Assembly: GCA_001873215.1 (NCBI GenBank) | Contig: MNYS01000003.1 | Coordinates: forward strand, 49,455-113,454 | Direction of reading: 5' to 3' | From: Candidatus Levybacteria bacterium CG2_30_37_29 | GTDB lineage: Bacteria; Patescibacteriota; Microgenomatia; Levybacterales; GWA1-39-11 | DNA: 64,000 nt | Shown: in pieces, positions 1 through 64,000 of the stretch | Position numbering within the stretch: position 1 is the first letter of the stretch | How the letters are laid out: every line of letters begins with the position of its first letter | Notes under the pieces: generated by a model | Told to the model about the DNA's origin: nothing | Databases searched by the model: none | The model's input: only the letters and a program-made list of their open reading frames with translations | Translations under genes and position numbers: made by a program

Positions 1-2
1 AG

Positions 3-362
3 AGGCTTCAGGGAAAGCTTGAGTCTGCGGGTGTTATTGATCAGATTGAGGTAATGTCTGATATATGGGTTGCTACCGTTCTATTGCGGTATAACAGTAT
101 AAGTAACACAATGCCATTTGAAGCCCCTCATCCGGAGGAATTTTCAGATCTTAGATGGATGGGCGCAAAAACATTATTGTCAATGCAAAACGTAAGAGAA
201 TTTACGTTTCCTGTATTAAATAATGTTATAGAGATTAACAGAAGAAGACCAAGTAAGGTAAATTTTAGACCTTTATATCTTGAGCCTTATGTCCCGAGTG
301 TATACGAAAAATTTAGAGAGTTAGAGCAGGATATTGAGCTGGACGGGTTGCAAATGCTATGA
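3..362 (+). CDS. Hypothetical protein, 3' portion of a CDS that starts upstream of the window. Frame 3 is open from nt 3, and the ATG at 54 is probably internal.
   Basis: Frame 3 has no stop codon from nt 3 to 362. I recognise no domain in the translation. Confidence 0.3.
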   Translation, partial: RLQGKLESAGVIDQIEVMSDIWVATVLLRYNSISNTMPFEAPHPEEFSDLRWMGAKTLLSMQNVREFTFPVLNNVIEINRRRPSKVNFRPLYLEPYVPSVYEKFRELEQDIELDGLQML

Positions 363-471
363 GTTACTTAATAACAATGGATATTTCAGGTCGCATGGCA
401 TAGATTGCCAAAGATGAAGTGAATATGCGCCTTTTTGAGGATAGACCATTCTAATTTTTAAGAAAGCAAAG

Positions 472-1278
472 CTATTTTTTCTCAAAAGAGAGTGTGACGA
501 CTGATGTGATTTCCTGACTTCCTTGTTCAAGATCAGGAGTGCTGGATTTTGTATTGCTTGGCGCGTTTAGTTCGCGTACCATCGGTACAGGGTAGGGACT
601 GTTCGGGTTGCTTTCAGAAATATTTGTAACTTTTCCAAGTTTAATGCCAAGACTGTTGGCTAATTTTTGAGCTTGCTCGCGTGCATTTGCAATTGCCAAA
701 TCCCTTGCTTTTTCACGGTAATTTTCAGGCTTGTCAATTGTATATTGGGTGCCATAAATTTGGTTTGCGCCATTTAAGGTTGATTGTTCAATAACTTGGG
801 GTAAAAGATTTATTTTCCTTACCTTAATTGATAATGTTGCATTACCGCTGTATCCGTTTATTCTGTTTGTGTTATTTTCATAACTATAATTAGGATTTAT
901 GGAATAATTTGATGTTTTGATATCAATTTTTGGAATTCCCAGTCCTTTCATGGCATCAATAATTTTATTATTGGTTTGGTTAATTTGCTTTTGTGTTTCT
1001 TCGACTGTCTTTTTATCCGAAACAATAATTCCTACCTGTACAGTAGCTGTATCGGGTACAACCGTAACTTTTCCTTCTCCAACTACAGAAAGATCGGCCG
1101 GTGCCTGTTTGGTTACAATTGAAACTGGATAAGAAATATTAAATACTTTAATAGTATATAAAAACACAAGTCCAATAATGCAGAGACTTATAGATGAAGC
1201 AATAGGATTTTGTTGAATCGACATACTGTTATTGTGCTTCAAATTTTGAAATAAGTCAAGAAATATGTTAGAATTCAA
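472..1278 (-). CDS. SIMPL-domain (DUF541) protein with an N-terminal membrane anchor or signal, of the 26-kDa periplasmic immunogenic protein family
   Basis: N-terminal hydrophobic segment ISLCIIGLVFLYTI. Overall length, composition and a C-terminal VVTLSFEKK-like end resemble SIMPL family proteins. Confidence 0.55.
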   Translation of the reverse strand: MNSNIFLDLFQNLKHNNSMSIQQNPIASSISLCIIGLVFLYTIKVFNISYPVSIVTKQAPADLSVVGEGKVTVVPDTATVQVGIIVSDKKTVEETQKQINQTNNKIIDAMKGLGIPKIDIKTSNYSINPNYSYENNTNRINGYSGNATLSIKVRKINLLPQVIEQSTLNGANQIYGTQYTIDKPENYREKARDLAIANAREQAQKLANSLGIKLGKVTNISESNPNSPYPVPMVRELNAPSNTKSSTPDLEQGSQEITSVVTLSFEKK

Positions 1279-1287
1279 CCTATAGTT

Positions 1288-1890
1288 ATGTCAATTGAAA
1301 AAGGCTCAAATCTTACAAGTAAGGAAATAAACGGGATTGCGGACGATTTTGTTGTTTACCCTTCAGGATATTATCGTAGAATTCTTCCGGGACAGAATCC
1401 GAGAAGTCTTAAAGGTATAGGCACAATAAATCCTCAAGAACTTGATGATGGTGATTTTGTTATTCCAAAACACTCAGAAACTCCACTAATGTCCAGAGTT
1501 CGTGAGGCAAATAACGGAAAAACAATAGGAGATATTTTACGAAGAATTTTTACCAATCCTGCCGAAGGACATACTTTTAGGGAAGCAGAAAAAGAACTTG
1601 GTACGTCTGTTTCTACGCTTCATTCATGGGTAAAAAAGCTTGGAATTGAAAATAAAAGATCACGTCATTCTTTAAAAAAGGATACCCGTTTGTTACGTGA
1701 AGTAAAAAGAAATATGAAAGATGGCGAAACTTATGCAGAGACACTGGAAAGACTTTATAAAAGTGCTTCACTGCGTGAGCTTGCAAAATTATTGCATGTT
1801 ACTGCTCCTGCAGTAGAAGACGCTATGATAAAGCTAGGTATTCCTCGAAGAGAACCTCATAGAACTACTATTTCTAGTAAGAGTAAATAA
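1288..1890 (+). CDS. Hypothetical protein with two helix-turn-helix-like segments
   Basis: TFREAEKELGTSVSTLHSWVKKLGI and SLRELAKLLHVTAPAVEDAMIKLGI resemble HTH motifs. I recognise no family. Confidence 0.35.
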   Translation: MSIEKGSNLTSKEINGIADDFVVYPSGYYRRILPGQNPRSLKGIGTINPQELDDGDFVIPKHSETPLMSRVREANNGKTIGDILRRIFTNPAEGHTFREAEKELGTSVSTLHSWVKKLGIENKRSRHSLKKDTRLLREVKRNMKDGETYAETLERLYKSASLRELAKLLHVTAPAVEDAMIKLGIPRREPHRTTISSKSK

Positions 1891-1915
1891 TTTAAAACCC
1901 GTTTATGTCTTAGTT

Positions 1916-3109
1916 CTACTCATACCTCAGCGCTTCTATTGGGTTTAGTTTTGAAGCTCTTAGCGCCGGCGCCATACCAAAGACTACCCCGATTAAAAGC
2001 GAAAATGAAAATGCAAGAAAAGCAGACCAGGGCGTAACTGATGAAACAAAAAATTTTGACACAAGCATAGACCCTCCGATTCCAAGAGCAATACCTATAA
2101 GTCCTCCCGAGAGTGAAAGAATTATAGCTTCGAGTAAAAACTGTTTTAGAATATCAATTCGACGAGCGCCTAAAGCTTTTCTAAGACCTATTTCGCGCGT
2201 TCTTTCGGTTACCGACACAAGCATAATGTTTGCAACGCCGATTCCTCCGACAAGAAGTGAAATTGCTGCAATTCCACCAAGCGCAAGAGAGAGAATATTT
2301 GTAATGTTATTAACAGTTTCAAGGCTTGATTCTGCTGTTTGCAAGGTAAAATCGTCTTCTGTCAGGCGTCTTAGAAGAACTTTTTTTGCCTGATCTTTAA
2401 CAAAAGGAACAAGACGGGCTTCGTTTGCCGAAATATAAATTGCGTTTACCTGATTTATTCCAAATTGCCTTCTTGCTGCAGCAATCGGAATAACCGCCGT
2501 ATTGTCCTGGTCAAATCCAAACACCGAGCCCCTTTTTTTCATTACTCCGATTACGGTATAGATATTGTTTCCTATAAAGAAATGTTTTCCAATGGGGTTT
2601 TGGTCACTAAAAAGATTGTTGACAACTGTTGCTCCGACAATAGCAACTTTTGCTCCGGATTGTTCTTGGCTTGATGAGAAAAAAATTCCTTTTTCAATTA
2701 CTGCGTTTTGCACAGTTTTTGTGTAATTTGATGTTGTTCCAAGAACAGACATTCCTTTATCCGTCTTATTTTTATATTTTGAAGTTGAGCTTTGTGAAAT
2801 TACAGGCGCGACACTTGCAGCACTTTTAAGCTTTATTTGAAGACTTGTTGCATCGGAGAATAATAATTTATTGACAACAACACCACCCGGTGTTCTTGCT
2901 CCCCCAACTCTTCCGGGAATAACAAAAATAAGGTTAGATCCAAAAGACGCGATTTGATCGGTGATGTACCGTTGGAGTCCCGACCCAAGGGACACAAGCA
3001 TAATAATTGCAAATACACCGATAATAATTCCAAGAGTTGTCAAAAAACTTCTTAGCTTATTTGAGATAAGAGCTTTAAAAGCAAGTTTTATTAATTCGCG
3101 CGATTCCAT
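1916..3109 (-). CDS. ABC transporter permease of the FtsX/MacB family
   Basis: N-terminal TM helix, a large extracytoplasmic domain, and three C-terminal TM helices with the FtsX-type pattern TEREIGLRKALGA. Adjacent to the ATPase gene. Confidence 0.8.
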   Translation of the reverse strand: MESRELIKLAFKALISNKLRSFLTTLGIIIGVFAIIMLVSLGSGLQRYITDQIASFGSNLIFVIPGRVGGARTPGGVVVNKLLFSDATSLQIKLKSAASVAPVISQSSTSKYKNKTDKGMSVLGTTSNYTKTVQNAVIEKGIFFSSSQEQSGAKVAIVGATVVNNLFSDQNPIGKHFFIGNNIYTVIGVMKKRGSVFGFDQDNTAVIPIAAARRQFGINQVNAIYISANEARLVPFVKDQAKKVLLRRLTEDDFTLQTAESSLETVNNITNILSLALGGIAAISLLVGGIGVANIMLVSVTERTREIGLRKALGARRIDILKQFLLEAIILSLSGGLIGIALGIGGSMLVSKFFVSSVTPWSAFLAFSFSLLIGVVFGMAPALRASKLNPIEALRYE

Positions 3110-3787
3110 TTATTTTACAATCCTTCCGTCAACAAGCCGTATTATTTTTTTTGCTTGTTGTGCAATATCTGCTTCATGAGTAATCAATACTATTGTTTTC
3201 CCTTTTTTGTTTAGATTTTTTAATACTTCCATTACATCGTGTCCTGATTTTACGTCTAAATTTCCCGTCGGTTCATCAGCAAGAATTAGTGCTGGATCAT
3301 TCATAAGAGCACGAGCAATTGCTACGCGTTGCTGCTGTCCTCCGGAAAGCTTGTTGGGTCTGCTGTGCATTTTTTCCTCCATTCCAATGCTTGTAAGAAT
3401 TTCTTTTGCGCGGATATCTCTTTCTTTTTGGGGAATGCCGGCGTATATTGCAGGCAATACGACATTTTCAATAGTTGTAGAGCGGGGTAAAAGATTGAAA
3501 GATTGGAAAACAAATCCGATTGTTTTATTTCTAAGACGGGATAAATCATCCTCGCTAAATTTTGTTATCGGGCTTCCATTGAGAATATATGTTCCGGAAG
3601 TTGGAGTATCCAAAAGCCCCAAAATATTCATAAGAGTTGATTTTCCGGATCCTGACCTTCCTGTAATTGCGATAAAATCGCCCTCGTTAATTGTTAGAGA
3701 AATTCCTGTTAAAACACTGGTTATAACATCTCCAGTTATGTAATCTTTTGTGATATTTTCAAGCTTTATTATCGTGCTTTTACCCAT
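3110..3787 (-). CDS. ABC transporter ATP-binding protein (MacB/LolD-like)
   Basis: Walker [13 protein letters not shown] signature [15 protein letters not shown], Walker [12 protein letters not shown]. Confidence 0.9.
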
Positions 3788-3804
3788 TTGATTATTTGCA
3801 AGGA

Positions 3805-4863
3805 TTATTTTTTAGCAGTAACAAGGGTAGGATTCGTAACTATTGTATCCCCTTGGCTTAATCCATCCAGTACTTCAGCGGAAGTATCGTTTTGAAGACC
3901 AAGTTTTAATGTTTTTTTCTCGTATTTATTTCCAACTTTTACATAAATTTTATCTGTTTCAATAAGGCTTGCAAGAGAAACGGAAATTACACCCGTTTTT
4001 TTCTCGGTTATAATTTGTGCATTTCCATTCATTCCGACTCTATATTGAGAAGAGTCGCTTGGCGAGATTTTTGCCTTCACGTCATATGCGCTTCCTCCAC
4101 TTGACGTTGTATGAGTCACAAAATCTATGCTGTCAACAACAAGATGTATGGTTTTGTCAGGATAACTACCCAAAACAATATCTACTTGTTGTCCTTCTTT
4201 TACTTTGCTGATGTCCGCTTCGTCAACTTCCATTTTGAAAGTAAGAGAAGTCGGATCAACTACCGTAAAAGTAGTTGTGGCGGTTATATTAACTCCTGCA
4301 GTTTTTACGTCTGCGCGAGTTACAATTCCGGCAATAGGAGATGATAAAACAGAATTTTGCCGTACAATATCTTGAAGCTCAACAGAATTAATTGCGGTAT
4401 CAAGATCGTATTGATTATTCTGTAAAAGCCGTTTCATTCGGTCGTTCAAAGCATCTTGTGGTTTGTTCGCCTGTTGATCTAGCGTGTATTGGTCAAAAGT
4501 GTTTCTTTGTTTGCTGTATGTAATAAGGGAAGCTTTTAAATTTTTTTCAACCGTTCTTTGATCAAGTGTGGCAATTGTCTGATATTGAGTAACCGTATCT
4601 CCTTTGTTGACGTTAAGATATGTAAGAAGTCCACCGGCAAGAAAATTCAAATCAACACTTTTTTCAGCAGCTATTGTTCCCGTAATGGAAATGGTTTGTA
4701 TAAAATCTTGTTTTTTTACAACTTCTGTCGGAATTGGTTTTGCGGGTTTTGGCCAAAAGAAAAAAAGAGCAATCGATACAATTAAAACCAGTGGAATAAT
4801 AATCCATTTGTGTTTTAAGACAAACGCCGGAGCTTCATTTTTAATATTATTTATTTTTCCCAT
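3805..4863 (-). CDS. HlyD/MacA-family periplasmic adaptor (membrane fusion protein)
   Basis: N-terminal TM anchor, coiled-coil middle and beta-barrel-like C-terminus. It completes the adaptor-ATPase-permease operon arrangement. Confidence 0.7.
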   Translation of the reverse strand: MGKINNIKNEAPAFVLKHKWIIIPLVLIVSIALFFFWPKPAKPIPTEVVKKQDFIQTISITGTIAAEKSVDLNFLAGGLLTYLNVNKGDTVTQYQTIATLDQRTVEKNLKASLITYSKQRNTFDQYTLDQQANKPQDALNDRMKRLLQNNQYDLDTAINSVELQDIVRQNSVLSSPIAGIVTRADVKTAGVNITATTTFTVVDPTSLTFKMEVDEADISKVKEGQQVDIVLGSYPDKTIHLVVDSIDFVTHTTSSGGSAYDVKAKISPSDSSQYRVGMNGNAQIITEKKTGVISVSLASLIETDKIYVKVGNKYEKKTLKLGLQNDTSAEVLDGLSQGDTIVTNPTLVTAKK

Positions 4864-5014
4864 AATTAAAAAAGCCGATAAAGGCTTGCTTCTTATGATA
4901 TAAGATAAAGCGCGTTAATTCAAGGATAATTTTTTTATCAAGCTGTTATTATAGGTTAATTTACATATTGTATTTACGTAAATTCAGTGGTATTATCGCG
5001 CTAAGCCCCCATTT

Positions 5015-8000
5015 TTGTGGGAATTGTTTTTATTTATATGTATGTATAAATTTAGACGGAAGGTTAGAAAATTTATAACTTTCGTAGCATTTCTTGCAAT
5101 ACTGGGTCAATCCTTCAGCCCCTACCTATATATATTGCCCAAATCGGCTTATGCTCAAGAAGCAACGGATTCAGCAAGCTTACCGCAGGAAGTGACCCCG
5201 ACCCCGATTGAATCGGAGCAAGCAGATACAGCGACACCAACTCCTCTGCCAGCTGGCGTATCAACAGAAACCGTAACTCCAGCTCCAGTTGTAATTACAA
5301 TAGTTTCTCCGGAACCAACACCACCTCAAGCTCCTTCGAAATGGACTTTTGAAAAAGTAGAACTCAATAAAGAATATATTGCTCCTCAAAATAGCGGGGT
5401 AAAATTAACATTTACAAAACTCCCAACTCCTGCAGGCAATATAAAAATTGAAGAAATAAAACTTACTAAAGATCAAATTCAACAAACAGGATCCTTGTCA
5501 GATAAAGCATACGATATAACGTCAGATATGGTAGATGGTTCTTTTACTTATAATCTTTCTCTTCCCATTCCTGATTCATCAAAAGGAAAAGCAATTGAGG
5601 TAAAATTTGCGGAAGAACTTTCAAAAATAGGAACAGCGGAAAAAGTTGACAACGCCCTAACGAAAACAGACACATCAGTCTCCGTAACAAGCCTCGACCA
5701 CTTTACGATTTTTGTAGTTATCGGCACTATCACCAACCCCGGAGAGGATACTTATGTTGGAGAGCCTTTTGATGAAACTTTGTCACAAGTAATTATCAAT
5801 GAATTTGTTTATAACCCATCAACCGGCAATGAATGGATTGAATTATTTAATAAAACCGGTGAAGATATTAATCTGGAAAATTGGCAATTAGTTGATGATA
5901 ACGATCTTTCAAGTGATTTGTCCCTGACTGGCACACTACCAGCTAATGGTATTTTAGTTTTCGAAAAATCCGGAGGTGACGGTTGGCTAAATAATACCGG
6001 TTTAGAATCCATTACTTTAAAAGACAACAATGCACAAACCAAAGACGTTGTTTCTTACAAAGACAACTTTTTCGTTAATGGTCAAAATATTGGTAATGTC
6101 GCAGAAGATCAAAGTGTTTGCCGAACTGAAGATGCGGGTGATACATGGGAGGTCTGTTCGAGTCCTACTAAAGGATGGTTTAATAATGCCGAGACTTTTG
6201 ACTGTGTAAATCCGCCTTCGGGAGCACCTACTTTAGCTTCCATTGCCAACTGTCTGGAAAATCAGGGGTTAAGCACGAATATTGGAATGATTGATAACCC
6301 TTCGGCCACACCGGAAACCGATGGCGCTTTATATTTTGAAAAGGACGAGGGGAAAATTGTTTTTGAAAAAATTTTGAATTTAAGCGACCAAGATACGGTA
6401 AATATCTTACAGAGTCTAGGCACAGCGATGGAGATGTCCTATGGGCATATTAAGTTTGATTCCACGACTGCCGCTGCCATGGCTGCCACGGGTGCCAAGA
6501 TTTATATGTACGAGCTTAACTATGAGACAACACCAGAAATTGTTATTAAAGATGATACAGGCGCTATAGTAGGAACTACTAATGATTCCTCGGCCGACGA
6601 CGATATAGATACAGATGGTATTAATTATGATCTGGACACAGGGGGGTTGTCTTTTACCGCTTTACATTTTACCCAGTTTGATGTGCCGGCGGCTCCAAGT
6701 GCTCCTGTTCGACATGAAGTGTCAAGTCCGACCAATGATACCACACCGACGTTATCGTGGGACGATGTCTCGGCAACGCCGGAAGTAACGTCTTATGATC
6801 TTGAAGTATATGATTCTGAAGGAAATAATATTTATGATGGTTTTATTACGACAATTTCCTCAAGTTTTACACCAGAAGATCCATTACCCGATGATGATTA
6901 TACTTGGTACGTAATGGCAAACAATTCCATTGGTACTTCAGACTGGTCGGACGAGGGAAGTTTTACAATAGAGACTATTGCACCAACCGTTCAGTCTATA
7001 CAAACTATGGACAGTGACGGAGACGGCCATCTCGATGGGATTCAACTTACCTTCGATGAAGAGATTAATGACGATATGCTGGATATGGGTAATCCGGACG
7101 GATGGGATGTTGCCGATCCTGCCGGTGAGGAAAGTATTGGCACCGGCGAGATAGAAAACGACAATGTTTTAGTTTTAAGTTTTGGTGAAGGACCGACACC
7201 GGATACGGCCAATGTACCTAGCGTAACTTACACTCCAAGCGGCGGTCCGACCAGTACCCACGATTTGGCCGGTAATGAACTGGGGTCATATAGCGGAGTT
7301 CCGGAGGATAAAGCCTTACCGGTTTTAATAACGGCCGTAACTAAAGACACCGATACCAGTGGTCAAATCGACGCCATTGAGTTGACTTTTTCTGAAGAGA
7401 TAGATGATGATTGGCTTATTCTTGACTCCGCGGACGGTTGGGACGTAAGTGGATACGACGGTGTATCGATTGGAACAGGAACCATAGGATCTGACAACAT
7501 TCTCCTTCTGACTTTCGACGAAAGCGGAAGCCTAGATACGGGCGTAACTCCACTCGTCTCTTATACAGAAGGCGGGGGAGATGGGAGTACTCACGATTCG
7601 GCTGGAAACGAACTTGCCGCTGTAGTTGACTTTACCTCAATTGACGGGGCGGCACCGCGTGTGCCCGAGGCTGATCCGGGTGGCAGTGACTATTCTGGTG
7701 ATCAGTCGGTATCGCTTTCCAGCAGCGACGAAAATGGCCCGGCACCAGACATTTATTATACTATCGACGGAAGCGAGCCCAACAACGAAGACGGCACTCT
7801 TTATACGGATCCGATTCTGATTGATAAAGACACCACTCTTAAAGCTATCGCCTATGATAGCGCTGGCAACGCTAGTGGTGTATTAACGGAAGAGTATGGT
7901 ATTGCTCCGGTTATTTCCGGAGAAACAACCAGTTCCGTCACGACAACAGGAATAACCATTACTTGGACGACTGATGACCCCTCTACTTCAAGAGTGATTT

Positions 8001-8599
8001 ATGGCACTGCACCGATTTCTGATGCTACTGTTGCCACTTTTCCAGATGGATCAAATTATGGCTATGTTAATTCTACCGTTGAAGACTCAACTTTGGTTAC
8101 CGCTCACTCGGTTGGTTTGACGGGTTTGACCGCTGGAAGCACTTATTATTACCGAACTATATCCCACGGTTCGCCTGAAGCGGTTTCTTCAGAGAAAACA
8201 TTTTCTACGACATCAGCATCTACTACTAGTAGTGGTGGAGGAAGTTTAGGCTCCGGTGGAGGAGCAGGTGATGGTAGATCTGACGGTAAATCGGACGGAA
8301 GATCTGATGGACGTTCCGACGGCCTAGGTCAATCCTCTGCAGTTTTGGCTTCATCAACGTCAACTGGTGGAGGAACAACAGGAGAAGTGTTAGGAGCAGG
8401 TACAGAAGAACCAACATCAGGGACAACAATTTATCCAACTCCGACTCCGGAAAAAGAAATATTGGGTGCCGTTCAGTCCAAAGGTAAAGAAACCAAGACC
8501 GGTAATTTTATTTCTGAAAAATGGTGGTTAATTCCTATTTTTCTGGTATCAATAATAATTAGCATAGTTTTATTTAAAAGGCGCAAGAAGAGCGAATAA
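5015..8599 (+). CDS. Large cell-surface protein with a signal peptide, a lamin-tail domain, tandem internal repeat domains, a chitobiase/hexosaminidase-C-like domain, Fn3-like domains, a Gly/Ser/Asp-rich linker and a C-terminal TM anchor
   Basis: Signal-like N-terminus; the ATG at 5042 (MYKFRRKVRKFITFVAFLAILG) is a plausible true start. LTD motif IINEFVYNPSTGNEWIELFN...NWQLVD. Two homologous repeats (DSDGDGHLDGIQLTFDEEINDD... and DTSGQIDAIELTFSEEIDDD...). DIYYTIDGSEPN...TLKAIAYDSAGNAS. GRSDGKSDGRSDGRSDG repeats. C-terminal WWLIPIFLVSIIISIVLFKRRKK. Confidence 0.7.
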   Translation: MWELFLFICMYKFRRKVRKFITFVAFLAILGQSFSPYLYILPKSAYAQEATDSASLPQEVTPTPIESEQADTATPTPLPAGVSTETVTPAPVVITIVSPEPTPPQAPSKWTFEKVELNKEYIAPQNSGVKLTFTKLPTPAGNIKIEEIKLTKDQIQQTGSLSDKAYDITSDMVDGSFTYNLSLPIPDSSKGKAIEVKFAEELSKIGTAEKVDNALTKTDTSVSVTSLDHFTIFVVIGTITNPGEDTYVGEPFDETLSQVIINEFVYNPSTGNEWIELFNKTGEDINLENWQLVDDNDLSSDLSLTGTLPANGILVFEKSGGDGWLNNTGLESITLKDNNAQTKDVVSYKDNFFVNGQNIGNVAEDQSVCRTEDAGDTWEVCSSPTKGWFNNAETFDCVNPPSGAPTLASIANCLENQGLSTNIGMIDNPSATPETDGALYFEKDEGKIVFEKILNLSDQDTVNILQSLGTAMEMSYGHIKFDSTTAAAMAATGAKIYMYELNYETTPEIVIKDDTGAIVGTTNDSSADDDIDTDGINYDLDTGGLSFTALHFTQFDVPAAPSAPVRHEVSSPTNDTTPTLSWDDVSATPEVTSYDLEVYDSEGNNIYDGFITTISSSFTPEDPLPDDDYTWYVMANNSIGTSDWSDEGSFTIETIAPTVQSIQTMDSDGDGHLDGIQLTFDEEINDDMLDMGNPDGWDVADPAGEESIGTGEIENDNVLVLSFGEGPTPDTANVPSVTYTPSGGPTSTHDLAGNELGSYSGVPEDKALPVLITAVTKDTDTSGQIDAIELTFSEEIDDDWLILDSADGWDVSGYDGVSIGTGTIGSDNILLLTFDESGSLDTGVTPLVSYTEGGGDGSTHDSAGNELAAVVDFTSIDGAAPRVPEADPGGSDYSGDQSVSLSSSDENGPAPDIYYTIDGSEPNNEDGTLYTDPILIDKDTTLKAIAYDSAGNASGVLTEEYGIAPVISGETTSSVTTTGITITWTTDDPSTSRVIYGTAPISDATVATFPDGSNYGYVNSTVEDSTLVTAHSVGLTGLTAGSTYYYRTISHGSPEAVSSEKTFSTTSASTTSSGGGSLGSGGGAGDGRSDGKSDGRSDGRSDGLGQSSAVLASSTSTGGGTTGEVLGAGTEEPTSGTTIYPTPTPEKEILGAVQSKGKETKTGNFISEKWWLIPIFLVSIIISIVLFKRRKKSE

Positions 8600-8785
8600 T
8601 TCCGCATAAATAGTTAGATCCATTAAGCCATCTTTACAATATTTCATATTAGTGCTACATTAGAGAAATGCTAATGGTGGGATTAGTTAAGCTTCTTTCA
8701 TTCTTTCTTTTAATCTTTATTTCCTCAACAAGTCATAAATTAAATTTTTCATTTTCTAATTTCTTTATGAAAGGAGGTGAAAAAT

Positions 8786-9349
8786 ATGAATATTAAAAAA
8801 ATTTTAGTAGGGAGTGCGGCAAGCGCAATAATGCTTGGAGCTATGGTAATTCCAGCATTTGCCGTCGGTAACGGTGCACAAGTTTATCGTTTTGCTAACG
8901 AACCATTTGTTTGGGACGAGACACACGTTCTTGGTAGTTGGTTTCCAGGTGCATCGGAAAAATTCGGAGAAAGTGTTAATGTTCACTACGAAGCACTGAA
9001 CGCAGAAACTGTTAGATTTATGAAAAACGGCGACGTAGAATGGACTTTAACGCAACACGGCACAGCGACCATAACTGCTGTTGATAATGGAGCTTTGTTA
9101 TACGAAGGGCCATTTCAGGTTGAAGAAATTGTTCGCGATAACGGCGGGGACGCAAACTGCTCAACCAGTGACGGACATGCTTGGCTTGGTAAATGTTCGC
9201 AGTGGTGGAATTATGTGGATTTTGCTCAATACAACTGGAAGATAACCGGTAATTCTGTGGATACCTTTAATATAACGGTTAAAGGAGCAGGAAACTGGTG
9301 CTATGGCGGTATCCATGAAAATGGTGCATATGGTCCAGGTTGTAAATAA
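8786..9349 (+). CDS. Secreted hypothetical protein with a signal peptide and several Cys
   Basis: AGGAGGTG Shine-Dalgarno at 8772-8779, 6 nt before the ATG at 8786. Signal peptide ILVGSAASAIMLGAMVIPAFAVG. The upstream in-frame GTG at 8777 lies inside the RBS. Confidence 0.5.
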   Translation: MNIKKILVGSAASAIMLGAMVIPAFAVGNGAQVYRFANEPFVWDETHVLGSWFPGASEKFGESVNVHYEALNAETVRFMKNGDVEWTLTQHGTATITAVDNGALLYEGPFQVEEIVRDNGGDANCSTSDGHAWLGKCSQWWNYVDFAQYNWKITGNSVDTFNITVKGAGNWCYGGIHENGAYGPGCK

Positions 9350-9454
9350 ATCTTTTTTAAATAGTTTAAATTAAGGTAATTTATTTAAACTAATTTTAGA
9401 GCATTTAAGATACTTGGAGTAAAATAAGTAGAGTAATCTATTTATTTTAAACAG

Positions 9455-9487
9455 CTCACCGAGAAATCGGTGGGTTGTTTTTTTTTG
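9455..9487 (+). terminator. Rho-independent terminator
   Basis: Hairpin CACCGAGAAATCGGTG (6-bp stem, GAAA loop) followed by GGTTG and a T9 run. Confidence 0.6.
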
Positions 9488-9601
9488 CAAAATCTTTTCA
9501 TTTCAGAGCCACTAATAGCACTAAGGATTAATAAGGAATAGGGTGGTCAATTTATCTTTCTGTCTCTGTCTTTAAATCTTTAGACAATTTTATCTACACA
9601 A

Positions 9602-9626
9602 TCCCGTTGTCCAGTAAACGGGACAA
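9602..9626 (+). repeat. 25-bp hairpin-forming repeat, copy 1 (TCCCGTTGTCCAGTAAACGGGACAA)
   Basis: Identical 25-mer also at 10081-10105. It contains the internal inverted repeat GTTGTCC/GGACAAC and the alternative CCCGTT/AACGGG. Confidence 0.7.
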
Positions 9627-9635
9627 ACAAATAAA

Positions 9636-10046
9636 TTATCGTGCAACGTTTTTTCTTTTAAACCCCGTATATTCCTTTGTCTTGAATATTTTTGTGGAAC
9701 CGCCGACTAAGCGATGACTTTTAGTTTTATACACTTTCCCAACTTTTTTGTTTCTCGCCGAAATTAAGTGAAAGCATTTTTCATAATCTTCCAAGTTTTT
9801 TGCGACCTGCGCAATCGTAGTTCTTCCTACTTTCAAAAACGATTGAATTTCTTCCGTTCGGAGATCTTGCAGTAGATATTCGGCGATTTGTATTCGTCTA
9901 CCTATTTTCATTCGCTCATCAAAGGTTAGTATGCCATTCATTATTTGTTCAACATCATTGCCGTCATTTGCAGCGAGAAAAGCATCCCTGACTTTATTTA
10001 GTGCTTCATAAACGTCTTCTTTTTGTAGGAATTTATAACGTCTCAT
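9636..10046 (-). CDS. YerC/YecD (TrpR-like) family DNA-binding protein, paralog 1
   Basis: Homologous to the second copy at 28251-28667 (DERMKIGRRIQIAE versus DERIKIGRRIKIAE; C-terminal YTGFKRKNV versus YTGFKRKDV). The likely start is the internal Met MRRYKF at 10046, by alignment to the paralog. The longer ORF runs to 10070. Confidence 0.6.
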   Translation of the reverse strand: MRRYKFLQKEDVYEALNKVRDAFLAANDGNDVEQIMNGILTFDERMKIGRRIQIAEYLLQDLRTEEIQSFLKVGRTTIAQVAKNLEDYEKCFHLISARNKKVGKVYKTKSHRLVGGSTKIFKTKEYTGFKRKNVAR

Positions 10047-10080
10047 TTGTTTTAATGTAATTAATAACATTATATATCAT

Positions 10081-10105
10081 TCCCGTTGTCCAGTAAACGG
10101 GACAA
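10081..10105 (+). repeat. 25-bp hairpin-forming repeat, copy 2
   Basis: Identical to 9602-9626. It lies about 35 nt upstream of the start codon of the minus-strand YerC-like gene. Confidence 0.7.
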
Positions 10106-10490
10106 CATCGATTATTAGAGTATTATAAAAAATCCCGAGGGTTGTTTTTTTGGGGAAAAAGTAATATAATAATATTATAGGCTTTTTTGTATTGCGCTTT
10201 GCATGCAATATTAAAAGAAGCTTTTTTTTTTGCATATTCTATTGAGTAGCAAAATATTGTTCTTTGACAAATTGCGGAAATATTTTGTTTTTCCTAATTA
10301 CGGGGAACACAGTAAGATTAGTTCATTTAGAACTGGTTTTGCTGTGTTTCCTTTGGGGAGGGAAGACAGTCTCTTGTGGTTAATCGGATAAATCCAAAAC
10401 CACAAATACAATTCAATATAAGCAGGAGGTAACAGCTCGAAAAACTATCCTTAACGACCGGAATTCAACCAAGAAAGGTAGTACAGTACA

Positions 10491-11150
10491 GTGTTCAAGA
10501 TGCCCATTCTCATGGGCGCAATCGCTCTGATTGTTGCATTCGGCGTCATCGCCACCATACTGGCTGGTGCGGCAGGCGAGGCGACCACCTCTTCAGATCT
10601 CCCCTACAAGGCGTACGCCGTTGGTCTCGCTAGCGACGAACTGAAGGTCACACCTGCGTCTGCGACGCCTACTGCAACGAGTACCGTCGGAGGCGGGACC
10701 GCGCCGATAAAACCGAACTTCTACCTGCCCGAGCCGCGGACTGGCCCGATTACCGACCTAGAGCAGCGGCTACTGAATGGCATCAACATGGAGCGTGCCA
10801 ACGCCGGCCTCGCGCCCTACGCGCTCGATGCCGGGCTCAGCTGCATCGCCCGTGTGCGCGTCCAGCAGCTGGTCGACCAGAACTATTTCGGCCACACGGA
10901 TCCATTCGGCTATTCTATGTACGCCGAGCTGCTCGCCTACTTCGGCTATGCCAGCTACGTCTGGGCGGGTGAAAACCTGGTTTTAAACAACTACGAAGTG
11001 ACCGAATCGCCCGAGCGCGCGGTGGCCGCTCTGATGCAGAGTCCCACCCACTGGGTGAATATCCTTGATGGGGAATTCGTCCGCATTGGCGTAGGCGAAC
11101 TCACAACGGCGGATGGTCGCCACTTCTACGCCATGATCTTCCTGAGTTGA
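10491..11150 (+). CDS. CAP/SCP (PR-1-like, YkwD-type) domain secreted protein encoded in a high-GC island
   Basis: N-terminal TM or signal MPILMGAIALIVAFGVIATILAG. CAP-domain-like motifs LLNGINMERANAGLAPYALD, YFGHTD, GENL, QSPTHWVNIL. Third codon positions are mostly G/C. The segment is about 60% GC against about 35% for the window. Confidence 0.6.
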   Translation: MFKMPILMGAIALIVAFGVIATILAGAAGEATTSSDLPYKAYAVGLASDELKVTPASATPTATSTVGGGTAPIKPNFYLPEPRTGPITDLEQRLLNGINMERANAGLAPYALDAGLSCIARVRVQQLVDQNYFGHTDPFGYSMYAELLAYFGYASYVWAGENLVLNNYEVTESPERAVAALMQSPTHWVNILDGEFVRIGVGELTTADGRHFYAMIFLS

Positions 11151-11427
11151 CCTGCCTTCCGCGCGGCCCTGCTGGGCAATACCAAGTTTCCTTCGGGAAG
11201 AGTAACTGCGCAAGACATGCAAGCGTTGCACGCTTAATCCTGAGGGATAAATCAATTTCCGCAATCGTGCGGGGTCCAGTGCCTGATCTTCAGACACAAA
11301 ACCCCGCACACCATTCTTAATTAAAACATTCACCTCTAATTTAAAAAGCAACAACTTTACAAAAAACAAATTTTTAACATCCTTTAGTAAATAATAAAAT
11401 AACGCTTTTTCCTATTTATTAAGCCTA

Positions 11428-11456
11428 TTGTCAAAATATATTTCTGGTGTTATAAT
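11428..11456 (+). promoter_or_regulatory. Sigma70-like promoter (TTGTCA, 17 nt, TATAAT)
   Basis: TTGTCA at 11428-11433, 17-nt spacer, TATAAT at 11451-11456. It lies upstream of nusA. Confidence 0.5.
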
Positions 11457-11534
11457 CTCATAATATTCTGCCCCTTATACTCTTATGGAAGATGACGATG
11501 AATTTTGTTTCTAAAAAAAATCTTTTGATTTACC

Positions 11535-11563
11535 TTGACTCGTGCAGTGCCATCTGTTAAAAT
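11535..11563 (+). promoter_or_regulatory. Sigma70-like promoter (TTGACT, 17 nt, TAAAAT)
   Basis: TTGACT at 11535-11540, 17-nt spacer, TAAAAT at 11558-11563, about 65 nt upstream of the nusA start. Confidence 0.45.
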
Positions 11564-11628
11564 AATGGAAAGTTAGGTTTGATTGTGGTGGGAAAATAAC
11601 CCGCCTTTTTTTTACCTACATCAAGTTT

Positions 11629-12747
11629 ATGGCTGTTGTACAAAGAAGCGAATTTACATTAGCGCTCAACCAAATCGCCTCTGAAAGAGGAGTTGACCCG
11701 GAAGTGGTTTTGGATACTATAAAAGGAGCAATACTTGCGGCTTTTAAAAAAGATAATCCTGAAGTTGAATTAGACGAAAGCTATACTGCAGATTTAAATT
11801 CTGTTACCGGAGAAACAAGAATCTTAAAAGATAAAAAAGATATAACTCCTCCCGGTTTTGGAAGAATTGCGGCCCAAACAGCAAAGCAAGTTCTTTTGCA
11901 AAAAATCCGCGAGCGTGAGAAAGACGCGATAATTGAAGAGTATACAAAACGCGTTAATACCGTTGTCAACGGGCACGTTCTTCGGTTTGCAGGCCCAAAT
12001 ATAATTGTTGACATTGGAAAATCCGAAGCCATTATTCCGCCACAGCAAAAAATTCCAAACGAACAGTATTTTCTAAATAAAAAAATGCCTGTTTATATAG
12101 TTGAGATAAATGAGGAAAAAGGACGAGAAATTATTGTTTCAAGATCTCACCCGGGTCTTATCGAAGGGCTTTTAAAAAGAGAAGTTCCGGAAGTTTCCGC
12201 AGGAAATGTTACTGTTAAAAAAATTGTCAGAGAACCCGGAAACCGAGCTAAAATTGCCGTCTATTCCGAAAGCCCCGGTATTGATCCTGTTGGAAGCTGT
12301 GTCGGACAAAAAGGAGTGCGCATTCAAGCAGTTATTGATTCACTTGACGGTCTTGAGAAAATTGATATTATCCAATGGAATGCAGACCCCGTAAAATTTA
12401 TTACAAATAGTCTTTCTCCCGCAAAAAATTTAAACGTAAAAATAAATGAAGAGGAAAAGCTTGCAAGGGTTGAGGCTCCTCAAGAAGAATTGCCGCTTAT
12501 TATTGGAAGAGACGGTCAAAATGTACGTCTTGCATCAAAATTGACAGGATACAATATTGAAGTCGAAGGAGTAGAAATGCCGCATGAATCAGAAGAAGAC
12601 TTGTCGGCGGATGTTTCAGGCTTAGACCAAGCAACTCAGGTAGAACAGCCCGTTGTAGAAGAAAAACCCAAAAAAAAGGCTGCCGCAAAAAAAACAGCTT
12701 CTAAAAAAGCAAAAACGCCTAAAAAAACCGAGAAAGCAAAAGAATAG
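11629..12747 (+). CDS. nusA: Transcription termination/antitermination factor NusA with a Lys/Ala-rich basic C-terminal tail
   Basis: NusA N-terminal domain, S1 and tandem KH domains (GPNIIVDIGK..., GQKGVRIQAV..., LIIGRDGQNVRLASKLTGYNIEV). Tail KKKAAAKKTASKKAKTPKKTEKAKE. Confidence 0.9.
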   Translation: MAVVQRSEFTLALNQIASERGVDPEVVLDTIKGAILAAFKKDNPEVELDESYTADLNSVTGETRILKDKKDITPPGFGRIAAQTAKQVLLQKIREREKDAIIEEYTKRVNTVVNGHVLRFAGPNIIVDIGKSEAIIPPQQKIPNEQYFLNKKMPVYIVEINEEKGREIIVSRSHPGLIEGLLKREVPEVSAGNVTVKKIVREPGNRAKIAVYSESPGIDPVGSCVGQKGVRIQAVIDSLDGLEKIDIIQWNADPVKFITNSLSPAKNLNVKINEEEKLARVEAPQEELPLIIGRDGQNVRLASKLTGYNIEVEGVEMPHESEEDLSADVSGLDQATQVEQPVVEEKPKKKAAAKKTASKKAKTPKKTEKAKE

Positions 12748-12773
12748 GCTATGGAAAGGCGCAAACAAACAAT

Positions 12774-14246
12774 ATGGAAACAAAAAAAGAACAAAAAACA
12801 GTCTCTTTCCCCCCGATTGTTTCGGTTTTAGGCCACGTTGACCACGGAAAAACAAGTCTTTTAGATGCAATCCGCAAAAGTTCTCATGCGGCAAGCGAAA
12901 AAGGAGGAATTACCCAAAGAATAGGCGCTTCTGAGATTGAAATTCTACACGAGGGAAATACACGAAGAATTACTTTTATTGATACTCCCGGACACGAAGC
13001 TTTTGCCAACATGCGCTCTCAAGGAGTGAGTGCTGCAGACATCGTTCTTTTGGTTGTTGCAGCAGACGACGGTATTATGCCGCAAACTCAAGAATCAATT
13101 GAAAAAATACGCGAGTCAGGACTTCCTTTTATTGTTGTTATAACAAAGACTGACGTGCCGGGCGCGCAAATTGAAAAAGTAAAACAGTCTCTTGTGAAAG
13201 CTGAAATTATGCTTGAAGGACTTGGAGGGGATGCTCCGTACATCGGGGTAAGTAGCAAAACCGGTGAAAACATAGAAGCGCTTTTGGATCTGATTGTTTT
13301 GGTTTATGATATGTCGGGAAATAAAAAAAGCGAAAACGATTCATTTTTGGGCGTTATTATAGATTCAAAACTTGACAAGAGAAGAGGTGTTATAAGTTCT
13401 CTTGTTGTAAAAGGGGGAAAATTAGAGGTTGGTCAAAGCGTTTTTAAAATTGGAAAAAGCGCCGGAAAAGTAAAGGCGCTTGTGAATGCAAACGGAAAAA
13501 ATATATCGTTTGTTTTGCCGGGGGATGCGTGCGAAATTTTGGGTCTTTCTGAGATACTTCCCGCAGGAAGCCTTCTTTATACGCAAGAAATGCAAGATTT
13601 ACCTGCAAAAGTAGAAGAATCAATTATTCCAAAGCCGCCTCAAACTCTTGCTAATTTTTTCAATGAAACCGATTCTGACGTTGTTCCTGTTGTTCTAAAA
13701 ACAGATACTAATGCGGAAATTGAAGCGATAAAGGCATCTCTTCCAAAAAGAGTGAAAGTAGTTTTTGAAGGACAGGGAGAAATCGGCGCGTCGGATATTT
13801 TACTTGCAAAAGATTTTAAAGCTCTTGTTTTGGGTTTTAATGTAAATATTTCAAAAGAAGCAAAACAACTCGCTGACGCGGATAAAGTTTTTTACAAAAC
13901 TTATACGATTATTTACGAACTTCTTGATGAAATTGAGGTACTGGCCAGGGTTGTTGGAGAAGAAGGACTTGAAAAAATAATCGGAAAAGGAAAAATTGTG
14001 GCAAGTTTTTCCGGAACAACGGGGGAAATTCTGGGTGTAAAAGTTGAAGAAGGACGTCTTGCCCGCGGTGACCGCATAAAAATTATGAGAAAAGAGCAGG
14101 AAATAGGACGTTCCCAAATTGTTTCATTAAAAAAAGGCAAGGAAGACATGAAGGTCGCTGAAAAAAATACGGAGTGCGGAATTATGATTTCCCCCAAAGT
14201 TGACTTCGCGGTATCAGATATGGTATTATCCATTAATTCAAAATAA
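12774..14246 (+). CDS. infB: Translation initiation factor IF-2, a minimal form with the G domain at the N-terminus
   Basis: G1 motif GHVDHGKTSLLD begins at residue 20, followed by DTPGHEAF and TKTD. Domain II-IV-like C-terminus. Only 490 aa. Confidence 0.9.
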   Translation: METKKEQKTVSFPPIVSVLGHVDHGKTSLLDAIRKSSHAASEKGGITQRIGASEIEILHEGNTRRITFIDTPGHEAFANMRSQGVSAADIVLLVVAADDGIMPQTQESIEKIRESGLPFIVVITKTDVPGAQIEKVKQSLVKAEIMLEGLGGDAPYIGVSSKTGENIEALLDLIVLVYDMSGNKKSENDSFLGVIIDSKLDKRRGVISSLVVKGGKLEVGQSVFKIGKSAGKVKALVNANGKNISFVLPGDACEILGLSEILPAGSLLYTQEMQDLPAKVEESIIPKPPQTLANFFNETDSDVVPVVLKTDTNAEIEAIKASLPKRVKVVFEGQGEIGASDILLAKDFKALVLGFNVNISKEAKQLADADKVFYKTYTIIYELLDEIEVLARVVGEEGLEKIIGKGKIVASFSGTTGEILGVKVEEGRLARGDRIKIMRKEQEIGRSQIVSLKKGKEDMKVAEKNTECGIMISPKVDFAVSDMVLSINSK

Positions 14247-14330
14247 CAAGCTCATAGTGTAGTATGAGCAAGCTATAAAATGCATTTTTTAATCGTTTAT
14301 AGTTTTATAAGTTTAGGCAAAAAATAAATT

Positions 14331-15386
14331 ATGAATCCAATTATTCAAAAAGCATTCGAAAGTTTAACAAGCGAGTTGCTTTCAAGCCAAACGGTTGGGA
14401 TAGTTGTTGGGGAAAACGCAACAATTGATAAAATGGCGGCAGGCCTGTCTCTCTATTTGTCCCTTTCTGCAGGCGGAAAAAATGTTCAAATCATTTCCAA
14501 AAGTAATCCTACTGTAGAGGTTTCAAATCTGGTAGGAATAGACAGGGTTGGAAAAAACTTTGAGGGGAATACAAAAATTTTGACAATTTCTGTTCCTTAC
14601 CGTGAAGGAGAAATTGAAAAAGTTTCATACAATATTGAAAAAGACAAATTAAATGTAAATTTGTTTGCCGAAGAAAACGGAATTAGTTTTTCGGAGCGAG
14701 ACGTTGAATTTATAGGGAAAGGGTCTACGCCTTCTTTGGTAATAGCACTTGGAATTCCATCGGCTGAAAAATTGCAAGAAGTATCCGGACCGGAGGTAAA
14801 AATTGTAAATATTGATACTTCCCTGTCAAATACTCAATTTGGGGATATAGTTCTTGTTGACTCTTCATTTTCTTCATTTTCAGAAATCGTTTCAGAAATT
14901 ATTAAGTCTCTTGGTCTTCCGATGGATCAGGATATTGCACAAAATTTACTTGACGGAATAACGTATGCGACAAATAATTTTACGAGTCCTTCAACTTCTG
15001 CGTATGCATTTGGGGCGGCAGGAATTTTACTTATGAATGGCGCCAAGCGCACAATTAATGCTCCAAAAATAAATGCGGCTTCATTCCCTCAGCCAACTCA
15101 ACTTTTGGGAAACCAAAATAGAGGACAAATGCGCCAAAATAATCAGCAACGCACAGGACAAATGATGCAAAACAACAGAAATAATAATCAGAATAGAGGA
15201 GGTTTTCAAAAAAATGACACAAGAAGACTTGAAGAAATGGTTCAAAAAATGAAGTCACAAGAAGAGATGCAAAAACCAAAAATAGAACAAAGTCCAATTG
15301 AAAATGTTGAGCGCGAAGCTTCAAGCGATGTACCGGATGATTGGTTCCTTCCGAAAGTCTTCAAAGGAGCAAAAAAGAACAACTAG
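14331..15386 (+). CDS. DHH/DHHA1-family (NrnA-like) protein with degenerate catalytic motifs and a Q/N-rich C-terminal tail
   Basis: Aligns with NrnA motif regions, but DHH is replaced by DTS (VNIDTSLSNTQFGDIVLVDSSFSSFSEIV resembles IDHHPSN...GDINLVDPSASSTSELV). The first Asp motif is also altered. Tail QNRGQMRQNNQQRTGQMMQNNRNNNQNRGG. Confidence 0.45.
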   Translation: MNPIIQKAFESLTSELLSSQTVGIVVGENATIDKMAAGLSLYLSLSAGGKNVQIISKSNPTVEVSNLVGIDRVGKNFEGNTKILTISVPYREGEIEKVSYNIEKDKLNVNLFAEENGISFSERDVEFIGKGSTPSLVIALGIPSAEKLQEVSGPEVKIVNIDTSLSNTQFGDIVLVDSSFSSFSEIVSEIIKSLGLPMDQDIAQNLLDGITYATNNFTSPSTSAYAFGAAGILLMNGAKRTINAPKINAASFPQPTQLLGNQNRGQMRQNNQQRTGQMMQNNRNNNQNRGGFQKNDTRRLEEMVQKMKSQEEMQKPKIEQSPIENVEREASSDVPDDWFLPKVFKGAKKNN

Positions 15387-15444
15387 TGTCTAGTAAAGTT
15401 TCTCCGGTTGAAAAATAGCTACAAGTTTGATAAAATACCTATCT

Positions 15445-15711
15445 ATGCCGTTGACAACAGACGAAAAGAAAAAAATTATTGAAAGCAACGCCACGGTTGG
15501 CGGCGATACAGGTAGTCCTGAAGTGCAAATTGCGCTTCTTACACATAAGATACAAAAATTGACAGAACATTTAAAAATTCACCAGAAAGATTCACATTCA
15601 AGACGGGGACTTTTAAATATGATTTCAAAAAGAAGAAGGCTATTTAACTTTTTGGTTAAAATGGATAAATCCCGAGGAGAAACAGTAGGAAATAAAGTAG
15701 GACTGGCTTAA
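15445..15711 (+). CDS. rpsO: 30S ribosomal protein S15
   Basis: S15 hallmarks GDTGSPEVQIALLTHKIQKLTEHLKIHQKDSHSRRGLL. The ATG at 15445 gives 88 aa. The upstream TTG at 15427 is unlikely. Confidence 0.9.
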   Translation: MPLTTDEKKKIIESNATVGGDTGSPEVQIALLTHKIQKLTEHLKIHQKDSHSRRGLLNMISKRRRLFNFLVKMDKSRGETVGNKVGLA

Positions 15712-15797
15712 AAACTAAAACTACTCCAATTGTTACCAAATCTTCTTGTTATAATATTGTTTATTGTAAAAAGAACGAAAAGGAAATAAAAAAATAA

Positions 15798-18137
15798 ATG
15801 AAACAATCTTCAAAAACAGTTGATATAGGCGGTACAACGCTTACTCTTGAAACAGGAGTTCTTGCAGGACAAGCAACGGCGGCAGTAACAGGACGCATGG
15901 GTGATACCATGGTTATTACAACCGTTGTAATGGGTGCCCAAGAGACAACCCTTGATTATTTTCCGCTTAGCGTTGAGTATGTTGAGCGACTCTATGCAGG
16001 AGGAAGAATAAAAGGAAGCCGTTGGGTAAAGCGTGAAGGAAGACCGTCGGACGACGCCGTTCTTACAGCCCGCCTCATTGATCGTTCTATAAGACCTCTT
16101 TTTCCAAAAGAACTTAAAAAAGATATTCAAGTTGTTATAACTGTTCTTTCAGTTGACGGCGAAAACGCTCCTGATATTTTGGCGGCAATAACGACTTCTG
16201 CTGCGCTTGCAATTTCAAAAATCCCATGGAACGGTCCTATCGGTACGACGCGAGTTGGTTTTCTAAAACAAAACGGTGACGAAGGAGAATTAGTTGTAAA
16301 TCCGCGCTCAAGCGAAGAGGATTTTCTCCAATTGGATTTGGTTGTTTCTTCAAAAGAAAACCGCGCGATTATGATTGAAGCAGGCGCAAAACAAATTCCT
16401 GAAGAAATAGTTGATAAAGGAGTAAAGCTTGCAAAAGAAGTAAATGAAAAAATAATTAAAGCAATTGAAGAATGGGTAGTTGAATTGGGTGAAAAGAAAG
16501 AAAAAGTTGTAAAAGATGAAAAAATGGAAGAAGCAATAACTCTTGTTGAAAAGTCTTATAAAGATAAGATGAATGAGCTTATTGAAAAAGGAGTAAATAG
16601 AGAAGTCGGAGGAGAACTACAACGCATTACAAACGCAATTTATGAACTGGAAAAAGACAAAATCGGAGACGAATTAAGTCTTCCTTTGCAGGATAAGAAA
16701 AAAGTTGCATTTGCAGTTGACTACGTTTTCAAAAAGACAGTCCGTGAACAGATTATGACTCATCAGAAGCGTCCGGATGGAAGAAAAATTGATCAAATTC
16801 GTCCTATTTCCGCACAAGTTGGAGTTTTACCTCGCACACACGGTTCTGCAATTTTTACAAGAGGAGAGACACAAAGTCTTACTGTTGCAACGCTTGGGCC
16901 CTCATCTTTGGAACAGCTTATTGAAGGACCGGAAGGTGAAGAAACAAAACGCTATATGCATCATTATTCATTTCCTCCTTACTCTGTAGGTGAGACAGGA
17001 AGAATGATGTCACCAAACAGACGCGAAATAGGACATGGAGCACTTGCCGAGCGCGCGCTTGACGCTGTTATTCCTCCGGCAACCCAATTTCCTTACGCAA
17101 TCCGGGTCGTGTCAGAAATTATGTCTTCAAACGGTTCTACGTCCCAAGCGGCAGTTTGCGGCTCTACTTTATCTCTTATGGATGCGGGAGTTCCGCTTAC
17201 GGCTCCGGTTGCAGGAATCGCAATTGGACTTATGACCCGTTCGGTAAGCTCAGGGCAGGCAAGTTCGGAGAAGATAAAAAATGATTACGTTATCCTAACA
17301 GATATAATTGGATTGGAAGATTTTGCGGGAGATATGGATTTTAAAGTTGCGGGTACAGAACAGGGAATCACCGCAATTCAGTTGGACGTAAAAATTATGG
17401 GATTAACCGATGAAATTGTTACGGAAACTCTTGCCCGCGCAAGAAAAGCGCGTCTTGAGGTTTTGGAAAAAATGCTTGCTATAATTCCTGCGTCACGAAA
17501 AGATGTTTCAAAATATGCGCCAAAAATAAAGACAGTCAAAATTAATCCTGAAAAAATCGGTGAGGTTATAGGAAGCGGTGGAAAAACAATACGTAATATT
17601 TCTGCAACAACGGGTGCAACAGTTGATGTAGCAGAAGACGGAACAGTGAGTATTTCGGCAGTAGATGAAGAAGCGGTTGAAAAAGCTGTTAATTGGGTTG
17701 ATTTGATAACCCGGGAATTGCAAAAAGGAGAGGTTTTTGACGGTATTGTAAAACGAATTGTTTCTTTCGGAGCTTTTGTTGAAATAGTTCCCGGAAAAGA
17801 AGGACTTGTTCATGTAAGTGAAATGTCAACAGAATATGTAAAAGATCCAAATGACGTTGTGAAATTGGGCCAAGCGGTAAAAGTAAATGTACGCGAAGTT
17901 GATGAACACGGAAGAATAAATCTTTCTATGATTTTTGGCGATAGACCTGAAAGACCAGCGCGTCCTGAAGGACAGATTGGTGAAGATAGACCGCCAAGAA
18001 GAGATTTTGCTCGCGACGATAGACCAAGAAGAACATTTACTCCAAGACCCGGCGGAACAAGAAGTTATACAAGACGAGATGAAAGAGGCGGAAGAGCTCC
18101 GTTTGACAACCAGCGCCCCCGCGGCCCACGAAGATAA
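15798..18137 (+). CDS. pnp: Polynucleotide phosphorylase (PNPase) with an Arg/Pro-rich C-terminal tail
   Basis: N-terminus TLETGVLAGQATAAV, two RNase PH domains, KH (GEVIGSGGKTIRNI) and S1 (GEVFDGIVKRIVSFGAFVEI). Tail RPERPARPEG...RPPRRDFARDDRPRR...RPRGPRR. Confidence 0.95.
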   Translation: MKQSSKTVDIGGTTLTLETGVLAGQATAAVTGRMGDTMVITTVVMGAQETTLDYFPLSVEYVERLYAGGRIKGSRWVKREGRPSDDAVLTARLIDRSIRPLFPKELKKDIQVVITVLSVDGENAPDILAAITTSAALAISKIPWNGPIGTTRVGFLKQNGDEGELVVNPRSSEEDFLQLDLVVSSKENRAIMIEAGAKQIPEEIVDKGVKLAKEVNEKIIKAIEEWVVELGEKKEKVVKDEKMEEAITLVEKSYKDKMNELIEKGVNREVGGELQRITNAIYELEKDKIGDELSLPLQDKKKVAFAVDYVFKKTVREQIMTHQKRPDGRKIDQIRPISAQVGVLPRTHGSAIFTRGETQSLTVATLGPSSLEQLIEGPEGEETKRYMHHYSFPPYSVGETGRMMSPNRREIGHGALAERALDAVIPPATQFPYAIRVVSEIMSSNGSTSQAAVCGSTLSLMDAGVPLTAPVAGIAIGLMTRSVSSGQASSEKIKNDYVILTDIIGLEDFAGDMDFKVAGTEQGITAIQLDVKIMGLTDEIVTETLARARKARLEVLEKMLAIIPASRKDVSKYAPKIKTVKINPEKIGEVIGSGGKTIRNISATTGATVDVAEDGTVSISAVDEEAVEKAVNWVDLITRELQKGEVFDGIVKRIVSFGAFVEIVPGKEGLVHVSEMSTEYVKDPNDVVKLGQAVKVNVREVDEHGRINLSMIFGDRPERPARPEGQIGEDRPPRRDFARDDRPRRTFTPRPGGTRSYTRRDERGGRAPFDNQRPRGPRR

Positions 18138-18143
18138 AAACCT

Positions 18144-18812
18144 ATGACAGAGCTAGGAGAAAATGTTTTAAACCACGAGAAACCTCAAAAATATTCATTT
18201 GACGCAGTTATTGTTCTTGGTGCATTTATGCACAAGAATGAAAAAACAGGAAAATGGGAACTTCCAACAATTATAGAAGAAGATCCGGGGAAAGTTGTGG
18301 GAGGACATAGCCGGGCGATTGCTGTTCAGCAAATGCTTAATGAAGGTTTAACACCAAAATTTATTGTTACGGGTGGGGTGCAAAAGGATGAAGCTGATGG
18401 TGTTTCCCGCGCAGAGACATTAAAAGAATTAATTACGAAAAAATATAAAGTGCCTGAAGATAATGTTGTTGCTATTACAACTGTGGGAAATACTTTAGGG
18501 AATCTTGACGATACTGTTAAATATTTTAAAGAACATCCTGAAATTTTAAAATTAAAAAGAGTTGCGGTTTTATCAAATGAATTGCATCTTAAAAGGGCGA
18601 TGATGATGTTTTCCGATAATGCGTATTTTAGGGAAAACGATATTGAAATTACCCCGATTGCCGCGGAAGACTTATTAATTAGAAGGTCAAAACATTATAA
18701 AAAATGGACTGAAGATGTTAATTCTCATCCTGGAATGGAAGTAAGAAAAAGAATGGAGAAACAAGGCAGAGAAGATTATAGAAAAGGAACATACAACCCC
18801 CTAAGTTCATAA
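18144..18812 (+). CDS. DUF218/YdcF-like (SanA/ElyC family) protein
   Basis: VIVLGAFMH...FIVTGGV...EDNVVAITTVGNTLGNLDDTV...LSNELHLKRA matches the DUF218 pattern (LG...sGG...NT.eN...vTs.fHm.Ra). Confidence 0.55.
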   Translation: MTELGENVLNHEKPQKYSFDAVIVLGAFMHKNEKTGKWELPTIIEEDPGKVVGGHSRAIAVQQMLNEGLTPKFIVTGGVQKDEADGVSRAETLKELITKKYKVPEDNVVAITTVGNTLGNLDDTVKYFKEHPEILKLKRVAVLSNELHLKRAMMMFSDNAYFRENDIEITPIAAEDLLIRRSKHYKKWTEDVNSHPGMEVRKRMEKQGREDYRKGTYNPLSS

Positions 18813-18816
18813 AAGC

Positions 18817-19251
18817 ATGAAATATCAATACTGTATTGTTTCAAGATGGAGAAACCGGAAACAAGTTGAAGAGTTGACTCAACAAATCCGGAAAAAAAAC
18901 AAAACTGTTTATAGTTTTATTGAGGGAGACGGTGCAAATTACGCGCTGAAAGATTCGGAACAAAAATACGAGCCTGAAGAGTTTATGAAAAAATACGAGA
19001 GTATCCCCGATTGGAAAAATGACCCCCGAGTTAGCGAAATATTTAAAATAGATATGGATGCTTTGAAAAATTCAGAAAATGTAATACTTCTTTTGCCGGC
19101 GGGTAAATCGGCTCATATCGAAGCAGGAGCTGCATATGGATTGGGCAAGAAGTGCATTGTAATAGGGGAGCAAAAAGAAACAGAAAGCCTTTATTTAATT
19201 TTTGACGAATTTTATACCACAAGTGATGACTTCATACAAAGTTTAAACTAA
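18817..19251 (+). CDS. Hypothetical protein, possibly with a nucleoside 2-deoxyribosyltransferase-like fold
   Basis: VILLLPAGKSAHIEAGAAYGLGKKCIVI resembles the NDT-family motif (..G...E.GyA.algKpvi). Weak. Confidence 0.3.
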   Translation: MKYQYCIVSRWRNRKQVEELTQQIRKKNKTVYSFIEGDGANYALKDSEQKYEPEEFMKKYESIPDWKNDPRVSEIFKIDMDALKNSENVILLLPAGKSAHIEAGAAYGLGKKCIVIGEQKETESLYLIFDEFYTTSDDFIQSLN

Positions 19252-19306
19252 AAATATTAAATAGACAATATTGTTCGATCACAAAATTTAGTGCTATACT
19301 AATCTC

Positions 19307-20551
19307 ATGGATGATTCTGCCCGGAATGATAGTCCGGCTATCAACAATCAACAAACAACAGGTAACACGGATTCGATTTCTTCGGAAGAGCAAAAGACTC
19401 AAGACAATACGTTTGCCGCTCTAAAAACAAGCAATGCATACAATGAGAGCCAAAAAACTTCAAGTTTTGCAGATGACTCAGGTAATTTAAAACCCACTAC
19501 TTCCCAAATTCAAAAACTTGACGAGAAAATAAAAGCGTCAACTCTGCCCAAAGAATTGCAAGATAAAGTTGTTGCAATGGTTGATAGACTACGTTTGATA
19601 GGAAATGATTCCTCATTTTTTATCGAGCTTGATTCCACGTCCCGATATATAGATTGGGTAACTTCCCTTCCGTGGAACAATTCCTCAAAAGATATTTTGG
19701 ATTTGGCTCACGCACAGCAAGTTTTGGATAAAAACCATTACGGACTCACAGATGTAAAAGAAAAAATTTTGGAATATTTATCAATTATGCTATTAAAACA
19801 AACCAGAGGTCAGACTGGCGCGGATAGTTTTGCCCGGGCGCCGATTATTTCACTTGTCGGACTTGCAGGAGTCGGTAAAACAACGGTCGCTTTTTCAATT
19901 GCAGAAAGCTTGGGGCGCAAAATTGAGAGAATTCCTTTTGGAGGAATGGGTTCTGCAAGTCAACTTCGTGGTAAGACACGACTTTTTCCTGATGCAGAAC
20001 CCGGCCTTGTTATAAAAGCCCTCAAGAGAGCGGGTACAAATAATCCTGTTATTTTGCTTGATGAGATTGACCGCGTATCAGAGGAAGCAAGAAGTGATAT
20101 AATGGGTGTACTTGTAGAATTATTGGATCCTACACAAAACAAGGCTTTTACCGACCACTTTATTGATTTTCCGGTTGACCTTTCAAATGTGCTTTTTATC
20201 GCAACTTCAAACAATACAAAAGATATTTCAACAGCCGTAATTGACAGGCTTGAAGTTATCCAAATGCCGTCATATACGGATGAAGAAAAAACAGTAATCG
20301 GGAAAAGTTTTGTATTATCCGAAGTTTTGAAAGAAAGCGGAATGACACCTGAGGATTTGGTTATAAACGATGATGTTTGGGAAGAAAGCTTGATCCGTCC
20401 GCTTGGATACGATCCGGGAATCAGATCTTTGCAGCGGATAATTCAAGGAATTATCAGAAAAGTTGCGTATTTGCAGCTTTTAGGAAAATTACCGAAAGGA
20501 AAATTTGTTGTGACAAGGGACAACGTAAAACAATTTGTGTCACAATGGTAA
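19307..20551 (+). CDS. Lon-like AAA+ ATPase module that lacks both the LON N-terminal domain and the C-terminal serine protease domain
   Basis: Strong Lon AAA+ similarity: DHYGL..VKEKILEYLS, Walker A GLAGVGKTT, Walker B ILLDEIDR, LLDPTQNKAFTDHFIDFPVDLSNVLFIATSN, IDRLEVIQMPSYTDEEK. It ends at the AAA+/protease domain boundary. The N-terminus is a low-complexity stretch of about 130 aa. Confidence 0.75.
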   Translation: MDDSARNDSPAINNQQTTGNTDSISSEEQKTQDNTFAALKTSNAYNESQKTSSFADDSGNLKPTTSQIQKLDEKIKASTLPKELQDKVVAMVDRLRLIGNDSSFFIELDSTSRYIDWVTSLPWNNSSKDILDLAHAQQVLDKNHYGLTDVKEKILEYLSIMLLKQTRGQTGADSFARAPIISLVGLAGVGKTTVAFSIAESLGRKIERIPFGGMGSASQLRGKTRLFPDAEPGLVIKALKRAGTNNPVILLDEIDRVSEEARSDIMGVLVELLDPTQNKAFTDHFIDFPVDLSNVLFIATSNNTKDISTAVIDRLEVIQMPSYTDEEKTVIGKSFVLSEVLKESGMTPEDLVINDDVWEESLIRPLGYDPGIRSLQRIIQGIIRKVAYLQLLGKLPKGKFVVTRDNVKQFVSQW

Positions 20552-20596
20552 GACAGTGATTAGAGATTAGTGAATAGGGAATAGTTAATAAATATT

Positions 20597-22282
20597 ATGG
20601 AAAATAGTTTGTCTTTTATTTCGCTTGGCGGTGTCGGGGATGTAACAAAAAATTTATATCTCTATGAAATCGGTGGAGAAATTCTTGTTGTGGATTGCGG
20701 AATAGGGTTTGCCGAGGAAACAATGCCGGGAGTGGATCTTATGATTCCGGACATTTCGTATTTGAAAAATATACTCCGTCTGGGTCCACAAAATTCACAA
20801 CAGACCGGAAAAGCAAAAAAAATTGTCGGTATGTTTTTGACGCATGGACACGAAGATCACATTGGCGCTCTCCCTTTTATTTTACCCAATCTTCCAAATT
20901 TTCCAATATATGCTTCAAATCTAACTGCAGCCTTGGCAAACGAAAAATTAAAAGACTTCGGTCTTCCCCATAGAGTTACAACCGCGTCATTTGACCAGAC
21001 TATAACACTTGGCGCATTCCGCGTTTCGCTTGCGCGCGTGACGCATTCTATTATTGATGCGGCAAATTTATTTATACGTACACCAGTTGGAAATTTTTAC
21101 CATGCAAGCGATTTTAAATTTGATTTTACGCCGGTTGACGGTAAGCCTTCAGAAATTCGAAAAATTGCAAAATTTGGAGAAGAAGGTGTTTTGTGTCTTA
21201 TGTCTGACTCTCTGGGCGCTGAAAGACCAGGGCATTCCAAATCAGAGCTTTCAATAACAGAAAGTTTTGATGATGAATTTCGGAAAGCAAAAGGAAAAGT
21301 ATTCGTTTCTACATACTCGTCAAATATTTCCAGAATGAATCAGGCAATAGAAGTTGCCCTCAAATATAATCGTAAAGTTTGTTTTATCGGTAGGTCATTT
21401 TTGAAGGCGAGGGATGTTGGAAAACAATTAGGGTACATGAGTCTTCCGACAAAAATGGATATAAAACCTCAAGACGCAAAACGTCTTCCGCCAAACCAAG
21501 TTATGATTCTTGTTGCGGGGAGTCAAGCCCAGGTAGAATCGGCGTTGGTACGAATCGCAAGCGACAACGACAAAGATTTGCGTATAACACGCGGAGATAC
21601 GATTATTTTTTCAGCAGACCCAATTCCGGGCAATGAAGTCAATATTAATTCACTTATTGATACTCTTTCAAAAAAAGAGGCAAGAGTTGTGTATTCGGAT
21701 ATTTCTGATCACTTTCATGTTTCAGGACACGGTTCTCAAAACGATTTAAAGCTTATGATTTCCCTGACAAATCCCAAATTTGTTTTGCCGATTGGCGGAA
21801 CATACAGGCAAATGGTTGCGTACAGGGAGATTGCCCGCGACATGGGATATAGAGACGATAAAATTATTCTTTTGGACCAGAAAAAAGAAATTATTTTTTC
21901 AGAAGGAGGATTTCGCTTTGGAAAAATTATAGATGCATCAAAAATATACGTTGATCAGATAACGGGTGAGAAAATTGAAAGTTTTGTGGTTATGGACCGC
22001 AAAAAAATTGCCGAAGAAGGGATTGTTGTTGTAATTGTTGAGGTGAATTCTCAAGGGCAGCTTGTAAGCCGACCGGATATTATTACAAAAGGAATTATTT
22101 ACCAGAAAAAAGAGCAGTTAGCAGTATCAATTGAGCAGGAACTTAAGAAAATGTTTGGAAGAAGCACTGATAATAATGTAAATCTTGCATATGTAAGAAA
22201 AACAATACAGCAGACAACGGAGGGAATTTTTTACCGGGAAAAACGCGAACCCCTCGTCATCCCCGTAGTTTTGGAAATCTAA
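20597..22282 (+). CDS. rnj: Ribonuclease J (metallo-beta-lactamase, beta-CASP, C-terminal domain)
   Basis: FISLGGVGDVTKNLYLYEI, HGHEDHIGALPF, beta-CASP region, HVSGHGSQNDL. Confidence 0.9.
   Translation: MENSLSFISLGGVGDVTKNLYLYEIGGEILVVDCGIGFAEETMPGVDLMIPDISYLKNILRLGPQNSQQTGKAKKIVGMFLTHGHEDHIGALPFILPNLPNFPIYASNLTAALANEKLKDFGLPHRVTTASFDQTITLGAFRVSLARVTHSIIDAANLFIRTPVGNFYHASDFKFDFTPVDGKPSEIRKIAKFGEEGVLCLMSDSLGAERPGHSKSELSITESFDDEFRKAKGKVFVSTYSSNISRMNQAIEVALKYNRKVCFIGRSFLKARDVGKQLGYMSLPTKMDIKPQDAKRLPPNQVMILVAGSQAQVESALVRIASDNDKDLRITRGDTIIFSADPIPGNEVNINSLIDTLSKKEARVVYSDISDHFHVSGHGSQNDLKLMISLTNPKFVLPIGGTYRQMVAYREIARDMGYRDDKIILLDQKKEIIFSEGGFRFGKIIDASKIYVDQITGEKIESFVVMDRKKIAEEGIVVVIVEVNSQGQLVSRPDIITKGIIYQKKEQLAVSIEQELKKMFGRSTDNNVNLAYVRKTIQQTTEGIFYREKREPLVIPVVLEI
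22222..22269 (+). repeat. Direct repeat DR-L (48 bp perfect, about 60 bp imperfect), the native 3' end of rnj
   Basis: GGGAATTTTTTACCGGGAAAAACGCGAACCCCTCGTCATCCCCGTAGT is identical at 23134-23181. Confidence 0.85.
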
Positions 22283-22304
22283 CTATAGTGTTCCACTTAT
22301 CCTC

Positions 22305-22333
22305 TTGACAAGAGGAGTCAGAAAGTTTATAAT
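22305..22333 (+). promoter_or_regulatory. Consensus sigma70 promoter (TTGACA, 17 nt, TATAAT) for the toxin-antitoxin cassette
   Basis: TTGACA at 22305-22310, 17-nt spacer, TATAAT at 22328-22333, about 70 nt upstream of the antitoxin start. Confidence 0.55.
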
Positions 22334-22401
22334 TCAATAAGTTAGAAATATAACATTTTCCCTAAGTAAAATGTTTTCTGAACGAATAAACTATTAAACT
22401 T

Positions 22402-22677
22402 ATGAGTCAAAATACTACACCTATCAATCAGGAAGAATGGTTAAAAATCCTCGGGAAGGGTATGGTTACGCTTCCTAAAAAATGGAGAGATGAGTTAGGA
22501 ATTGCGAATGGAGATATTGTTAAGGCAAAAAAAGAAGGAAATAAAGTAGTTATTGAAGCACAAAGAAATAGAGAAGTGCCTTATAGAATTTATACTGATG
22601 CTGAAATCAAAGTGTTTCTTGCAGAAGATAAGATACCAAAAAGTCTCGTCAAAAAACTAAGAAAGAAATTTTCTTAA
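22402..22677 (+). CDS. AbrB/SpoVT/MazE-type antitoxin
   Basis: GKGMVTLPKKWRDELGIANGDIVKAKKEGNKVVIE fits the SpoVT-AbrB swapped-hairpin domain. Immediately upstream of a PIN-domain gene. Confidence 0.55.
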   Translation: MSQNTTPINQEEWLKILGKGMVTLPKKWRDELGIANGDIVKAKKEGNKVVIEAQRNREVPYRIYTDAEIKVFLAEDKIPKSLVKKLRKKFS

Positions 22678-22684
22678 AATCCCC

Positions 22685-23113
22685 ATGAGAGTTTATTTTG
22701 ATGCTTCGGTTATCATTGCAGGATTTTTATCATCCATTGGTGGATCTGCTCAGTTGTTTTGGTTACTACAGAAAAAAGTGCTAAAAGGTATCACGTCTCA
22801 AACGGTAATTGATGAGGTTTTAGAAGAAGATAAGCCAACCAAACTAAAAAGAACTAAAGAAGAGATAGAAAACTTTATAGTACGAAGCGAGATACTCGTA
22901 AGAGAGGCTATTCCCTTAGAAGAGATTAGAAAGTATGAAGAATTAGTTGATCCAGAAGACTCTCATCTTATTGCAGGAGCAAATCTTACTCATTGTGAAT
23001 ATTTAGTAACGCTAGACAAAAAGCATCTTCTTAGAGATGATATACAAAAGAAATTTTTACCACTCAAAATAGTCTCTCCAAAAGAATTACTTTCGAAAAT
23101 CGTGCGTAATTAA
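22685..23113 (+). CDS. PIN-domain (VapC-like) toxin
   Basis: N-terminal VYFDASVIIA with the conserved Asp. DSHLIAGANLTHCEYLVTLDKKHL with later acidic residues. About 140 aa, located after the antitoxin. Confidence 0.65.
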   Translation: MRVYFDASVIIAGFLSSIGGSAQLFWLLQKKVLKGITSQTVIDEVLEEDKPTKLKRTKEEIENFIVRSEILVREAIPLEEIRKYEELVDPEDSHLIAGANLTHCEYLVTLDKKHLLRDDIQKKFLPLKIVSPKELLSKIVRN

Positions 23114-23133
23114 GGTGGCACCTCAATTAGTCA

Positions 23134-23181
23134 GGGAATTTTTTACCGGGAAAAACGCGAACCCCTCGTCATCCCCGTAGT
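23134..23181 (+). repeat. Direct repeat DR-R, a duplicated copy of the rnj 3' end following the PIN gene
   Basis: Identical 48-mer. In frame after the PIN stop codon it still encodes GIFYREKREPLVIPVVLGI-stop, a remnant of the rnj C-terminus. Confidence 0.85.
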
Positions 23182-23316
23182 CCTAGGAATCTAAACCCTT
23201 TCACTGGTAAAAAGGGGAGCGTTAATCCTTTTAAAATAAGCCCCAAAAGGTATAGGTAATAAATTTAAGTTCAATCCTTCGCTTTAAAGATATATCTAAA
23301 CTTTAAGAATTAATGT

Positions 23317-23559
23317 TTGATTTTGGATTGCTTCTTTTGGCGGAAGAGCCTCGAGGCTATATGTTATAATATATCTATGACTATAAATAAAGCATTTAAG
23401 CAACATGAAAATGAATGGGTCTTGACAGACAGAAAATATTCAAAAGTAATTCTCTCAAATAAAGACCTTGGAAAACTTCAGAAAGAGGTTAAGAAAAAGA
23501 AAGTTAAAGATGCAGTCGTTATGTTTATTCCTCCTTTTGACGCATTTATTACCTCTTAG
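23317..23559 (+). CDS. Small hypothetical protein, upstream partner of a retropepsin-like gene (module copy 1)
   Basis: Core WVLTDRKYSKVILSNKDLGKLQKEVKKKKV...FIPPFD is homologous to 45418-45612 (WVGISTDHKKVLVHGETLKEAKLKAEEKKL...FFPAGE). The internal Met at 23377 is a possible true start. Confidence 0.4.
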   Translation: MILDCFFWRKSLEAICYNISMTINKAFKQHENEWVLTDRKYSKVILSNKDLGKLQKEVKKKKVKDAVVMFIPPFDAFITS

Positions 23560-23564
23560 TTTTT

Positions 23565-23984
23565 ATGGCGAAATTTGACTTCGAACCAGACTTGCATTTA
23601 AATCCTGAAACAAATAACTGGGAATATGCTTATCGTCCTTACTTATTCGTAAAGCTTGGATACAGACACCGTCTTAGTGAGAATTCGATAAGAGCACTTA
23701 TAGATTCCGGTTCTGATCATAATATTTTTCCTGCAGAACTTGCTTCTGAAATTGGCCTTGATTATAAAAAAGGGGTTAAACGCAAAACGACTGCAGTAAA
23801 TGAATACGCATTTATTGTATATGGGAACAGGGTAAAAATGGAGTATGAGGGGAAAGTTGTCGAAACGGTTATTTACTTTGGAGAAAATGTCAAAATTCCT
23901 GTTCTTGGAAGAAATGGATTTTTTAATTACTTTAAAAAGGTTAATTTTGACGTAAAAAATAAGAACTTCGAATTGATAGAATAA
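23565..23984 (+). CDS. Retropepsin-like (clan AA) aspartic peptidase, module copy 1
   Basis: ALIDSGSDHNIFPAELASEIGLDY matches the retropepsin active-site motif hhDS/TGA followed by ...LGl. C-terminal PVLGRNGFFNYFKKVNFD is typical of the Asp_protease_2 type. Confidence 0.55.
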   Translation: MAKFDFEPDLHLNPETNNWEYAYRPYLFVKLGYRHRLSENSIRALIDSGSDHNIFPAELASEIGLDYKKGVKRKTTAVNEYAFIVYGNRVKMEYEGKVVETVIYFGENVKIPVLGRNGFFNYFKKVNFDVKNKNFELIE

Positions 23985-24112
23985 TTTTCTTGTCTCTTTA
24001 TAAGAATTCACTTACCTAGATAATATCCTATAATATTTGACACGGTGGGGATTTTGTGGTACATTTATTATGTTTGATATTAATAGGCCAAACTTAGTAT
24101 ACTGTTTAATAT

Positions 24113-26221
24113 ATGGCAAGAAAGAGACGATATCACAAAAGACGCGGTTTTAAACTCAAGTTAAAAAACGATACGATTTATACGATTTTTGCGATAGGTC
24201 TTATTGTTGGCGGAATTGCTCTTCTTGCCTCCTACACTCAAAGCGGGCCCCTTTTAACGCGCGCTAATACTTATCTGACAGGATATTTTGGTCCTGTTGC
24301 ATTTGTTGTGCCGGTAAATTTAATTCTTCTAGGCCTTCTTCTTACAAGACTTAGACTTGCTATAACCAAAATGAATGTTGTTATGGGATTTTTGGTTTTT
24401 AGCGTTTCACTTTTGGGTGCTTTAAGAAGCGGCGTTATCGGAGCAAAACTTTTTTCATCAGCAGATGGTCTTATGGGTACAGTGGTCTCGTTAATAATGT
24501 ATATTGCCGGAGTATTGGTAGGTATTATTGTACTTATGAATATTTCGGTTGGAACACTTTTTAAAAGCAGTAAGACTGTGACAAAAGGAATAGGAGTATT
24601 TTTCAAAAAAATAATTGTGCCTCTTTTTAAAACAAAGAAAAAATTTGCCGTATCTGAGATGAAGCAAATTACAATAAAAGGATTTGATGATAAATCAAAA
24701 GAGCAGGTTGTCCCACAAAAGCCGGTTGAGAAAAAAGACGGCATGCCGGATAAAATCGTTTTGAATAAACCGCTTGAGATAGGTGTTTGGGAATATCCTC
24801 CTCTTTCGCTTCTTTCGCTTCATGCGCAAAAAAGTGATAATAAGGGGGATGTAAAAAAAACTGCGGACTTAATTGAGAAAACTTTGCAAAGTTTTGGAAT
24901 TCAAGCCAGAGTTTCTGAAATTAATGTCGGCCCGTCAGTTACGCAATATGCAATTGAAATTGCACGCGGAACAAAGCTTTCAAAAATAACAGGTCTTTCA
25001 AACGATTTGGCTCTTGCAACAGAAGCGCCAACCGGCCAAATACGTATAGAAGCGCCAATTCCGGGAAGAAATTTAGTAGGTATAGAAATCCCCAACCGTT
25101 CACTCGATATTGTTTCTATGAAAACAATGCTTGAGTCCCCTCAAATGCAAAAAGCAAAATCAAAGCTTGTTGTTCCTCTGGGACTTGATGTTTCGGGAAA
25201 TGCAATAATAACGGATATTACAAAAATGCCCCATGTATTAATTGCCGGAACCACAGGGTCCGGAAAATCAGTTATAATAAATTCTTTCATCTCCTCAATT
25301 TTGTTCCGCGCGTCCCCAAGCGAGGTAAAAATGATTTTGATTGATCCAAAAAGGGTTGAATTAACAGGATATGCTGATATTCCTCATCTTATGACTCCTG
25401 TTGTTACAGAAACAGCACAAGCTGTTTCGGCGCTAAAATGGGCGATGAAAGAAATGGATAGAAGATATGTGAAATTTGCTGACAGCGGGGTTAGGAATAT
25501 CGACGCATTCAATGAGCTTTCAGGATTTCAAGCGCTTCCATACATAGTAATATTTATAGATGAGCTTGCAGATCTTATGTCTCTTGCTTCAGTTGAGGTA
25601 GAAGACTCGATTACAAGACTTGCGCAAATGGCCCGCGCTACAGGAATTCATCTTGTTCTTGCAACGCAACGTCCGTCTGTTGATGTTTTGACAGGGCTTA
25701 TAAAAGCAAATATTCCGGCCCGTATTTCATTTAACGTTTCATCAATGATTGACTCAAAAGTTATTATTGATATGCCTGGAGCAGAAAAGCTTTTAGGACG
25801 CGGAGATATGCTGTATATTCCGCCGGAGCAAGCAAAGCCTACTAGAATACAAGGTACATTTATTTCAGATCAGGATGTAAAAAGGCTTGTAAATTTCATA
25901 AAGTCCCGTGGAATTCCTGTGAATTATACAACTGAAGTTTTAGAGCAAAAAGTCAACATTAAGCGGGGCGGTGGTATTTCATCTGATGAAGGAGACGGCG
26001 GCCGTGACGAGTTATTTGATGAAGCGATTAGGCTTGTCTGTCAGTATGATAGAGCCTCCTCGTCTTTTTTACAAAGAAGATTTAAAGTTGGATTTAATAG
26101 GGCGGCACGGATTTTGGAACAACTGGAAGATGCGGGAGTTGTTGGGCCCGGAGACGGATCCAAACCTCGCGAAGTACTCATAAAATCTCCAGAGAGTATA
26201 TTGGGCAATGATAATTCATAG
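24113..26221 (+). CDS. ftsK: DNA translocase FtsK/SpoIIIE
   Basis: N-terminal TM helices, Walker A GTTGSGKS, LVLATQRPSVDV, gamma winged-helix FLQRRFKVGFNRAARILEQLE. Confidence 0.9.
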   Translation: MARKRRYHKRRGFKLKLKNDTIYTIFAIGLIVGGIALLASYTQSGPLLTRANTYLTGYFGPVAFVVPVNLILLGLLLTRLRLAITKMNVVMGFLVFSVSLLGALRSGVIGAKLFSSADGLMGTVVSLIMYIAGVLVGIIVLMNISVGTLFKSSKTVTKGIGVFFKKIIVPLFKTKKKFAVSEMKQITIKGFDDKSKEQVVPQKPVEKKDGMPDKIVLNKPLEIGVWEYPPLSLLSLHAQKSDNKGDVKKTADLIEKTLQSFGIQARVSEINVGPSVTQYAIEIARGTKLSKITGLSNDLALATEAPTGQIRIEAPIPGRNLVGIEIPNRSLDIVSMKTMLESPQMQKAKSKLVVPLGLDVSGNAIITDITKMPHVLIAGTTGSGKSVIINSFISSILFRASPSEVKMILIDPKRVELTGYADIPHLMTPVVTETAQAVSALKWAMKEMDRRYVKFADSGVRNIDAFNELSGFQALPYIVIFIDELADLMSLASVEVEDSITRLAQMARATGIHLVLATQRPSVDVLTGLIKANIPARISFNVSSMIDSKVIIDMPGAEKLLGRGDMLYIPPEQAKPTRIQGTFISDQDVKRLVNFIKSRGIPVNYTTEVLEQKVNIKRGGGISSDEGDGGRDELFDEAIRLVCQYDRASSSFLQRRFKVGFNRAARILEQLEDAGVVGPGDGSKPREVLIKSPESILGNDNS

Positions 26222-26232
26222 CCGCGATTTCT

Positions 26233-26862
26233 ATGAAAAAAGTCAGTGATTTATTGCGTGAGAAGCGTTTGGAATTGGGATTTACACTTGAAGATGTTGA
26301 AAGAGCAACAAAAATAAAAATAGAGTTTTTGAAAGCTTTAGAGGAAGGGCATTTTCATATTCTTCCTTCAGAAAGTTACGCGCTTGGATTTGTTAAAAAT
26401 TACGCGAAATTTCTAGATCTTTCTCTTCACCGTGTGACAGCCCTTTTTAAAAGGGAATACAAAACTGAAAAAGTGCAAATAGTTCCTGAATTTAGGAAAA
26501 CCCAGCAAAAATTTAACAAACGTTTTTTTTCTTCACCAAAAACAATTTTGATAATTCTTACGTTCCTTGTTATTGGAACATATCTTGCGTTTCAATACGG
26601 GTCGTTTTTCTTTGGTCCAAAACTTGAAGTGATCTCACCTGTAGAAGGCTCAGTCGTTTCTGAAAACGTTATAAGAATATCAGGTAAAACAGATCCTTAT
26701 GCCAACCTTTTTGTTAATAATGATGAGGTGTCTCTCTCTATTTCAGGTGAATTTAAAAAGTCTTTGTATCTATTTTCAGGAGAGCAAAAAATAACTATTG
26801 TTGCAAAAAACAGATTCGGGAAAGAAACAAAAGTTGTTAGGACGGTTACTGTAAAAAATTAG
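26233..26862 (+). CDS. rodZ: RodZ-like cytoskeleton protein (XRE-type HTH, TM, C-terminal domain)
   Basis: HTH LGFTLEDVERATKIKIEFLKALE, central TM TILIILTFLVIGTYLAF, C-terminal beta-rich domain. Confidence 0.5.
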   Translation: MKKVSDLLREKRLELGFTLEDVERATKIKIEFLKALEEGHFHILPSESYALGFVKNYAKFLDLSLHRVTALFKREYKTEKVQIVPEFRKTQQKFNKRFFSSPKTILIILTFLVIGTYLAFQYGSFFFGPKLEVISPVEGSVVSENVIRISGKTDPYANLFVNNDEVSLSISGEFKKSLYLFSGEQKITIVAKNRFGKETKVVRTVTVKN

Positions 26863-26904
26863 CCTGTTTGATTGTTTTTGTTCTATTGATTTTAAAATTT
26901 TCAC

Positions 26905-27180
26905 ATGCTAATCTTAGATACCATGATTGATACTGTCCAAGTGGTACTGCTTTTTGTAATAGTTATACTTACCGCACTTCTTGTCGCAGTAGGAATACAA
27001 GTTTTTTTTGTCCTAAAAGATCTCCGTACAACTATCGGTCGCGCAAACAAAATTTTAGATAATGCGGAATCTATAACAGAAAGTGTTTCAGAGCCCATGT
27101 CTTTTATTTCAGGGCTTATTTTAAGCACAAAATCTTTAAATGTTCTCTCAAAACTTTTTCATGGAAAGAAGAGAGGATAG
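26905..27180 (+). CDS. DUF948-like small membrane protein
   Basis: N-terminal TM helix followed by a helical region. Adjacent to a YtxH-like gene, as in the Bacillus ytxG-ytxH pair. Confidence 0.4.
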   Translation: MLILDTMIDTVQVVLLFVIVILTALLVAVGIQVFFVLKDLRTTIGRANKILDNAESITESVSEPMSFISGLILSTKSLNVLSKLFHGKKRG

Positions 27181-27198
27181 ACATTTTTTAGACGGTCT

Positions 27199-27504
27199 AT
27201 GGATACCAATCACGGACGACATAATTCTAACGGATTTTTATTAGGGCTTTTACTTGGAGCCGGAATAGCACTTCTTATATCGACAAAAAAAGGAAGAAAT
27301 ATTATCAAAGAAATAACAGAAAACGGGATTGATGCTTTGGAGGATGTGGTTGCGCCGGGAGAGTTGAAAGATTTATTAAATGAAGATTTGGAAGAAGAAA
27401 TTTCCCCTATTGAAAACGATATGCCGGACGTAGCACAAGTAAAGTCTACGCATGCTCCCACAAGATCGCGCCGTTTCTTCAGCGGAATAAAAAAGAAAAA
27501 CTAA
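27199..27504 (+). CDS. YtxH-like small protein
   Basis: GFLLGLLLGAGIALLISTKKGRNIIKEI matches the YtxH motif (G.l.G...G.llAP.sG.e.R). Confidence 0.45.
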   Translation: MDTNHGRHNSNGFLLGLLLGAGIALLISTKKGRNIIKEITENGIDALEDVVAPGELKDLLNEDLEEEISPIENDMPDVAQVKSTHAPTRSRRFFSGIKKKN

Positions 27505-27527
27505 AACCTTCTATAATAAAGGAGTTT

Positions 27528-28175
27528 ATGGATAGCAAACAAAAGACGAAGAAAATTATTTCCGAATTAAAAAAATTATTTCCAAATCCCGTAACGCCCC
27601 TTAACCATTCAAACCCGTGGGAATTGTATGTCGCGGTGGCGCTTTCTGCCCAGCAAACAGATGTTGGGGTAAATAAAGTAACGGATATTCTATTTAAAAA
27701 ATACAAAAGTTTAAACGATTATCAAAAAGTTAGTTTGGATGAATTCGAACAGGATATCCGTTCGATCAATTTCTACAAAGGAAAAGCAAAAGCAATTAAA
27801 AAAGCCGCGGATATAGTTTCGGTCGAACATAACGGCAAGATGCCTGAAACTATGGACGAATTGATAAAGCTTCCTTTTGTTGGAAGAAAAACAGCTAATG
27901 TGATTTTACAAGAAGCATTCGGAAAGAGTGAGGGAATTGTAGTTGATACTCATGTAAAACGGTTTTCCAACTTGTTCGGTCTTACAAAAAATCAAGACCC
28001 CGTAAAAATAGAAAAAGACTTAATGGAAATAGTAGATAAAAAAGACTGGCGCGAATTCGGTTTAGGACTTATTTATTACGGTCGAACATATTGCAAGGCA
28101 AGTTGCAAGCATACTGATTGTCCACTGAAAGAATTTGTATCAAATCAGTTTTTAGACCTGAAAAAGAGTATCTAA
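27528..28175 (+). CDS. nth: Endonuclease III (HhH-GPD DNA glycosylase/lyase)
   Basis: HhH LPFVGRKTANVIL, catalytic Lys/Asp region VVDTHVKR, C-terminal Cys cluster CKASCKHTDC. Confidence 0.85.
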   Translation: MDSKQKTKKIISELKKLFPNPVTPLNHSNPWELYVAVALSAQQTDVGVNKVTDILFKKYKSLNDYQKVSLDEFEQDIRSINFYKGKAKAIKKAADIVSVEHNGKMPETMDELIKLPFVGRKTANVILQEAFGKSEGIVVDTHVKRFSNLFGLTKNQDPVKIEKDLMEIVDKKDWREFGLGLIYYGRTYCKASCKHTDCPLKEFVSNQFLDLKKSI

Positions 28176-28191
28176 GTATAAATATGCATCC

Positions 28192-28209
28192 GTCAACTAG
28201 TTGACGGTC
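28192..28209 (+). promoter_or_regulatory. Perfect 18-bp palindrome CCGTCAACTAGTTGACGG containing an ACTAGT core, a candidate autoregulatory operator
   Basis: Perfect dyad symmetry about 40 nt upstream of the YerC/TrpR-like start. ACTAGT is the core half-site pair of classical trp operators. Confidence 0.45.
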
Positions 28210-28250
28210 AAGTGGATATTTGGTAAGCTTTAAGTATCTGTATTATATGT

Positions 28251-28667
28251 ATGGCGAATAATAGGTATAAATTTTTGACGGAAAAAGATGAATATGAGAT
28301 TTTCAATCTTGTAAGAAATGCTTTTTTGTCAGCACATAACGGTCGTGATGTTGAAAAAATTATTAACGCTCTCCTCACAACTGATGAAAGAATAAAAATA
28401 GGAAGACGTATTAAGATTGCAGAAATGATGATTTCAGGAACGACAGGTGAAGATATAATGGGTACGTTACATGTAGGAAGAAACTCAGTGACTCTTGTTA
28501 GTAAACATCTCGATAGATATCAAGAAGGTTTTGAATTGATCCTGAAACGGCAGAAAAAAGTGGAAAAGGCGTATAAAGAAAAAGCGCATAGATTAAGTGG
28601 CGGATCAAGATTGATTTTAAAGAAAAAACGATATACGGGTTTCAAACGTAAAGACGTGAAGATGTAA
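28251..28667 (+). CDS. YerC/YecD (TrpR-like) family DNA-binding protein, paralog 2
   Basis: Homologous to 9636-10046. TrpR-like helical HTH region TDERIKIGRRIKIAEMM...GRNSVTLVSKHL. Confidence 0.6.
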   Translation: MANNRYKFLTEKDEYEIFNLVRNAFLSAHNGRDVEKIINALLTTDERIKIGRRIKIAEMMISGTTGEDIMGTLHVGRNSVTLVSKHLDRYQEGFELILKRQKKVEKAYKEKAHRLSGGSRLILKKKRYTGFKRKDVKM

Positions 28668-28683
28668 TTTTTAGTTTAAAACT

Positions 28684-30621
28684 TTGTTCAGCTTCGTAAA
28701 TACTGCTATAATAGACGAAATGATGGCTTCGGAGATTTTAGAAAAATATATAGAGTTTTTTAAAAAACAAAATCATGTTCAGATTGTAAATTCTTCTTTG
28801 GTTCCAGAAAATGATCCGACTACATTGTTTACTTCCTCCGGAATGCAGCCTTTGATCCCTTATCTTTTAGGAGAAGCTCATCCGCAGGGCAAACGTTTGG
28901 TCAATGTGCAAAACTGCTTCCGTGCGGGTGATATTGATGAAGTTGGAGATAACCGCCACATTACTTTTTTTAGAATGCTTGGGAATTGGTCTTTGGGTGA
29001 TTATTTTAAAAAAGAGCAAATTCTGTGGTTTTGGGAATTTTTAACAAGCAAAGAAAAAGGTTTGGGCTTATCTAAAGATAAATTATATGTTTCTGTGTTT
29101 GAAGGTTTTAAAAACATTCCGAAAGACACGGAATCATATGAAATATGGTCGGATTTATTAAAAAAAGACGAGCTGAATCCTGAAGAAAGAATATTTTATT
29201 ACGGAGTTGACAAAAATTGGTGGTCAAGAACCGGCGTTTCTGACAATATGCCGGTTGGTGAACCCGGTGGACTAGATACTGAAGTTTTTTACGATTTTGG
29301 CCCTTCGGCAAACTCAGGGCAAGAACACCATGATAAAAAAAAGTTTGGAGATAAATGTCACCCTAACTGTGATTGCGGAAGATATTTGGAAATCGGAAAT
29401 TCAGTTTTTATGCAATTTAAAAAAACCGAAACCGGATTTGAAGAATTACCTCAAAAAAATGTTGATTTTGGGGGAGGTTTGGAGCGCCTTATTGCTGCAA
29501 CAGAAAACAAGCAGGATATTTTCCAGACATCACTTTTCTCTCCTGTTATAAAAAGAATTGCTGAGGTAACAAAAAAAGAATACGAAGAACATAAAGAAGA
29601 AATTCAGATTATTGCAGATCACTTTACGGCCGCAGTATTTATGGTTTCATCTAATCTTTTCCCATCAAATAAAGAGCAAGGATATATCTTAAGGCGTTTA
29701 ATTCGCAGAGGCTTGGATAATTTTTATACGCTTGGAGGGATCAATATTGATCCGATTCTTGAACAAATCGTAGAACAATACCGTGATACAGATGAATATC
29801 TTGTCGAAAAATTTGAACATATAAAAGCGGTAGTTTTAGAAGAAGAGCAAGCATATAAAAAAGCCCTTGCAGGCGGGAAAAAATTGATAGAAAAAGAACT
29901 TATAACGCGTGGTCTATTACAGGGTGATGAATTGATGGGAGTGGTAAAGATTCCCGCAGAAGTTGCTTTTAAATCTTTGGCAAGTTATGGACTTGGACCG
30001 ACTCAATTGGAAAGCTTGGGTTACACATTTGACAGGAAAGAACTTTCCGAATTAATAAAAAAGCATCAAGATGTCTCAAGAAAAGGAGCTGAGAAAAAAT
30101 TTACCGGTGGCCTTGCGGATCATTCGGAGAAGACAGTAATGGGTCATACAGCAACGCACCTGTTACATAAAACTCTTCGTGATATGTTTGGAAATGATTT
30201 ACACCAGACCGGATCGAACATAACCTCGGAACGTGTACGGTTTGATTATAATTTTGATCGCAAACTGACAGATGAAGAAATTAAAAGATTGGAAGACACC
30301 GTTAATGAAAAAATTAAAGAAAATCTACCGGTTCATTTTGAGATTATGAATCTTGTAAAAGCAAAAGATATCGGTGCAATCGGATTGTTTGACGAGAAGT
30401 ATTCGGATAACGTGAAGGTGTATTTTGTAGGAGGGGAAAAAGGTAGTCCTACGTCGGATAAATCCTCCTCAGGACGACCTCTTACGGATAAACCTTACTC
30501 GGTCGAATTCTGTGGTGGACCGCACGTTGATTTTACAGGAGAGATAAAAAGGTTTAAGATTATAAAAGAAGAAGCCTTGGGTAGAAGTTTAAGGCGAATT
30601 TATGCTGTGGTCGGCGACTAA
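28684..30621 (+). CDS. alaS: Alanine--tRNA ligase, a short form lacking the C-terminal C-Ala domain
   Basis: Class II catalytic core LFTSSGMQPL, FRAGDIDEVGDNRHITFFRMLGNWSLGDYFK. Editing domain HTATHLLH and CGGPHV. 645 aa against about 870 typical. Confidence 0.85.
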   Translation: MFSFVNTAIIDEMMASEILEKYIEFFKKQNHVQIVNSSLVPENDPTTLFTSSGMQPLIPYLLGEAHPQGKRLVNVQNCFRAGDIDEVGDNRHITFFRMLGNWSLGDYFKKEQILWFWEFLTSKEKGLGLSKDKLYVSVFEGFKNIPKDTESYEIWSDLLKKDELNPEERIFYYGVDKNWWSRTGVSDNMPVGEPGGLDTEVFYDFGPSANSGQEHHDKKKFGDKCHPNCDCGRYLEIGNSVFMQFKKTETGFEELPQKNVDFGGGLERLIAATENKQDIFQTSLFSPVIKRIAEVTKKEYEEHKEEIQIIADHFTAAVFMVSSNLFPSNKEQGYILRRLIRRGLDNFYTLGGINIDPILEQIVEQYRDTDEYLVEKFEHIKAVVLEEEQAYKKALAGGKKLIEKELITRGLLQGDELMGVVKIPAEVAFKSLASYGLGPTQLESLGYTFDRKELSELIKKHQDVSRKGAEKKFTGGLADHSEKTVMGHTATHLLHKTLRDMFGNDLHQTGSNITSERVRFDYNFDRKLTDEEIKRLEDTVNEKIKENLPVHFEIMNLVKAKDIGAIGLFDEKYSDNVKVYFVGGEKGSPTSDKSSSGRPLTDKPYSVEFCGGPHVDFTGEIKRFKIIKEEALGRSLRRIYAVVGD

Positions 30622-30625
30622 AATT

Positions 30626-32830
30626 ATGAATCTGCCTTTTATAAAAAAACAAAAAGAAACTAAAGATTTTTTTCTTTCTCTTCTGATAAAGCCCTACAGG
30701 ATAGCCGCCATCCTTTTTGAAAAAACCAACTCAAACCTTTTAATCGTATCGACAAAAGAAGAGGAGTTGGAAAAGGAAGTAAATTCTATTTCCGGGGAAG
30801 AACTTGTTGAAGTAAGTGATAAAGTGATAAGTTTTGTAGAGGAAAGTGTTCCTCAGGGTACTGCGCTTGAGAAGACAATTCTTGCTGTACCTTACGATTG
30901 GATTTCTGAAGGTGAAATAAAAAGAGAATACCTTAATCTTCTAAAAAACGTTCGTGACGAGCTCGGTCTTGTAATCGAAGGGTTTATCGTATCAATTGAG
31001 GCGATAATCCGTTTTCTTCAGGAAAAAGAAGGCGCACCAATTTCTTCAATTTTTGTAGAAATCGCAAAAAATACTATTTTTATCTACGTTGTCAGGGCGG
31101 GAAATATAATTGAGGTAAAAAGCACAGAAGCAGAAGGCGGAATAGTTGAAACCGTTGAAAAACTTTTTCTTAGTATTGAAAAACTTAATAATTTACCTCC
31201 AAAACTTGTGCTTTTGGATTATGAAGACGGAGAAAATATTCAGCAGGAATTTTTATCTTACTCTTGGTCTAAAGATATTCCTTTTTTACACGTACCGCAG
31301 GTGGTAGTTCTTGAAAAAGGTTTTGAAAATGAGGCTGTTATAAATGGTGTTGCAAATAAAATGAAATCTGATGTATTACAAGATGTAAAAAGCGGGGTAC
31401 CGGACATAGATGATAAAAAAAGCTTTGAAGAAACACCGTCTGATGAATTTGGATTTTTGAAAGAAAAGGACGTTGATGAGAAAAAAGAATATATAGAAGC
31501 AGAAGGAAATTTGGTTCCGGTTTTAAATATGGAATTTGGAGAAAACAAAAAAAATATAGAAGACGATGAATACAAAGAGATCCCAAAACCCCATAATAAA
31601 AAAAATTATATGGGAATTTTTTTGCCTGCACTATCTTTACTAAAAAAAATCAAAATGCCGAAAATAAAAGGTATGTTTTTCAATAATTTTGTGAAAATAC
31701 CAATCGGCCGGCGCGCAATAATAGGTGGTATTTTGGCTGCCGCCGTCGCAATTTTTCTTTCCGCAATTTATTATAATTTTATACTCAAGGCTAGTGTTAC
31801 TGTTTTTTCTGATCAGAAAGAATTTAATAAGGATACCTCAATTATTCTTGCCCCAAACGGTGAAACAAAAGAAAATACCCTAAAAATTACGACAATAACA
31901 GAGGAAGTAAGCGGGGACGGAACAAATCCCGCAACCGGTAAAAAGGAAACAGGAGAAAAAGCCCGTGGTGAGGTAACAATCTATAATAAAACAGAAGAAA
32001 AAAAAACATTTCCTAAAGGGACTGTAATTGTTGGGTCAAACAGCTTGGAATTTCGTCTCACAGATGAAGTAACTGTTGCGTCAACTTCATCTTTTGCTAC
32101 CAACTTTTCAAACGTAAAAGCAAAAGTTGAGGCTTCTACTTTTGGAAAAGAATATAATCTACCGTCCGGAACAAACTTTACTGTAAAAAATAATTCTTCA
32201 ACAAACTTTATTGCAAAAAACGATTCTGCGTTTTCCGGCGGAACAAAAAAAGAGACAAAAGTTGTTTCAAAGCAAGATATCGAGGACGCAAAAAATTCTC
32301 TTACTTCAGATCTTGCTAAAAAAGCTCTTGCACAAGCAGGATCAAAGCTAGGAGAAGGAGAAGCTCTCGTTCCGGCGCAAATAGCCGAAGACGTAACAAG
32401 TGAAAAACTCAGTAAAAAAGAAGGTGAAGAGGCAGATATAGTTAGCGTATCCGAAACCATTAAATTTACTCTTGGAATATACACAAAAAAAGAATTGGAA
32501 CAATTAATAAAAGGAATTTCCGATGGTCAGATACCTGATTCTTACGAGTTAATATATGATAGTTCAAGAGTTGAGATGAAAAATGTCCGCGTGGGAAAAA
32601 AGGATACGGTTGAAGCGAATCTTTCGGTCCAAGCAAAATTTATTCCTCATATTGATATAAAAAAATTGACGAATTCAATAAGGGGAAAAGGAATCGCAAA
32701 AGCCGAAGAGATTTTAAAATCGACAACAGGTGTCACAGACCAAAAAATTATTTTAATACGCAAATTTCCGTTTCTCCCAAGCCTCCTGCCCCAAAATGCT
32801 AAAAATATTACAATTGATATAAAGACATAA
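30626..32830 (+). CDS. Large hypothetical membrane protein (cytoplasmic N-domain, single TM, extracytoplasmic C-domain)
   Basis: TM IIGGILAAAVAIFLSAIYYNFIL near residue 370. K/E-rich. No recognised domain. The start is set at ATG 30626; the ORF-track start at 30602 overlaps the alaS stop. Confidence 0.45.
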   Translation: MNLPFIKKQKETKDFFLSLLIKPYRIAAILFEKTNSNLLIVSTKEEELEKEVNSISGEELVEVSDKVISFVEESVPQGTALEKTILAVPYDWISEGEIKREYLNLLKNVRDELGLVIEGFIVSIEAIIRFLQEKEGAPISSIFVEIAKNTIFIYVVRAGNIIEVKSTEAEGGIVETVEKLFLSIEKLNNLPPKLVLLDYEDGENIQQEFLSYSWSKDIPFLHVPQVVVLEKGFENEAVINGVANKMKSDVLQDVKSGVPDIDDKKSFEETPSDEFGFLKEKDVDEKKEYIEAEGNLVPVLNMEFGENKKNIEDDEYKEIPKPHNKKNYMGIFLPALSLLKKIKMPKIKGMFFNNFVKIPIGRRAIIGGILAAAVAIFLSAIYYNFILKASVTVFSDQKEFNKDTSIILAPNGETKENTLKITTITEEVSGDGTNPATGKKETGEKARGEVTIYNKTEEKKTFPKGTVIVGSNSLEFRLTDEVTVASTSSFATNFSNVKAKVEASTFGKEYNLPSGTNFTVKNNSSTNFIAKNDSAFSGGTKKETKVVSKQDIEDAKNSLTSDLAKKALAQAGSKLGEGEALVPAQIAEDVTSEKLSKKEGEEADIVSVSETIKFTLGIYTKKELEQLIKGISDGQIPDSYELIYDSSRVEMKNVRVGKKDTVEANLSVQAKFIPHIDIKKLTNSIRGKGIAKAEEILKSTTGVTDQKIILIRKFPFLPSLLPQNAKNITIDIKT

Positions 32831-32843
32831 CCCCTTTTTTTTC

Positions 32844-33590
32844 ATGGGCCGTTATTACGTAAAAACAAGAAAAAGTTCTATTTCCTTTTTATATAAGAAG
32901 AAAACAATAAAAAGATTAATTGGTATTTTTTTAGTTTCTGTGGGAATTGTAATCTTTATTTATTTTTTCTTCCCTATTGTTTCCTACCAGATTTTTATCG
33001 AATCAGCTTTTTCAAATTCAAATATTGAAGTCCCAATACCAAAATACCTTGTCGTTAAAAAAAGCGGAACTTTTGGTAGTCTTATCAGTCAGGGGTTTGC
33101 ATCTCTTACGTCGGACTTTACCGACGCCAGAAATTGGTATCCTTCTTTTCCAAGCGATACACATAACACGTTAAAGGTAGATTCATATATGCTTTCAATT
33201 CCACGACTTAAAATTGAAAATGCAATTGTTTCAACAAAAGATTATGATTTAAGTCGCCACCTTATTCAGTATTTTGGAACTTCTATTCCCGGCGAAAACG
33301 GTACGGCGGTTATTTTTGGACATTCTACACTGCCGCAGCTTTTTGACCCTAAAAATTATAAAACAATTTTTGCAACTCTTCATACAATAAAAATCGGAGA
33401 CGAGATAGAAGCGATAGTAAATGGAATAGGTCGAAAATATAAAGTTTTTTCGATAACAATAACATCCGCCGACGACACAAATATTCTTTCACAATCGTTT
33501 GACAGAAGTTATATAACTCTTATTACGTGCACTCCTCCCGGGACTGTGTGGAAAAGACTTGTTGTCCGCGCAAGCCTTGATTCGCTCTAA
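32844..33590 (+). CDS. Sortase-family transpeptidase
   Basis: N-terminal TM anchor, catalytic His (AVIFGHSTL), Cys in TLITCTPPGT, Arg in KRLVVRAS. Confidence 0.65.
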   Translation: MGRYYVKTRKSSISFLYKKKTIKRLIGIFLVSVGIVIFIYFFFPIVSYQIFIESAFSNSNIEVPIPKYLVVKKSGTFGSLISQGFASLTSDFTDARNWYPSFPSDTHNTLKVDSYMLSIPRLKIENAIVSTKDYDLSRHLIQYFGTSIPGENGTAVIFGHSTLPQLFDPKNYKTIFATLHTIKIGDEIEAIVNGIGRKYKVFSITITSADDTNILSQSFDRSYITLITCTPPGTVWKRLVVRASLDSL

Positions 33591-33887
33591 GCCTTAGGAT
33601 ACGATAGATGTATATGCAGGATGATTATATTTACCCTGATACGTCCACTCAAGAAGATGTATATAAAAAAGAAGCAAAATCTTTTTTTGGCGCGGTTTAT
33701 TACTACCTTCTTAAAATAGAACCAACTTTTATAAAAGTATTTAATTTTTTTGTCTATCACACAATAAGAATTATTAAATCAAGCGTAAAATTTGCCATAC
33801 AGCAAATACGATTTGGTGGATAAGAAGAATTTTAACTTATAAATTTTAAATTTAAAATGAAATTCCAATGTTTAAAACTTCATAAAA

Positions 33888-35165
33888 ATGGATGAGAAAA
33901 AGTTAGCGATTGAAGCGATACAAAAAAAATTAGTCGGTAAAAAACTTACGTATAAAGAAATTTACGCAATAATGGATGAGATTGCCGATGATAGGCTTGG
34001 CGATGTTTTAACAACTTATTTTGTTGCCTCAGGCTACTCAAAAGGATTTTCCGACGAAGAAATTTATTTCCTAACAAAAGCAATGATTGAAACAGGAGAG
34101 TATCTTGATTTTAAAGGTATTGTCGCAGATAAGCATTCTATCGGTGGTGTTCCTGGAATGCGTGCAACGCTTATTATAGTTCCTATTATTGCAGCAGCAG
34201 GATTTAAGATTCCCAAAAGTTCTTCAAGGGCGATTACAACTCCGGCCGGTACCGCAGACTCAATGGAGGTTATTTCAAAAGTAACTTTTACAAAAGAGGA
34301 AATTTATAAAATTGTAGAAAAAACAGGAGCATGTATTGTATGGGGAGGAAGTTTTAAAATTGCGCCTGCAGATGACGAGATTATAAAAATTGAAGAGCCT
34401 TTACTTTTTGAAAGTTTTGACAAAATTCTTGTCTCTGTAATGGCAAAAAAAATAGCTTTTGGGAGTAATCACGTGGTAATCCATCTTCCGTATGGAAAAA
34501 ATGTAAAGCTAAAACACAAAGAAGACGCTGAAGTATTGCAGAAAAAATTTGAATTCTTGGCACGGAAATTTAATATAAAACTTGAAGTTCTTACGAGCTA
34601 CATTGATGAGCCGGCGGGTCGTGGAATAGGTCCTCTTCTTGAGACAAGGGATGCTCTTCGTGTTTTGGAAAGACACCATATGCGCCCAATGCCATTGGAA
34701 GAAATGGCACTTGAGCTTGCAAGTGCTCTTCTCCAGCTTTGCCTGAAGGACGAGAGCGCACAAAAGAAAAAAGAAATTGAGGAAAAATATGAAAATACCA
34801 AAAAATGGGCGCACGAAATTTTGTATAGCGGACAGGCTCTTGAGAAATTTAAGGAAATTATTGAAGCGCAAAAGGGAGACCCTGCGATAACTTCTGAAAA
34901 ACTTATAGCCGGAAAATATTCAAAAGCAATAAAGGCTGAAAAGGGAGGAAAAATAACAGAGGTATTATGCAAAAATATAACTGCTCTTGCAAAAATTTTG
35001 GGAGCGCCCAAGCATAAAGCTTCAGGGCTTTATTTGCATAAAAGGATGGGAGATCCGGTTGCCCACGATGAAGAACTTGCTATTCTTTACAGTGACTCTG
35101 AATACAAACTAAACGAGGCTTTTGAATCCCACAATTCATTCCCTCTTTTTAAGATTGAAAGATAG
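33888..35165 (+). CDS. Thymidine/AMP phosphorylase family protein (DeoA-like nucleoside phosphorylase)
   Basis: LTKAMIETGEYLDFKGIVADKHSIGGVPGMRATLIIVPIIAAAGFKIPKSSSRAITTPAGTADSMEVI aligns with the thymidine phosphorylase core (DKHSTGGVGD...SGRGLGHTGGTLDKLE). Confidence 0.75.
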   Translation: MDEKKLAIEAIQKKLVGKKLTYKEIYAIMDEIADDRLGDVLTTYFVASGYSKGFSDEEIYFLTKAMIETGEYLDFKGIVADKHSIGGVPGMRATLIIVPIIAAAGFKIPKSSSRAITTPAGTADSMEVISKVTFTKEEIYKIVEKTGACIVWGGSFKIAPADDEIIKIEEPLLFESFDKILVSVMAKKIAFGSNHVVIHLPYGKNVKLKHKEDAEVLQKKFEFLARKFNIKLEVLTSYIDEPAGRGIGPLLETRDALRVLERHHMRPMPLEEMALELASALLQLCLKDESAQKKKEIEEKYENTKKWAHEILYSGQALEKFKEIIEAQKGDPAITSEKLIAGKYSKAIKAEKGGKITEVLCKNITALAKILGAPKHKASGLYLHKRMGDPVAHDEELAILYSDSEYKLNEAFESHNSFPLFKIER

Positions 35166-35214
35166 TTGACGAATTTGGTCAATTACTTTCCCTGTGGTAC
35201 AATAGGCATATTAT

Positions 35215-36165
35215 ATGAGGAAATTAGGAATTGCTGTTTTTGTTATATTGGTGATAATATTTTCTATTTATCTGTGGTGGACAAATGGACTAAAACCGGT
35301 TAACACAAACGATAATTCCCAAAAAGTTTTTGTTATTTCAAAAGGTGAGGCAATTCGAGAAATTGGAAACTCTCTTAAGAAAGAAGGTCTTATCCGCGAC
35401 CCCGTTGTATTTTTTATCCTTATTAAAAAAAACGGAAACGAAAGAGCAATTCAAGCAGGAGATTACAGGCTTTCCCCGTCAATGGGAGTTATTAAAATTG
35501 TTGACGAGCTTTCGCATGGCACAATAGATGCTTGGATAACTATTCCTGAAGGTTTGAGAGCAGAGGAAATAGCCGACATACTGGAAGTAAATATTAAGAC
35601 TTATAACGCCACATGGAGGGAAAAGCTAAATGAAAACGAAGGTTATTTATTTCCAGATACATATCTTATTCCAAAAGATGCGACTATTGATATAATAATT
35701 TCTATTTTAAAAAATAATTTTTATAAAAAAATTGAAAGCATTGGGCTTTCTAAATCTGATCCCCAGCTTAAAAAAATTGTTATCATAGCTTCCTTAATTG
35801 AGAGAGAAGCTTTAAGAGATGAAGAAAAACCGGTTATAGCTTCAGTCATTACAAATAGGCTAAATGATGGAATTGCACTTGATATTGATGCAACGTTACA
35901 ATATATAAAAGGAAAAGGTTCAAACGATAAATGGTGGAATGTTCCGACTGCTGCCGACAAGAGAATATCTTCGCTTTACAATACATATCTTTATCCCGGT
36001 ATTCCTTTTGGTCCAATTTCAAACCCCGGAATAAATGCCATTGCTGCAGCAAAAAATCCGGCTTCAAGCAGATATTATTATTATCTACATGATTCAAAAG
36101 GAAATGTGTATTTTGCAAAAACATTGGAAGCTCATAACGCAAATATTCAGAAATACCTAAAGTAA
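35215..36165 (+). CDS. mltG: Endolytic murein transglycosylase MltG (YceG family)
   Basis: N-terminal TM anchor and a YceG-like domain, including the conserved segment IIASLIEREA. Confidence 0.75.
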   Translation: MRKLGIAVFVILVIIFSIYLWWTNGLKPVNTNDNSQKVFVISKGEAIREIGNSLKKEGLIRDPVVFFILIKKNGNERAIQAGDYRLSPSMGVIKIVDELSHGTIDAWITIPEGLRAEEIADILEVNIKTYNATWREKLNENEGYLFPDTYLIPKDATIDIIISILKNNFYKKIESIGLSKSDPQLKKIVIIASLIEREALRDEEKPVIASVITNRLNDGIALDIDATLQYIKGKGSNDKWWNVPTAADKRISSLYNTYLYPGIPFGPISNPGINAIAAAKNPASSRYYYYLHDSKGNVYFAKTLEAHNANIQKYLK

Positions 36166-36190
36166 AGCAATAAGAGAATACTATAGGGTA

Positions 36191-36219
36191 TTGACATTCA
36201 AAACCTTTTTGTATATAAA
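36191..36219 (+). promoter_or_regulatory. Sigma70-like promoter (TTGACA, 17 nt, TATAAA) upstream of rpoB, followed by a hairpin plus T-run in the leader
   Basis: TTGACA at 36191-36196, TATAAA at 36214-36219. Downstream hairpin GCAGGGTAT...ATACCTGC followed by TAATTTTTTG. The GGGTATTGA motif is repeated twice. Confidence 0.45.
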
Positions 36220-36310
36220 CATACCTACGTAAAAATAAGCAGGGTATTGATATACCTGCTAATTTTTTGTTGAGTAAAAGGTAACTTAGATCTTCTCGAA
36301 ATTATTCCAG

Positions 36311-39300
36311 ATGGCTAAAATTAATAAGATTCAACGACAATATTGGGGAAAGGAATACAAAGCACTTCCTCAGCTTGATTTGCTATCCATTCAAAAGGAA
36401 TCTTATTCGTGGTTTATAAAAGAAGGAATAAAAGAAGTTATTTCGGAAATTTCCCCCATTGAAGATTTTACCGGTAAAAATTGGGAGTTAACACTTGGAG
36501 AATATAAATTAGGTGAACCAAAAACAACTGAGGAAATTACTCTTAATAAAGGTCTTACATTTTTTTCCCCTCTTACCGTTGAAGCAACTCTTAGCAATAA
36601 AAAAACGGGTAAAAGCGTAAAACAGGACGTCTTTTTAGGAGAAATTCCAAAAATGACAGACAGGGCAACTTTTATTGTCAATGGAATTGAGAGAGTTATA
36701 GTCAGCCAAATTGTAAGAAGTCCTGGAGTTTTCTTCACAGCAACAGAAGATCCGATTACAGGAAAAACTCTTTATACAGCGGAGCTTAGACCGGTACACG
36801 GTTCTTGGCTTGAATTTTCTACAACTCGGGCAGACATGATTGTTGTCAGAATCGATAGACGAAAGAAATTTTTGGCATCAGTATTTTTGAAGGCTTTGGG
36901 AATTGAGAACAATGAGGAAATATATGAAAAATTTAAGGGAATTGATGACGCGGACGAAATTATTAAAAAAACGATTGACAAAGACGAAACAAAAGGTGGA
37001 ACAGACGCGTTAATTGAAATTTTTAAGAAAATGAATCCCGGTGAGCCGGTTGTTATAGATACTGTTAGACAAAATTTCAGAGATTCATTTTTTGACCGAA
37101 GAAGATATGATCTTTCAAAAGTCGGAAGATATAAAATAAATAAAAAACTTGCCGGACTACCAAATTTTTCTCCTCAAGAAGCATATACTCTTACGTTGGA
37201 AGATATAATAGGAATTATTTCATATGTTATTAATTTGTCACGCGGTAAAGGGAAATTAGATGACATTGACCATCTTTCAAACAGAAGAATTAGAAGCATC
37301 GGAGAATTGGTTCAAACGACAGCTTTTCGCGTCGGTGCCTTGAGACTTGAGAGAATTATTAAGGAAAAAATGAGCCTTGCATCAATTGAAGAACAATATT
37401 CCCCATCACATTTTATAAATGCCCACCCAATTATCGCTGCAATTAATGAATTTTTCAGAACTTCACAACTCTCAGCAATTCTTGATCAAACAAATCCTCT
37501 TTCGGAAATTGACAATATTCGCCGTCTTACAGTCATGGGAACAGGCGGAATTTCACGTGAACGCGCATCCTTTTCAATAAGAGACATCAATAGCTCTCAA
37601 TATAGTAGAATTTGCCCGGTCCGCTCTCCTGAAGGACCGAATATCGGACTTGTTACATATCTTACTCTTTACACACGCGTAAACGAATACGGATTTTTGG
37701 AAGCTCCATACAGAAAAATTGAAAAAATTAAAAAAGGACGTAAAACAATTGCAAAACTTACAAACGAGATTATATATATGGATGCTGACGAAGAAAAAGA
37801 TTTTTATATTACACACGCAGATATAAAAGTTGACAAAGACGGATATGTTGAAGATGAGTTGATTCCTGCGCGATACAGCGGAGAATACCTTGAGATAGAA
37901 CGGGAAAAACTTGATTTTATAGATATTGTTCCAAGGCAAGTCGTAGGAACATCAGCGGCTCTTATTCCATTTGTTAATCACGATGAAGCAAACAGAGCTC
38001 TTATGGGTACCCACATGCAGTGTCAAGCTGTTCCTCTTGTCAAAAACGAGAGTCCAATTATCGGTACCGGTATGGAAGCAACTGTGTCAGAAGCCATGAA
38101 TAGAGTTACAAAAGCACCGTTTGACGGTGAAATATCTTTTGTTGACTCTTTAAAAGTTGTATTAAAAGGTAAAAAGGAAGAAAAGACTTTTAAAATTGAT
38201 AAATTTAAAAGGACATCCCAAAACACATTTTTTAATCAAAAACCTACTGTTTTTGCAAAACAAAAAGTAAAAAAAGGAGACATATTAATTGATGGACCAG
38301 TTTCAGATAACGGAGAACTTGCGCTTGGAAAAAACTTGCTTATCGCATATGCATCTTTTGACGGTCTTGGGTATGAAGACGCAATTGTAATTTCTGACAG
38401 GTTGGTAAAAGATGACGGTCTTACGTCTGTTCATATTGAAAAATACGAAGCAACGGTTGTAGATACAAAACTTGGTGCAGAAGAAACAACGAGGGATATT
38501 CCAAATGTTGCAGAGGAAGATTTGGCAAATTTAGATGAGGAAGGAATCGTTGTTGTTGGATCTGAAGTGTCACCCGGAGATATTTTAGTCGGAAAAATTG
38601 CGCCAAAAGGCGAAACAGAACTTACAGCAGAAGAAAGGCTTTTGCGCGCAATATTCGGTGAAAAAGCACGTGAAGTCCGCGATACATCCCTTCGAATGCC
38701 GCATGGAGAGCACGGAATTATTACGAATGTTCAAATTCTTGATAGAAGCCGTGGTGACGAGCTTGAGCCGGGCTCGCTTAAAAAAATTATTATTGAAGTT
38801 GCCCAACTCCGCCACGTTGTAGTCGGAGATAAACTTGCAGGACGTCATGGAAATAAAGGAGTCATTTCAAAAATTGTTCCGGAATCTGACATGCCGTATC
38901 TTTCTGACGGAACGCCTGTTGATATTATTATTTCTCCAATTTCGGTGTTGTCGCGTATGAATCTCGGACAGCTTTTGGAAGCACATCTTGGTCTTGCCGC
39001 GCGAAAATTAAATCTTAGAATTTCCGTTCCTGTTTTTGAAAAAATGCAGGAAGAAAGATATGACCGGCTTATGAAAGATGCAGGAATGCCGGCAAACGGA
39101 AAGATGAAACTTTATGACGCAAGGACAGGCGAGCCGTATGAAAACGATGTGGTTATAGGTATCGGATACATTATGAAACTTATCCACATGGTTGAGGACA
39201 AAGCGCACGCCAGATCAACAGGTCCTTACTCTCTTGTTACACAACAGCCGCTCGGAGGAAAAGCGCAAATGGGAGGACAGCGTTTGGGAGAAATGGAAGT

Positions 39301-39685
39301 TTGGGCTCTTGAGGCGCATCGCGCAGCTTTCACTTTACAGGAAATGTTGACTATTAAGTCAGATGATGTTGCCGGACGTGCAAAAGCATTTGAAGCTATA
39401 ATAAAAGGTGTTGATATTCCTACACCAAAAGTTCCCGAAAGCTTTAAGGTTCTTATACGCGAGCTTCAAAGTCTTTCAATGAATATTGTTCCGATGGATG
39501 CTGTGGTTGTCGAAGAAGATAAAGAAGAAGCAACACAAAAAACCGAAGATGTTAAAAATGAAGCTTTAGAGCTCAAAGAATCTTTGGAAGGCGTAGACGT
39601 AACAAGTGAAAAAGAAGCAGTTGAAGTATTGGGCGAGGAAGAAGTTACCGCAGCGACGGTAAAAGACGTGCCTGAAATAAATTAA
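36311..39685 (+). CDS. rpoB: DNA-directed RNA polymerase subunit beta, with an acidic C-terminal extension
   Basis: Conserved beta-subunit blocks, including the Rif-cluster region around GPNIGLV. Confidence 0.97.
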   Translation: MAKINKIQRQYWGKEYKALPQLDLLSIQKESYSWFIKEGIKEVISEISPIEDFTGKNWELTLGEYKLGEPKTTEEITLNKGLTFFSPLTVEATLSNKKTGKSVKQDVFLGEIPKMTDRATFIVNGIERVIVSQIVRSPGVFFTATEDPITGKTLYTAELRPVHGSWLEFSTTRADMIVVRIDRRKKFLASVFLKALGIENNEEIYEKFKGIDDADEIIKKTIDKDETKGGTDALIEIFKKMNPGEPVVIDTVRQNFRDSFFDRRRYDLSKVGRYKINKKLAGLPNFSPQEAYTLTLEDIIGIISYVINLSRGKGKLDDIDHLSNRRIRSIGELVQTTAFRVGALRLERIIKEKMSLASIEEQYSPSHFINAHPIIAAINEFFRTSQLSAILDQTNPLSEIDNIRRLTVMGTGGISRERASFSIRDINSSQYSRICPVRSPEGPNIGLVTYLTLYTRVNEYGFLEAPYRKIEKIKKGRKTIAKLTNEIIYMDADEEKDFYITHADIKVDKDGYVEDELIPARYSGEYLEIEREKLDFIDIVPRQVVGTSAALIPFVNHDEANRALMGTHMQCQAVPLVKNESPIIGTGMEATVSEAMNRVTKAPFDGEISFVDSLKVVLKGKKEEKTFKIDKFKRTSQNTFFNQKPTVFAKQKVKKGDILIDGPVSDNGELALGKNLLIAYASFDGLGYEDAIVISDRLVKDDGLTSVHIEKYEATVVDTKLGAEETTRDIPNVAEEDLANLDEEGIVVVGSEVSPGDILVGKIAPKGETELTAEERLLRAIFGEKAREVRDTSLRMPHGEHGIITNVQILDRSRGDELEPGSLKKIIIEVAQLRHVVVGDKLAGRHGNKGVISKIVPESDMPYLSDGTPVDIIISPISVLSRMNLGQLLEAHLGLAARKLNLRISVPVFEKMQEERYDRLMKDAGMPANGKMKLYDARTGEPYENDVVIGIGYIMKLIHMVEDKAHARSTGPYSLVTQQPLGGKAQMGGQRLGEMEVWALEAHRAAFTLQEMLTIKSDDVAGRAKAFEAIIKGVDIPTPKVPESFKVLIRELQSLSMNIVPMDAVVVEEDKEEATQKTEDVKNEALELKESLEGVDVTSEKEAVEVLGEEEVTAATVKDVPEIN

Positions 39686-39698
39686 TTTTAAAAATATT

Positions 39699-42600
39699 AT
39701 GGAACCAAAAGATAAAAAATATACAAAAGACGAAGCAATTTTTTCGGCATCTCTGTCTTCGCGGAAAAATTTGAAAGATAATAAAAAATTTGACGCGATA
39801 AATATTTCAGACTTTACCGGTCTTAAGATTTTAGTGGCAAATCCGGAAGATATAATGCACTATTCTTATGGTGAAATCACAAAACCCGAAACAATTAATT
39901 ACAGAACATATCGTCCTGAAAAAGACGGACTTTTTGACGAAAGAATTTTTGGACCTACGCGCGATTTTGAATGTTATTGCGGAAAATATAAAAGGATTAG
40001 ATATAAGGGAATTGTTTGCGATAGGTGCGGAGTTGAAGTAACGTATTCCCGTGTAAGACGTGAACGTATGGGGCATATTAGCTTGGCGTGTCCTGTTGTT
40101 CATGTATGGTATTCAAAAGGCAGTCCTTCAAAACTTTCAACGCTTCTTGACATTGCGCAAAAGGATTTGGAGTCTGTTATTTACTTTGCATCTTATTTGG
40201 TTGTAGAAATTGATGAGGATAAAAGAAAAGAAGCACAAAAAACACTAAATGATATAAAAGATCAAAGAATTGACAAAATAAAACAGCAGGCAGATGAAGA
40301 AAAAAAGTCTCTTGGAAGCGAAGAAAAAGACAAAGTCAGCGAAACAAAAAAGACACTCAAAAAAGAACAGAAAGAGCTTGTGATGGAAGAAACAGAAGTA
40401 ATGTTTAGACAAAAAAAGATTGCACTTGAGAAAAGAGTTGAAACCGAAATCGCAAGAACTGAGGAAATATTCAACCGCGTAAACGACATAATAAAAGGGT
40501 TAAAACTTTGGGATGTTTTATCAGAAGAAGAATATATGCGTCTTATTGAATATGACGTTCCTATATTCTTTGAAGTTGAAACAGGCGCAGAAGGTGTTCT
40601 TCATGCAATTAATTCAATAGATGTACAAAAATTGGTTGGAGATCTCCGCGAAGAAACGCGTAAATCAAGCGGTCAAAAACAGCTAAAGCTTTTAAAAAGA
40701 CTTCATCTAATTGAGGCAATTCATAAAGCCGGTTTTAAACCATCGTCTCTTGTTATGAAAATTCTTCCCGTTTTGCCACCGGATTTGCGTCCTATGGTTC
40801 AGCTAAACGGCGGAAGATTTGCAACCTCAGACTTGAATGATTTGTATAGACGTGTTATTAACCGAAATAATCGTCTAAAACATCTCATCTCACTTGGTGC
40901 GCCGGAAATTATTTTAAGAAATGAAAAGCGGATGCTTCAGGAGTCGGTAGATTATCTTATTGATACGTCAATCAGAACGTCGCAAACGCAAAAACAATTT
41001 AAATCCCTTTCAGATATTCTTCGCGGAAAACAGGGACGTTTCAGAAAAAATTTGCTTGGAAAACGCGTTGATTATTCCGGACGTTCCGTAATTATTGTCG
41101 GGCCGGAGCTTGCACTTAACCAATGTGGTATTCCGAAAGAAATGGCACTTGAGCTTTTCAAACCGTTTGTTATTCGTGAGGTAATCTCCCGTGGCCTTAC
41201 AACTCCAAATGCAAAAGCCGCAAAAAGATATATTGAAAAACGTCCCCCGGAAGTTTTTGATATCTTAGAGGAAATTACAAAAAACCATCCTGTTCTTCTC
41301 AACCGTGCTCCAACACTACACAAGCTTGGTATACAAGCATTCTATCCTGTGCTTATTGAGGGAAGTGCTATTAAAATTCATCCTTGCGTATGTTCCGGAT
41401 ACAATGCTGATTTTGACGGAGACCAAATGGCAATACACGTTCCGTTGTCTACAAATGCTCAAGAAGAAGCAATAAAACTTATGATGCCGGCTCACAATCT
41501 TCTAAAACCTGCAGACGGCGCGCCGATTACGCTTCCAAATAAAGAAATGGCTCTCGGAGCATTTTACCTTACAAGTGTTGACGAGAGACTTCGGAAAAAA
41601 GAACTGCCGGTATTTTCAGATGCGATGGAAGCGCATTTTGCATTTTCTCTAAAAAAGATTTCGCTTCGTGAACCTATTAAAGCTCGTGTAAGTGGAAAAG
41701 TTAGGGAAACGACAATGGGAAGGATTCTTTTCAACGAGAGGCTTCCTGAGGACATGAGATTTATTGATACGGAAATAAAAGCGTCGACTATCAAACAAAT
41801 TGTTACCAAAGCTATGGTTTCGCATTCTGAAGAAGAAGTTGCAAATCTTATCGACAATCTTAAAGAGGTAGGTTTTTATGCCGCAACCGTTTCCGGAATT
41901 TCTGTTTCTACTTTTGATTTGAAAATGCTTGTAAATAAAGAAAAACTTATTCTTGAAGCTGAGGACAAAGCAAAAGAAATTGAAGAGGAATTTCAAAATG
42001 GACTTATAACACACGTTGAACAAAGAAGGCTTACAAATGAAGTTTGGCTTAATGTTACAGAGCAAATGGCTAATTTAACTTGGGAGCTTTTTGATAAAAA
42101 TGATATGGTACGGATTATCGCAGAGTCAGGAGGAGCGCGTGCAGGAAAAGACCAAATAAAACAATTGGCTGCAATGAGAGGACTTATATACGACCCGATG
42201 GGACGAATTGTTGAGCTCCCGATTAAATCAAATTTCCGCGAAGGTCTTTCAATTTTTGAATACGTAAATTCAGCCAGAGGAAGCCGTAAAGGTCTTACCG
42301 ACTCGGCTCTTAAAACTGCAGATGCAGGATATCTTACACGCCGCCTGGTAGATGTGGCGCACGACGTTATTATCCGCAAAGAAGATTGTGGAGTTGACGA
42401 AGGGCTCACAATCGCAATGGATAAAAGGGAAAATGAAAGCTATATGACAAATATGCTTTTGGGACGTGTTGTTCTAAAAGATGTAGTAAGTAAAAAAGCA
42501 AAAGAGTCAAGCAGAAGCGCAAAAAGTAAAAACGTTTTAGTCAAAAAAGGATCGGAAATTACTTACGAAAATTTGGCTGAAATAATAAAAGACGAAACAA

Positions 42601-43538
42601 TTGATCAGATAATTATTAGGACTCCGCTCTATTGCCGCCTCAAGTACGGAATTTGCGCAAGTTGTTATGGATGGGATTTGTCCGCATATAGAAGGACAGA
42701 TATGGGAACCCCGGTTGGTGTTATTGCCGCGCAAAGCATTGGAGAGCCCGGAACACAGCTTACTATGCGTGTTAAGCATTTTGGAGGAGTAGTTATGAGT
42801 GACGTGACGCAAGGACTTCCACGCGTTGAAGAGTTATTTGAAGTACGTCATCCAAAGAATTTGGCACCTGTTGCTGAAATTTCAGGAAAAATACAGGTTT
42901 CAAAAATGGAAGACGGATATGTTATACGAGTCCGCAATACAAAAGCAAAACCTGTTGAAGAGCGAGAATATTTTGTTCCTCTTACATCATCTATTCTTGT
43001 TGAAGAGGGAGTCAGCGTATCTGCAGGGACTCAACTTTGTGAAGGATATCTTGATCCGCGCGATATCTTAAAAATAAGCGGTCTATCTGACGCGCAAAAA
43101 TACTTAATTACGCAACTTCAAGATGTGTACGAATCCCAGGGAATTGCAATACACTACAAACATTTTGAAACAATCGTTAGGAAAATGTCTGATAAGGTAA
43201 TGATTGAAACTCCTGGAGACACGGCTCTTATGCCTGGAGATCTTGTTTCAAAACTTCGATTTGAAGATGAAAATGCAGCTGTTATTTCAGAAGGCGGAGA
43301 ACCATCTTCGGCACGGGAAATAATTTTGGGTGTAACAAAAGCGTCTCTTGTAACAGATTCATGGCTTTCAGCTTCTTCATTCCAAGAAACAACTCAAGTA
43401 TTAACAGATGCTTCTTTGGAAGGCCGCGTTGACAGGCTTATCGGTCTTAAGGAAAATGTTATTGTGGGCCGCCTAATCCCCGTCAGAGCAGAATTTATAG
43501 AAGCAGCAGCACCGGTTGATCAAAATCAGGTCGCATAA
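39699..43538 (+). CDS. rpoC: DNA-directed RNA polymerase subunit beta'
   Basis: Zn-finger CGKYKRIRYKGIVCDRCGVEV, catalytic NADFDGDQMA, trigger loop and bridge helix regions. Confidence 0.97.
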   Translation: MEPKDKKYTKDEAIFSASLSSRKNLKDNKKFDAINISDFTGLKILVANPEDIMHYSYGEITKPETINYRTYRPEKDGLFDERIFGPTRDFECYCGKYKRIRYKGIVCDRCGVEVTYSRVRRERMGHISLACPVVHVWYSKGSPSKLSTLLDIAQKDLESVIYFASYLVVEIDEDKRKEAQKTLNDIKDQRIDKIKQQADEEKKSLGSEEKDKVSETKKTLKKEQKELVMEETEVMFRQKKIALEKRVETEIARTEEIFNRVNDIIKGLKLWDVLSEEEYMRLIEYDVPIFFEVETGAEGVLHAINSIDVQKLVGDLREETRKSSGQKQLKLLKRLHLIEAIHKAGFKPSSLVMKILPVLPPDLRPMVQLNGGRFATSDLNDLYRRVINRNNRLKHLISLGAPEIILRNEKRMLQESVDYLIDTSIRTSQTQKQFKSLSDILRGKQGRFRKNLLGKRVDYSGRSVIIVGPELALNQCGIPKEMALELFKPFVIREVISRGLTTPNAKAAKRYIEKRPPEVFDILEEITKNHPVLLNRAPTLHKLGIQAFYPVLIEGSAIKIHPCVCSGYNADFDGDQMAIHVPLSTNAQEEAIKLMMPAHNLLKPADGAPITLPNKEMALGAFYLTSVDERLRKKELPVFSDAMEAHFAFSLKKISLREPIKARVSGKVRETTMGRILFNERLPEDMRFIDTEIKASTIKQIVTKAMVSHSEEEVANLIDNLKEVGFYAATVSGISVSTFDLKMLVNKEKLILEAEDKAKEIEEEFQNGLITHVEQRRLTNEVWLNVTEQMANLTWELFDKNDMVRIIAESGGARAGKDQIKQLAAMRGLIYDPMGRIVELPIKSNFREGLSIFEYVNSARGSRKGLTDSALKTADAGYLTRRLVDVAHDVIIRKEDCGVDEGLTIAMDKRENESYMTNMLLGRVVLKDVVSKKAKESSRSAKSKNVLVKKGSEITYENLAEIIKDETIDQIIIRTPLYCRLKYGICASCYGWDLSAYRRTDMGTPVGVIAAQSIGEPGTQLTMRVKHFGGVVMSDVTQGLPRVEELFEVRHPKNLAPVAEISGKIQVSKMEDGYVIRVRNTKAKPVEEREYFVPLTSSILVEEGVSVSAGTQLCEGYLDPRDILKISGLSDAQKYLITQLQDVYESQGIAIHYKHFETIVRKMSDKVMIETPGDTALMPGDLVSKLRFEDENAAVISEGGEPSSAREIILGVTKASLVTDSWLSASSFQETTQVLTDASLEGRVDRLIGLKENVIVGRLIPVRAEFIEAAAPVDQNQVA

Positions 43539-43581
43539 GATTAGTAATTTAATCCAAATTAAGGTAAAATAGGAAAATATT

Positions 43582-44007
43582 ATGCCAACATTAAATCAAT
43601 TAATTAAAAGAGGAAGAAGTAAAAAAATAAAGAAAATAAAAGCAACAGCGCTTAGGACTGTTTTTAATGCAAAAGACAGGAAATATTCTTTGGTTCCGGG
43701 ACCGCAAAAACGTGGTGTGGTAACGCTTGTCAGAACCATGACGCCAAAAAAACCAAATTCGGCTCTTAGAAAAGTTGCGCGCGTAAAACTTTCAAACCGT
43801 GAAGAAGTAACAGCTTATATTCAAGGAGTCGGACACAATTTGGCAGAGCACGGAATTGTTTTGGTCCGCGGCGGACGCGTAAAAGATTTGCCCGGAGTAA
43901 AATATCATTTAGTACGCGGAAAATTTGATTTGGCAGGAGTTGACGGACGCAAAACTTCAAGAAGTAAATATGGAGTAAAAAGACAAGGAGGACAAGCAGC
44001 AGCGTAA
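43582..44007 (+). CDS. rpsL: 30S ribosomal protein S12 with a short N-terminal insertion
   Basis: [14 protein letters not shown] and [13 protein letters not shown] are S12 signatures. Confidence 0.95.
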
Positions 44008-44095
44008 AATTTGCTGCAGATATTAGACAATAGACAGTAAAAATAGATTAGAAATATCTATTTGCTATTCACTATTATCTATTTACTAAATAACT

Positions 44096-44575
44096 ATGTC
44101 ACGCGGTGGAACAAAAATTAAAAAAAGAATAAATCCCGGGGATGCGGTTTACTCAAACCTGCTTTTGGGGAAATTTATCAACGGTCTTATGATGCACGGA
44201 AAAAAAACCGTTGCGCAAAGAGTGGTATACGGCGCGTTTGAAATATTAAAAAAAGAAGGACATGACCCACTTGGAGTTTTTGAGCAGGCAATTGAAACTG
44301 TTGGGCCAAAAGTAGAGGTAAAAGCCAGAAGAATCGGAGGAGCGGCGTATCAAGTTCCAACAGAGGTTAGGGGAGGACGAAAAAATTCCTTGGCGATTAG
44401 ATGGATTTTGGATGCGGCAAAAAAAAGACCGACTTCAGAATTTAAAACATTTTCGCAAAAACTCGCTGCAGAGCTTTTGGACGCTTCAAAAAATGCGGGC
44501 GAGGCAATAAAGAAAAGAGATGTAGCCCACCGTATGGCCGAAGCCAATAAGGCTTTTGCACACTTTAGATTTTAG
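44096..44575 (+). CDS. rpsG: 30S ribosomal protein S7
   Basis: S7 fold motifs RIGGAAYQVP and GEAIKKRDVAHRMAEANKAFAHFR. Confidence 0.95.
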   Translation: MSRGGTKIKKRINPGDAVYSNLLLGKFINGLMMHGKKTVAQRVVYGAFEILKKEGHDPLGVFEQAIETVGPKVEVKARRIGGAAYQVPTEVRGGRKNSLAIRWILDAAKKRPTSEFKTFSQKLAAELLDASKNAGEAIKKRDVAHRMAEANKAFAHFRF

Positions 44576-45299
44576 ATTTTAATTTTTCGTTAGATCTTTT
44601 TACGGCCCGATAAATTGTTCTCAGCTCCTGCATCGATAAAATATCATTCTCCATAATAATTTTTCTGCAATTTTCAGGGTTTTCTTTGTAAAGTTTGTCA
44701 ATGCAGAGAATTAGAACAACTAGGTCAGAAAAAACTTGGTCAACAGACTGACGATCATAAATCATTACATAAATAAACGTTATGCAAATAAGTATAAAGT
44801 TGATGTCAAAAGAATATGGAAAAATATCTACAAGGATTGATAGGAGAATGACAATTTCCAATCCGTTTCTAACTATGTTGTCGCCGTATCCTGAGGAATT
44901 GCTACTAGAAATTATATATATTGCTCCCTCCGGGTGATCTGCTTCCGGTCCTTCAAATTTTACTTGGTGGATATTTTTTAAATAAACAGAAATACTTCTT
45001 CTATTTTTGACATGCACCTTATAATACCAGGTTTTTTTTACAGCAGACCAAAGAGTTTCAGATAAAACAAAAATAAAAAATGTAATAATAATTACTGCCG
45101 TAATTCTTGCGGCTGATACGTAAAATTCAGCCTTGCTTGTAGAGGTGAAAACCGTGATTAAAAAAATACAAACAATAGCCGATGAAAATATTATTTTGTC
45201 GCGTAGGGAAGAAAAGTAATAAAAAGACAAAAACTTATATTTAACGGATATAAAGTCTTCTCTTATTCCAAAAAATAAATTTTTTAATTTCCCCAACAC
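44565..45299 (-). CDS. Hypothetical multi-pass membrane protein, first gene of the insert that separates rpsG from fusA
   Basis: Several hydrophobic helices. No recognised domain. It overlaps the rpsG stop by 11 nt on the opposite strand. Confidence 0.4.
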   Translation of the reverse strand: MLGKLKNLFFGIREDFISVKYKFLSFYYFSSLRDKIIFSSAIVCIFLITVFTSTSKAEFYVSAARITAVIIITFFIFVLSETLWSAVKKTWYYKVHVKNRRSISVYLKNIHQVKFEGPEADHPEGAIYIISSSNSSGYGDNIVRNGLEIVILLSILVDIFPYSFDINFILICITFIYVMIYDRQSVDQVFSDLVVLILCIDKLYKENPENCRKIIMENDILSMQELRTIYRAVKRSNEKLKSKI

Positions 45300-45417
45300 A
45301 CGTCAATTATACTCCCTAAAAACCAAGCCCAAAATTTTTCTTAAATCATAAATCATATATCATCCCAGCCTCAAAAAAAAGCTTGATAAAATTTTCTATC
45401 TGACGTAAAATAAGGTT

Positions 45418-45612
45418 ATGAAACAGAAAAAGATAGATTTCGTAAAATTATTAAAAGGTTTTAAGTCGGGGTGGGTAGGGATTTCCACAGACCATAAAAA
45501 AGTTCTCGTTCACGGGGAAACACTAAAAGAAGCAAAATTAAAAGCAGAGGAAAAAAAATTAGACTTATTTTTCTTCCCCGCCGGTGAGAGATATGATAAC
45601 TTCGTAGGCTAA
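45418..45612 (+). CDS. Small hypothetical protein, upstream partner of a retropepsin-like gene (module copy 2)
   Basis: Homologous to 23317-23559. There is a 2-nt gap to the downstream gene. Confidence 0.4.
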   Translation: MKQKKIDFVKLLKGFKSGWVGISTDHKKVLVHGETLKEAKLKAEEKKLDLFFFPAGERYDNFVG

Positions 45613-45614
45613 AA

Positions 45615-46022
45615 ATGATCACGGTCGAATACAGTCCCATGCCGGGTTTGAAAAATTCTCTACCTCAACCAATGTTACCTTTAAAATTTATTAATGGAAC
45701 AAAAGAAGTTTCAACTTATGCGTTGGTCGATTCCGAAGCAGCCGGAGCTGTAATTTCTACCGTAATCGCAGAAGACTTAGGGATAGACTGGCAAAAGATT
45801 CCGGGAGTCGGTGGATTTTCAGTTGGTGGAAATTTTATTTCTCACGCGGCAAAAATAAAAGTCAGAATATTTGACGAGGAATTTGGATTAAATGTAAATA
45901 TAATTGAAGGAGTGGCTCCATATAAAGCTATTTTGGGTCAAAGAGATTTGTTTCAAAGGGCAAAAATTATTTTCGAAGGATACAAAAAAGTATTTCATAT
46001 TGAATTTAGAAACTACAACTAA
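45615..46022 (+). CDS. Retropepsin-like (clan AA) protein, module copy 2, with an altered active-site motif (DSEA instead of DSG)
   Basis: ALVDSEAAGAVISTVIAEDLGIDW aligns with ALIDSGSDHNIFPAELASEIGLDY of copy 1. C-terminal AILGQRDLFQRAKIIFEGYKKVFHIEF aligns with PVLGRNGFFNYFKKVNFDVKNKNFEL. Confidence 0.5.
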   Translation: MITVEYSPMPGLKNSLPQPMLPLKFINGTKEVSTYALVDSEAAGAVISTVIAEDLGIDWQKIPGVGGFSVGGNFISHAAKIKVRIFDEEFGLNVNIIEGVAPYKAILGQRDLFQRAKIIFEGYKKVFHIEFRNYN

Positions 46023-46295
46023 AACCCATAACCTACTTTTTTTACGAAGTAAAACAAAGGTAGCAAAGCGTCCCATCTATCAACCTATTACCTATAACCT
46101 AGTGAACCTATCACCTACATCAATTTCAAAAAGGTGCTAAAATAAGCCAAAAGCAGTATAATTTTTTCAGTTTTTTTATTCCTAATTTTTATTTGGCTTC
46201 TGGGCCGCGGGGTTTTATTATTTTTTTCCAGTTTAAACATTATTAACAACAGGTATATTTCGGTCAAACATTCAAACGAACATCGGAACGTTCTA

Positions 46296-46319
46296 TCTCA
46301 TGTTCTCGAGAACATGAGA
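46296..46319. promoter_or_regulatory. Perfect 24-bp palindrome TCTCATGTTCTCGAGAACATGAGA flanked by GAACGTT motifs, a candidate operator
   Basis: Perfect dyad centred on CTCGAG, about 90 nt upstream of the MBL-fold hydrolase gene. Both flanks contain GAACGTT. Confidence 0.45.
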
Positions 46320-46405
46320 ACGTTAGGTTATTTTTTCTCGTAATTTAACTCCCTAGCCGTATAATTTTCTTTCTCCCTGACTTTTTTTGTGGTATATTTT
46401 ATCCA

Positions 46406-47068
46406 ATGGAAAATGTGACTTGGTTGGGGCATGCTTCTTTTTGTTTTACCGATTCCCAAACAGGGCAGAAGATTTATTATGTAGATCCGTTCAATTTACC
46501 AAAAAATCCGCCGGCTGGCGGAGCAGATATTATTTTTATCACTCATGCACATTATGATCATTTATCGAATACCGATATTAGTTTAATTCTCAAACCGAAA
46601 ACAACGGTTGTCGCAACACCTGACAGCTTAAAAACTCTAAATATTACTCAAGTTAAATTTCCCGTTGAGCCGAATAAATCATACGAAATTAACGGATTCA
46701 AATTTGATACGGTTCCGGCATACAATGTGGTGCCTGAGCGTTTAAGCTTTCATCCAAAATCAAACAATTGGGTAGGGTACATTTTTAATTTAAACGGTCT
46801 TACAATTTACCATGCGGGAGACACGGATTTTACTGCCGAGATGAATACGTTCGACAAGCTCAGTATTGACATTGCGATGCTTCCGATGGGCGGGACTTAT
46901 ACGATGAATGTTGAAGAGGCAATTGAGGCGGCAAATGCAATTGGCGCAAAAAAAACAATTCCCATGCATTATAAAAGTCTGTTAAAAGAAAAAGCTTGCG
47001 AGGCCGAGGAAAAATTGAAAAAAGGCGTTGTGAATTCTGAAGTCGTGATTCTTGAAGAATTGAGATAA
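46406..47068 (+). CDS. MBL-fold metallo-hydrolase
   Basis: FITHAHYDHL metal-binding motif, HAGDTDF, about 220 aa of beta-lactamase fold. Confidence 0.75.
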   Translation: MENVTWLGHASFCFTDSQTGQKIYYVDPFNLPKNPPAGGADIIFITHAHYDHLSNTDISLILKPKTTVVATPDSLKTLNITQVKFPVEPNKSYEINGFKFDTVPAYNVVPERLSFHPKSNNWVGYIFNLNGLTIYHAGDTDFTAEMNTFDKLSIDIAMLPMGGTYTMNVEEAIEAANAIGAKKTIPMHYKSLLKEKACEAEEKLKKGVVNSEVVILEELR

Positions 47069-47240
47069 TATTTTCTTTGTACTTTTGTCCGCCAAAAGAA
47101 GCAAAACCTCTCGTCGTGTCGTGCTCACGCATTACGTCTTTTCCTCGTTCACTGAAAGAGCCGGACAAGCCTTTCCTCTTTCCTGGCGTTCACTCGGGCA
47201 AGACTTCAAGAGTTGCGCGCGAAACGACGAATATGCTTCA
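47066..47240 (+). repeat. Roughly 175-nt conserved intergenic element, copy A, beginning at the stop codon of the MBL-hydrolase gene
   Basis: Aligns at about 70-80% with 55714-55886. Shared blocks: TAAT.TTT.TTTCTT, TCCGC.AAAAGAA.CAAAA.CTCTCG.CG.GTC, CACTGAAAG, CGGAC, GCCTTTC, CTTTCC.GGCGTTC, TTCAAGA, CG.CGAATAT.CTT. Confidence 0.6.
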
Positions 47241-47338
47241 ATCGCAATGGAAAAATGTACTGCGAATCGAAGAATGAAAGATATTGTGCGCAAAACGATA
47301 AACAAAGCAAAAATGGCGCGCGAAACGATAATGAAAGA

Positions 47339-47977
47339 TTATTCAACAGTAATTCCTAAAATGCGGTCGCCGATTTTTATTGTATTAACCACATTCATTC
47401 CGTCAGTCACAATTCCAAAATTTGTATATTGATTATTGAGCCATGGAGCTTCCGTTTTTGTTATAAAAAATTGTGAATCGTTTGAGATTTTTATGTCGCC
47501 TCCGCGCGCAACACCAACGGATCCAACAACAAATGGTTTTTCGCTTAATTCTGTCGGCAAATCTCCTCCACCGGTACCGTTGCCTTTAGGGTCTCCTCCT
47601 TGGATTACCCAATCTTCAACACGGTGAAACGTAAGATTGTTGTAAAATCCGCTTTGTGCTTTTTGCACAAAATTTGCCACAGTCCCCGGCGCTTCTTTTC
47701 CGTAAAACGAAAAAACAATATCTCCCTTGCTTGTTTTAATAGTGGCCTTTTTTGCCGCAACAGGGTTTATTGTTGGCACAGCAGATGTAGAGGACGGGGT
47801 AACACTAATAGACGGTGCAATTGTAATAAGGCGCTGGACCTGAACGGTTGGTGAAGGTACAACCGGAATTTGCGGAGTGAATGTTGTCTGCTTTGTTTGC
47901 AAAAGAAAGTAGAGGCCGCCAAACCCAATGACGACAAGAACTATAAATATAATCGCTGTTCTACTCATAAAACCCAT
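47339..47977 (-). CDS. Cyclophilin-type peptidyl-prolyl cis-trans isomerase with an N-terminal membrane anchor
   Basis: FHRVEDWVIQGGDPKGNGTGG, FFITK, and the TM anchor IIFIVLVVIGFGGLYFLL. Confidence 0.85.
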   Translation of the reverse strand: MGFMSRTAIIFIVLVVIGFGGLYFLLQTKQTTFTPQIPVVPSPTVQVQRLITIAPSISVTPSSTSAVPTINPVAAKKATIKTSKGDIVFSFYGKEAPGTVANFVQKAQSGFYNNLTFHRVEDWVIQGGDPKGNGTGGGDLPTELSEKPFVVGSVGVARGGDIKISNDSQFFITKTEAPWLNNQYTNFGIVTDGMNVVNTIKIGDRILGITVE

Positions 47978-48024
47978 ACATGAAGACCTATTCTAATCAA
48001 TTTAAATAAAAAATTCAAGGACTA

Positions 48025-48053
48025 TTGACAAACACTCTTTAATGTATTAATAT
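48025..48053 (+). promoter_or_regulatory. Sigma70-like promoter (TTGACA, 17 nt, TAATAT) for the copper locus
   Basis: TTGACA at 48025-48030, TAATAT at 48048-48053. Confidence 0.5.
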
Positions 48054-48073
48054 ATCCCTCATGGGGGGATATA
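48051..48073 (+). promoter_or_regulatory. CsoR-type operator (TATATCCC-N-GGGATATA), overlapping and just downstream of the -10 element
   Basis: TATATCCCTCATGGGGGGATATA has 8-bp inverted arms around a G-tract. It resembles ATACCC-N-GGGGTAT CsoR operators, and it lies 25 nt upstream of csoR. Confidence 0.55.
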
Positions 48074-48097
48074 ATTAGGCATCATTCCGCACAAAAT

Positions 48098-48373
48098 ATG
48101 GCATATAGACCAAAGGATACACAAGAAAGAATTGCTCATCGCCTTAAAATCGCGAGGGGGCATCTTGAGAAGGTTATCAGTATGGTTGAAAACGATTCTT
48201 ACTGCATTGACGTTTTACATCAACTGCAAGCCGTTGAAGGAGCGCTTAAAGAAACCGGCAATGCGGTTTTGGAAAATCATTTAAAAACATGTGCTGCCAA
48301 TGCAATAAAAGAAGGAAAAGGTAACGAGGCAATCGAGGAAATTATGAATGTTTTCAAGAAAAAAGCAAATTAA
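48098..48373 (+). CDS. csoR: CsoR/RcnR-family metal-sensing (copper) repressor
   Basis: DUF156 fold with the Cys...His...Cys ligand pattern (YCIDVLHQ ... C in KTCAAN). Four-helix bundle length. Confidence 0.8.
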   Translation: MAYRPKDTQERIAHRLKIARGHLEKVISMVENDSYCIDVLHQLQAVEGALKETGNAVLENHLKTCAANAIKEGKGNEAIEEIMNVFKKKAN

Positions 48374-48747
48374 TGGATAAAGTTTTTGTTTTTATCGGTG
48401 GAATTTTAGGTATTATTTTTACTGCTTGGTTTTTCTTCGGAAAAAAAGATGAAGCGGTCCAAGCACGTTCTGAAAGCCCGGAAAAAGCAGAGGTCGATAT
48501 TTTAGTAAAAGGAGGATATCAACCTTCTACGGTTCAAATTAAAAAAAACAAAATTACAACTTTTAATTTTACAAGGCAAGATGAAAATAGCTGTCTTGAA
48601 GATGTTATATTGTCCGAATTTAAAATAAAACGCTTTCTTCCTCTCGGAAAAACCGTTTCTTTTGAAATTAAACCTGAAAAGACCGGTACGTTTGACTTCT
48701 CATGCGGCATGGGCATGTTTCATGGAAAACTTATCGTTAAGGATTAA
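48373..48747 (+). CDS. Membrane-anchored cupredoxin-like domain protein
   Basis: N-terminal TM helix. [24 protein letters not shown]...[15 protein letters not shown] resembles the cupredoxin_1-type domain found near copper ATPases. The start overlaps the csoR stop (TAATG). Confidence 0.5.
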
Positions 48748-48748
48748 T

Positions 48749-50992
48749 ATGAAAACACTTAAAAAAACTTATTCACTAAAAGGTATGCATTGTGCATCTT
48801 GCGTACGAGTGATTGAAAGGGCGTTAAAAAAAGTTGACGGGGTTCTTGACGCAAACGTAAATTATGCTTCGGAAAAAGCAATCGTCACAATAGAAGAAAG
48901 AGTAAAAGATGATGATATTTTAAATTCCGTTTCTAGCGTAGGATACCAAGCTTTACTGGCTAATAATACTTCTGATGAAGAAGAAAATAAGGAAAAACAA
49001 AAAGATTTGGTAAGCTTAAGAAATAAAGTTGCTGTAAGTCTTTTTTTCGGAGCAATAATTACGTGGGGAAGTTTTCCCGGATTATCAAATTACGCTCCCG
49101 ATCTTTTTAAAAACTTTTTCTTTCAGCTTTTGCTTGCTACTCCTGTTCAATTCTGGGCAGGGCTCGCTTTTTACAAAGCCACAATTCCTGCACTTAAAAA
49201 TAGAACGGCAAACATGGATACACTTGTCGCAATAGGCACAAGCGTTGCATACTTTTATTCAGTTTTTGTAACGTTTTTTCCTGCAATACTTCAAAAATTT
49301 CAAATAGAAGCAATGCCTTATTTTGATGTTGCATCTGTTGTTATCGGATTAATTTTGTTAGGAAGGTTTTTGGAAGCCAAAGCCAAAGGACAAACCTCTC
49401 AGGCAATAAAAAAATTAATAGGACTTCAGGCAAAAACAGCGCGTGTTGTTAGAGACGGAAAGGAAATTGATGTTCCCATACAAGACGTAGTCGTAGGAGA
49501 TTTAATTCGCGTTAGACCCGGTGAAAAAATTCCGGTTGATGGAATTGTGACTGAGGGAGATTCGTCAATTGACGAATCTATGGTTACCGGAGAAAGCATT
49601 CCGGTTGAGAAAACAATTAAAGATATTGTAATCGGAGCAACATTAAATAAGTCAGGAACATTTCTTTATAAAGCAACAAAAGTAGGAAGTGAGACGATGC
49701 TATCTCAAATTATAAAACTCGTTCAAGAAGCGCAAGGAAGCAAGGCACCAATTCAAAGACTTGCAGATGTAATTTCTTCATATTTTGTTCCTGTCGTTAT
49801 AATTCTTTCTATTTTAACCTTTGTCGTATGGTATGTTTTTGGTCCTACGCCCGCTCTTGTTTTTGCAATTCTAAATTCTATTGCGGTTCTTATAATTGCA
49901 TGCCCGTGCGCAATGGGACTTGCAACACCCACGGCAATAATGGTCGGCACTGGAATAGGCGCTGAAAATGGGATTTTAATAAAAGATGCCCAGAGTCTTG
50001 AAATTGCCCATAAAGTAAATACAATTATTTTTGATAAAACAGGAACTTTGACTCACGGAACACCTAAGGTAACGGATATAGTTAAAGTTCAAAGTTCAAA
50101 ATTCAAAATTCAAAGTGATAGTGAGATATTAAGGTTGGCTGCCTCACTTGAAAAAGGGTCGGAACACTCTTTGGCAGAAGCAATTGTAAAAGACGCAGAA
50201 AATAAAAAAATTACATTAGATAAAATTGATAAATTCAAAGCCGTACCCGGACACGGGGTTGAAGGATTTCTAAAAATGGATAAAGTAATTCTTGGGAATA
50301 GAAAAATGATGGAGAGAGAAAAAGTTAACTTTAAGGATTCTGAAGAACAAATTGAAAAACTTGAGACAGAAGGAAAAACGGTTATGATGATAGCTGTTAA
50401 AAATGAGCTCATCGGGCTAATTGCAGTAGCAGATACGATAAAAGATAGCGCAAAAGAGGCAATACAAATACTTAACAAAATGCGTATTCAGACTATTATG
50501 ATTACTGGAGATAACATGAGAACTGCTGATGCAATAGCTAGAAGTTTGGGAATTTCTAAAATTTTAGCGGATGTTCTTCCTCAAGACAAAGAAAATGAGG
50601 TTAGAAAAATACAAAGTCAGGGAAAAGTTGTGGCAATGGTAGGAGACGGAATAAACGATGCTCCTGCGCTTGCCGCAGCTGATGTAGGAATAGCAATGGG
50701 AAGCGGTACTGACGTTGCAATTGAGGCAGCCGATATAACTCTTATAAATCATGATTTAAAGTCTGTAGTAAAAGCAATTATACTTTCCAAAAAAACAATG
50801 AGAACGATAAAATTAAATCTTTTCTGGGCATTCGGATACAATATAATTCTTATTCCTGTTGCGATGGGAGCTTTATATCCTTTTTCCGGCATACTCTTAA
50901 ATCCAATTTTTGCATCATTTGCTATGGCAACAAGTTCTGTGTCTGTTGTTACAAACTCTTTATTATTAAAACGTGCGAAAATTAATGTATAA
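48749..50992 (+). CDS. copA: Copper-translocating P1B-type ATPase CopA with an N-terminal HMA domain
   Basis: [25 protein letters not shown] ([11 protein letters not shown]), [17 protein letters not shown]. The ATG at 48749 overlaps the upstream stop codon. Confidence 0.9.
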
Positions 50993-51004
50993 TATTGCCA
51001 AGCT

Positions 51005-52033
51005 ATGAATTTAACAGCAGTATTTTTAACAGGACTTTTAACAGGAGGGCTTACGTGCATGGCGGTTCAGGGCGGACTTCTTGCTGCAACAATTGCAAAC
51101 AGAGAAGAAGAAAGGCTTAAAGAAGAAACGAAAAAAGGAAACGCCTTGCCAATTCTTGCTTTTTTAGGAACAAAACTTATAGCATATACGGTTTTGGGAT
51201 TTTTATTGGGTCTTTTGGGAAGCGTTTTCCAGCTTTCCATACCTTTACGGACTACCTTTCAAATCGCGGTTGCTGTTTTTATGATCGGAACTGCTCTAAA
51301 TCTTCTTAATGTTCATCCAATTTTTAGGTACTTTATCATCCAGCCGCCAAAAATTTTGACACGTCTTGTAAGAAATAGATCAAAGAGCAAGGATTTTTTT
51401 GCGCCGGCGCTTTTAGGAGCGTTTACCGTATTTATTCCGTGCGGAACAACGCAAGCAATGATGGTCCTTGCAGTTGGCTCGGGAAATCCGTTTTTAGGAG
51501 CAGCAATTCTTTTCGCGTTTGTCCTTGGAACATCTCCTATATTTTTCATACTGGGATACTTTGCGACAAAACTGGGAGATATTATGCAGAAAAATTTCGC
51601 AAAAGTCGCGGCAATTTCTATTATCCTTTTGGCTATTTACAACCTTGACGGTGCAATCGCGCTTACAGGAAGTAATTGGACACTTAAAAATATGTTTTCA
51701 AAAACAGTGTGTTTTTTTACTCTATGTGATGATGGCTCGAAAACCAACAATATTGCATTACAGGTCACTCAAGGTCCGGTTATTGATATAGAATCATATG
51801 GATACAATCCAAATATTATAAATGTCAAAGCAAATTCTAACGTAACTTTAAAAATTACAAACACAAACGGAAGTGGATGCATACAAGCATTTACTATTCC
51901 TCAATTAGGAGTACAAAAAGTTATTCCGCTGGGAACTTCTGACACAATTTCTTTTACAGCACCAGATGCTCCTCAAGATATTGCATTTATGTGCAGTATG
52001 GGAATGTTTCGGGGAATAATACATGTTATTTAA
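51005..52033 (+). CDS. Polytopic membrane protein (DsbD_2/TauE-like permease) fused to a C-terminal cupredoxin-like domain
   Basis: At least six hydrophobic helices with conserved Cys (GGLTCMAVQGG, FIPCGTTQAM). The C-terminal VKANSNVTLKITNTNGSGC...FMCSMGMFRGIIHV is paralogous to the 48373 cupredoxin-like protein. Confidence 0.45.
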   Translation: MNLTAVFLTGLLTGGLTCMAVQGGLLAATIANREEERLKEETKKGNALPILAFLGTKLIAYTVLGFLLGLLGSVFQLSIPLRTTFQIAVAVFMIGTALNLLNVHPIFRYFIIQPPKILTRLVRNRSKSKDFFAPALLGAFTVFIPCGTTQAMMVLAVGSGNPFLGAAILFAFVLGTSPIFFILGYFATKLGDIMQKNFAKVAAISIILLAIYNLDGAIALTGSNWTLKNMFSKTVCFFTLCDDGSKTNNIALQVTQGPVIDIESYGYNPNIINVKANSNVTLKITNTNGSGCIQAFTIPQLGVQKVIPLGTSDTISFTAPDAPQDIAFMCSMGMFRGIIHVI

Positions 52034-52249
52034 ATGAAAAAAATAAAACTTAAAATAAAAGGTATGCATTGTGCAAGTTGCGCTATGAATATAGATGGTG
52101 ATTTAGAAGATTTGGTAGACGGGGTAAAATCATCCAACACAAGTTATGCAAAGGGAGAAGTTGAGATTGAGTTTGATGAGAAAAATGTGAAAATTGAACA
52201 AATAATAAAGCAAATTACAAAAACAGGATATCAAGCAGAAATAGAATAA
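52034..52249 (+). CDS. copZ: Copper chaperone CopZ (HMA domain)
   Basis: GMHCASCAMNI metal-binding motif, 71 aa ferredoxin-like fold. Confidence 0.8.
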   Translation: MKKIKLKIKGMHCASCAMNIDGDLEDLVDGVKSSNTSYAKGEVEIEFDEKNVKIEQIIKQITKTGYQAEIE

Positions 52250-52256
52250 TTTTAGA

Positions 52257-53324
52257 CTATAGTTCTATAAGGTTTTTTGGAGATTGCGTGAGCAGATTTA
52301 TTTTTTCTCCATCAAAATATACAGTATCTTCTATTCTTACTCCGCCAAAACCATTTATATAAATTCCGGGCTCTATGGTAAAGGGCGTGTTTGGATTAAT
52401 CTTTTCTTTAATTCCTGGGGAAATATGTGGAAGTTCATGGACAGCAAGTCCAACCCCATGTCCAACAGAATGTGGGATATTTGGGTATCCTTGGGAAATA
52501 ATATAATCTCTTGGGATTTTATCCAGATCTTGAGGCGTAAACATTTTTGGTTTAAACCCTTTTTCCTGCCCAATCCTCACTGTTTCGTACATTCTTTTAA
52601 ATTTTTCTGGAGCTTTTCCGAAAAAAACAGTGCGCGTCATGTCTGCGCAATATCCACCAGCCTTTGCGCCAAAATCCAAAAGAACAATTGAGCTTGATTT
52701 AAGTTTGGTTTCATCTGTTTTATGGTGAGGGATTGCAGAATTTTTACCAAAAGCGATAATTGACGGAAAACCAAGTTCTCCTCCGTGTTCGCGAATAAAC
52801 TTTTCAATTTCCCATGCCAATTCAAGCTCTGTTATTCCATTTCGGATCTTTTTTAAAACATAATCGAGAGCAGAGTCCGTAAGGTTGCAAGCTTTATGTA
52901 GTGATTTAAGTTCGGTTTGATCTTTAATTGTTCGAATTTCCTCGATAATACTCTCTGCAAGTTTAAGCTTAACCCCTATTAATTTTTTAAAGCGAATGTA
53001 TTCTGAATAAGTTAGATTTTCTTCAAAACCAATATTTGTTATCTTCTCATGTTTTAAAAACTCTTCAAGCGTTTTTTGGAGTTGGGTTATCAAAAAAACT
53101 TTGATCGGATCTTTTACCGATTTTTTAACCTCATCAAAATAAAGAGTGTTTGTAAATAAAATTGCATATTTTTTTGTCACAAAAATATATGCGTCACGTT
53201 CTTCAGACATAAATCCGGAGTATCCCGTGATGTAGCGGATATTTATGCTTGAGCTAACTAATAGCGCATCAATCTTTCTTTCTGTGAGTATTGTTTGGAT
53301 TTTTTGTATTCTGTTAGGGTTCAT
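52257..53324 (-). CDS. M24-family Xaa-Pro aminopeptidase
   Basis: Creatinase-like N-domain plus the pita-bread domain with metal ligands (DFGAKAGGYCADMTRT, HSVGHGVGLAVHE, ENTV). Confidence 0.8.
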   Translation of the reverse strand: MNPNRIQKIQTILTERKIDALLVSSSINIRYITGYSGFMSEERDAYIFVTKKYAILFTNTLYFDEVKKSVKDPIKVFLITQLQKTLEEFLKHEKITNIGFEENLTYSEYIRFKKLIGVKLKLAESIIEEIRTIKDQTELKSLHKACNLTDSALDYVLKKIRNGITELELAWEIEKFIREHGGELGFPSIIAFGKNSAIPHHKTDETKLKSSSIVLLDFGAKAGGYCADMTRTVFFGKAPEKFKRMYETVRIGQEKGFKPKMFTPQDLDKIPRDYIISQGYPNIPHSVGHGVGLAVHELPHISPGIKEKINPNTPFTIEPGIYINGFGGVRIEDTVYFDGEKINLLTQSPKNLIEL

Positions 53325-53568
53325 TTTCGAAATTATAGCACGGTCTTAGTGTATTTACATAAGGTGATGAGTCTGGTAAAATAACATGAGTTCGAATTTC
53401 GTCAAACCGCTGGCGGTGTCGTAATTCGAATTTTTTTGATTTAGCGTATATTATACCGTTAACTCTTGGCGCGTTCGCAAACTTGCTCACTTGCCAGAGA
53501 CTCACGGTATTTTCTCGCTCAAGGACTTTTATTTATAGAGCGCGTAGCTTGCATAAGGAGCTCAAAAA

Positions 53569-55716
53569 ATGGCTGATACAGATAGAAACGTACCGTTAGA
53601 AAAAATTCGCAATATCGGGATTATTGCGCATATTGACGCGGGAAAAACCACAACTTCCGAGCGCATTCTTTTTTACACAGGAAAGTCCTACAAGATTGGT
53701 GATATTGATGAAGGAAATACTGTTATGGACTGGATGGATCAGGAGCGCGAACGAGGAATTACTATTGTCAGTGCCGCAACAACCACTTTTTGGACACATA
53801 CTCCTATCGGTAAGTCCAGTGACCAAGATGCACCTTACAGGATAAATCTTATCGATACTCCAGGACACGTTGACTTTACAGCAGAGGTTGAAAGATCTCT
53901 CCGCGTTTTGGACGGCGCGGTTACCGTTCTTGATGCTGAAGAAGGCGTCCAGTCGCAAAGTGAAACTGTTTGGCGTCAGGCAGACAAATACAAAGTCCCG
54001 CGAATTTGTTTTATCAACAAAATGGATAAGCTCGGAGCTGATTTTCTAAAGACTGTTGCTTCTATTGAGAAACGTCTTGGTGCAAACCCGATTATTATGG
54101 TTCTTCCGATTGGCGCGGAGCAGGATTTTAAGGGAATTGTTGATCTTTTAAACATGAAAACCATTACTTGGACAGGCGAGGAACTCGGCGCAAAGTATGA
54201 CGTGTCCGATGAAATTCCTGAAAATATGAAAAAGCTAGTTGAAGAGTACCGCCACAAAATGATTGAGAAAATTGCGGAAAACGATGATGAGCTTTTGGAT
54301 AAATATTTAAATGGAACAGAATTGACTGTTGAGGAATTAAAGGCCGGTCTTAGAAAAGCGGTAGTTGGTTATAAAGTAGTTCCAATTTATGCGGGGTCTT
54401 CTCTGCGCAATAAAGGCGTTCAGCCGCTTCTTGATGCAGTCGTTGATTATCTTCCGTCACCAATGGATTTGAAAGAAGTGAAGGGTTTGTCTCCAAAAAC
54501 GGGCGCGGAAGAAATAAGACAATTGGTTCCCGAAGAATCTTTTGCGGGCTTTGCTTTTAAAGTTCAAATTGACCCTCACGTTGGGAAAATTACATTTGTT
54601 CGCCTCTACTCCGGCAAAATTGATTCCGGTTCATACATTTATAATTCTTCAAAAGGAATAAAAGAGCGTGTCGGGCGCCTTCTTCTTATGCATTCAAATC
54701 AACGTGAGGAAATAAAAGTTGCTTATTCCGGAGAAATTGTTGCTGTTGTCGGTTTGAAAGACACGGTTACCGGAGATACATTGTGTGATGAGGCAAAACC
54801 TATTATTCTTGAAAAAATTTCATTTCCTGAGCCTGTTATTTCTCTTGCAATTGAGCCGAAAACAAAAAATGATCAGGAGAAAATGGGACTTGCGCTAAAA
54901 AGGCTTATGGAAGAAGATCCTACTTTTAGCGTTAAGACAAATCATGAAACAGGGCAGACAATTATGTCGGGGATCGGCGAGCTGCAATTGGAGATTATGG
55001 TTGACCGCATGAAGCGGGAATTTGGCGTTGACGCAAATGTAGGCGCGCCTCAAGTGGCCTACAAAGAAACAATTGCTATTGAAGCAACAGGTGAGGGTAA
55101 ATATATTAAGCAAACAGGAGGACGTGGGCAATATGGACACTGTCTTCTTAGAATTGCGCCCGTACCGCGTGGTGAAGGCTACGAATTTGTAAATGCAATA
55201 AAAGGAGGCGCGATTCCTGCCGAATTTATAGGTTCTATTGAAAAAGGAGTTAAGGAGACTTTGGAAAAAGGAATTTTATTGGGGTATCCGATGGTTGATA
55301 TGAAAGTAACTGTTTACGACGGTTCATATCATGATGTTGATTCTTCAGATATTGCTTTTAAAATTGCTGCGAGTATGGCGCTTCAAACAGCTTCCAAAAA
55401 AGCAAATCTACAACTTCTTGAACCGATTATGAAAATTGAGGTGACAACTCCTGAAGAATTTATGGGAGATGTAATAGGTGATCTTAGTTCAAAGCGTGCG
55501 CAAATCACAGGAACAGAAGAACGCGGAAATGCGCGCATAATTTTGGGTCTTGTTCCGCTGTCAGAACTTTCAGGATACGCGACGACTCTTAGGTCTATGT
55601 CGCAGGGACGCGCTACTTATTATATGGAACCTTCGCATTACGAAGAAGTTCCGCGAAACATTGTTGAAGCAATGCTTGCCAAATCCACATTCACCGGAAG
55701 AATTACCGCGCAGTAA
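53569..55716 (+). CDS. fusA: Elongation factor G
   Basis: [28 protein letters not shown], and domains II-V. Confidence 0.95.
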
Positions 55717-55886
55717 TTTATTTCTTGTTCTTTTTTCCGCAAAAAGAACCAAAAGCTCTCGCCGAGTCTTGTTCAAGCTTTCAAAATTTATTTCACTCAC
55801 TGAAAGCATCGGACTTCGCCTTTCAGCTTTCCGGGCGTTCGTTCAACAAATTTTTCAAGATTTCACTTCAAATCGGCGAATATACT
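55714..55886 (+). repeat. Roughly 175-nt conserved intergenic element, copy B, beginning at the fusA stop codon
   Basis: Homologous to 47066-47240 in the same orientation. Confidence 0.6.
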
Positions 55887-55910
55887 TAGAATTTAGTATA
55901 ATTAATTGTT

Positions 55911-57086
55911 ATGGCTAGGGTTGCTCTGTCCGAATATGCTGCCAAGATGGCGCTCCACACTTTTTTAGGCCTTACTTATCACGGCCTATCTTTTAATGCC
56001 GATACCGATGTTGTCGAAAAAATTAATGAGTTTGTTCGTCCCGACAGAAAATATGTTGTAAAAGTTGATGAAGGGGTAAAACGCAGGATGAAACAAGGCT
56101 TAGTCACCCTTGATACCGATCTTAATGGAGTTATTCTTGCAATAGAAAATTACAGAAAGCGCGGCTATTCATATTTTTTAGTCGAAGAATATGTTCCTCA
56201 TGATTCATCTCTTGAGAAGTATTTATCCCTTGAGAGAACAACTCTTGGAACCGTTGTTTCGTATTCGCATAAAGGAGGAATAGATATTGAAAAACATAAA
56301 GAAGAAGTAGAAACGCTTCTTTTAAAAGATTTACAAGCCGCACGAAGCGTTGCAGAAGGATTGGGAATGGATGAAGAAGTTTTTTTGAAATTAAAAGAGG
56401 CATTTGACGATCTTTATTTTTCATTTCTTGAAATAAATCCGCTTGTTGTTAAGTTTGACAGCTTTCAGATTTTGGATATTGCAGGAGAAGTAGATAGCGC
56501 GGCAGAATTTTTTGTCCAAGACTGGTCTTCTTCTGACTTTCGTAATGCTCGTGCTTCAAAGCTAACTGATGAGGAAAAAAATATTTTGCGGCTTTCGGCA
56601 AAAAGTCCGGCAGCATTTAAATTAAATGTTCTAAATCCTGACGGAAGCATTTTTATGCTTCTTTCAGGCGGCGGCGCAAGTATTGTTTTGGCTGATGAAG
56701 TAAAAAATATTGGCCATGGAGGAGAGCTTGCAAATTACGGGGAGTATTCCGGAAACCCGAATGAGGAAGAAACCTACATTTATACAAAAAATTTACTAAG
56801 TTTGCTTCTTAAATCTGAATCAGACAAAAAAGTATTGATTATTGCCGGAGGAGTTGCAAATTTTACTGATGTCAGAATAACTTTTAAAGGAATTATTAAT
56901 GCAATTTCAGAGGTGAGCGAGAAATTAAAAGATCAAGGTATTGAAATTTATGTACGGCGCGGGGGTCCTCACCAAAAAGAGGGATTGAAGCTTATAAGCG
57001 ATTTTGTTTCCGAAAACGGGCTTATCGGAAAAGTTCACGGACCGGAAATGATATTAACAGACATAATTCATGAAGCTATAAAATAA
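55911..57086 (+). CDS. aclB: ATP-citrate lyase small subunit (AclB, ATP-grasp, SucC-like)
   Basis: DLYFSFLEINPLVV, KLNVLNPDGSIFMLLSGGGASIVLADEV..GGELANYGEYSGNPNEEETYIYTKNLLSL, VLIIAGGVANFTDVRITFKGII and IYVRRGGPHQKEGL match the ACLY N-terminal half block by block. 391 aa, close to the size of a bacterial AclB. Confidence 0.8.
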   Translation: MARVALSEYAAKMALHTFLGLTYHGLSFNADTDVVEKINEFVRPDRKYVVKVDEGVKRRMKQGLVTLDTDLNGVILAIENYRKRGYSYFLVEEYVPHDSSLEKYLSLERTTLGTVVSYSHKGGIDIEKHKEEVETLLLKDLQAARSVAEGLGMDEEVFLKLKEAFDDLYFSFLEINPLVVKFDSFQILDIAGEVDSAAEFFVQDWSSSDFRNARASKLTDEEKNILRLSAKSPAAFKLNVLNPDGSIFMLLSGGGASIVLADEVKNIGHGGELANYGEYSGNPNEEETYIYTKNLLSLLLKSESDKKVLIIAGGVANFTDVRITFKGIINAISEVSEKLKDQGIEIYVRRGGPHQKEGLKLISDFVSENGLIGKVHGPEMILTDIIHEAIK

Positions 57087-57189
57087 TTTTAAATTACAAA
57101 TTTTAAATTAAAAATGAAATCTAAATGTTTTAAAATTTATAAATTGATAATTGATTGAAAATTAAAAATTCCCGCCTGCAACGTTTAAT

Positions 57190-59022
57190 GTGAAGTATTT
57201 GCGGGCAGGTAAAATTGAAAATTCTGAAACTATGTTAGATATTGAAAAATTGCGAAAACAAAACCATTCAATTCTTTTCATCGGAAGTTATCCGGCTATT
57301 ATTCAAAGTGCTTTGGATTATGAATTTCATTTAGGGCGCGACAAGCCTTCAATTAAAGCAATATTTGCTTCAGGCCGTAAATTTGAGAGATATTTCTTTG
57401 GGAAAAAAGAGATACTTCTTCCTGTGTATTCTTCTTGGGAGAGGATACCTGAAAAAATAAGAAACGGTATAACACTTTTTGTAAATGTTGCTTCCGCAAG
57501 AAGAGTTCTTACGTTAACGGTTGAGGCAATAGATTCTCTGCCAAGTCTTTCGGGAGGAGTTATTTTTGCAGAAAATGTTCCGGAAAAACATGCACTGGAC
57601 TTAAGGGCAATAACAGATTCCAAAAATATTTTTCTAATAGGTCCGGCAAGCGTAGGACTTCTTATTCCTGAAACTCTTAAGCTTGGGGCAATTGGAGGGG
57701 TAGAGTCACAGCAATTAATAGATGCACATATTTTTGATGCTGGAAGTGTTGCCGTTCTTTCGGCTTCCGGAGGTATGACAAACGAGATTATAAATATTGT
57801 AACAGGGATGAATAAAAAAATATCTTTTTCCATGTCTTTTGGAGGAGATAGATTTCCTCTATTGCGCCCATCAGAGGCTTTTTTGGCTGCACAAAATGAT
57901 CCAAAAACCAAAACAATTATTTATTTTGGAGAGCTTGGAGGGGTTGATGAATATGAGGTGGCAAGTCTTATTTCAGAAAAAAAAGTTACAAAAACCGTTA
58001 TTGCCTATATAGCAGGAGTTGTTGCAGAGATTTTTCCTCAAGCTCCTCAGTTTGGACACGCAAAAGCCATGGCAGCAAACCAAAAAGAAACAGCACGCGC
58101 AAAACGTGATGTTTTAGCGGGCGTGGGGGTAAAAATTGCAGAATCATTCTCGCAATTTGTTGATTTAATTGAATCGCTTCCATCTGTTCCAGATGACAAA
58201 AAAAGTAATATAATAGAAGATATGAGTGATAGAAAACATGCACTTATTGCATCAAGTATTTCAAAAGATACCGACGGTACGGTATCGATTTTGGGAGAGG
58301 ACCTTCTTTCTTTTTCAAAAAAGAATTCATTTGCTTACATTGTTTCTTCCCTGTTTTTGGGAAAAAAGATTAAATCTCCTGAATTTGAGGAATTTGTAGA
58401 TTTTGTCTTGCGTCTTCTTGTAGACCATGGTCCTTATGTAAGTGGCGCGGTTAATACGATTATTGCGTCCCGTGCAGGGAGGGATCTTGTGTCAAGTTTG
58501 TCCGCGGGTCTTCTTACGATTGGTCCAAGATTTGGCGGGGCAATAAATGAAGCCGCAGGGAATTGGCTTGAAGGTGTTATGAATAATAAAAACCCCGGCG
58601 AATTTGTTGAAGAATTTGCCGCGAAGAAAAAATATATTCCTGGAATTGGACATAGAAAATACAGAAGTGATTATCCTGACCCAAGGGTATCTGAAATTAT
58701 ATCTTTTTCAGGCGGACTCAAGGGAAAATTTACATCGTTTGCCAGAGAGGTTGAGAAAATAACAGTTGGTAAAAAAGGCAACCTTATTTTAAATGTAGAC
58801 GGTGCAATAGCCGCAGTTGCTCTTGACATTTTGTCAGAAAAGGAGCAATACTCAAATGAAGAGCTTTTGCATCTTTCAGAGATAGAATTTTTTAATGCGC
58901 TTTTTGTTTTAAGTAGATCTGTTGGATTTATAGCGCATTTTCTTGATCAGAAAAGGCTTGACGAAGGAATTTTCAGACTTGAAGAAGACCAGGTTGCTCA
59001 AGCAGAAATACATAAAGAATAA
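57190..59022 (+). CDS. aclA: ATP-citrate lyase large subunit (AclA: CoA-binding/ligase domain plus citrate-synthase-like citryl-CoA lyase domain)
   Basis: Phospho-His loop PQAPQFGHAKAMAANQKETARAKRDVLAGVGVKIAESF against ACLY [38 protein letters not shown]. Citrate-synthase-like GHRKYRSDYPDPR and KKGNLILNVDGAIAAVALDIL. 610 aa. The alternative ATG at 57232 is a possible start. Confidence 0.8.
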   Translation: MKYLRAGKIENSETMLDIEKLRKQNHSILFIGSYPAIIQSALDYEFHLGRDKPSIKAIFASGRKFERYFFGKKEILLPVYSSWERIPEKIRNGITLFVNVASARRVLTLTVEAIDSLPSLSGGVIFAENVPEKHALDLRAITDSKNIFLIGPASVGLLIPETLKLGAIGGVESQQLIDAHIFDAGSVAVLSASGGMTNEIINIVTGMNKKISFSMSFGGDRFPLLRPSEAFLAAQNDPKTKTIIYFGELGGVDEYEVASLISEKKVTKTVIAYIAGVVAEIFPQAPQFGHAKAMAANQKETARAKRDVLAGVGVKIAESFSQFVDLIESLPSVPDDKKSNIIEDMSDRKHALIASSISKDTDGTVSILGEDLLSFSKKNSFAYIVSSLFLGKKIKSPEFEEFVDFVLRLLVDHGPYVSGAVNTIIASRAGRDLVSSLSAGLLTIGPRFGGAINEAAGNWLEGVMNNKNPGEFVEEFAAKKKYIPGIGHRKYRSDYPDPRVSEIISFSGGLKGKFTSFAREVEKITVGKKGNLILNVDGAIAAVALDILSEKEQYSNEELLHLSEIEFFNALFVLSRSVGFIAHFLDQKRLDEGIFRLEEDQVAQAEIHKE

Positions 59023-59024
59023 TT

Positions 59025-59360
59025 ATGATAAGTCTAAAAAAGAATAAAGAAATGTTTTGGTTTTTTGAAGTTCTTTTTCTTACACCATTGGCAATTTTCT
59101 GGATGGGAGTTTTGATATTGATGTTGGGAAAATCCGAAAGCATTTTGCGCGCGGTTGTAGGTCAGCCTCTTGATCCGATAAGAAGTACTGTTATTGTCAT
59201 TGTTTGTCCGTTTTTTGCGTCTTGGCTTGCGTGGCAGTACACAAAAGAGAATAAAAAAGACAAAAGCACTACCATAAAATACGCAAAGTATATTATGGCG
59301 GTTGGAGTTGTTTCAATAATTCTTGTTCTTCTCTATCTTTACGGTCCAAATTCCAGCTAG
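59025..59360 (+). CDS. Small hypothetical membrane protein
   Basis: Three hydrophobic helices. No recognised domain. Confidence 0.3.
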   Translation: MISLKKNKEMFWFFEVLFLTPLAIFWMGVLILMLGKSESILRAVVGQPLDPIRSTVIVIVCPFFASWLAWQYTKENKKDKSTTIKYAKYIMAVGVVSIILVLLYLYGPNSS

Positions 59361-59403
59361 CCTTGATTATAATTCGTTAATCTACTACAATAGCTTCAAA
59401 GCT

Positions 59404-60369
59404 ATGATACTTCACGAAAATTTTTCTCTCAAGGATATTCTTTGGTATAAAATCGGCGGAATTGCTAGATATCTTATTGACGTTGAGAACTCGGAAGATG
59501 TTGAAAAAGCAGCTGAATTCATAAAGAGAAACAAACTTACCAGGGCTTTTTTTATCGGTCAGGGAAGCAATCTAATTTTTACCGATGATTTTTTTGACGG
59601 CGCGGTCGTGCGATTTATTGCGCCAAAAAAGAGTTCTATTCGGCTTGTTGGGAATAGCACTGTTGAGGCATTTGCAGGTGAGCTTCTTGATAATGTTATT
59701 AAATTTTCGTTTGAGAATAGTTTGATTGGTCTTGAATGGGCAGGAGGACTTCCCGGTACTGTGGGGGCGGCAATTCGCGGAAACGTAGGAGCTTTTGGAG
59801 GAGAGATAAAAGACAACGTTAAAGAAGTAACCTTGCTTGAAATAACCGATAAAAAAATGAAACTTATAACGTTAAAAAGGTTCGAGTTAAAATTTGGTTA
59901 TAGAAACTCTCTTGTTAAAAAACACAGAAATCTAATAGTTGTTTCTTCTCTATTCCGTCTTACTCCAACCGATGCGGCCGGTGTCCAGAGAGCCCGTCAA
60001 ACTTATCTTTCAAACATTGAATATAGAAATAGACGCCATCCTCTTGAATTTCCAAATTGCGGAAGTGTATTTAAAAATATTACAGATCCAGAAAAGATAA
60101 AAAGTGTTTTGGAAATTTTTCCCGACCTTGAGGAAAAAATAAAAAGGGATTGGCATGGGAAAGTTGCGATGGGATACCTTATCAAGCGTTTGGATCTTGC
60201 GGAATTTCGCGTTGGAAACGCTCAAATTTCACCAAAACATTGCAATTTTATAGTGAATTTGGGAGGAGCAAAAGCAGAAGATGTTTTATCTATAATAAAA
60301 ACTATTCAAGAAAAATTCCAAGAAACCTTTGAGTTTACCCCCGAAGTTGAGGTGGAGATAGTATGTTAA
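59404..60369 (+). CDS. murB: UDP-N-acetylenolpyruvoylglucosamine reductase MurB
   Basis: FAD-binding N-domain (YKIGGIARYLI...IGQGSNLIF) and GGLPGTVGAAIRGNVGAFGGEI. The likely start is ATG 59404 (MILHENF). The ORF-track start at 59323 overlaps the upstream gene. Confidence 0.8.
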   Translation: MILHENFSLKDILWYKIGGIARYLIDVENSEDVEKAAEFIKRNKLTRAFFIGQGSNLIFTDDFFDGAVVRFIAPKKSSIRLVGNSTVEAFAGELLDNVIKFSFENSLIGLEWAGGLPGTVGAAIRGNVGAFGGEIKDNVKEVTLLEITDKKMKLITLKRFELKFGYRNSLVKKHRNLIVVSSLFRLTPTDAAGVQRARQTYLSNIEYRNRRHPLEFPNCGSVFKNITDPEKIKSVLEIFPDLEEKIKRDWHGKVAMGYLIKRLDLAEFRVGNAQISPKHCNFIVNLGGAKAEDVLSIIKTIQEKFQETFEFTPEVEVEIVC

Positions 60370-60917
60370 TAGATATAGTTAATTTTTTAAATCATAATTC
60401 AGGAGTAATTCAAGCAATAACAACAATTGTTTTAACAACAATCACGTTTTTTTACATGCTTTATACAAAAAGAACTGTTAAAGAGCTTGCGTTGCAAAGA
60501 GAGTATGGAATTCTACCGATATTAATAATTGAAGATGTTGACGTTAAAAAAATAAAGAATTTAAAAAAAACAATTATTATTCCAATAAAAATAAATAATG
60601 TAGGAAACGGACCAGCATTTCAGGTAGACGCCCATTTATCTGTAAGCGAACAGCCAACGATCAATTCTTTTAAACAAAGCTTTATCGGCAAGGGTGAAGT
60701 GAAATATATAAATTTCGTATTCAAAAAAGAACATACCAAGGATATTTTTAAACCAACTCGAGAAATTAAACTTATTAATGTAAGCATAGATTTTCACAGT
60801 GCTTATCATAAATGTCATGGTACAATTCAAAGTTTTCATTTAAGCAAAGAAGGAGATTTGCATAAATTAACGGGAGGAGAAGACGGAGGTATAAACTTAT
60901 TTCATAAAGAAGAATAG
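60363..60917 (+). CDS. Hypothetical membrane-anchored protein
   Basis: N-terminal TM helix. No recognised domain. Confidence 0.35.
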   Translation: MLIDIVNFLNHNSGVIQAITTIVLTTITFFYMLYTKRTVKELALQREYGILPILIIEDVDVKKIKNLKKTIIIPIKINNVGNGPAFQVDAHLSVSEQPTINSFKQSFIGKGEVKYINFVFKKEHTKDIFKPTREIKLINVSIDFHSAYHKCHGTIQSFHLSKEGDLHKLTGGEDGGINLFHKEE

Positions 60918-61025
60918 TACCGGCCTATTTTGGTACATTGTAGATTTTTATGCGTTTCACTTTCAAATCTTCGAAGTTTATTTTTTTTATTGCGTTTGGG
61001 GTGTTAATCTCATATAATTCCACTC

Positions 61026-61241
61026 ATGGCAGGAAGAGAACGGAATAATTATGTCGGAATATTGAATGTACACGGGGAAGAAATTGTTTTGACCGGGACC
61101 AATAAAAGAAAACTTACTCAAGAAATAAAAGCAGAATTAAAAGGTGCTCATGAAAAATTCCCCTATGTTGATTTTGACGCCCAAATATTAACTGTTAATC
61201 AAGCAGAAAGTATTAAGGTAAAAAGAACCCCATACTCTTAA
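61026..61241 (+). CDS. Small hypothetical protein
   Basis: ORF only. Confidence 0.25.
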   Translation: MAGRERNNYVGILNVHGEEIVLTGTNKRKLTQEIKAELKGAHEKFPYVDFDAQILTVNQAESIKVKRTPYS

Positions 61242-61246
61242 GACAT

Positions 61247-61294
61247 GAAGCTAACGAAGCTAACGATCCCGTATCGTTAGAATATCGTTAGAAT
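61247..61294. terminator. Imperfect inverted repeat built from CTAACGA units, a candidate bidirectional terminator between convergent genes
   Basis: GAAGCTAACGAAGCTAACGAT-CCCGT-ATCGTTAGAATATCGTTAGAAT. Confidence 0.35.
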
Positions 61295-61303
61295 ATAGTT
61301 TGA

Positions 61304-61903
61304 TTATTTCGGTTCGTTATCAAGGCTTCTCCAAAGAATCATTGCAGCAAAAGTGCGGTAAGGAGTCCATTTTTTTGTCAATTTTTCCATCTGTTTTTCT
61401 GTCGGTTTATTTTTCATTTTATAAAGTTTGGCTATTGCGTTTTGAAGGCCCAAGTCGCCGTATGAAAAAACATCAGGCCGCCCGAGCGAAAACATCAAAA
61501 ACATTTCAGCGCTCCACTGACCAATTCCTTTAATTCTTACAAGCTCTGTAATAACCTCTGAGTTTTGTTTATTTTTCAGGTTATGTAAATTCACTTGTTT
61601 TGATAATGTTTTCTTGGCCAAGTCACGCAGATATTTTATTTTTTGAAAAGATATTCCAGCGCCCCTTAGTTTTTCATCCGGAATTTTAAGTAAGTCCTTA
61701 GGGTTTATTCCGTTTTTAAACAATTTTCCAAACCTTCCGAAGATAGTCGCCGCCGCCTTGACAGATAATTGTTGCCCTACAATCGTGCGGGTCAAACGCA
61801 TGAAAGGGTCGGGATGAACAGACAGAATTAGTTCGAAATTTTTACCAGAATTGTAAATTATCAGATCTCTATTTTTAAAATGTTCCAAAGCCTTTTTATA
61901 CAT
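61304..61903 (-). CDS. HhH-GPD DNA glycosylase (AlkA-like 3-methyladenine glycosylase II family)
   Basis: HhH LVRIKGIGQWSAEMFLMFSLGRPDVFSYGDLGL with a catalytic Asp. Confidence 0.7.
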   Translation of the reverse strand: MYKKALEHFKNRDLIIYNSGKNFELILSVHPDPFMRLTRTIVGQQLSVKAAATIFGRFGKLFKNGINPKDLLKIPDEKLRGAGISFQKIKYLRDLAKKTLSKQVNLHNLKNKQNSEVITELVRIKGIGQWSAEMFLMFSLGRPDVFSYGDLGLQNAIAKLYKMKNKPTEKQMEKLTKKWTPYRTFAAMILWRSLDNEPK

Positions 61904-61928
61904 GTTTTGAGCTTAAATAATTATATCG

Positions 61929-62396
61929 TTGTATAATATCATTATGTCAATTATCAAAAGAGGAGAAAGATGCCCCACGTGCGGAAGATATGTTTCACGA
62001 GATCTTGTAACAAGCGGGTTGGTTATAAAGAGTGGGAAAATCCTTCTTGTTAATCGTAACATAGAACCGTGCCGCGGAATGTGGTCTTTGATTGGAGGAT
62101 ACATTGGGTGGGATGAAACTGTTGAAGATTGTGCAAAAAGAGAAGTAAAAGAAGAAGTTGGATTGGAATGCGAGATTATAAACTTTCTTGGGATTTATTC
62201 TGGATCCAACCGAGATACGCACGATCTTCAGAATATCGGTCTTGCCTACGTTTTAAAACCGGTTTCTGAAAAAATTTTAATCCAAAAAGAAGAAGTAATG
62301 GAAGCAAAATGGTTTACGTTTGATAATCTTCCTACTCCTTTGGCATTTGACCACGCAAAAATCATAGAAGATTATAAAAAGAGTTTGCATTCATGA
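61929..62396 (+). CDS. NUDIX hydrolase with an N-terminal zinc ribbon
   Basis: CPTCGRY. Nudix box GGYIGWDETVEDCAKREVKEEVGLE. Confidence 0.75.
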   Translation: MYNIIMSIIKRGERCPTCGRYVSRDLVTSGLVIKSGKILLVNRNIEPCRGMWSLIGGYIGWDETVEDCAKREVKEEVGLECEIINFLGIYSGSNRDTHDLQNIGLAYVLKPVSEKILIQKEEVMEAKWFTFDNLPTPLAFDHAKIIEDYKKSLHS

Positions 62397-62432
62397 TTTC
62401 CCACCTCTTTTTCTTGTGTTAGAATAAGCATT

Positions 62433-62873
62433 ATGAAACCAGGAATTGATTATGTTGGCGTTACGATATCTTTTTATTGCAATGATGGAAAGGGAAAGTT
62501 TCTGTTTCATAAAAGGAGTAAGAATTGCCGGGATGAAGTTGGAAGATGGGATTGCGGGGGAGGACAATTGGAATTTGGCGAGGATCCGATAGACGGAGTT
62601 TTGCGTGAAGTAAGAGAAGAATATGGATGTAAAGGAATAATTCAAGAGCAGCTTCCGGCGCACTCAATAATTAGATTTCAAAACAAGATAAAAACTCACT
62701 GGTTAGCTATCCCATTTTTTATAAAAGTCAATCCTAAAGATGTGAAAAATAACGAGCCTAACAAAATTGATGAGATAAAATGGTTTCGACTTAATAACTT
62801 ACCTACTCCACTTCATACCGGTTTTAAATATTCAAACAAAAGATACAGTGATTATTTTAAAAAGTATAGATAG
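62433..62873 (+). CDS. NUDIX hydrolase
   Basis: Nudix box GGGQLEFGEDPIDGVLREVREEYGCKG. Confidence 0.75.
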   Translation: MKPGIDYVGVTISFYCNDGKGKFLFHKRSKNCRDEVGRWDCGGGQLEFGEDPIDGVLREVREEYGCKGIIQEQLPAHSIIRFQNKIKTHWLAIPFFIKVNPKDVKNNEPNKIDEIKWFRLNNLPTPLHTGFKYSNKRYSDYFKKYR

Positions 62874-62916
62874 GGCTTGTGATTGAATTTATCAAAGTCT
62901 GATATAATCGCAGCAA

Positions 62917-63510
62917 ATGAGTATAGAAGCTTTAATTCCGGTTTCAGCAGAAGTTGTTTCTCAGCCTGTTTCAAAAGCGGTTATTATAATGTATCCGGAT
63001 GGACGAATAACAGGTGGTCGTAATGATATTCCAAAGACTTCACTTGTGGAGGATTTTTACAGTGTTGTTTCAAAACAAATTGCACGTTACAAAAAGAAAG
63101 GATTTACGATTTTTGGAATTGTTTATCAAGATACAACTCAGGAAAACTTCAGCGTTTTATATCCGGTACACGAATTTGATAGATTGGTAGAAGTACCTCG
63201 TAAAATAGATGAGTGGAAGCATGAAGAACATGAAGATTTGTTAGATGAAGTTATTGGAAAATTAAATCTTTCTGAAACAGCAGAAACAATCGTAGGAGGA
63301 TATCATGCGCTTGATTGTGTTGTTGAAATGGCAAAAGTTCTACGAAGAAATAATTTTAATGTCCAAGTAAACCCTCTTTTGACAAATGAGCTTGCTTTTC
63401 TTTTAATTTCTCATTTAGCAAGAGTGAATTATATACTTAAAGAAAGAAAACTCGATTTGGACATTTGGAAGATGAAAAAAGAAGATCTTCAAAACGCGAT
63501 AAATAAATAA
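62917..63510 (+). CDS. Hypothetical protein
   Basis: ORF with typical codon composition. No recognised domain. Confidence 0.35.
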   Translation: MSIEALIPVSAEVVSQPVSKAVIIMYPDGRITGGRNDIPKTSLVEDFYSVVSKQIARYKKKGFTIFGIVYQDTTQENFSVLYPVHEFDRLVEVPRKIDEWKHEEHEDLLDEVIGKLNLSETAETIVGGYHALDCVVEMAKVLRRNNFNVQVNPLLTNELAFLLISHLARVNYILKERKLDLDIWKMKKEDLQNAINK

Positions 63511-63556
63511 AAAATAATTTTTCAGTATTTCAATACAAAGATCTAATGCCACAAGC

Positions 63557-63937
63557 CTAATTTTGTTTTACCTGAACAAGCTGAAAGAAATTTCCGTCAA
63601 CATCTTCAAATGTTGAAACCAGACCATATCCTTCAATATGGTAAATATCCTGCGTTTGTTTTGCTCCTGCTTTTTTAACTTTTTCCACTTCTTTTTCAAT
63701 ATCATCAACCTCAAAATTCAACATAAATCTTTCAGGATTTTTATTCTTTCCACTGACTTCGGAATGCGGGTTTATAAATAGTTGAACATCATCAAAACTA
63801 TATACTTTTTTTCCATCCTCCATCTCAAATTCCATTCCTTGTTTTAGCCCCACAATTTCCCGGTAAAACTTAACAAGCTTTGTTGTATTTTCAGACGAAA
63901 GTAAAACACCATCAAGTTTTTTAATCATTTTTTTCAC
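63557..63937 (-). CDS. VOC-family (glyoxalase/bleomycin-resistance fold) protein
   Basis: About 125 aa in a beta-alpha-beta-beta-beta arrangement, with LVKFYREIVGL and GYGLVSTFEDVDGNFFQLVQ typical of VOC proteins. Confidence 0.55.
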   Translation of the reverse strand: MKKMIKKLDGVLLSSENTTKLVKFYREIVGLKQGMEFEMEDGKKVYSFDDVQLFINPHSEVSGKNKNPERFMLNFEVDDIEKEVEKVKKAGAKQTQDIYHIEGYGLVSTFEDVDGNFFQLVQVKQN

Positions 63938-64000
63938 CTCCTTTCATTTTCTTAGTTTTATAATATATTATTGCGGTTTTTAAAGATGTAATATTAGTCA

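Follow-up and report, generated by a model that had tools for sequence, protein, structure and literature searches.

A new long-hairpin repeat interspersed in a few uncultured Levybacteria, most likely by insertion

Correia, ERIC, BOX and RUP elements are intergenic imperfect palindromes of 100–200 bp that are often co-transcribed with their neighbours and are patchily distributed between strains and species. Mobility is known for the Correia and RUP elements, which have terminal inverted repeats and TA duplications, and BOX elements are modular (A–B–C). REPIN hairpins show compensatory changes, and roles as ssDNA or mRNA hairpins have been proposed for them (PMC3116915). Insertion of IS200/IS605 elements takes place in the lagging-strand template and 3′ of a specific tetranucleotide (PMC5027513). 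Here we describe a repeat of around 165–180 nt that folds into a long hairpin and is scattered in a few uncultured Levybacteria (CPR, Microgenomates). It is previously undescribed: searches of the literature on CPR structured RNA, on Levybacteria repeats and hairpins and by assembly accession returned no description of it. Its copies most likely represent a small mobile element that arrived by insertion, and not a gene, a peptide or a leader of aclB.

Two copies, A and B, lie in the window, which is the whole 64-kb stretch of Candidatus Levybacteria CG2_30_37_29 DNA that was analysed. An earlier note on this DNA had paired the regions 47066–47240 and 55714–55886, and these are genuine repeat copies: a MAFFT alignment of 47040–47345 with 55690–55930 gave 73% column identity over the element, and blastn of one copy against the window returned the other with an E value of 8e-16. 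All of the conserved blocks that the note had listed are invariant between A and B (TCCGC.AAAAGAA, CTCTCG, CACTGAAAG, CGGAC, GCCTTTC, CTTTCC.GGCGTTC, TTCAAGA and CGAATAT.CTT). Neither nhmmer (--max) nor a covariance model run with filters off revealed copies beyond A and B in the window; a candidate third copy upstream of fusA (53381–53539; 19.6 bits, E ~0.06) has no recognizable apex and was treated as a chance match. The features at the two loci are as follows.

47066..47068, + strand: TAA that natively ends the MBL-fold hydrolase gene (ORF 46406–47068, Pfam Lactamase_B_3)
47069..47250, + strand: copy A, comprising T-rich spacer, P1 hairpin, linker, long hairpin and 3′ extension (covariance model and alignments)
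47082..47098, + strand: P1 hairpin of copy A, CTTTTG, loop TCCGC, CAAAAG (single-sequence folds and covariation)
47111..47230, + strand: long imperfect-palindrome hairpin of copy A (folds, covariation and inverted repeat)
47148..47195, + strand: conserved asymmetric apex of copy A, TTCACTGAAAGAGCCGGACAAGCCTTTCCTCTTTCCTGGCGTTCACTC, which holds the helix GAAAGAG/CTCTTTC and GG/CC
47283..47337, + strand: two tandem 30-nt solo 3′-arm ends, GCGC[GA]AAACGATAA... (direct repeats, motif count and blastn)
55714..55716, + strand: native TAA stop codon of fusA, flanking DNA that abuts the P1 end of copy B
55717..55893, + strand: copy B of the element (covariance-model match 55710–55893, 152.8 bits)
55727..55749, + strand: P1 hairpin of copy B, GTTCTTTTT, loop TCCGC, AAAAAGAAC (folds and covariation)
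55759..55879, + strand: long hairpin of copy B, with closing stem TCGCCGA/TCGGCGA
55796..55844, + strand: conserved apex of copy B, CTCACTGAAAGCATCGGACTTCGCCTTTCAGCTTTCCGGGCGTTCGTTC (alignments)
55897..55902, + strand: TATAAT box of aclB, context outside the element (read from the sequence; 8 nt before the ATG at 55911)

Both copies begin at the stop codon of the upstream gene, as had been noticed before. The TAA of the MBL-fold gene is flanking DNA outside the element and supplies the TAR trinucleotide next to the P1 end of copy A, and fusA ends ...AQ* both in the window and in two orthologues that lack the element (L043 and L045). A GAAGAATT match lies 5′ of both stops; in fusA it codes for a conserved G-R-I, and because the element-free fusA orthologues also have G-R-I, we regard the match as coincidental. 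The similarity therefore does not reach into the coding flanks but ends at the native stop codons, as expected of a discrete element rather than a segmental duplication. The covariance-model match of copy A spans 47062–47244 (152.8 bits, E 7e-28), element boundaries being fuzzy by up to around 10–30 nt on the 3′ side, and the short 3′ extension of copy A is common to copy H. The GCGCGCGAAACGA direct repeats reported 3′ of copy A are indeed present, at 47207–47227, 47278–47298 and 47308–47328; the exact motif occurs three times at the copy A locus and once elsewhere in the window, inside rpoC. The solo 3′-arm ends sit between copy A and the stop codon of a convergent cyclophilin gene. The proposal that copy B forms the 5′ leader of aclB is not supported, because the TATAAT box lies between the element and the gene, so that aclB has its own promoter; the same TATAAT-to-start arrangement is found at aclB in L043 and L045.

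Further copies were retrieved from genome and metagenome scans by a pattern built from the conserved apex, giving nine distinct copies (A–I). Around 20 other matches to the short core were chance matches and were discarded after nhmmer, and the apex pattern had no match on viral contigs. Copy C follows rpsJ just beyond the window (L001 20081–20263), and copies D, E, F, G, H and I lie on other Levybacteria-like contigs. All nine are intergenic and at mutually unrelated sites, with neighbour genes that include fusA, rpsJ, rplL and sodN. The hosts of the window copies and of copy I are Levybacteria; the MAGs with copies D–G are labelled ‘uncultured Gammaproteobacteria’, and the names returned by a homologue search were a mixture of CPR and Chloroflexi. 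The copies form subfamilies (A and H are 76% identical, B and C 87%, as against 66% for A and B in the same comparison), and solo 3′-arm fragments lie downstream of four of them (A, C, H and E), the one after copy E matching copy G at 18 of 19 positions. Copy number in the host genome looks low, with three copies in around 83 kb, all inside 19 kb. Taken with strong covariation and with insertion relative to empty orthologous sites (see below), these nine copies from several genomes support the miniature repeat family that the earlier note had offered as one candidate.

All nine copies share one architecture: a T-rich spacer of around 8 nt, a P1 hairpin of 9–11 bp, a CAAAAG linker and a hairpin of around 120 nt. 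This last hairpin is built of two collinear arms that form an imperfect palindrome with symmetric internal loops of 1–3 nt, and it is far longer than the stems proposed earlier (47111–47230 in A, 55759–55879 in B). The closing stem is TCGTCGT/ACGACGA in copy A, and that of copy B carries two compensatory changes relative to it. The asymmetric apex, of around 45 nt, is nearly invariant in sequence, whereas the arms vary and covary; copies A, D, H and F agree exactly over around 34 nt of the apex and copy I departs from them at three positions, all of these copies being from different loci or genomes. Across the family the apical helix is GAAAGAG/CTCTTTC, replaced by GAAAGC/GCTTTC in copies B and C. 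Compensatory pairing had been suggested for a CTGAAAG/CTTTCAG stem; such pairing is present, but that particular stem is confined to copies B and C. An alternative apical fold, GCCGG/CUGGC, was rejected because, in the alignment, copies B, F and G do not preserve it.

Many double substitutions preserve the base pairing. Paired cells make up 84.4% of the total, compared with 66.1% in shuffles, and none of 500 shuffles reached the observed value. Changes on both sides were seen in 37 of 51 pairs (38–57% in slid controls), including 8 of 10 pairs in helix 1 (P1) and 28 of 32 in helices 2–4. Identical helices recur in every single-sequence fold, with energies of −28 to −60 kcal/mol and z-scores of about −2 to −4. 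This covariation across nine copies bears out the idea of a discrete structured element with compensatory changes. An Rfam scan, which had been proposed as a check, assigned the element to no family: with Rfam 15 there was no match at the gathering score in the window or at six related loci, save an unrelated L10 leader in L017, and around both copies noise alone appeared at E values up to 10. With no promoter or terminator attached to it either (see below), the element is not obviously an RNA gene.

We consider the copies to be insertions because relatives have empty sites at three orthologous positions. In relatives whose S10 protein is 83–92% identical, the copy is absent both between fusA and aclB and after rpsJ, and in L045 the spacer at the empty site is 51 nt. 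For copy F, the corresponding spacer between a methyltransferase gene and rnhB in the relative L055 is just 54 nt long and contains two back-to-back extended −10 boxes, and in L053 around 177 nt of element lie exactly between the orthologous −10 boxes. Comparison of the filled L053 site with the empty L055 site revealed no target-site duplication, within boundaries uncertain by a few nucleotides, and in copies B, C and G the TAA/TAG on the 5′ side is not the same as the TTAR motif on the 3′ side. There are no terminal inverted repeats: the palindrome is internal, and the left end (spacer and P1) has no inverted counterpart at the right end. Close strains showed no presence/absence polymorphism, all assemblies of a given population carrying identical copies.

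A TAA or TAG lies 8–10 nt from the P1 end in seven of the nine copies, and TAT takes its place in two. Given a chance rate for TAR of 0.098 per copy, the probability of at least seven in nine is 2.6e-6, a preference for a motif of only 3 nt that is confounded with selection because only the start of the intergenic spacer tolerates insertion. Five copies have a native stop codon as this TAA or TAG, and the five stops share one alignment column. Read in the element orientation, locus GC skew is positive (+0.05 to +0.17) for all nine copies, at seven loci, including copy H, which is antisense to its flanking ORFs; this strand bias is subject to the same selective confounding and also to that of gene orientation. 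All nine copies are oriented as expected for an active strand on the lagging-strand template, a result in which orientation and transcription are separable only at copy H.

How does the element compare with the described systems? It resembles REPINs, which are moved by RAYT transposases, in being short, non-coding, extragenic and probably non-autonomous, in forming one long hairpin with pairing kept by compensatory changes, and in leaving solo remnants and clusters. In REPINs, however, REP sequences are conserved at both ends around a variable middle, whereas in this repeat conservation lies in the apex and variation in the arms; the element also has the extra 5′ hairpin P1 and an apparently low copy number, and its hosts are CPR bacteria rather than proteobacteria. 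With IS200/IS605 elements and their derivatives (PATEs) it shares the lack of terminal inverted repeats and of a target duplication, a subterminal hairpin around 10 nt from the left junction, what looks like a left end joined 3′ of a short specific sequence, and an orientation consistent with an active strand on the lagging-strand template. IS200/IS605 elements have hairpins at both ends, whereas in the element P1 fits a left end and the right end offers only the foot of the long hairpin; their target is a tetranucleotide, unlike the putative TAA/TAG (TAT in two copies), and the family is not known for long internal palindromes in which the apex is conserved. Scanning around 45 window proteins revealed no RAYT (Y1 HUH) domain, TnpA or other transposase, HUH enzyme, integrase or reverse transcriptase.

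The remaining comparisons are more distant. Without terminal inverted repeats or a target duplication, the element differs from classical MITEs such as Correia and RUP, and it has no sequence similarity to Correia, ERIC, BOX or RUP. Like integron attC sites, it is an imperfect hairpin of variable sequence and conserved pairing that begins at or just after a stop codon, oriented as the upstream ORF; its ends, however, lack RYYYAAC/GTTRRRY core sites, its apex is conserved whereas attC centres are variable, and its neighbours are housekeeping genes (fusA, rpsJ, rplL) rather than cassette arrays with an integrase. 6S RNA is likewise a long irregular hairpin of around 180 nt, but it has a large central bubble in place of the symmetric 1–3-nt loops seen here. 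The element further differs from it in having an extra hairpin outside the closing stem and several non-syntenic copies, and the Rfam model of 6S RNA (RF00013) had no match around either copy even at E values up to 10.

Our preferred model, held at about even odds, is that the element is mobile but non-autonomous and moves as a folded single strand, as REPINs or IS200/IS605 derivatives do. An enzyme encoded elsewhere would copy it, recognizing the folded strand through P1 and the conserved apex, in a mode resembling the mobilization of IS200/IS605 derivatives and REPINs by HUH/Y1 transposases. The P1 end would be joined just 3′ of TAA or TAG, with neither terminal inverted repeats nor target duplication, and the active strand would lie on the G-rich strand, that is, the lagging-strand template. 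Stop codons would be the TAA/TAG sites at which compact genomes tolerate insertion, which would explain why copies start at a stop and are oriented like the upstream gene; insertions might survive only in the gap that separates a stop codon, or a −10 box, from the promoter next to it. The element would probably be carried passively as an RNA hairpin when flanking genes are transcribed, and any effects on termination or mRNA stability would be secondary. Counting against this model are the conservation of the apex and not of the ends (the reverse of REPINs and classical MITEs), the right end without a second P1-like hairpin, the apparent low copy number, the negative scan of around 45 window proteins for a candidate enzyme, the uniform presence of the copies among assemblies of one population, the fuzzy 3′ boundary and the confounding of the TAR preference and strand bias.

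The strong covariation shows selection on pairing, and together with the stable folds it would also suit a cis-acting RNA structure, located in 3′ UTRs or intercistronic spacers and selected by the host, a reading that we consider rather unlikely. The long hairpin could block 3′ exonucleases or polymerase read-through as a terminator or insulator, P1 could affect terminating ribosomes 8–10 nt past the stop, and the structure could have spread by duplication owing to its usefulness. Six copies do share the orientation of the gene that they follow, five of these being placed right at its stop codon, and several lie just 5′ of the next gene’s own −10 box, where a terminator is expected. Yet divergent promoters flank copies G and F, and copy H runs antisense to its neighbours, which means that none of these three can be part of an upstream message; copy I follows a canonical terminator and would be redundant there, neither hairpin is followed by a U-tract on either strand, close relatives manage without the element at the same sites, and a plain barrier hairpin needs no nearly invariant apex. 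That apex, with one strand CU-rich and its complement GA-rich, could instead be the target- or protein-binding part of paralogous trans-acting (sibling) sRNAs, possibly encoded on the strand opposite to the one noted earlier, since an sRNA seed is expected to combine conservation of a single-stranded apical sequence with stems that vary. The complementary strand is G-rich and folds to a lower energy in eight of nine copies, and on the given strand A·C mismatches (19) outnumber G·U pairs (12); but the dinucleotide-shuffle z-scores are equal on both strands, and the lower energy is therefore compositional. Neither the wobble-pair counts nor the z-scores single out a transcribed strand. Consensus scans of both strands found no promoter or terminator attached to copies A, B and C, no promoter common to the copies was found on either strand by scan or by eye, and a shared terminator is likewise absent, the similarity of B and C stopping at the hairpin ends. 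As the copies are also not syntenic between species, and their perfectly collinear arms and symmetric loops look like a DNA palindrome and not an evolved RNA fold, we judge sibling sRNAs improbable.

Two simpler readings are hardly credible. Copies A, B and C translate alike in one frame at the start of the element, where the earlier note had left room for a tiny basic peptide (SAKRSKTSRRVVL...), but six-frame translation of all nine copies found no conserved start codon and no frame that stays open in every copy, copy E has an in-frame stop, and the frame is not kept across the nine because the P1 loop varies by 4–7 nt; the region is the covarying P1 stem and linker, which places the similarity at the nucleotide level. 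The presence of two copies only 8.6 kb apart might likewise point to coincidence or to a single local segmental duplication in this genome, against which stand the blastn E value, the other seven copies, which occupy unrelated loci and extend to other genomes, and similarity that ends at native stops and carries many compensatory substitutions. More tentatively than single-strand mobility as such, we entertain a new CPR-specific structured nucleic acid, which would be either a single-strand mobile element that homes to stop codons because its left end is targeted to TAA/TAG, and whose apex is read by a novel HUH-like enzyme, or a functional RNA of around 170 nt whose invariant apex binds a conserved partner. 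A tRNA/tmRNA search returned nothing, and ORF74, downstream of copy C, was set aside as a partner, having only a weak winged-helix-like Pfam match below the cut-off and no link to the element.

CPR genomes are tiny and compact, and the filled and empty sites of the element make it useful for tracing how plastic the genomes of uncultured Levybacteria are; should both the stop-codon (TAR) targeting and the strand bias hold, they would point to a single-strand transposition system in this group. Insertion of the element accounts for unusually long spacers in the otherwise conserved rpsG–fusA–tuf–rpsJ–rplC cluster. For annotation, ORFs should not be called across the element, as was done for rnhB in L053.

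Copies A (47066-47240) and B (55714-55886) of the element, a hairpin-forming repeat of about 165-180 nt, resemble each other over their whole length: column identity is 73%, and all of the sequence blocks listed in the earlier note are invariant. A blastn search of a copy against the window retrieves the other copy (E 8e-16), and neither nhmmer --max nor a covariance model run without filters found any copy beyond these two in the 64 kb. As that note had claimed, the likeness begins at stop codons, setting in directly after both TAA triplets, with the following genes on either side:

46406-47068, plus strand, MBL-fold hydrolase gene, upstream neighbour of copy A
47339-47977, minus strand, cyclophilin gene, convergent neighbour on the other side of copy A
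53569-55716, plus strand, fusA, upstream neighbour of copy B
55911-57086, plus strand, aclB, downstream neighbour of copy B

The match of the 8 nt GAAGAATT that precede both stops is coincidental; in fusA they are the codons for G-R-I, which also occur in orthologues without the element. The direct repeats GCGCGCGAAACGA reported 3' of copy A are genuine. The small basic peptide that had been entertained is not borne out: the region consists of the covarying stem of P1 (the hairpin near the 5' end) and a linker, and no frame is both open and conserved in all copies. In a six-frame view of the nine copies there is no conserved start codon, and P1-loop indels put the copies in different frames; the element is non-coding. 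Nor is copy B the leader of aclB, because this gene keeps a TATAAT box of its own 7-8 nt upstream of its start codon, whether or not the element is present. A weak covariance-model match at 53381-53539 scores 19.6 bits (E roughly 0.06) and falls in the spacer from which an M24 peptidase gene and fusA diverge. It contains a hairpin AATTCGAATTTCG...CGTAATTCGAATT and no recognisable apex (the tip of the long hairpin); it is probably a chance match, and less probably a decayed copy.

Exact matches of the window's proteins identify its host as Candidatus Levybacteria bacterium CG2_30_37_29, a member of the CPR/Microgenomates, and the A/B locus recurs in many assemblies. Copy C lies 2 kb past the window end, directly 3' of the rpsJ stop codon (contig L001, 20081-20263), and pattern scans for the apical motif, with nhmmer and the covariance model applied to the results, led to six more distinct copies:

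Copy D, L014, between sodN and sodX
Copy E, L012, after an amino-acid kinase gene
Copy F, L013 / L053, between divergent rnhB and methyltransferase genes
Copy G, L012, between divergent msrA and DUF1801 genes
Copy H, L023, antisense to both adjoining ORFs
Copy I, L017 (another Levybacteria genome), 3' of the rplL terminator and 5' of rpmB

Across the roughly 83 kb covered of the window genome there are just three copies, all inside 19 kb. Subfamilies can be told apart among the copies: A with H, B with C, and D, E, G and F in a looser set. Solo 3'-arm ends follow copies A (a tandem pair), C, H and E; the one after E equals copy G at 18 of 19 positions. Viral contigs gave no match to the apical motif in a pattern scan, and a tRNA/tmRNA search found none. 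The element is real and has no entry in Rfam, which returned no match at any threshold.

Several of these loci have features of their own. Directly downstream of copy H, L023 3000-4180 has 52% G+C (about 38% in the genome) and overlapping ORFs without Pfam matches; Rfam and tRNA searches of it were empty, and it may be foreign DNA. A 74-aa ORF (L001 20371-20595) with a weak, below-cut-off match to the winged-helix-like Pfam family HVO_A0114 was inserted along with copy C in the interval from rpsJ to the rplC leader, and is absent there in the relative L043. On the contig of copy I, an Rfam L10_leader (RF00557) match just at the gathering score lies upstream of rplJ (L017 1668-1833, minus strand).

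Single-sequence folding gives the same fold for every copy, with these parts in 5' to 3' order:

T-rich spacer, about 8 nt (10 nt in A, B and F), first part of the element
P1 hairpin, 9-11 bp, arms U-rich / A-rich, loop GCCG or UCCGC
Linker, CAAAAG, between P1 and the long hairpin
Long hairpin, about 120 nt, closing stem TCGTCR.../...YGACGA

The inner stems of the long hairpin vary in sequence among copies and keep their complementarity. Its arms are exactly collinear, so that the internal loops are all symmetric (2x2, 3x3), and one of them is an invariant UC/UC. The apex is asymmetric and near-invariant over about 45 nt (TCACTGAAAGAGCCGGACAAGCCTTTCCTCTTTCC-TGGCGTTCACTC), comprising a helix GAAAGAG/CTCTTTC, an inner GG/CC pair and a 3' bulge that carries insertions in copies F and I. 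When the nine copies were realigned to a covariance model made from the hand-assigned structure, standard pairs filled 84.4% of cells against 66.1% after shuffling (0 of 500 shuffles reached the observed value) and 37 of 51 pairs changed on both sides, figures that are somewhat inflated by fitting the alignment to the model and with which the independent single-sequence folds are concordant. Sliding the 3' partners by 1-3 columns lowers pairing to 38-57%. These data show that the pairing is kept by selection.

Comparison with empty sites identifies the copies as insertions. Levybacteria relatives whose S10 is 83-92% identical share the synteny fusA-aclBA...tuf-rpsJ-rplC and lack the element; the fusA-aclB spacer of L045 measures 51 nt, and because fusA ends in ...AQ* in all three genomes, its stop codon is native. 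At the site of copy F, just 54 nt separate the start codons of the methyltransferase gene and rnhB in the relative L055. This spacer holds a pair of extended -10 boxes placed back to back (TGAGATAAT and TGCTAGAAT), with 6-7 nt from each to its start codon. L053 has both orthologous boxes intact (TGGTATAAT and TGTTACAAT), with about 177 nt of element exactly between them and zero duplicated bases. The public rnhB call there (L053 9146-9952, 268 aa) is extended by 52 codons across the element; orthologous proteins measure 216 aa, and the GTG at about 9318 is the true start codon. The 134-nt fusA-aclB spacer of L043 (3981-4113), unrelated to the element by nhmmer, opens with CTTG, a small hairpin (GTCC TTAC GGAC) and CAAAGAAC, a loose likeness to the element's spacer, P1 and linker that could be a remnant or a coincidence.

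The triplet adjoining the spacer is TAA or TAG (TAR) in seven of the nine copies; the remaining two have TAT. Five times TAR is the upstream gene's native stop codon, always at the same alignment column, whereas G and F owe it to the neighbour's -10 box, an ancestral sequence, read as its reverse complement. With a random-position probability of 0.098 for TAR at 8-10 nt, at least seven of nine has P = 2.6e-6, a pattern partly confounded with selection because compact genomes leave free only the first bases after a stop or between promoters. The G-rich strand of the locus (GC skew +0.05 to +0.17) carries one and the same element strand in all nine copies (seven loci), which is partly confounded with gene orientation; copy H, with its long neighbouring ORFs on the opposite strand, is among them.

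Consensus scans found no promoter or terminator belonging to the element, which is not obviously an independent RNA gene. B and C, the most recent pair (87% identical), lose their likeness immediately outside P1 and the closing stem. The given strand, C-rich in all copies, has 12 G.U versus 19 A.C cells; its complement has the lower folding energy in eight of nine copies, a compositional effect, as dinucleotide-shuffle z-scores are equal on both strands. None of these measures singles out one strand as the transcribed one.

Taken together, these features best fit a non-autonomous element that would move as a folded single strand: a discrete unit with non-syntenic insertions, subfamilies and solo ends, selected pairing and a conserved apex, in which neither terminal inverted repeats nor target duplication was found, with a subterminal hairpin about 8-10 nt from the TAR junction and the same strand relation to GC skew throughout. 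Two alternatives are possible but less likely: an RNA hairpin acting in cis under host selection, with a role in termination, insulation or mRNA stabilisation, and a trans-acting small RNA family. Copies G, F, H and I count against both, as do the missing transcription signals, the close relatives without the element and the palindromic geometry. Among known elements, REPINs have compensatory changes in a long hairpin and are proposed to act as ssDNA or mRNA (PMC3116915), and the left end of IS200/IS605 elements goes in on the 3' side of a specific tetranucleotide, on the lagging-strand template and without duplication (PMC5027513). The element lies outside both groups as defined: it is conserved at the apex rather than the ends and has no second P1-like hairpin. 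No HUH enzyme was present among the approximately 45 window proteins scanned. Literature searches aimed at the element found no description. It belongs to the known class of hairpin-forming interspersed repeats, in a lineage for which those searches gave none.

The usually contiguous rpoC-rpsL-rpsG-fusA-tuf-rpsJ-rplC cluster (39699-59022 and L001) is interrupted three times in the window genome: between rpsG and fusA by about 9 kb of unrelated genes, a copper-resistance set among them, between fusA and tuf by about 9 kb with aclBA, murB, NUDIX and other genes, and between rpsJ and rplC by about 0.7 kb. Relatives L043-L046 carry other inserts at these same junctions. ATP-citrate lyase-like genes (aclB-like and aclA-like, 55911-59022) lie directly 3' of fusA, as in L043 and L045. 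Upstream of rplC, two Levybacteria (L001 20628-20757, about 2.7 kb past the window end; L043 10388-10530) share TTGCAT/TTGCAA, 17 nt, TATAAT and then about 90 conserved nt ending in a canonical hairpin and T-run (GCGACTTCGGTCGCTTTTTT). This resembles a ribosomal-protein leader or attenuator; L048, which covers it, had no Rfam match at the gathering score. In many genes (aclB, rpmB, sodX, rnhB and the methyltransferase gene are examples) a TATAAT-like box, frequently preceded by TG, lies just 6-8 nt ahead of the start codon, and there is no Shine-Dalgarno sequence:

Window 55897-55913
L053 9107-9123 and 9301-9320
L055 9232-9291
L017 about 409-430, minus strand
L014 about 5190-5215, minus strand

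This pattern suggests leaderless mRNAs; fusA, by contrast, has AAGGAG 8 nt upstream of its ATG.

Follow-up and report, generated by a model that had tools for sequence, protein, structure and literature searches.

An apparently complete ACLY-type ATP-citrate lyase downstream of fusA in a Levybacteria genome, possibly a stand-alone supplier of acetyl-CoA and oxaloacetate

The window, the 64-kb stretch of Levybacteria DNA analysed here as a whole, carries two adjacent genes for a predicted heteromeric ATP-citrate lyase (ACL), flanked by fusA and murB. The features of this locus are as follows:

53569..55716, + strand: fusA (EF-G; TIGR00484, 1059 bits)
55717..55910, + strand: fusA-aclB intergenic region, holding repeat copy B (55717-55890) and a hairpin (55727-55749)
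55911..57086, + strand: aclB, ACL beta subunit, 391 aa, ATG start
57087..57231, + strand: AT-rich aclB-aclA spacer, up to the probable ATG at 57232
57190..59022, + strand: aclA, ACL alpha subunit, 610 aa from GTG 57190
59025..59360, + strand: small membrane protein with three TM segments, 111 aa, between aclA and murB
59404..60369, + strand: murB (UDP-N-acetylmuramate dehydrogenase), 321 aa (TIGR00179, 183.5 bits, cut-off 144.5)

Both ACL reading frames lie exactly where the initial annotation had placed them, with the sizes it gave (391 and 610 aa), and aclB directly follows fusA across a gap of 194 nt. Judging from the alignments, the true aclA start is probably the ATG at 57232, which gives a protein of 596 aa; this codon is preferred because AclA homologues are 593-600 aa long and their alignment begins at about residue 15. 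The GC content of the two genes (0.374-0.378) equals the window mean (0.375), so the pair is taken to be native. In Levybacteria-like relatives fusA is a conserved upstream neighbor: about 33 of 80 related loci have it upstream of aclBA in the same orientation, or 26 of 81 once ORFs are filtered, and in eight it borders the pair directly. The pair had also been described as occupying the position after fusA where tuf is usually found. The placement holds, but tuf is displaced rather than replaced or absent: it lies about 400 nt past the window end, followed by rpsJ-rplC-rplD-rplW-rplB, and is separated from fusA by aclB-aclA and about nine other genes. The 111-aa membrane protein has no Pfam match, and the closest relatives (L002, L003 and L007) share it. 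No tRNA genes are found in the 64-kb window.

The region between fusA and aclB is largely taken up by one copy of a 175-nt repeat, whose other copy (47069-47245) shares 73-74% identity with it (blastn of copy B against 47072-47191, E 3e-15). The region folds with a z-score of -2.9, and contains neither a Shine-Dalgarno sequence before aclB nor an intrinsic-terminator-like site between the two genes. Rfam returns nothing credible for the whole window, nor for this spacer at permissive thresholds, where the lone match is SmY (17 bits, E 0.16). A -10-like TATAAT stands at 55897-55902, 8 nt before the aclB ATG, and such hexamers are enriched near start codons across the window. The initial annotation had proposed copy B as the aclB leader. 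The repeat is real; a leader role is unlikely, because the TATAAT lies downstream of copy B and the other copy sits between convergent genes. The core of the element is absent from all 80 related loci, and it is a genome-specific two-copy repeat, probably not a conserved leader. The aclB-aclA spacer is itself unusual, since the two genes overlap or abut in most relatives. Its fold is not significant (z -1.6), and positions 57082-57143 share 84% identity with 33825-33886.

The domain content of the two proteins is that expected of ACLY. AclB comprises an ATP-grasp region (residues ~1-205) and a citrate-binding domain (217-391), with Pfam matches to PF16114 Citrate_bind (197 bits) and PF24948 Citrate_synth_N (100 bits, cut-off 83). 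AclA comprises a CoA-binding/CoA-ligase part to about residue 330 and a citryl-CoA-lyase (citrate-synthase-like) module at about 352-603, matching Ligase_CoA and Citrate_synt. In phmmer searches of the PDB, AclB and AclA score 221 and 335 bits against Methanosaeta (Methanothrix) concilii ACLY and 223 and 321 bits against human ACLY (E 4e-65 for AclB against the human enzyme, 7e-99 for AclA against M. concilii ACLY-B). Chlorobium ACL follows with 134 and 204 bits, citryl-CoA synthetase (CCS) with 60 and 64, and succinyl-CoA synthetase (SCS) with 33 and 81, while the citryl-CoA lyase (CCL) match reaches 70 bits. The alignment of AclA residues 18-589 runs unbroken along M. concilii ACLY-B 19-607 and human ACLY 502-1092. 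The AF2 model of AclB (pLDDT 89.7) has as its top Foldseek matches the N-terminal structures of human and Methanothrix ACLY (E 1e-42 to 1e-39). That the pair is instead a divergent SCS, or a CCS with its lyase, misread as ACL has a virtually negligible probability. Some homologues do carry such names, and NCBIfam gives weak matches to sucC (51 bits, cut-off 376), sucD (120 bits, cut-off 336) and CCL (below threshold). These curated cut-offs are missed, however, the SCS and CCS scores are 3-6 times below those of ACLY, the ACL-specific Citrate_bind domain is present in AclB, and a SucCD alpha subunit would be expected to have about 290 aa and to lack the lyase module seen here. The split CCS and CCL type is set aside because the CoA-ligase alpha-like and citryl-CoA-lyase parts are fused and align end to end with ACLY-B. 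A neighbor-joining (NJ) tree with Chlorobiaceae ACL as named outgroup likewise places AclA inside the ACL family and outside SCS and CCS/CCL. The bit-score ranking and the tree thus bear out the ACL call of the initial annotation, and aclB-aclA almost certainly encodes an ACLY-type ATP-citrate lyase (EC 2.3.3.8), as far as can be judged from sequence and predicted fold. Such an enzyme would be expected to assemble as A4B4 by way of its lyase module.

Within the tree AclA homologues from bacteria in the Candidate Phyla Radiation (CPR) form their own clade (bootstrap 92/100). ACL had initially been called rare in bacteria, a description that fails within CPR, where hundreds of homologues are found; the clade is widespread among Levy-, Roizman-, Woese-, Dojka- and Saccharibacteria. 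Homologue names and synteny also assign the present organism, which has a tiny genome, to CPR. All complete loci among the 80 examined keep the aclB-aclA pair; aclB directly precedes aclA in 76 of the 80, and the two often overlap by 4 bp. ACL has previously been reported in CPR (Gracilibacteria in 2019, Saccharimonadia in 2025), and the Levybacteria pair extends this known biology. In public records the homologues are mostly annotated as 'hypothetical' or 'citrate synthase', and in some sources as 'succinyl-CoA synthetase alpha/beta subunit' or 'citrate/2-methylcitrate synthase'. Literature matches for ACL in CPR, Patescibacteria or Microgenomates were mostly method sections in which ACL serves as a marker of the reductive TCA (rTCA) cycle.

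Active-site residues can be compared with published lists for ACLY (PMC11365397, PMC10115795). The principal sites in AclA, those of the lyase module being placed by alignment to human ACLY, are:

58048..58107, + strand: phospho-histidine loop QFGHAKAMAANQKETARAKR, AclA residues 287-306
58057-58059, + strand: catalytic His290, invariant in 79/79 CPR homologues
58063-58065, + strand: Lys292, equivalent of human G762, the second Gly in GHAGA
58426..58800, + strand: lyase-module residues, conserved in 78-79 of 79 homologues
58426-58428, + strand: H413, equivalent of human H900
58651-58653, + strand: H488, equivalent of human H975
58684-58686, + strand: R499, equivalent of human R986
58798-58800, + strand: D537, equivalent of human D1026

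The motifs quoted in the initial annotation are present, with the phospho-His loop followed by GHRKY at residue 487 and NLILNVDGAIAAVALDIL at 531-548. Conservation was scored in the window and in 74 (AclB) to 79 (AclA) relatives. AclB retains its ATP/Mg ligands (K51, R59, E102, N176 and D189; human K58, R66, E118, N203 and D216), its citrate ligands (G281, N317, T319 and R350; human G309, N346, T348 and R379) and the GGG at 253-255. The equivalents of human E599, H900, H975, R986, D1026 and R1065 are also kept (the roles of D1026, H900, R1065 and E599 are described in PMC10115795), and those of the catalytic-center residues G281-283, E599 and S663-G665 are invariant. Thus His290 and all the ATP, citrate and lyase residues checked are in place except that corresponding to human Y364, which is variable and mostly Val. 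These homologues are only 50-70% identical, and the invariance of the checked catalytic residues despite this divergence argues for strong purifying selection. The encoded heteromeric enzyme is apparently complete and functional, as read from its sequence.

The one consistent departure lies in the phospho-His loop. Lys292 occurs in 79 of 79 CPR homologues and in none of 48 non-CPR ACL representatives, and this column alone separates the CPR clade from other ACL. GHAKA is therefore the sequence hallmark of the CPR clade, replacing the otherwise near-universal GHAGA. An invariant Gly-to-Lys change two residues past the catalytic His could alter catalysis, and it provides a simple mutagenesis target. 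A stronger proposal is that the protein resembles ACL but differs in chemistry or substrate, acting on another hydroxy-acid or having a regulatory or moonlighting role. This Lys, the loss of Y364 and the absence of any characterized member of the GHAKA clade from the literature searched lend it some appeal, yet the citrate ligands, the G281-283, E599 and S663-G665 equivalents and the lyase module are intact, and full-length identity to enzymes solved with citrate bound is 35-38%; we regard it as highly unlikely.

CPR bacteria are known for their lack of a TCA cycle. On this general background, PFOR, PDH or ACS and the TCA enzymes are assumed to be absent from the rest of this genome as well. 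The initial annotation had reported no other TCA genes in the window, and indeed none occurs among its ~45 annotated ORFs. Neither 2-oxoglutarate:ferredoxin oxidoreductase, fumarate reductase, aconitase and isocitrate dehydrogenase nor any other TCA or rTCA enzyme is encoded in the 64 kb or the 5 kb beyond, nor in 80 related 20-kb loci (10-kb flanks). A citrate carrier and an oxaloacetate-consuming enzyme are likewise absent from the 64-kb window. These results bear on the possibility that ACL serves here as the signature enzyme of the rTCA cycle in an autotroph, the meaning it usually carries as a marker in metagenome surveys (e.g., PMC9802188, PMC12930757). An rTCA role is discounted because no TCA gene lies in the 64 kb; moreover, the pair resembles the non-autotrophic ACLY type more closely than that of Chlorobium, and autotrophy of this kind is very improbable. 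The case is a caution for metagenome surveys in which ACL is taken as proof of autotrophy by the rTCA cycle.

Gene neighborhoods in relatives suggest where the products might go; the figures are raw counts over about 80 related loci with no genome-wide background. The most conserved downstream partner of aclBA is murB, which 30 of 81 loci carry in the same orientation no more than 1.5 kb away, a linkage that may largely be inherited synteny. Also found nearby, in independent arrangements, are ddl (four loci), glmS (seven), glmM (six), Acyl_transf_3 (an acetyl-CoA-dependent O-acyltransferase family; at least seven), a GNAT acetyltransferase, lysA and an Asp-type aminotransferase. In 8-9 loci the tdh-kbl genes are immediate neighbors of aclBA, arranged in two different ways, and an archaeal-type PEP carboxylase lies upstream in five. 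A CitMHS/MatC carrier is near aclBA in only one related locus (L047), and MFS carriers are also seen. A 564-aa protein of no known function (cluster c47) directly precedes aclB in seven loci; considered as a citrate carrier, it was rejected, having only a signal peptide and appearing to be secreted.

With murB, ddl, glmS and glmM recurring beside aclBA, as do acetyltransferases, tdh-kbl and PEP carboxylase, the enzyme may provide envelope precursor synthesis with acetyl-CoA and oxaloacetate. As the ACLY literature and the retained residues suggest, ATP bound by the AclB ATP-grasp domain would phosphorylate His290 on the swinging loop of AclA, the phosphate would then move to citrate in the AclB citrate-binding domain, CoA would displace it to give citryl-CoA, and cleavage would yield acetyl-CoA and oxaloacetate. 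The neighborhoods would make ACL a stand-alone supply module outside the rTCA cycle, fed by citrate from the host or environment, with acetyl-CoA directed to N- and O-acetylation of envelope sugars (UDP-GlcNAc, peptidoglycan) and oxaloacetate to aspartate-family precursors, the same job that ACLY performs in the eukaryotic cytosol. The chances that net flux is citrate cleavage for such biosynthetic supply appear about even. The main competitor has the enzyme running mostly backwards, as a citrate synthase that yields ATP (acetyl-CoA + oxaloacetate + ADP + Pi -> citrate + CoA + ATP), which would give a fermentative CPR cell substrate-level phosphorylation, with threonine (via Tdh and Kbl) as the source of acetyl-CoA and PEP carboxylase as that of oxaloacetate. 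ACL catalysis is reversible, there is a precedent in Desulfobacter postgatei, and the tdh-kbl and PEP carboxylase neighbors, as sources of acetyl-CoA and oxaloacetate, fit the reverse direction equally well. Nevertheless, thioester energy in CPR is normally conserved by simpler acetate-forming routes, citrate would be a dead end with no aconitase or isocitrate dehydrogenase in the window or any flank, and the GNAT, Acyl_transf_3, GlmS/GlmM pathway and murB neighbors fit acetyl-CoA production better, making predominant reversal unlikely. Taken as a whole, a competent ACLY-type heteromeric ACL acting as a stand-alone supply enzyme in a CPR bacterium with no TCA cycle in view is a reading we favor with some confidence.

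Much of bacterial diversity belongs to CPR, yet the means by which these cells acquire acetyl-CoA and further central building blocks are poorly understood. An intact ACL conserved across Microgenomates-type and Saccharibacteria lineages offers a concrete route, citrate in and acetyl-CoA plus oxaloacetate out, and its linkage to peptidoglycan and amino-sugar genes, tdh-kbl and PEP carboxylase suggests destinations for the products. More tentatively, and rather doubtfully, the GHAKA enzyme could be an ancient, vertically kept CPR invention on which cell-wall precursor synthesis depends mainly, perhaps solely, for acetyl-CoA and oxaloacetate drawn from host citrate, with the invariant Lys tuning, for instance, reversibility or phosphoryl transfer. 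If so, it would be a bacterial counterpart of the eukaryotic nucleocytosolic role of ACLY, citrate would be a key currency in symbiont-host dependency, and the tuning by the Lys beside the phospho-His would have no parallel among characterized ACL, SCS or ACD.

Among known systems, the citryl-CoA synthetase (6HXQ) and lyase (6HXP) of Hydrogenobacter thermophilus have homologous modules and carry out the same two half-reactions, but their lyase is a separate protein (~260 aa in the CCS/CCL type, whose small subunit has no lyase module) whereas it is fused in Levybacteria AclA, and they match at only 60-70 bits. Chlorobium limicola AclB/AclA (6HXJ; Kanao et al., 2001) is heteromeric, with subunits of 398 and 610 aa and the same chemistry and motifs; it is more distant, falls in the outgroup clade and serves a complete rTCA cycle not seen here. 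In D. postgatei, ACL operates as a citrate synthase that forms ATP (Moeller et al., 1987, as cited in PMC9768450); it illustrates energy conservation outside autotrophy and is the model for the reverse direction, but acts within a complete oxidative TCA cycle, and the likeness is one of function. The two-subunit ACL of a Gracilibacterium (BD1-5) occurs in a CPR bacterium with citrate transporters and no TCA cycle, and was described as archaeal-like, probably laterally acquired and 'rarely detected in CPR' (Sieber et al., 2019, mBio; PMC6851277), whereas the GHAKA clade is widespread in the lineages listed above. Cleavage of imported citrate by a scavenger, as the initial annotation suggested, is the role proposed for that enzyme (PMC6851277), which has the canonical GHAGA and so differs from the distinct GHAKA clade of Levybacteria. 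The best sequence and fold matches are M. concilii ACLY-A/ACLY-B (6HXI, 6ZNW) and human ACLY (e.g., 6HXH, 6POE), which have in common with the Levybacteria pair the domain order and the phospho-His, ATP, citrate and lyase-module residues. The M. concilii enzyme has the same two-subunit layout, whereas the human enzyme is one fused chain. Levybacteria AclB is about 30 aa shorter than its ACLY counterpart owing to deletions in ATP-grasp loops, and the pair, 35-38% identical to these enzymes, stands in a separate CPR clade marked by GHAKA in place of GHAGA.

Two co-directional open reading frames (ORFs) of 391 and 610 amino acids lie exactly where the initial annotation placed them, directly 3' of fusA at a spacing of 194 nt; the upstream gene matches TIGR00484, an EF-G model, with 1059 bits.

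55911-57086, + strand: aclB, ATG start, 391 aa (ORF call)
57190-59022, + strand: aclA, GTG start, 610 aa (ORF call)

Their assignment to ATP-citrate lyase (ACL), originally made from the sequence alone, is upheld by domain content, bit-score ranking and structural matches to ACLY, the type found in humans and Methanothrix (M.) concilii. In AclB, Pfam recognises a citrate-binding domain specific to ACL (PF16114, 197 bits) and the ATP-grasp domain of ATP-citrate synthase (PF24948, 100 bits against a cut-off of 83); AclA combines a CoA-ligase domain with a citrate-synthase-like domain. NCBIfam is without an ACL model, and its SucC/SucD and citryl-CoA lyase matches for the pair are far below threshold. 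Bit scores of both proteins were also computed against all PDB sequences.

Bit scores of AclB and AclA in the PDB search
Human ACLY: AclB 223, AclA 321
M. concilii ACLY-A/B: AclB 221, AclA 335
Chlorobium limicola ACL: AclB 134, AclA 204
Citryl-CoA synthetase (CCS): AclB 60, AclA 64
Citryl-CoA lyase (CCL): AclB not applicable, AclA 70
Succinyl-CoA synthetase (SCS): AclB 33, AclA 81

AclB was modelled with AlphaFold2 from 40 homologues (pLDDT 89.7); human and Methanothrix ACLY were the best Foldseek matches of the model (E 1e-42 to 1e-39), with the CCS, Chlorobium ACL and SCS beta subunits ranking below them. Residues 18-589 of AclA, counted from an ATG at 57232, form an unbroken alignment with ACLY-B 19-607 and human ACLY 502-1092; a single chain thus holds both the ligase and the lyase module, as in ACL, and this fusion rules out the split CCS/CCL type. 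AclA homologues are 593-600 aa long and their match to the query begins near residue 15, which points to the ATG at 57232, not the GTG at 57190, as the probable true start.

Residue numbers of human ACLY were transferred via HMMER alignments to MAFFT alignments of sequences from related genomes (79 AclA, 74 AclB), the ATP and citrate ligands being those known from ACLY crystal structures. The equivalent of phospho-His760 is H290 of the window protein, kept there and in essentially all homologues. Also kept in the window protein and essentially all of the 79 AclA sequences are E599, S663-G664-G665 and, in the lyase module, H900, H975, R986, D1026, R1065 and R1085 (human numbering). The same is true across the 74 AclB sequences for the ATP/Mg ligands K58, R66, E118, N203 and D216, for G281-283, and for the citrate ligands G309, N346, T348 and R379. 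Conservation of the catalytic histidine and the citrate-binding residues is thus borne out, the sole variable position among those checked being the equivalent of human Y364. Catalytic roles have been described for His760, E599, D1026, H900 and R1065, and the residues of the ACLY catalytic centre include G281-283, S308, E599, S663 and G664-665 (PMC10115795, PMC11365397). Overall identity among the homologues is only 50-70%, and invariance of these residues despite such divergence argues for purifying selection on an active enzyme. At the level of sequence, the analysis establishes that the pair encodes a predicted ACLY-type enzyme that is intact, retains every known catalytic residue and is under selection, in a region of a candidate phyla radiation (CPR) genome without TCA genes.

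The gene order around the pair is as follows.

36311-44575: rpoB, rpoC, rpsL and rpsG, first in order
About 9 kb between rpsG and fusA: MBL hydrolase, cyclophilin, CopA (48662-50992), DsbD/cupredoxin protein (51005-52033), HMA protein (52034-52249) and pepP
After this block: fusA, aclB, aclA, a small membrane protein and murB
Beyond murB: small genes for an HhH-GPD glycosylase, two NUDIX proteins and a glyoxalase-like protein

Past the window end, a contig of the same genome continues with tuf, rpsJ, rplC, rplD, rplW and rplB. The pair had been thought to occupy the usual place of tuf after fusA; it does lie between the fusA and tuf of this str/S10 string, together with about nine other genes, but tuf is displaced beyond the window rather than lost. 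The rpoBC-rpsL-rpsG-fusA-tuf-S10 string is in fact broken twice (window 36311-55716; 8734-13356 in the coordinates of the fetched locus L081), by about 9 kb of copper-related and other genes between rpsG and fusA and by about 8.7 kb (aclBA, murB, NUDIX and others) between fusA and tuf. As first noted, no other TCA-cycle genes are present in the annotated gene set of the window. Among related loci, aclB lies immediately 5' of aclA in 76 of 80, the remainder being truncated contigs, and the commonest junction is a 4-bp overlap. The fusA gene is upstream of the pair in approximately 33 of 80 (26 of 81 after ORF filtering), and tuf follows aclA at 2-8.4 kb in 8.

The intergenic region between fusA and aclB contains one of two copies of a repeat of about 175 nt that are 73-74% identical.

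47069-47245: copy A, beginning at the stop codon of the + strand MBL hydrolase gene
55717-55890: copy B, beginning at the stop codon of + strand fusA

The first hairpin is conserved in both copies, and the fold of copy B has a z of -2.9. The repeat itself is real, but the earlier view of it as the aclB leader is probably wrong: copy A sits between convergent genes, and copy B ends 5' of a TATAAT (55897-55902) that is itself 8 nt before the aclB ATG. Across the window, hexamers resembling -10 elements are over-represented 11-25 nt upstream of start codons (TATAAT-like examples occur at 55897-55902, 52257-53324 on the minus strand, 61026 and 62917) and Shine-Dalgarno sequences are rare, a pattern suggesting that many mRNAs of this genome are leaderless or have short leaders. 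With TATAAT between copy B and aclB and with leaders apparently short or absent, the element resembles a 3'-flank or intergenic repeat. No Rfam family matches it, and none of the 80 related loci contains it; a 3' UTR, a terminator-like element and a small RNA are candidates for its nature. A separate AT-rich intergenic stretch of 62 nt occurs twice (84% identity), directly 5' of a nucleoside/AMP-phosphorylase-like gene (33825-33886; gene 33888-35165) and inside the 145-nt aclB-aclA spacer (57082-57143), such a spacer being unusual, and may represent a shared promoter or regulatory module.

Elsewhere in the window, the RNase J gene ends in 62 nt (22221-22282) that recur 912 nt downstream (23133-23194); these copies enclose a cassette (22402-23113) made up of ORFs for an AbrB/SpoVT-like antitoxin (22402-22677) and a PIN-like protein (22685-23113), which looks like a toxin-antitoxin insertion with target duplication. 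Possible cell-surface or host-attachment machinery is encoded at 5015-8599, by the gene of a secreted protein of 1194 aa that has LTD, Fn3-associated and chitobiase-C domains, and at 30602-33590, where a Baseplate_J-like protein (742 aa) precedes a sortase.

The GC contents of aclB (0.374) and aclA (0.378) equal the window mean (0.375), which argues that the genes are native and not recently imported. The closest homologues are labelled Candidatus Levybacteria, Patescibacteria group, Saccharibacteria, Roizmanbacteria, Woesebacteria and Dojkabacteria. The CPR locus is also carried by dozens of MAG records for species representatives that are titled 'uncultured Gammaproteobacteria bacterium' (e.g., L001, L006, L008, L009, L025 and L037), including the 1.61-Mb chromosome OZ246394.1. 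Their EF-G is 73-87% identical to that of the window, a range equal to that of Levybacteria-labelled records, and their synteny is as in the window; these titles are probably wrong. Closed or near-closed genomes with the locus are OZ246394.1, CAZDOJ010000001.1 (a 1.32-Mb contig) and JBBTTO010000002.1.

Several kinds of genes recur near aclBA in related loci, in independently arranged contexts. Envelope genes include murB (in 30 of 81 loci, at most 1.5 kb away on the same strand), ddl (4 loci), glmS (7 loci; 753 bits on TIGR01135) and glmM (6 loci; 446 bits, at cut-off), and a GNAT acetyltransferase and Acyl_transf_3 membrane O-acyltransferases (at least 7 loci) are also found, as are lysA and an aspartate-type aminotransferase. 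Threonine dehydrogenase and glycine C-acetyltransferase (tdh-kbl), which together convert threonine to glycine and acetyl-CoA, adjoin the pair in 8-9 loci, upstream in some and downstream in others (tdh-kbl-like loci L010, L016, L019, L023, L025, L037, L046, L064 and L078, with aclBA at ~10001). An archaeal-type PEP carboxylase (483 bits on TIGR02751) is nearby in 5 loci of a Saccharibacteria-like subgroup (L045, L049, L053, L056 and L072, e.g., L072 2671-4209), where it, a dCTP deaminase and then a secreted 564-aa protein stand immediately 5' of aclB-aclA. Candidate citrate importers are, in one locus, a di- or tricarboxylate carrier of the MatC_N/CitMHS type roughly 1.5 kb from aclA (L047 9206-10456, minus strand) and, in two others, MFS carriers, directly after aclA in L076 and ~2.7 kb downstream in L068 (4200-5423). 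The shared theme of acetyl-CoA, oxaloacetate and envelope precursors is suggestive only, since the counts are without a genome-wide background and murB linkage is partly inherited synteny.

By the standard ACL mechanism, ATP would phosphorylate His290, and the phosphoryl group would pass on to give citryl-phosphate, which would yield citryl-CoA and, on cleavage, acetyl-CoA and oxaloacetate. We infer that aclBA serves as a stand-alone citrate-scavenging supply of both products, the acetyl-CoA being used to acetylate sugars for the cell wall and the oxaloacetate to make aspartate-family compounds. The main rival is reverse operation as an ATP-yielding citrate synthase, as the ACL of Desulfobacter postgatei operates; the adjacent tdh-kbl and PEP carboxylase genes fit this direction equally well, but it is made less likely by the absence, in the window and the related flanks, of any onward route for citrate. 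Citrate scavenging has likewise been proposed for a Gracilibacterium ACL, with acetyl-CoA and oxaloacetate as products (PMC6851277).

A search of 1.84 billion cluster representatives with AclA returned 137 matches at E <= 1e-30. A neighbor-joining tree (n=64: 54 full-length or excised AclA regions, the human and M. concilii references, the window protein and 7 named CPR sequences) resolved a CPR clade (support 92/100), a large clade in which M. concilii and a DPANN archaeon (Norongarragalinales) stand with long fused proteins of eukaryote type, human ACLY among them, and an outgroup with the Chlorobiaceae enzyme; the deep branching order is provisional because the tree is distance-based and midpoint-rooted. 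A column scan found a single position nearly fixed on different residues in the CPR clade and other ACLs: human G762, the second residue past the phospho-His. Lys occupies it in 15 of 16 CPR representatives and all 79 genome loci, whereas outside the clade it is Gly in 44 of 48 and never Lys (0 of 48), giving a phospho-His loop of GHAKA versus GHAGA elsewhere. A second, archaeal-like ACL type with the GHAGA loop occurs in some CPR bins. One alpha-subunit example, P0140/P0307, is labelled Candidatus Saccharibacteria and groups with DPANN/archaeal sequences; ACL may have entered the CPR more than once, or the bin may be contaminated.

A two-subunit, archaeal-like ACL, 'rarely detected in CPR', was reported from Gracilibacteria in 2019 (PMC6851277), and aclAB was found to be enriched in Saccharimonadia in 2025. 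The window pair is soundly identified as a further ACL of CPR bacteria, where the enzyme was already known. New here are a distinct, widespread CPR ACL clade with GHAKA as its signature, the conserved aclB-aclA(-murB) module between fusA and tuf, and the recurrent envelope, threonine and PEP carboxylase neighbours. The published Gracilibacterium ACL is of the GHAGA, archaeal-like type (PMC6851277), whereas that of the window belongs to the GHAKA clade.
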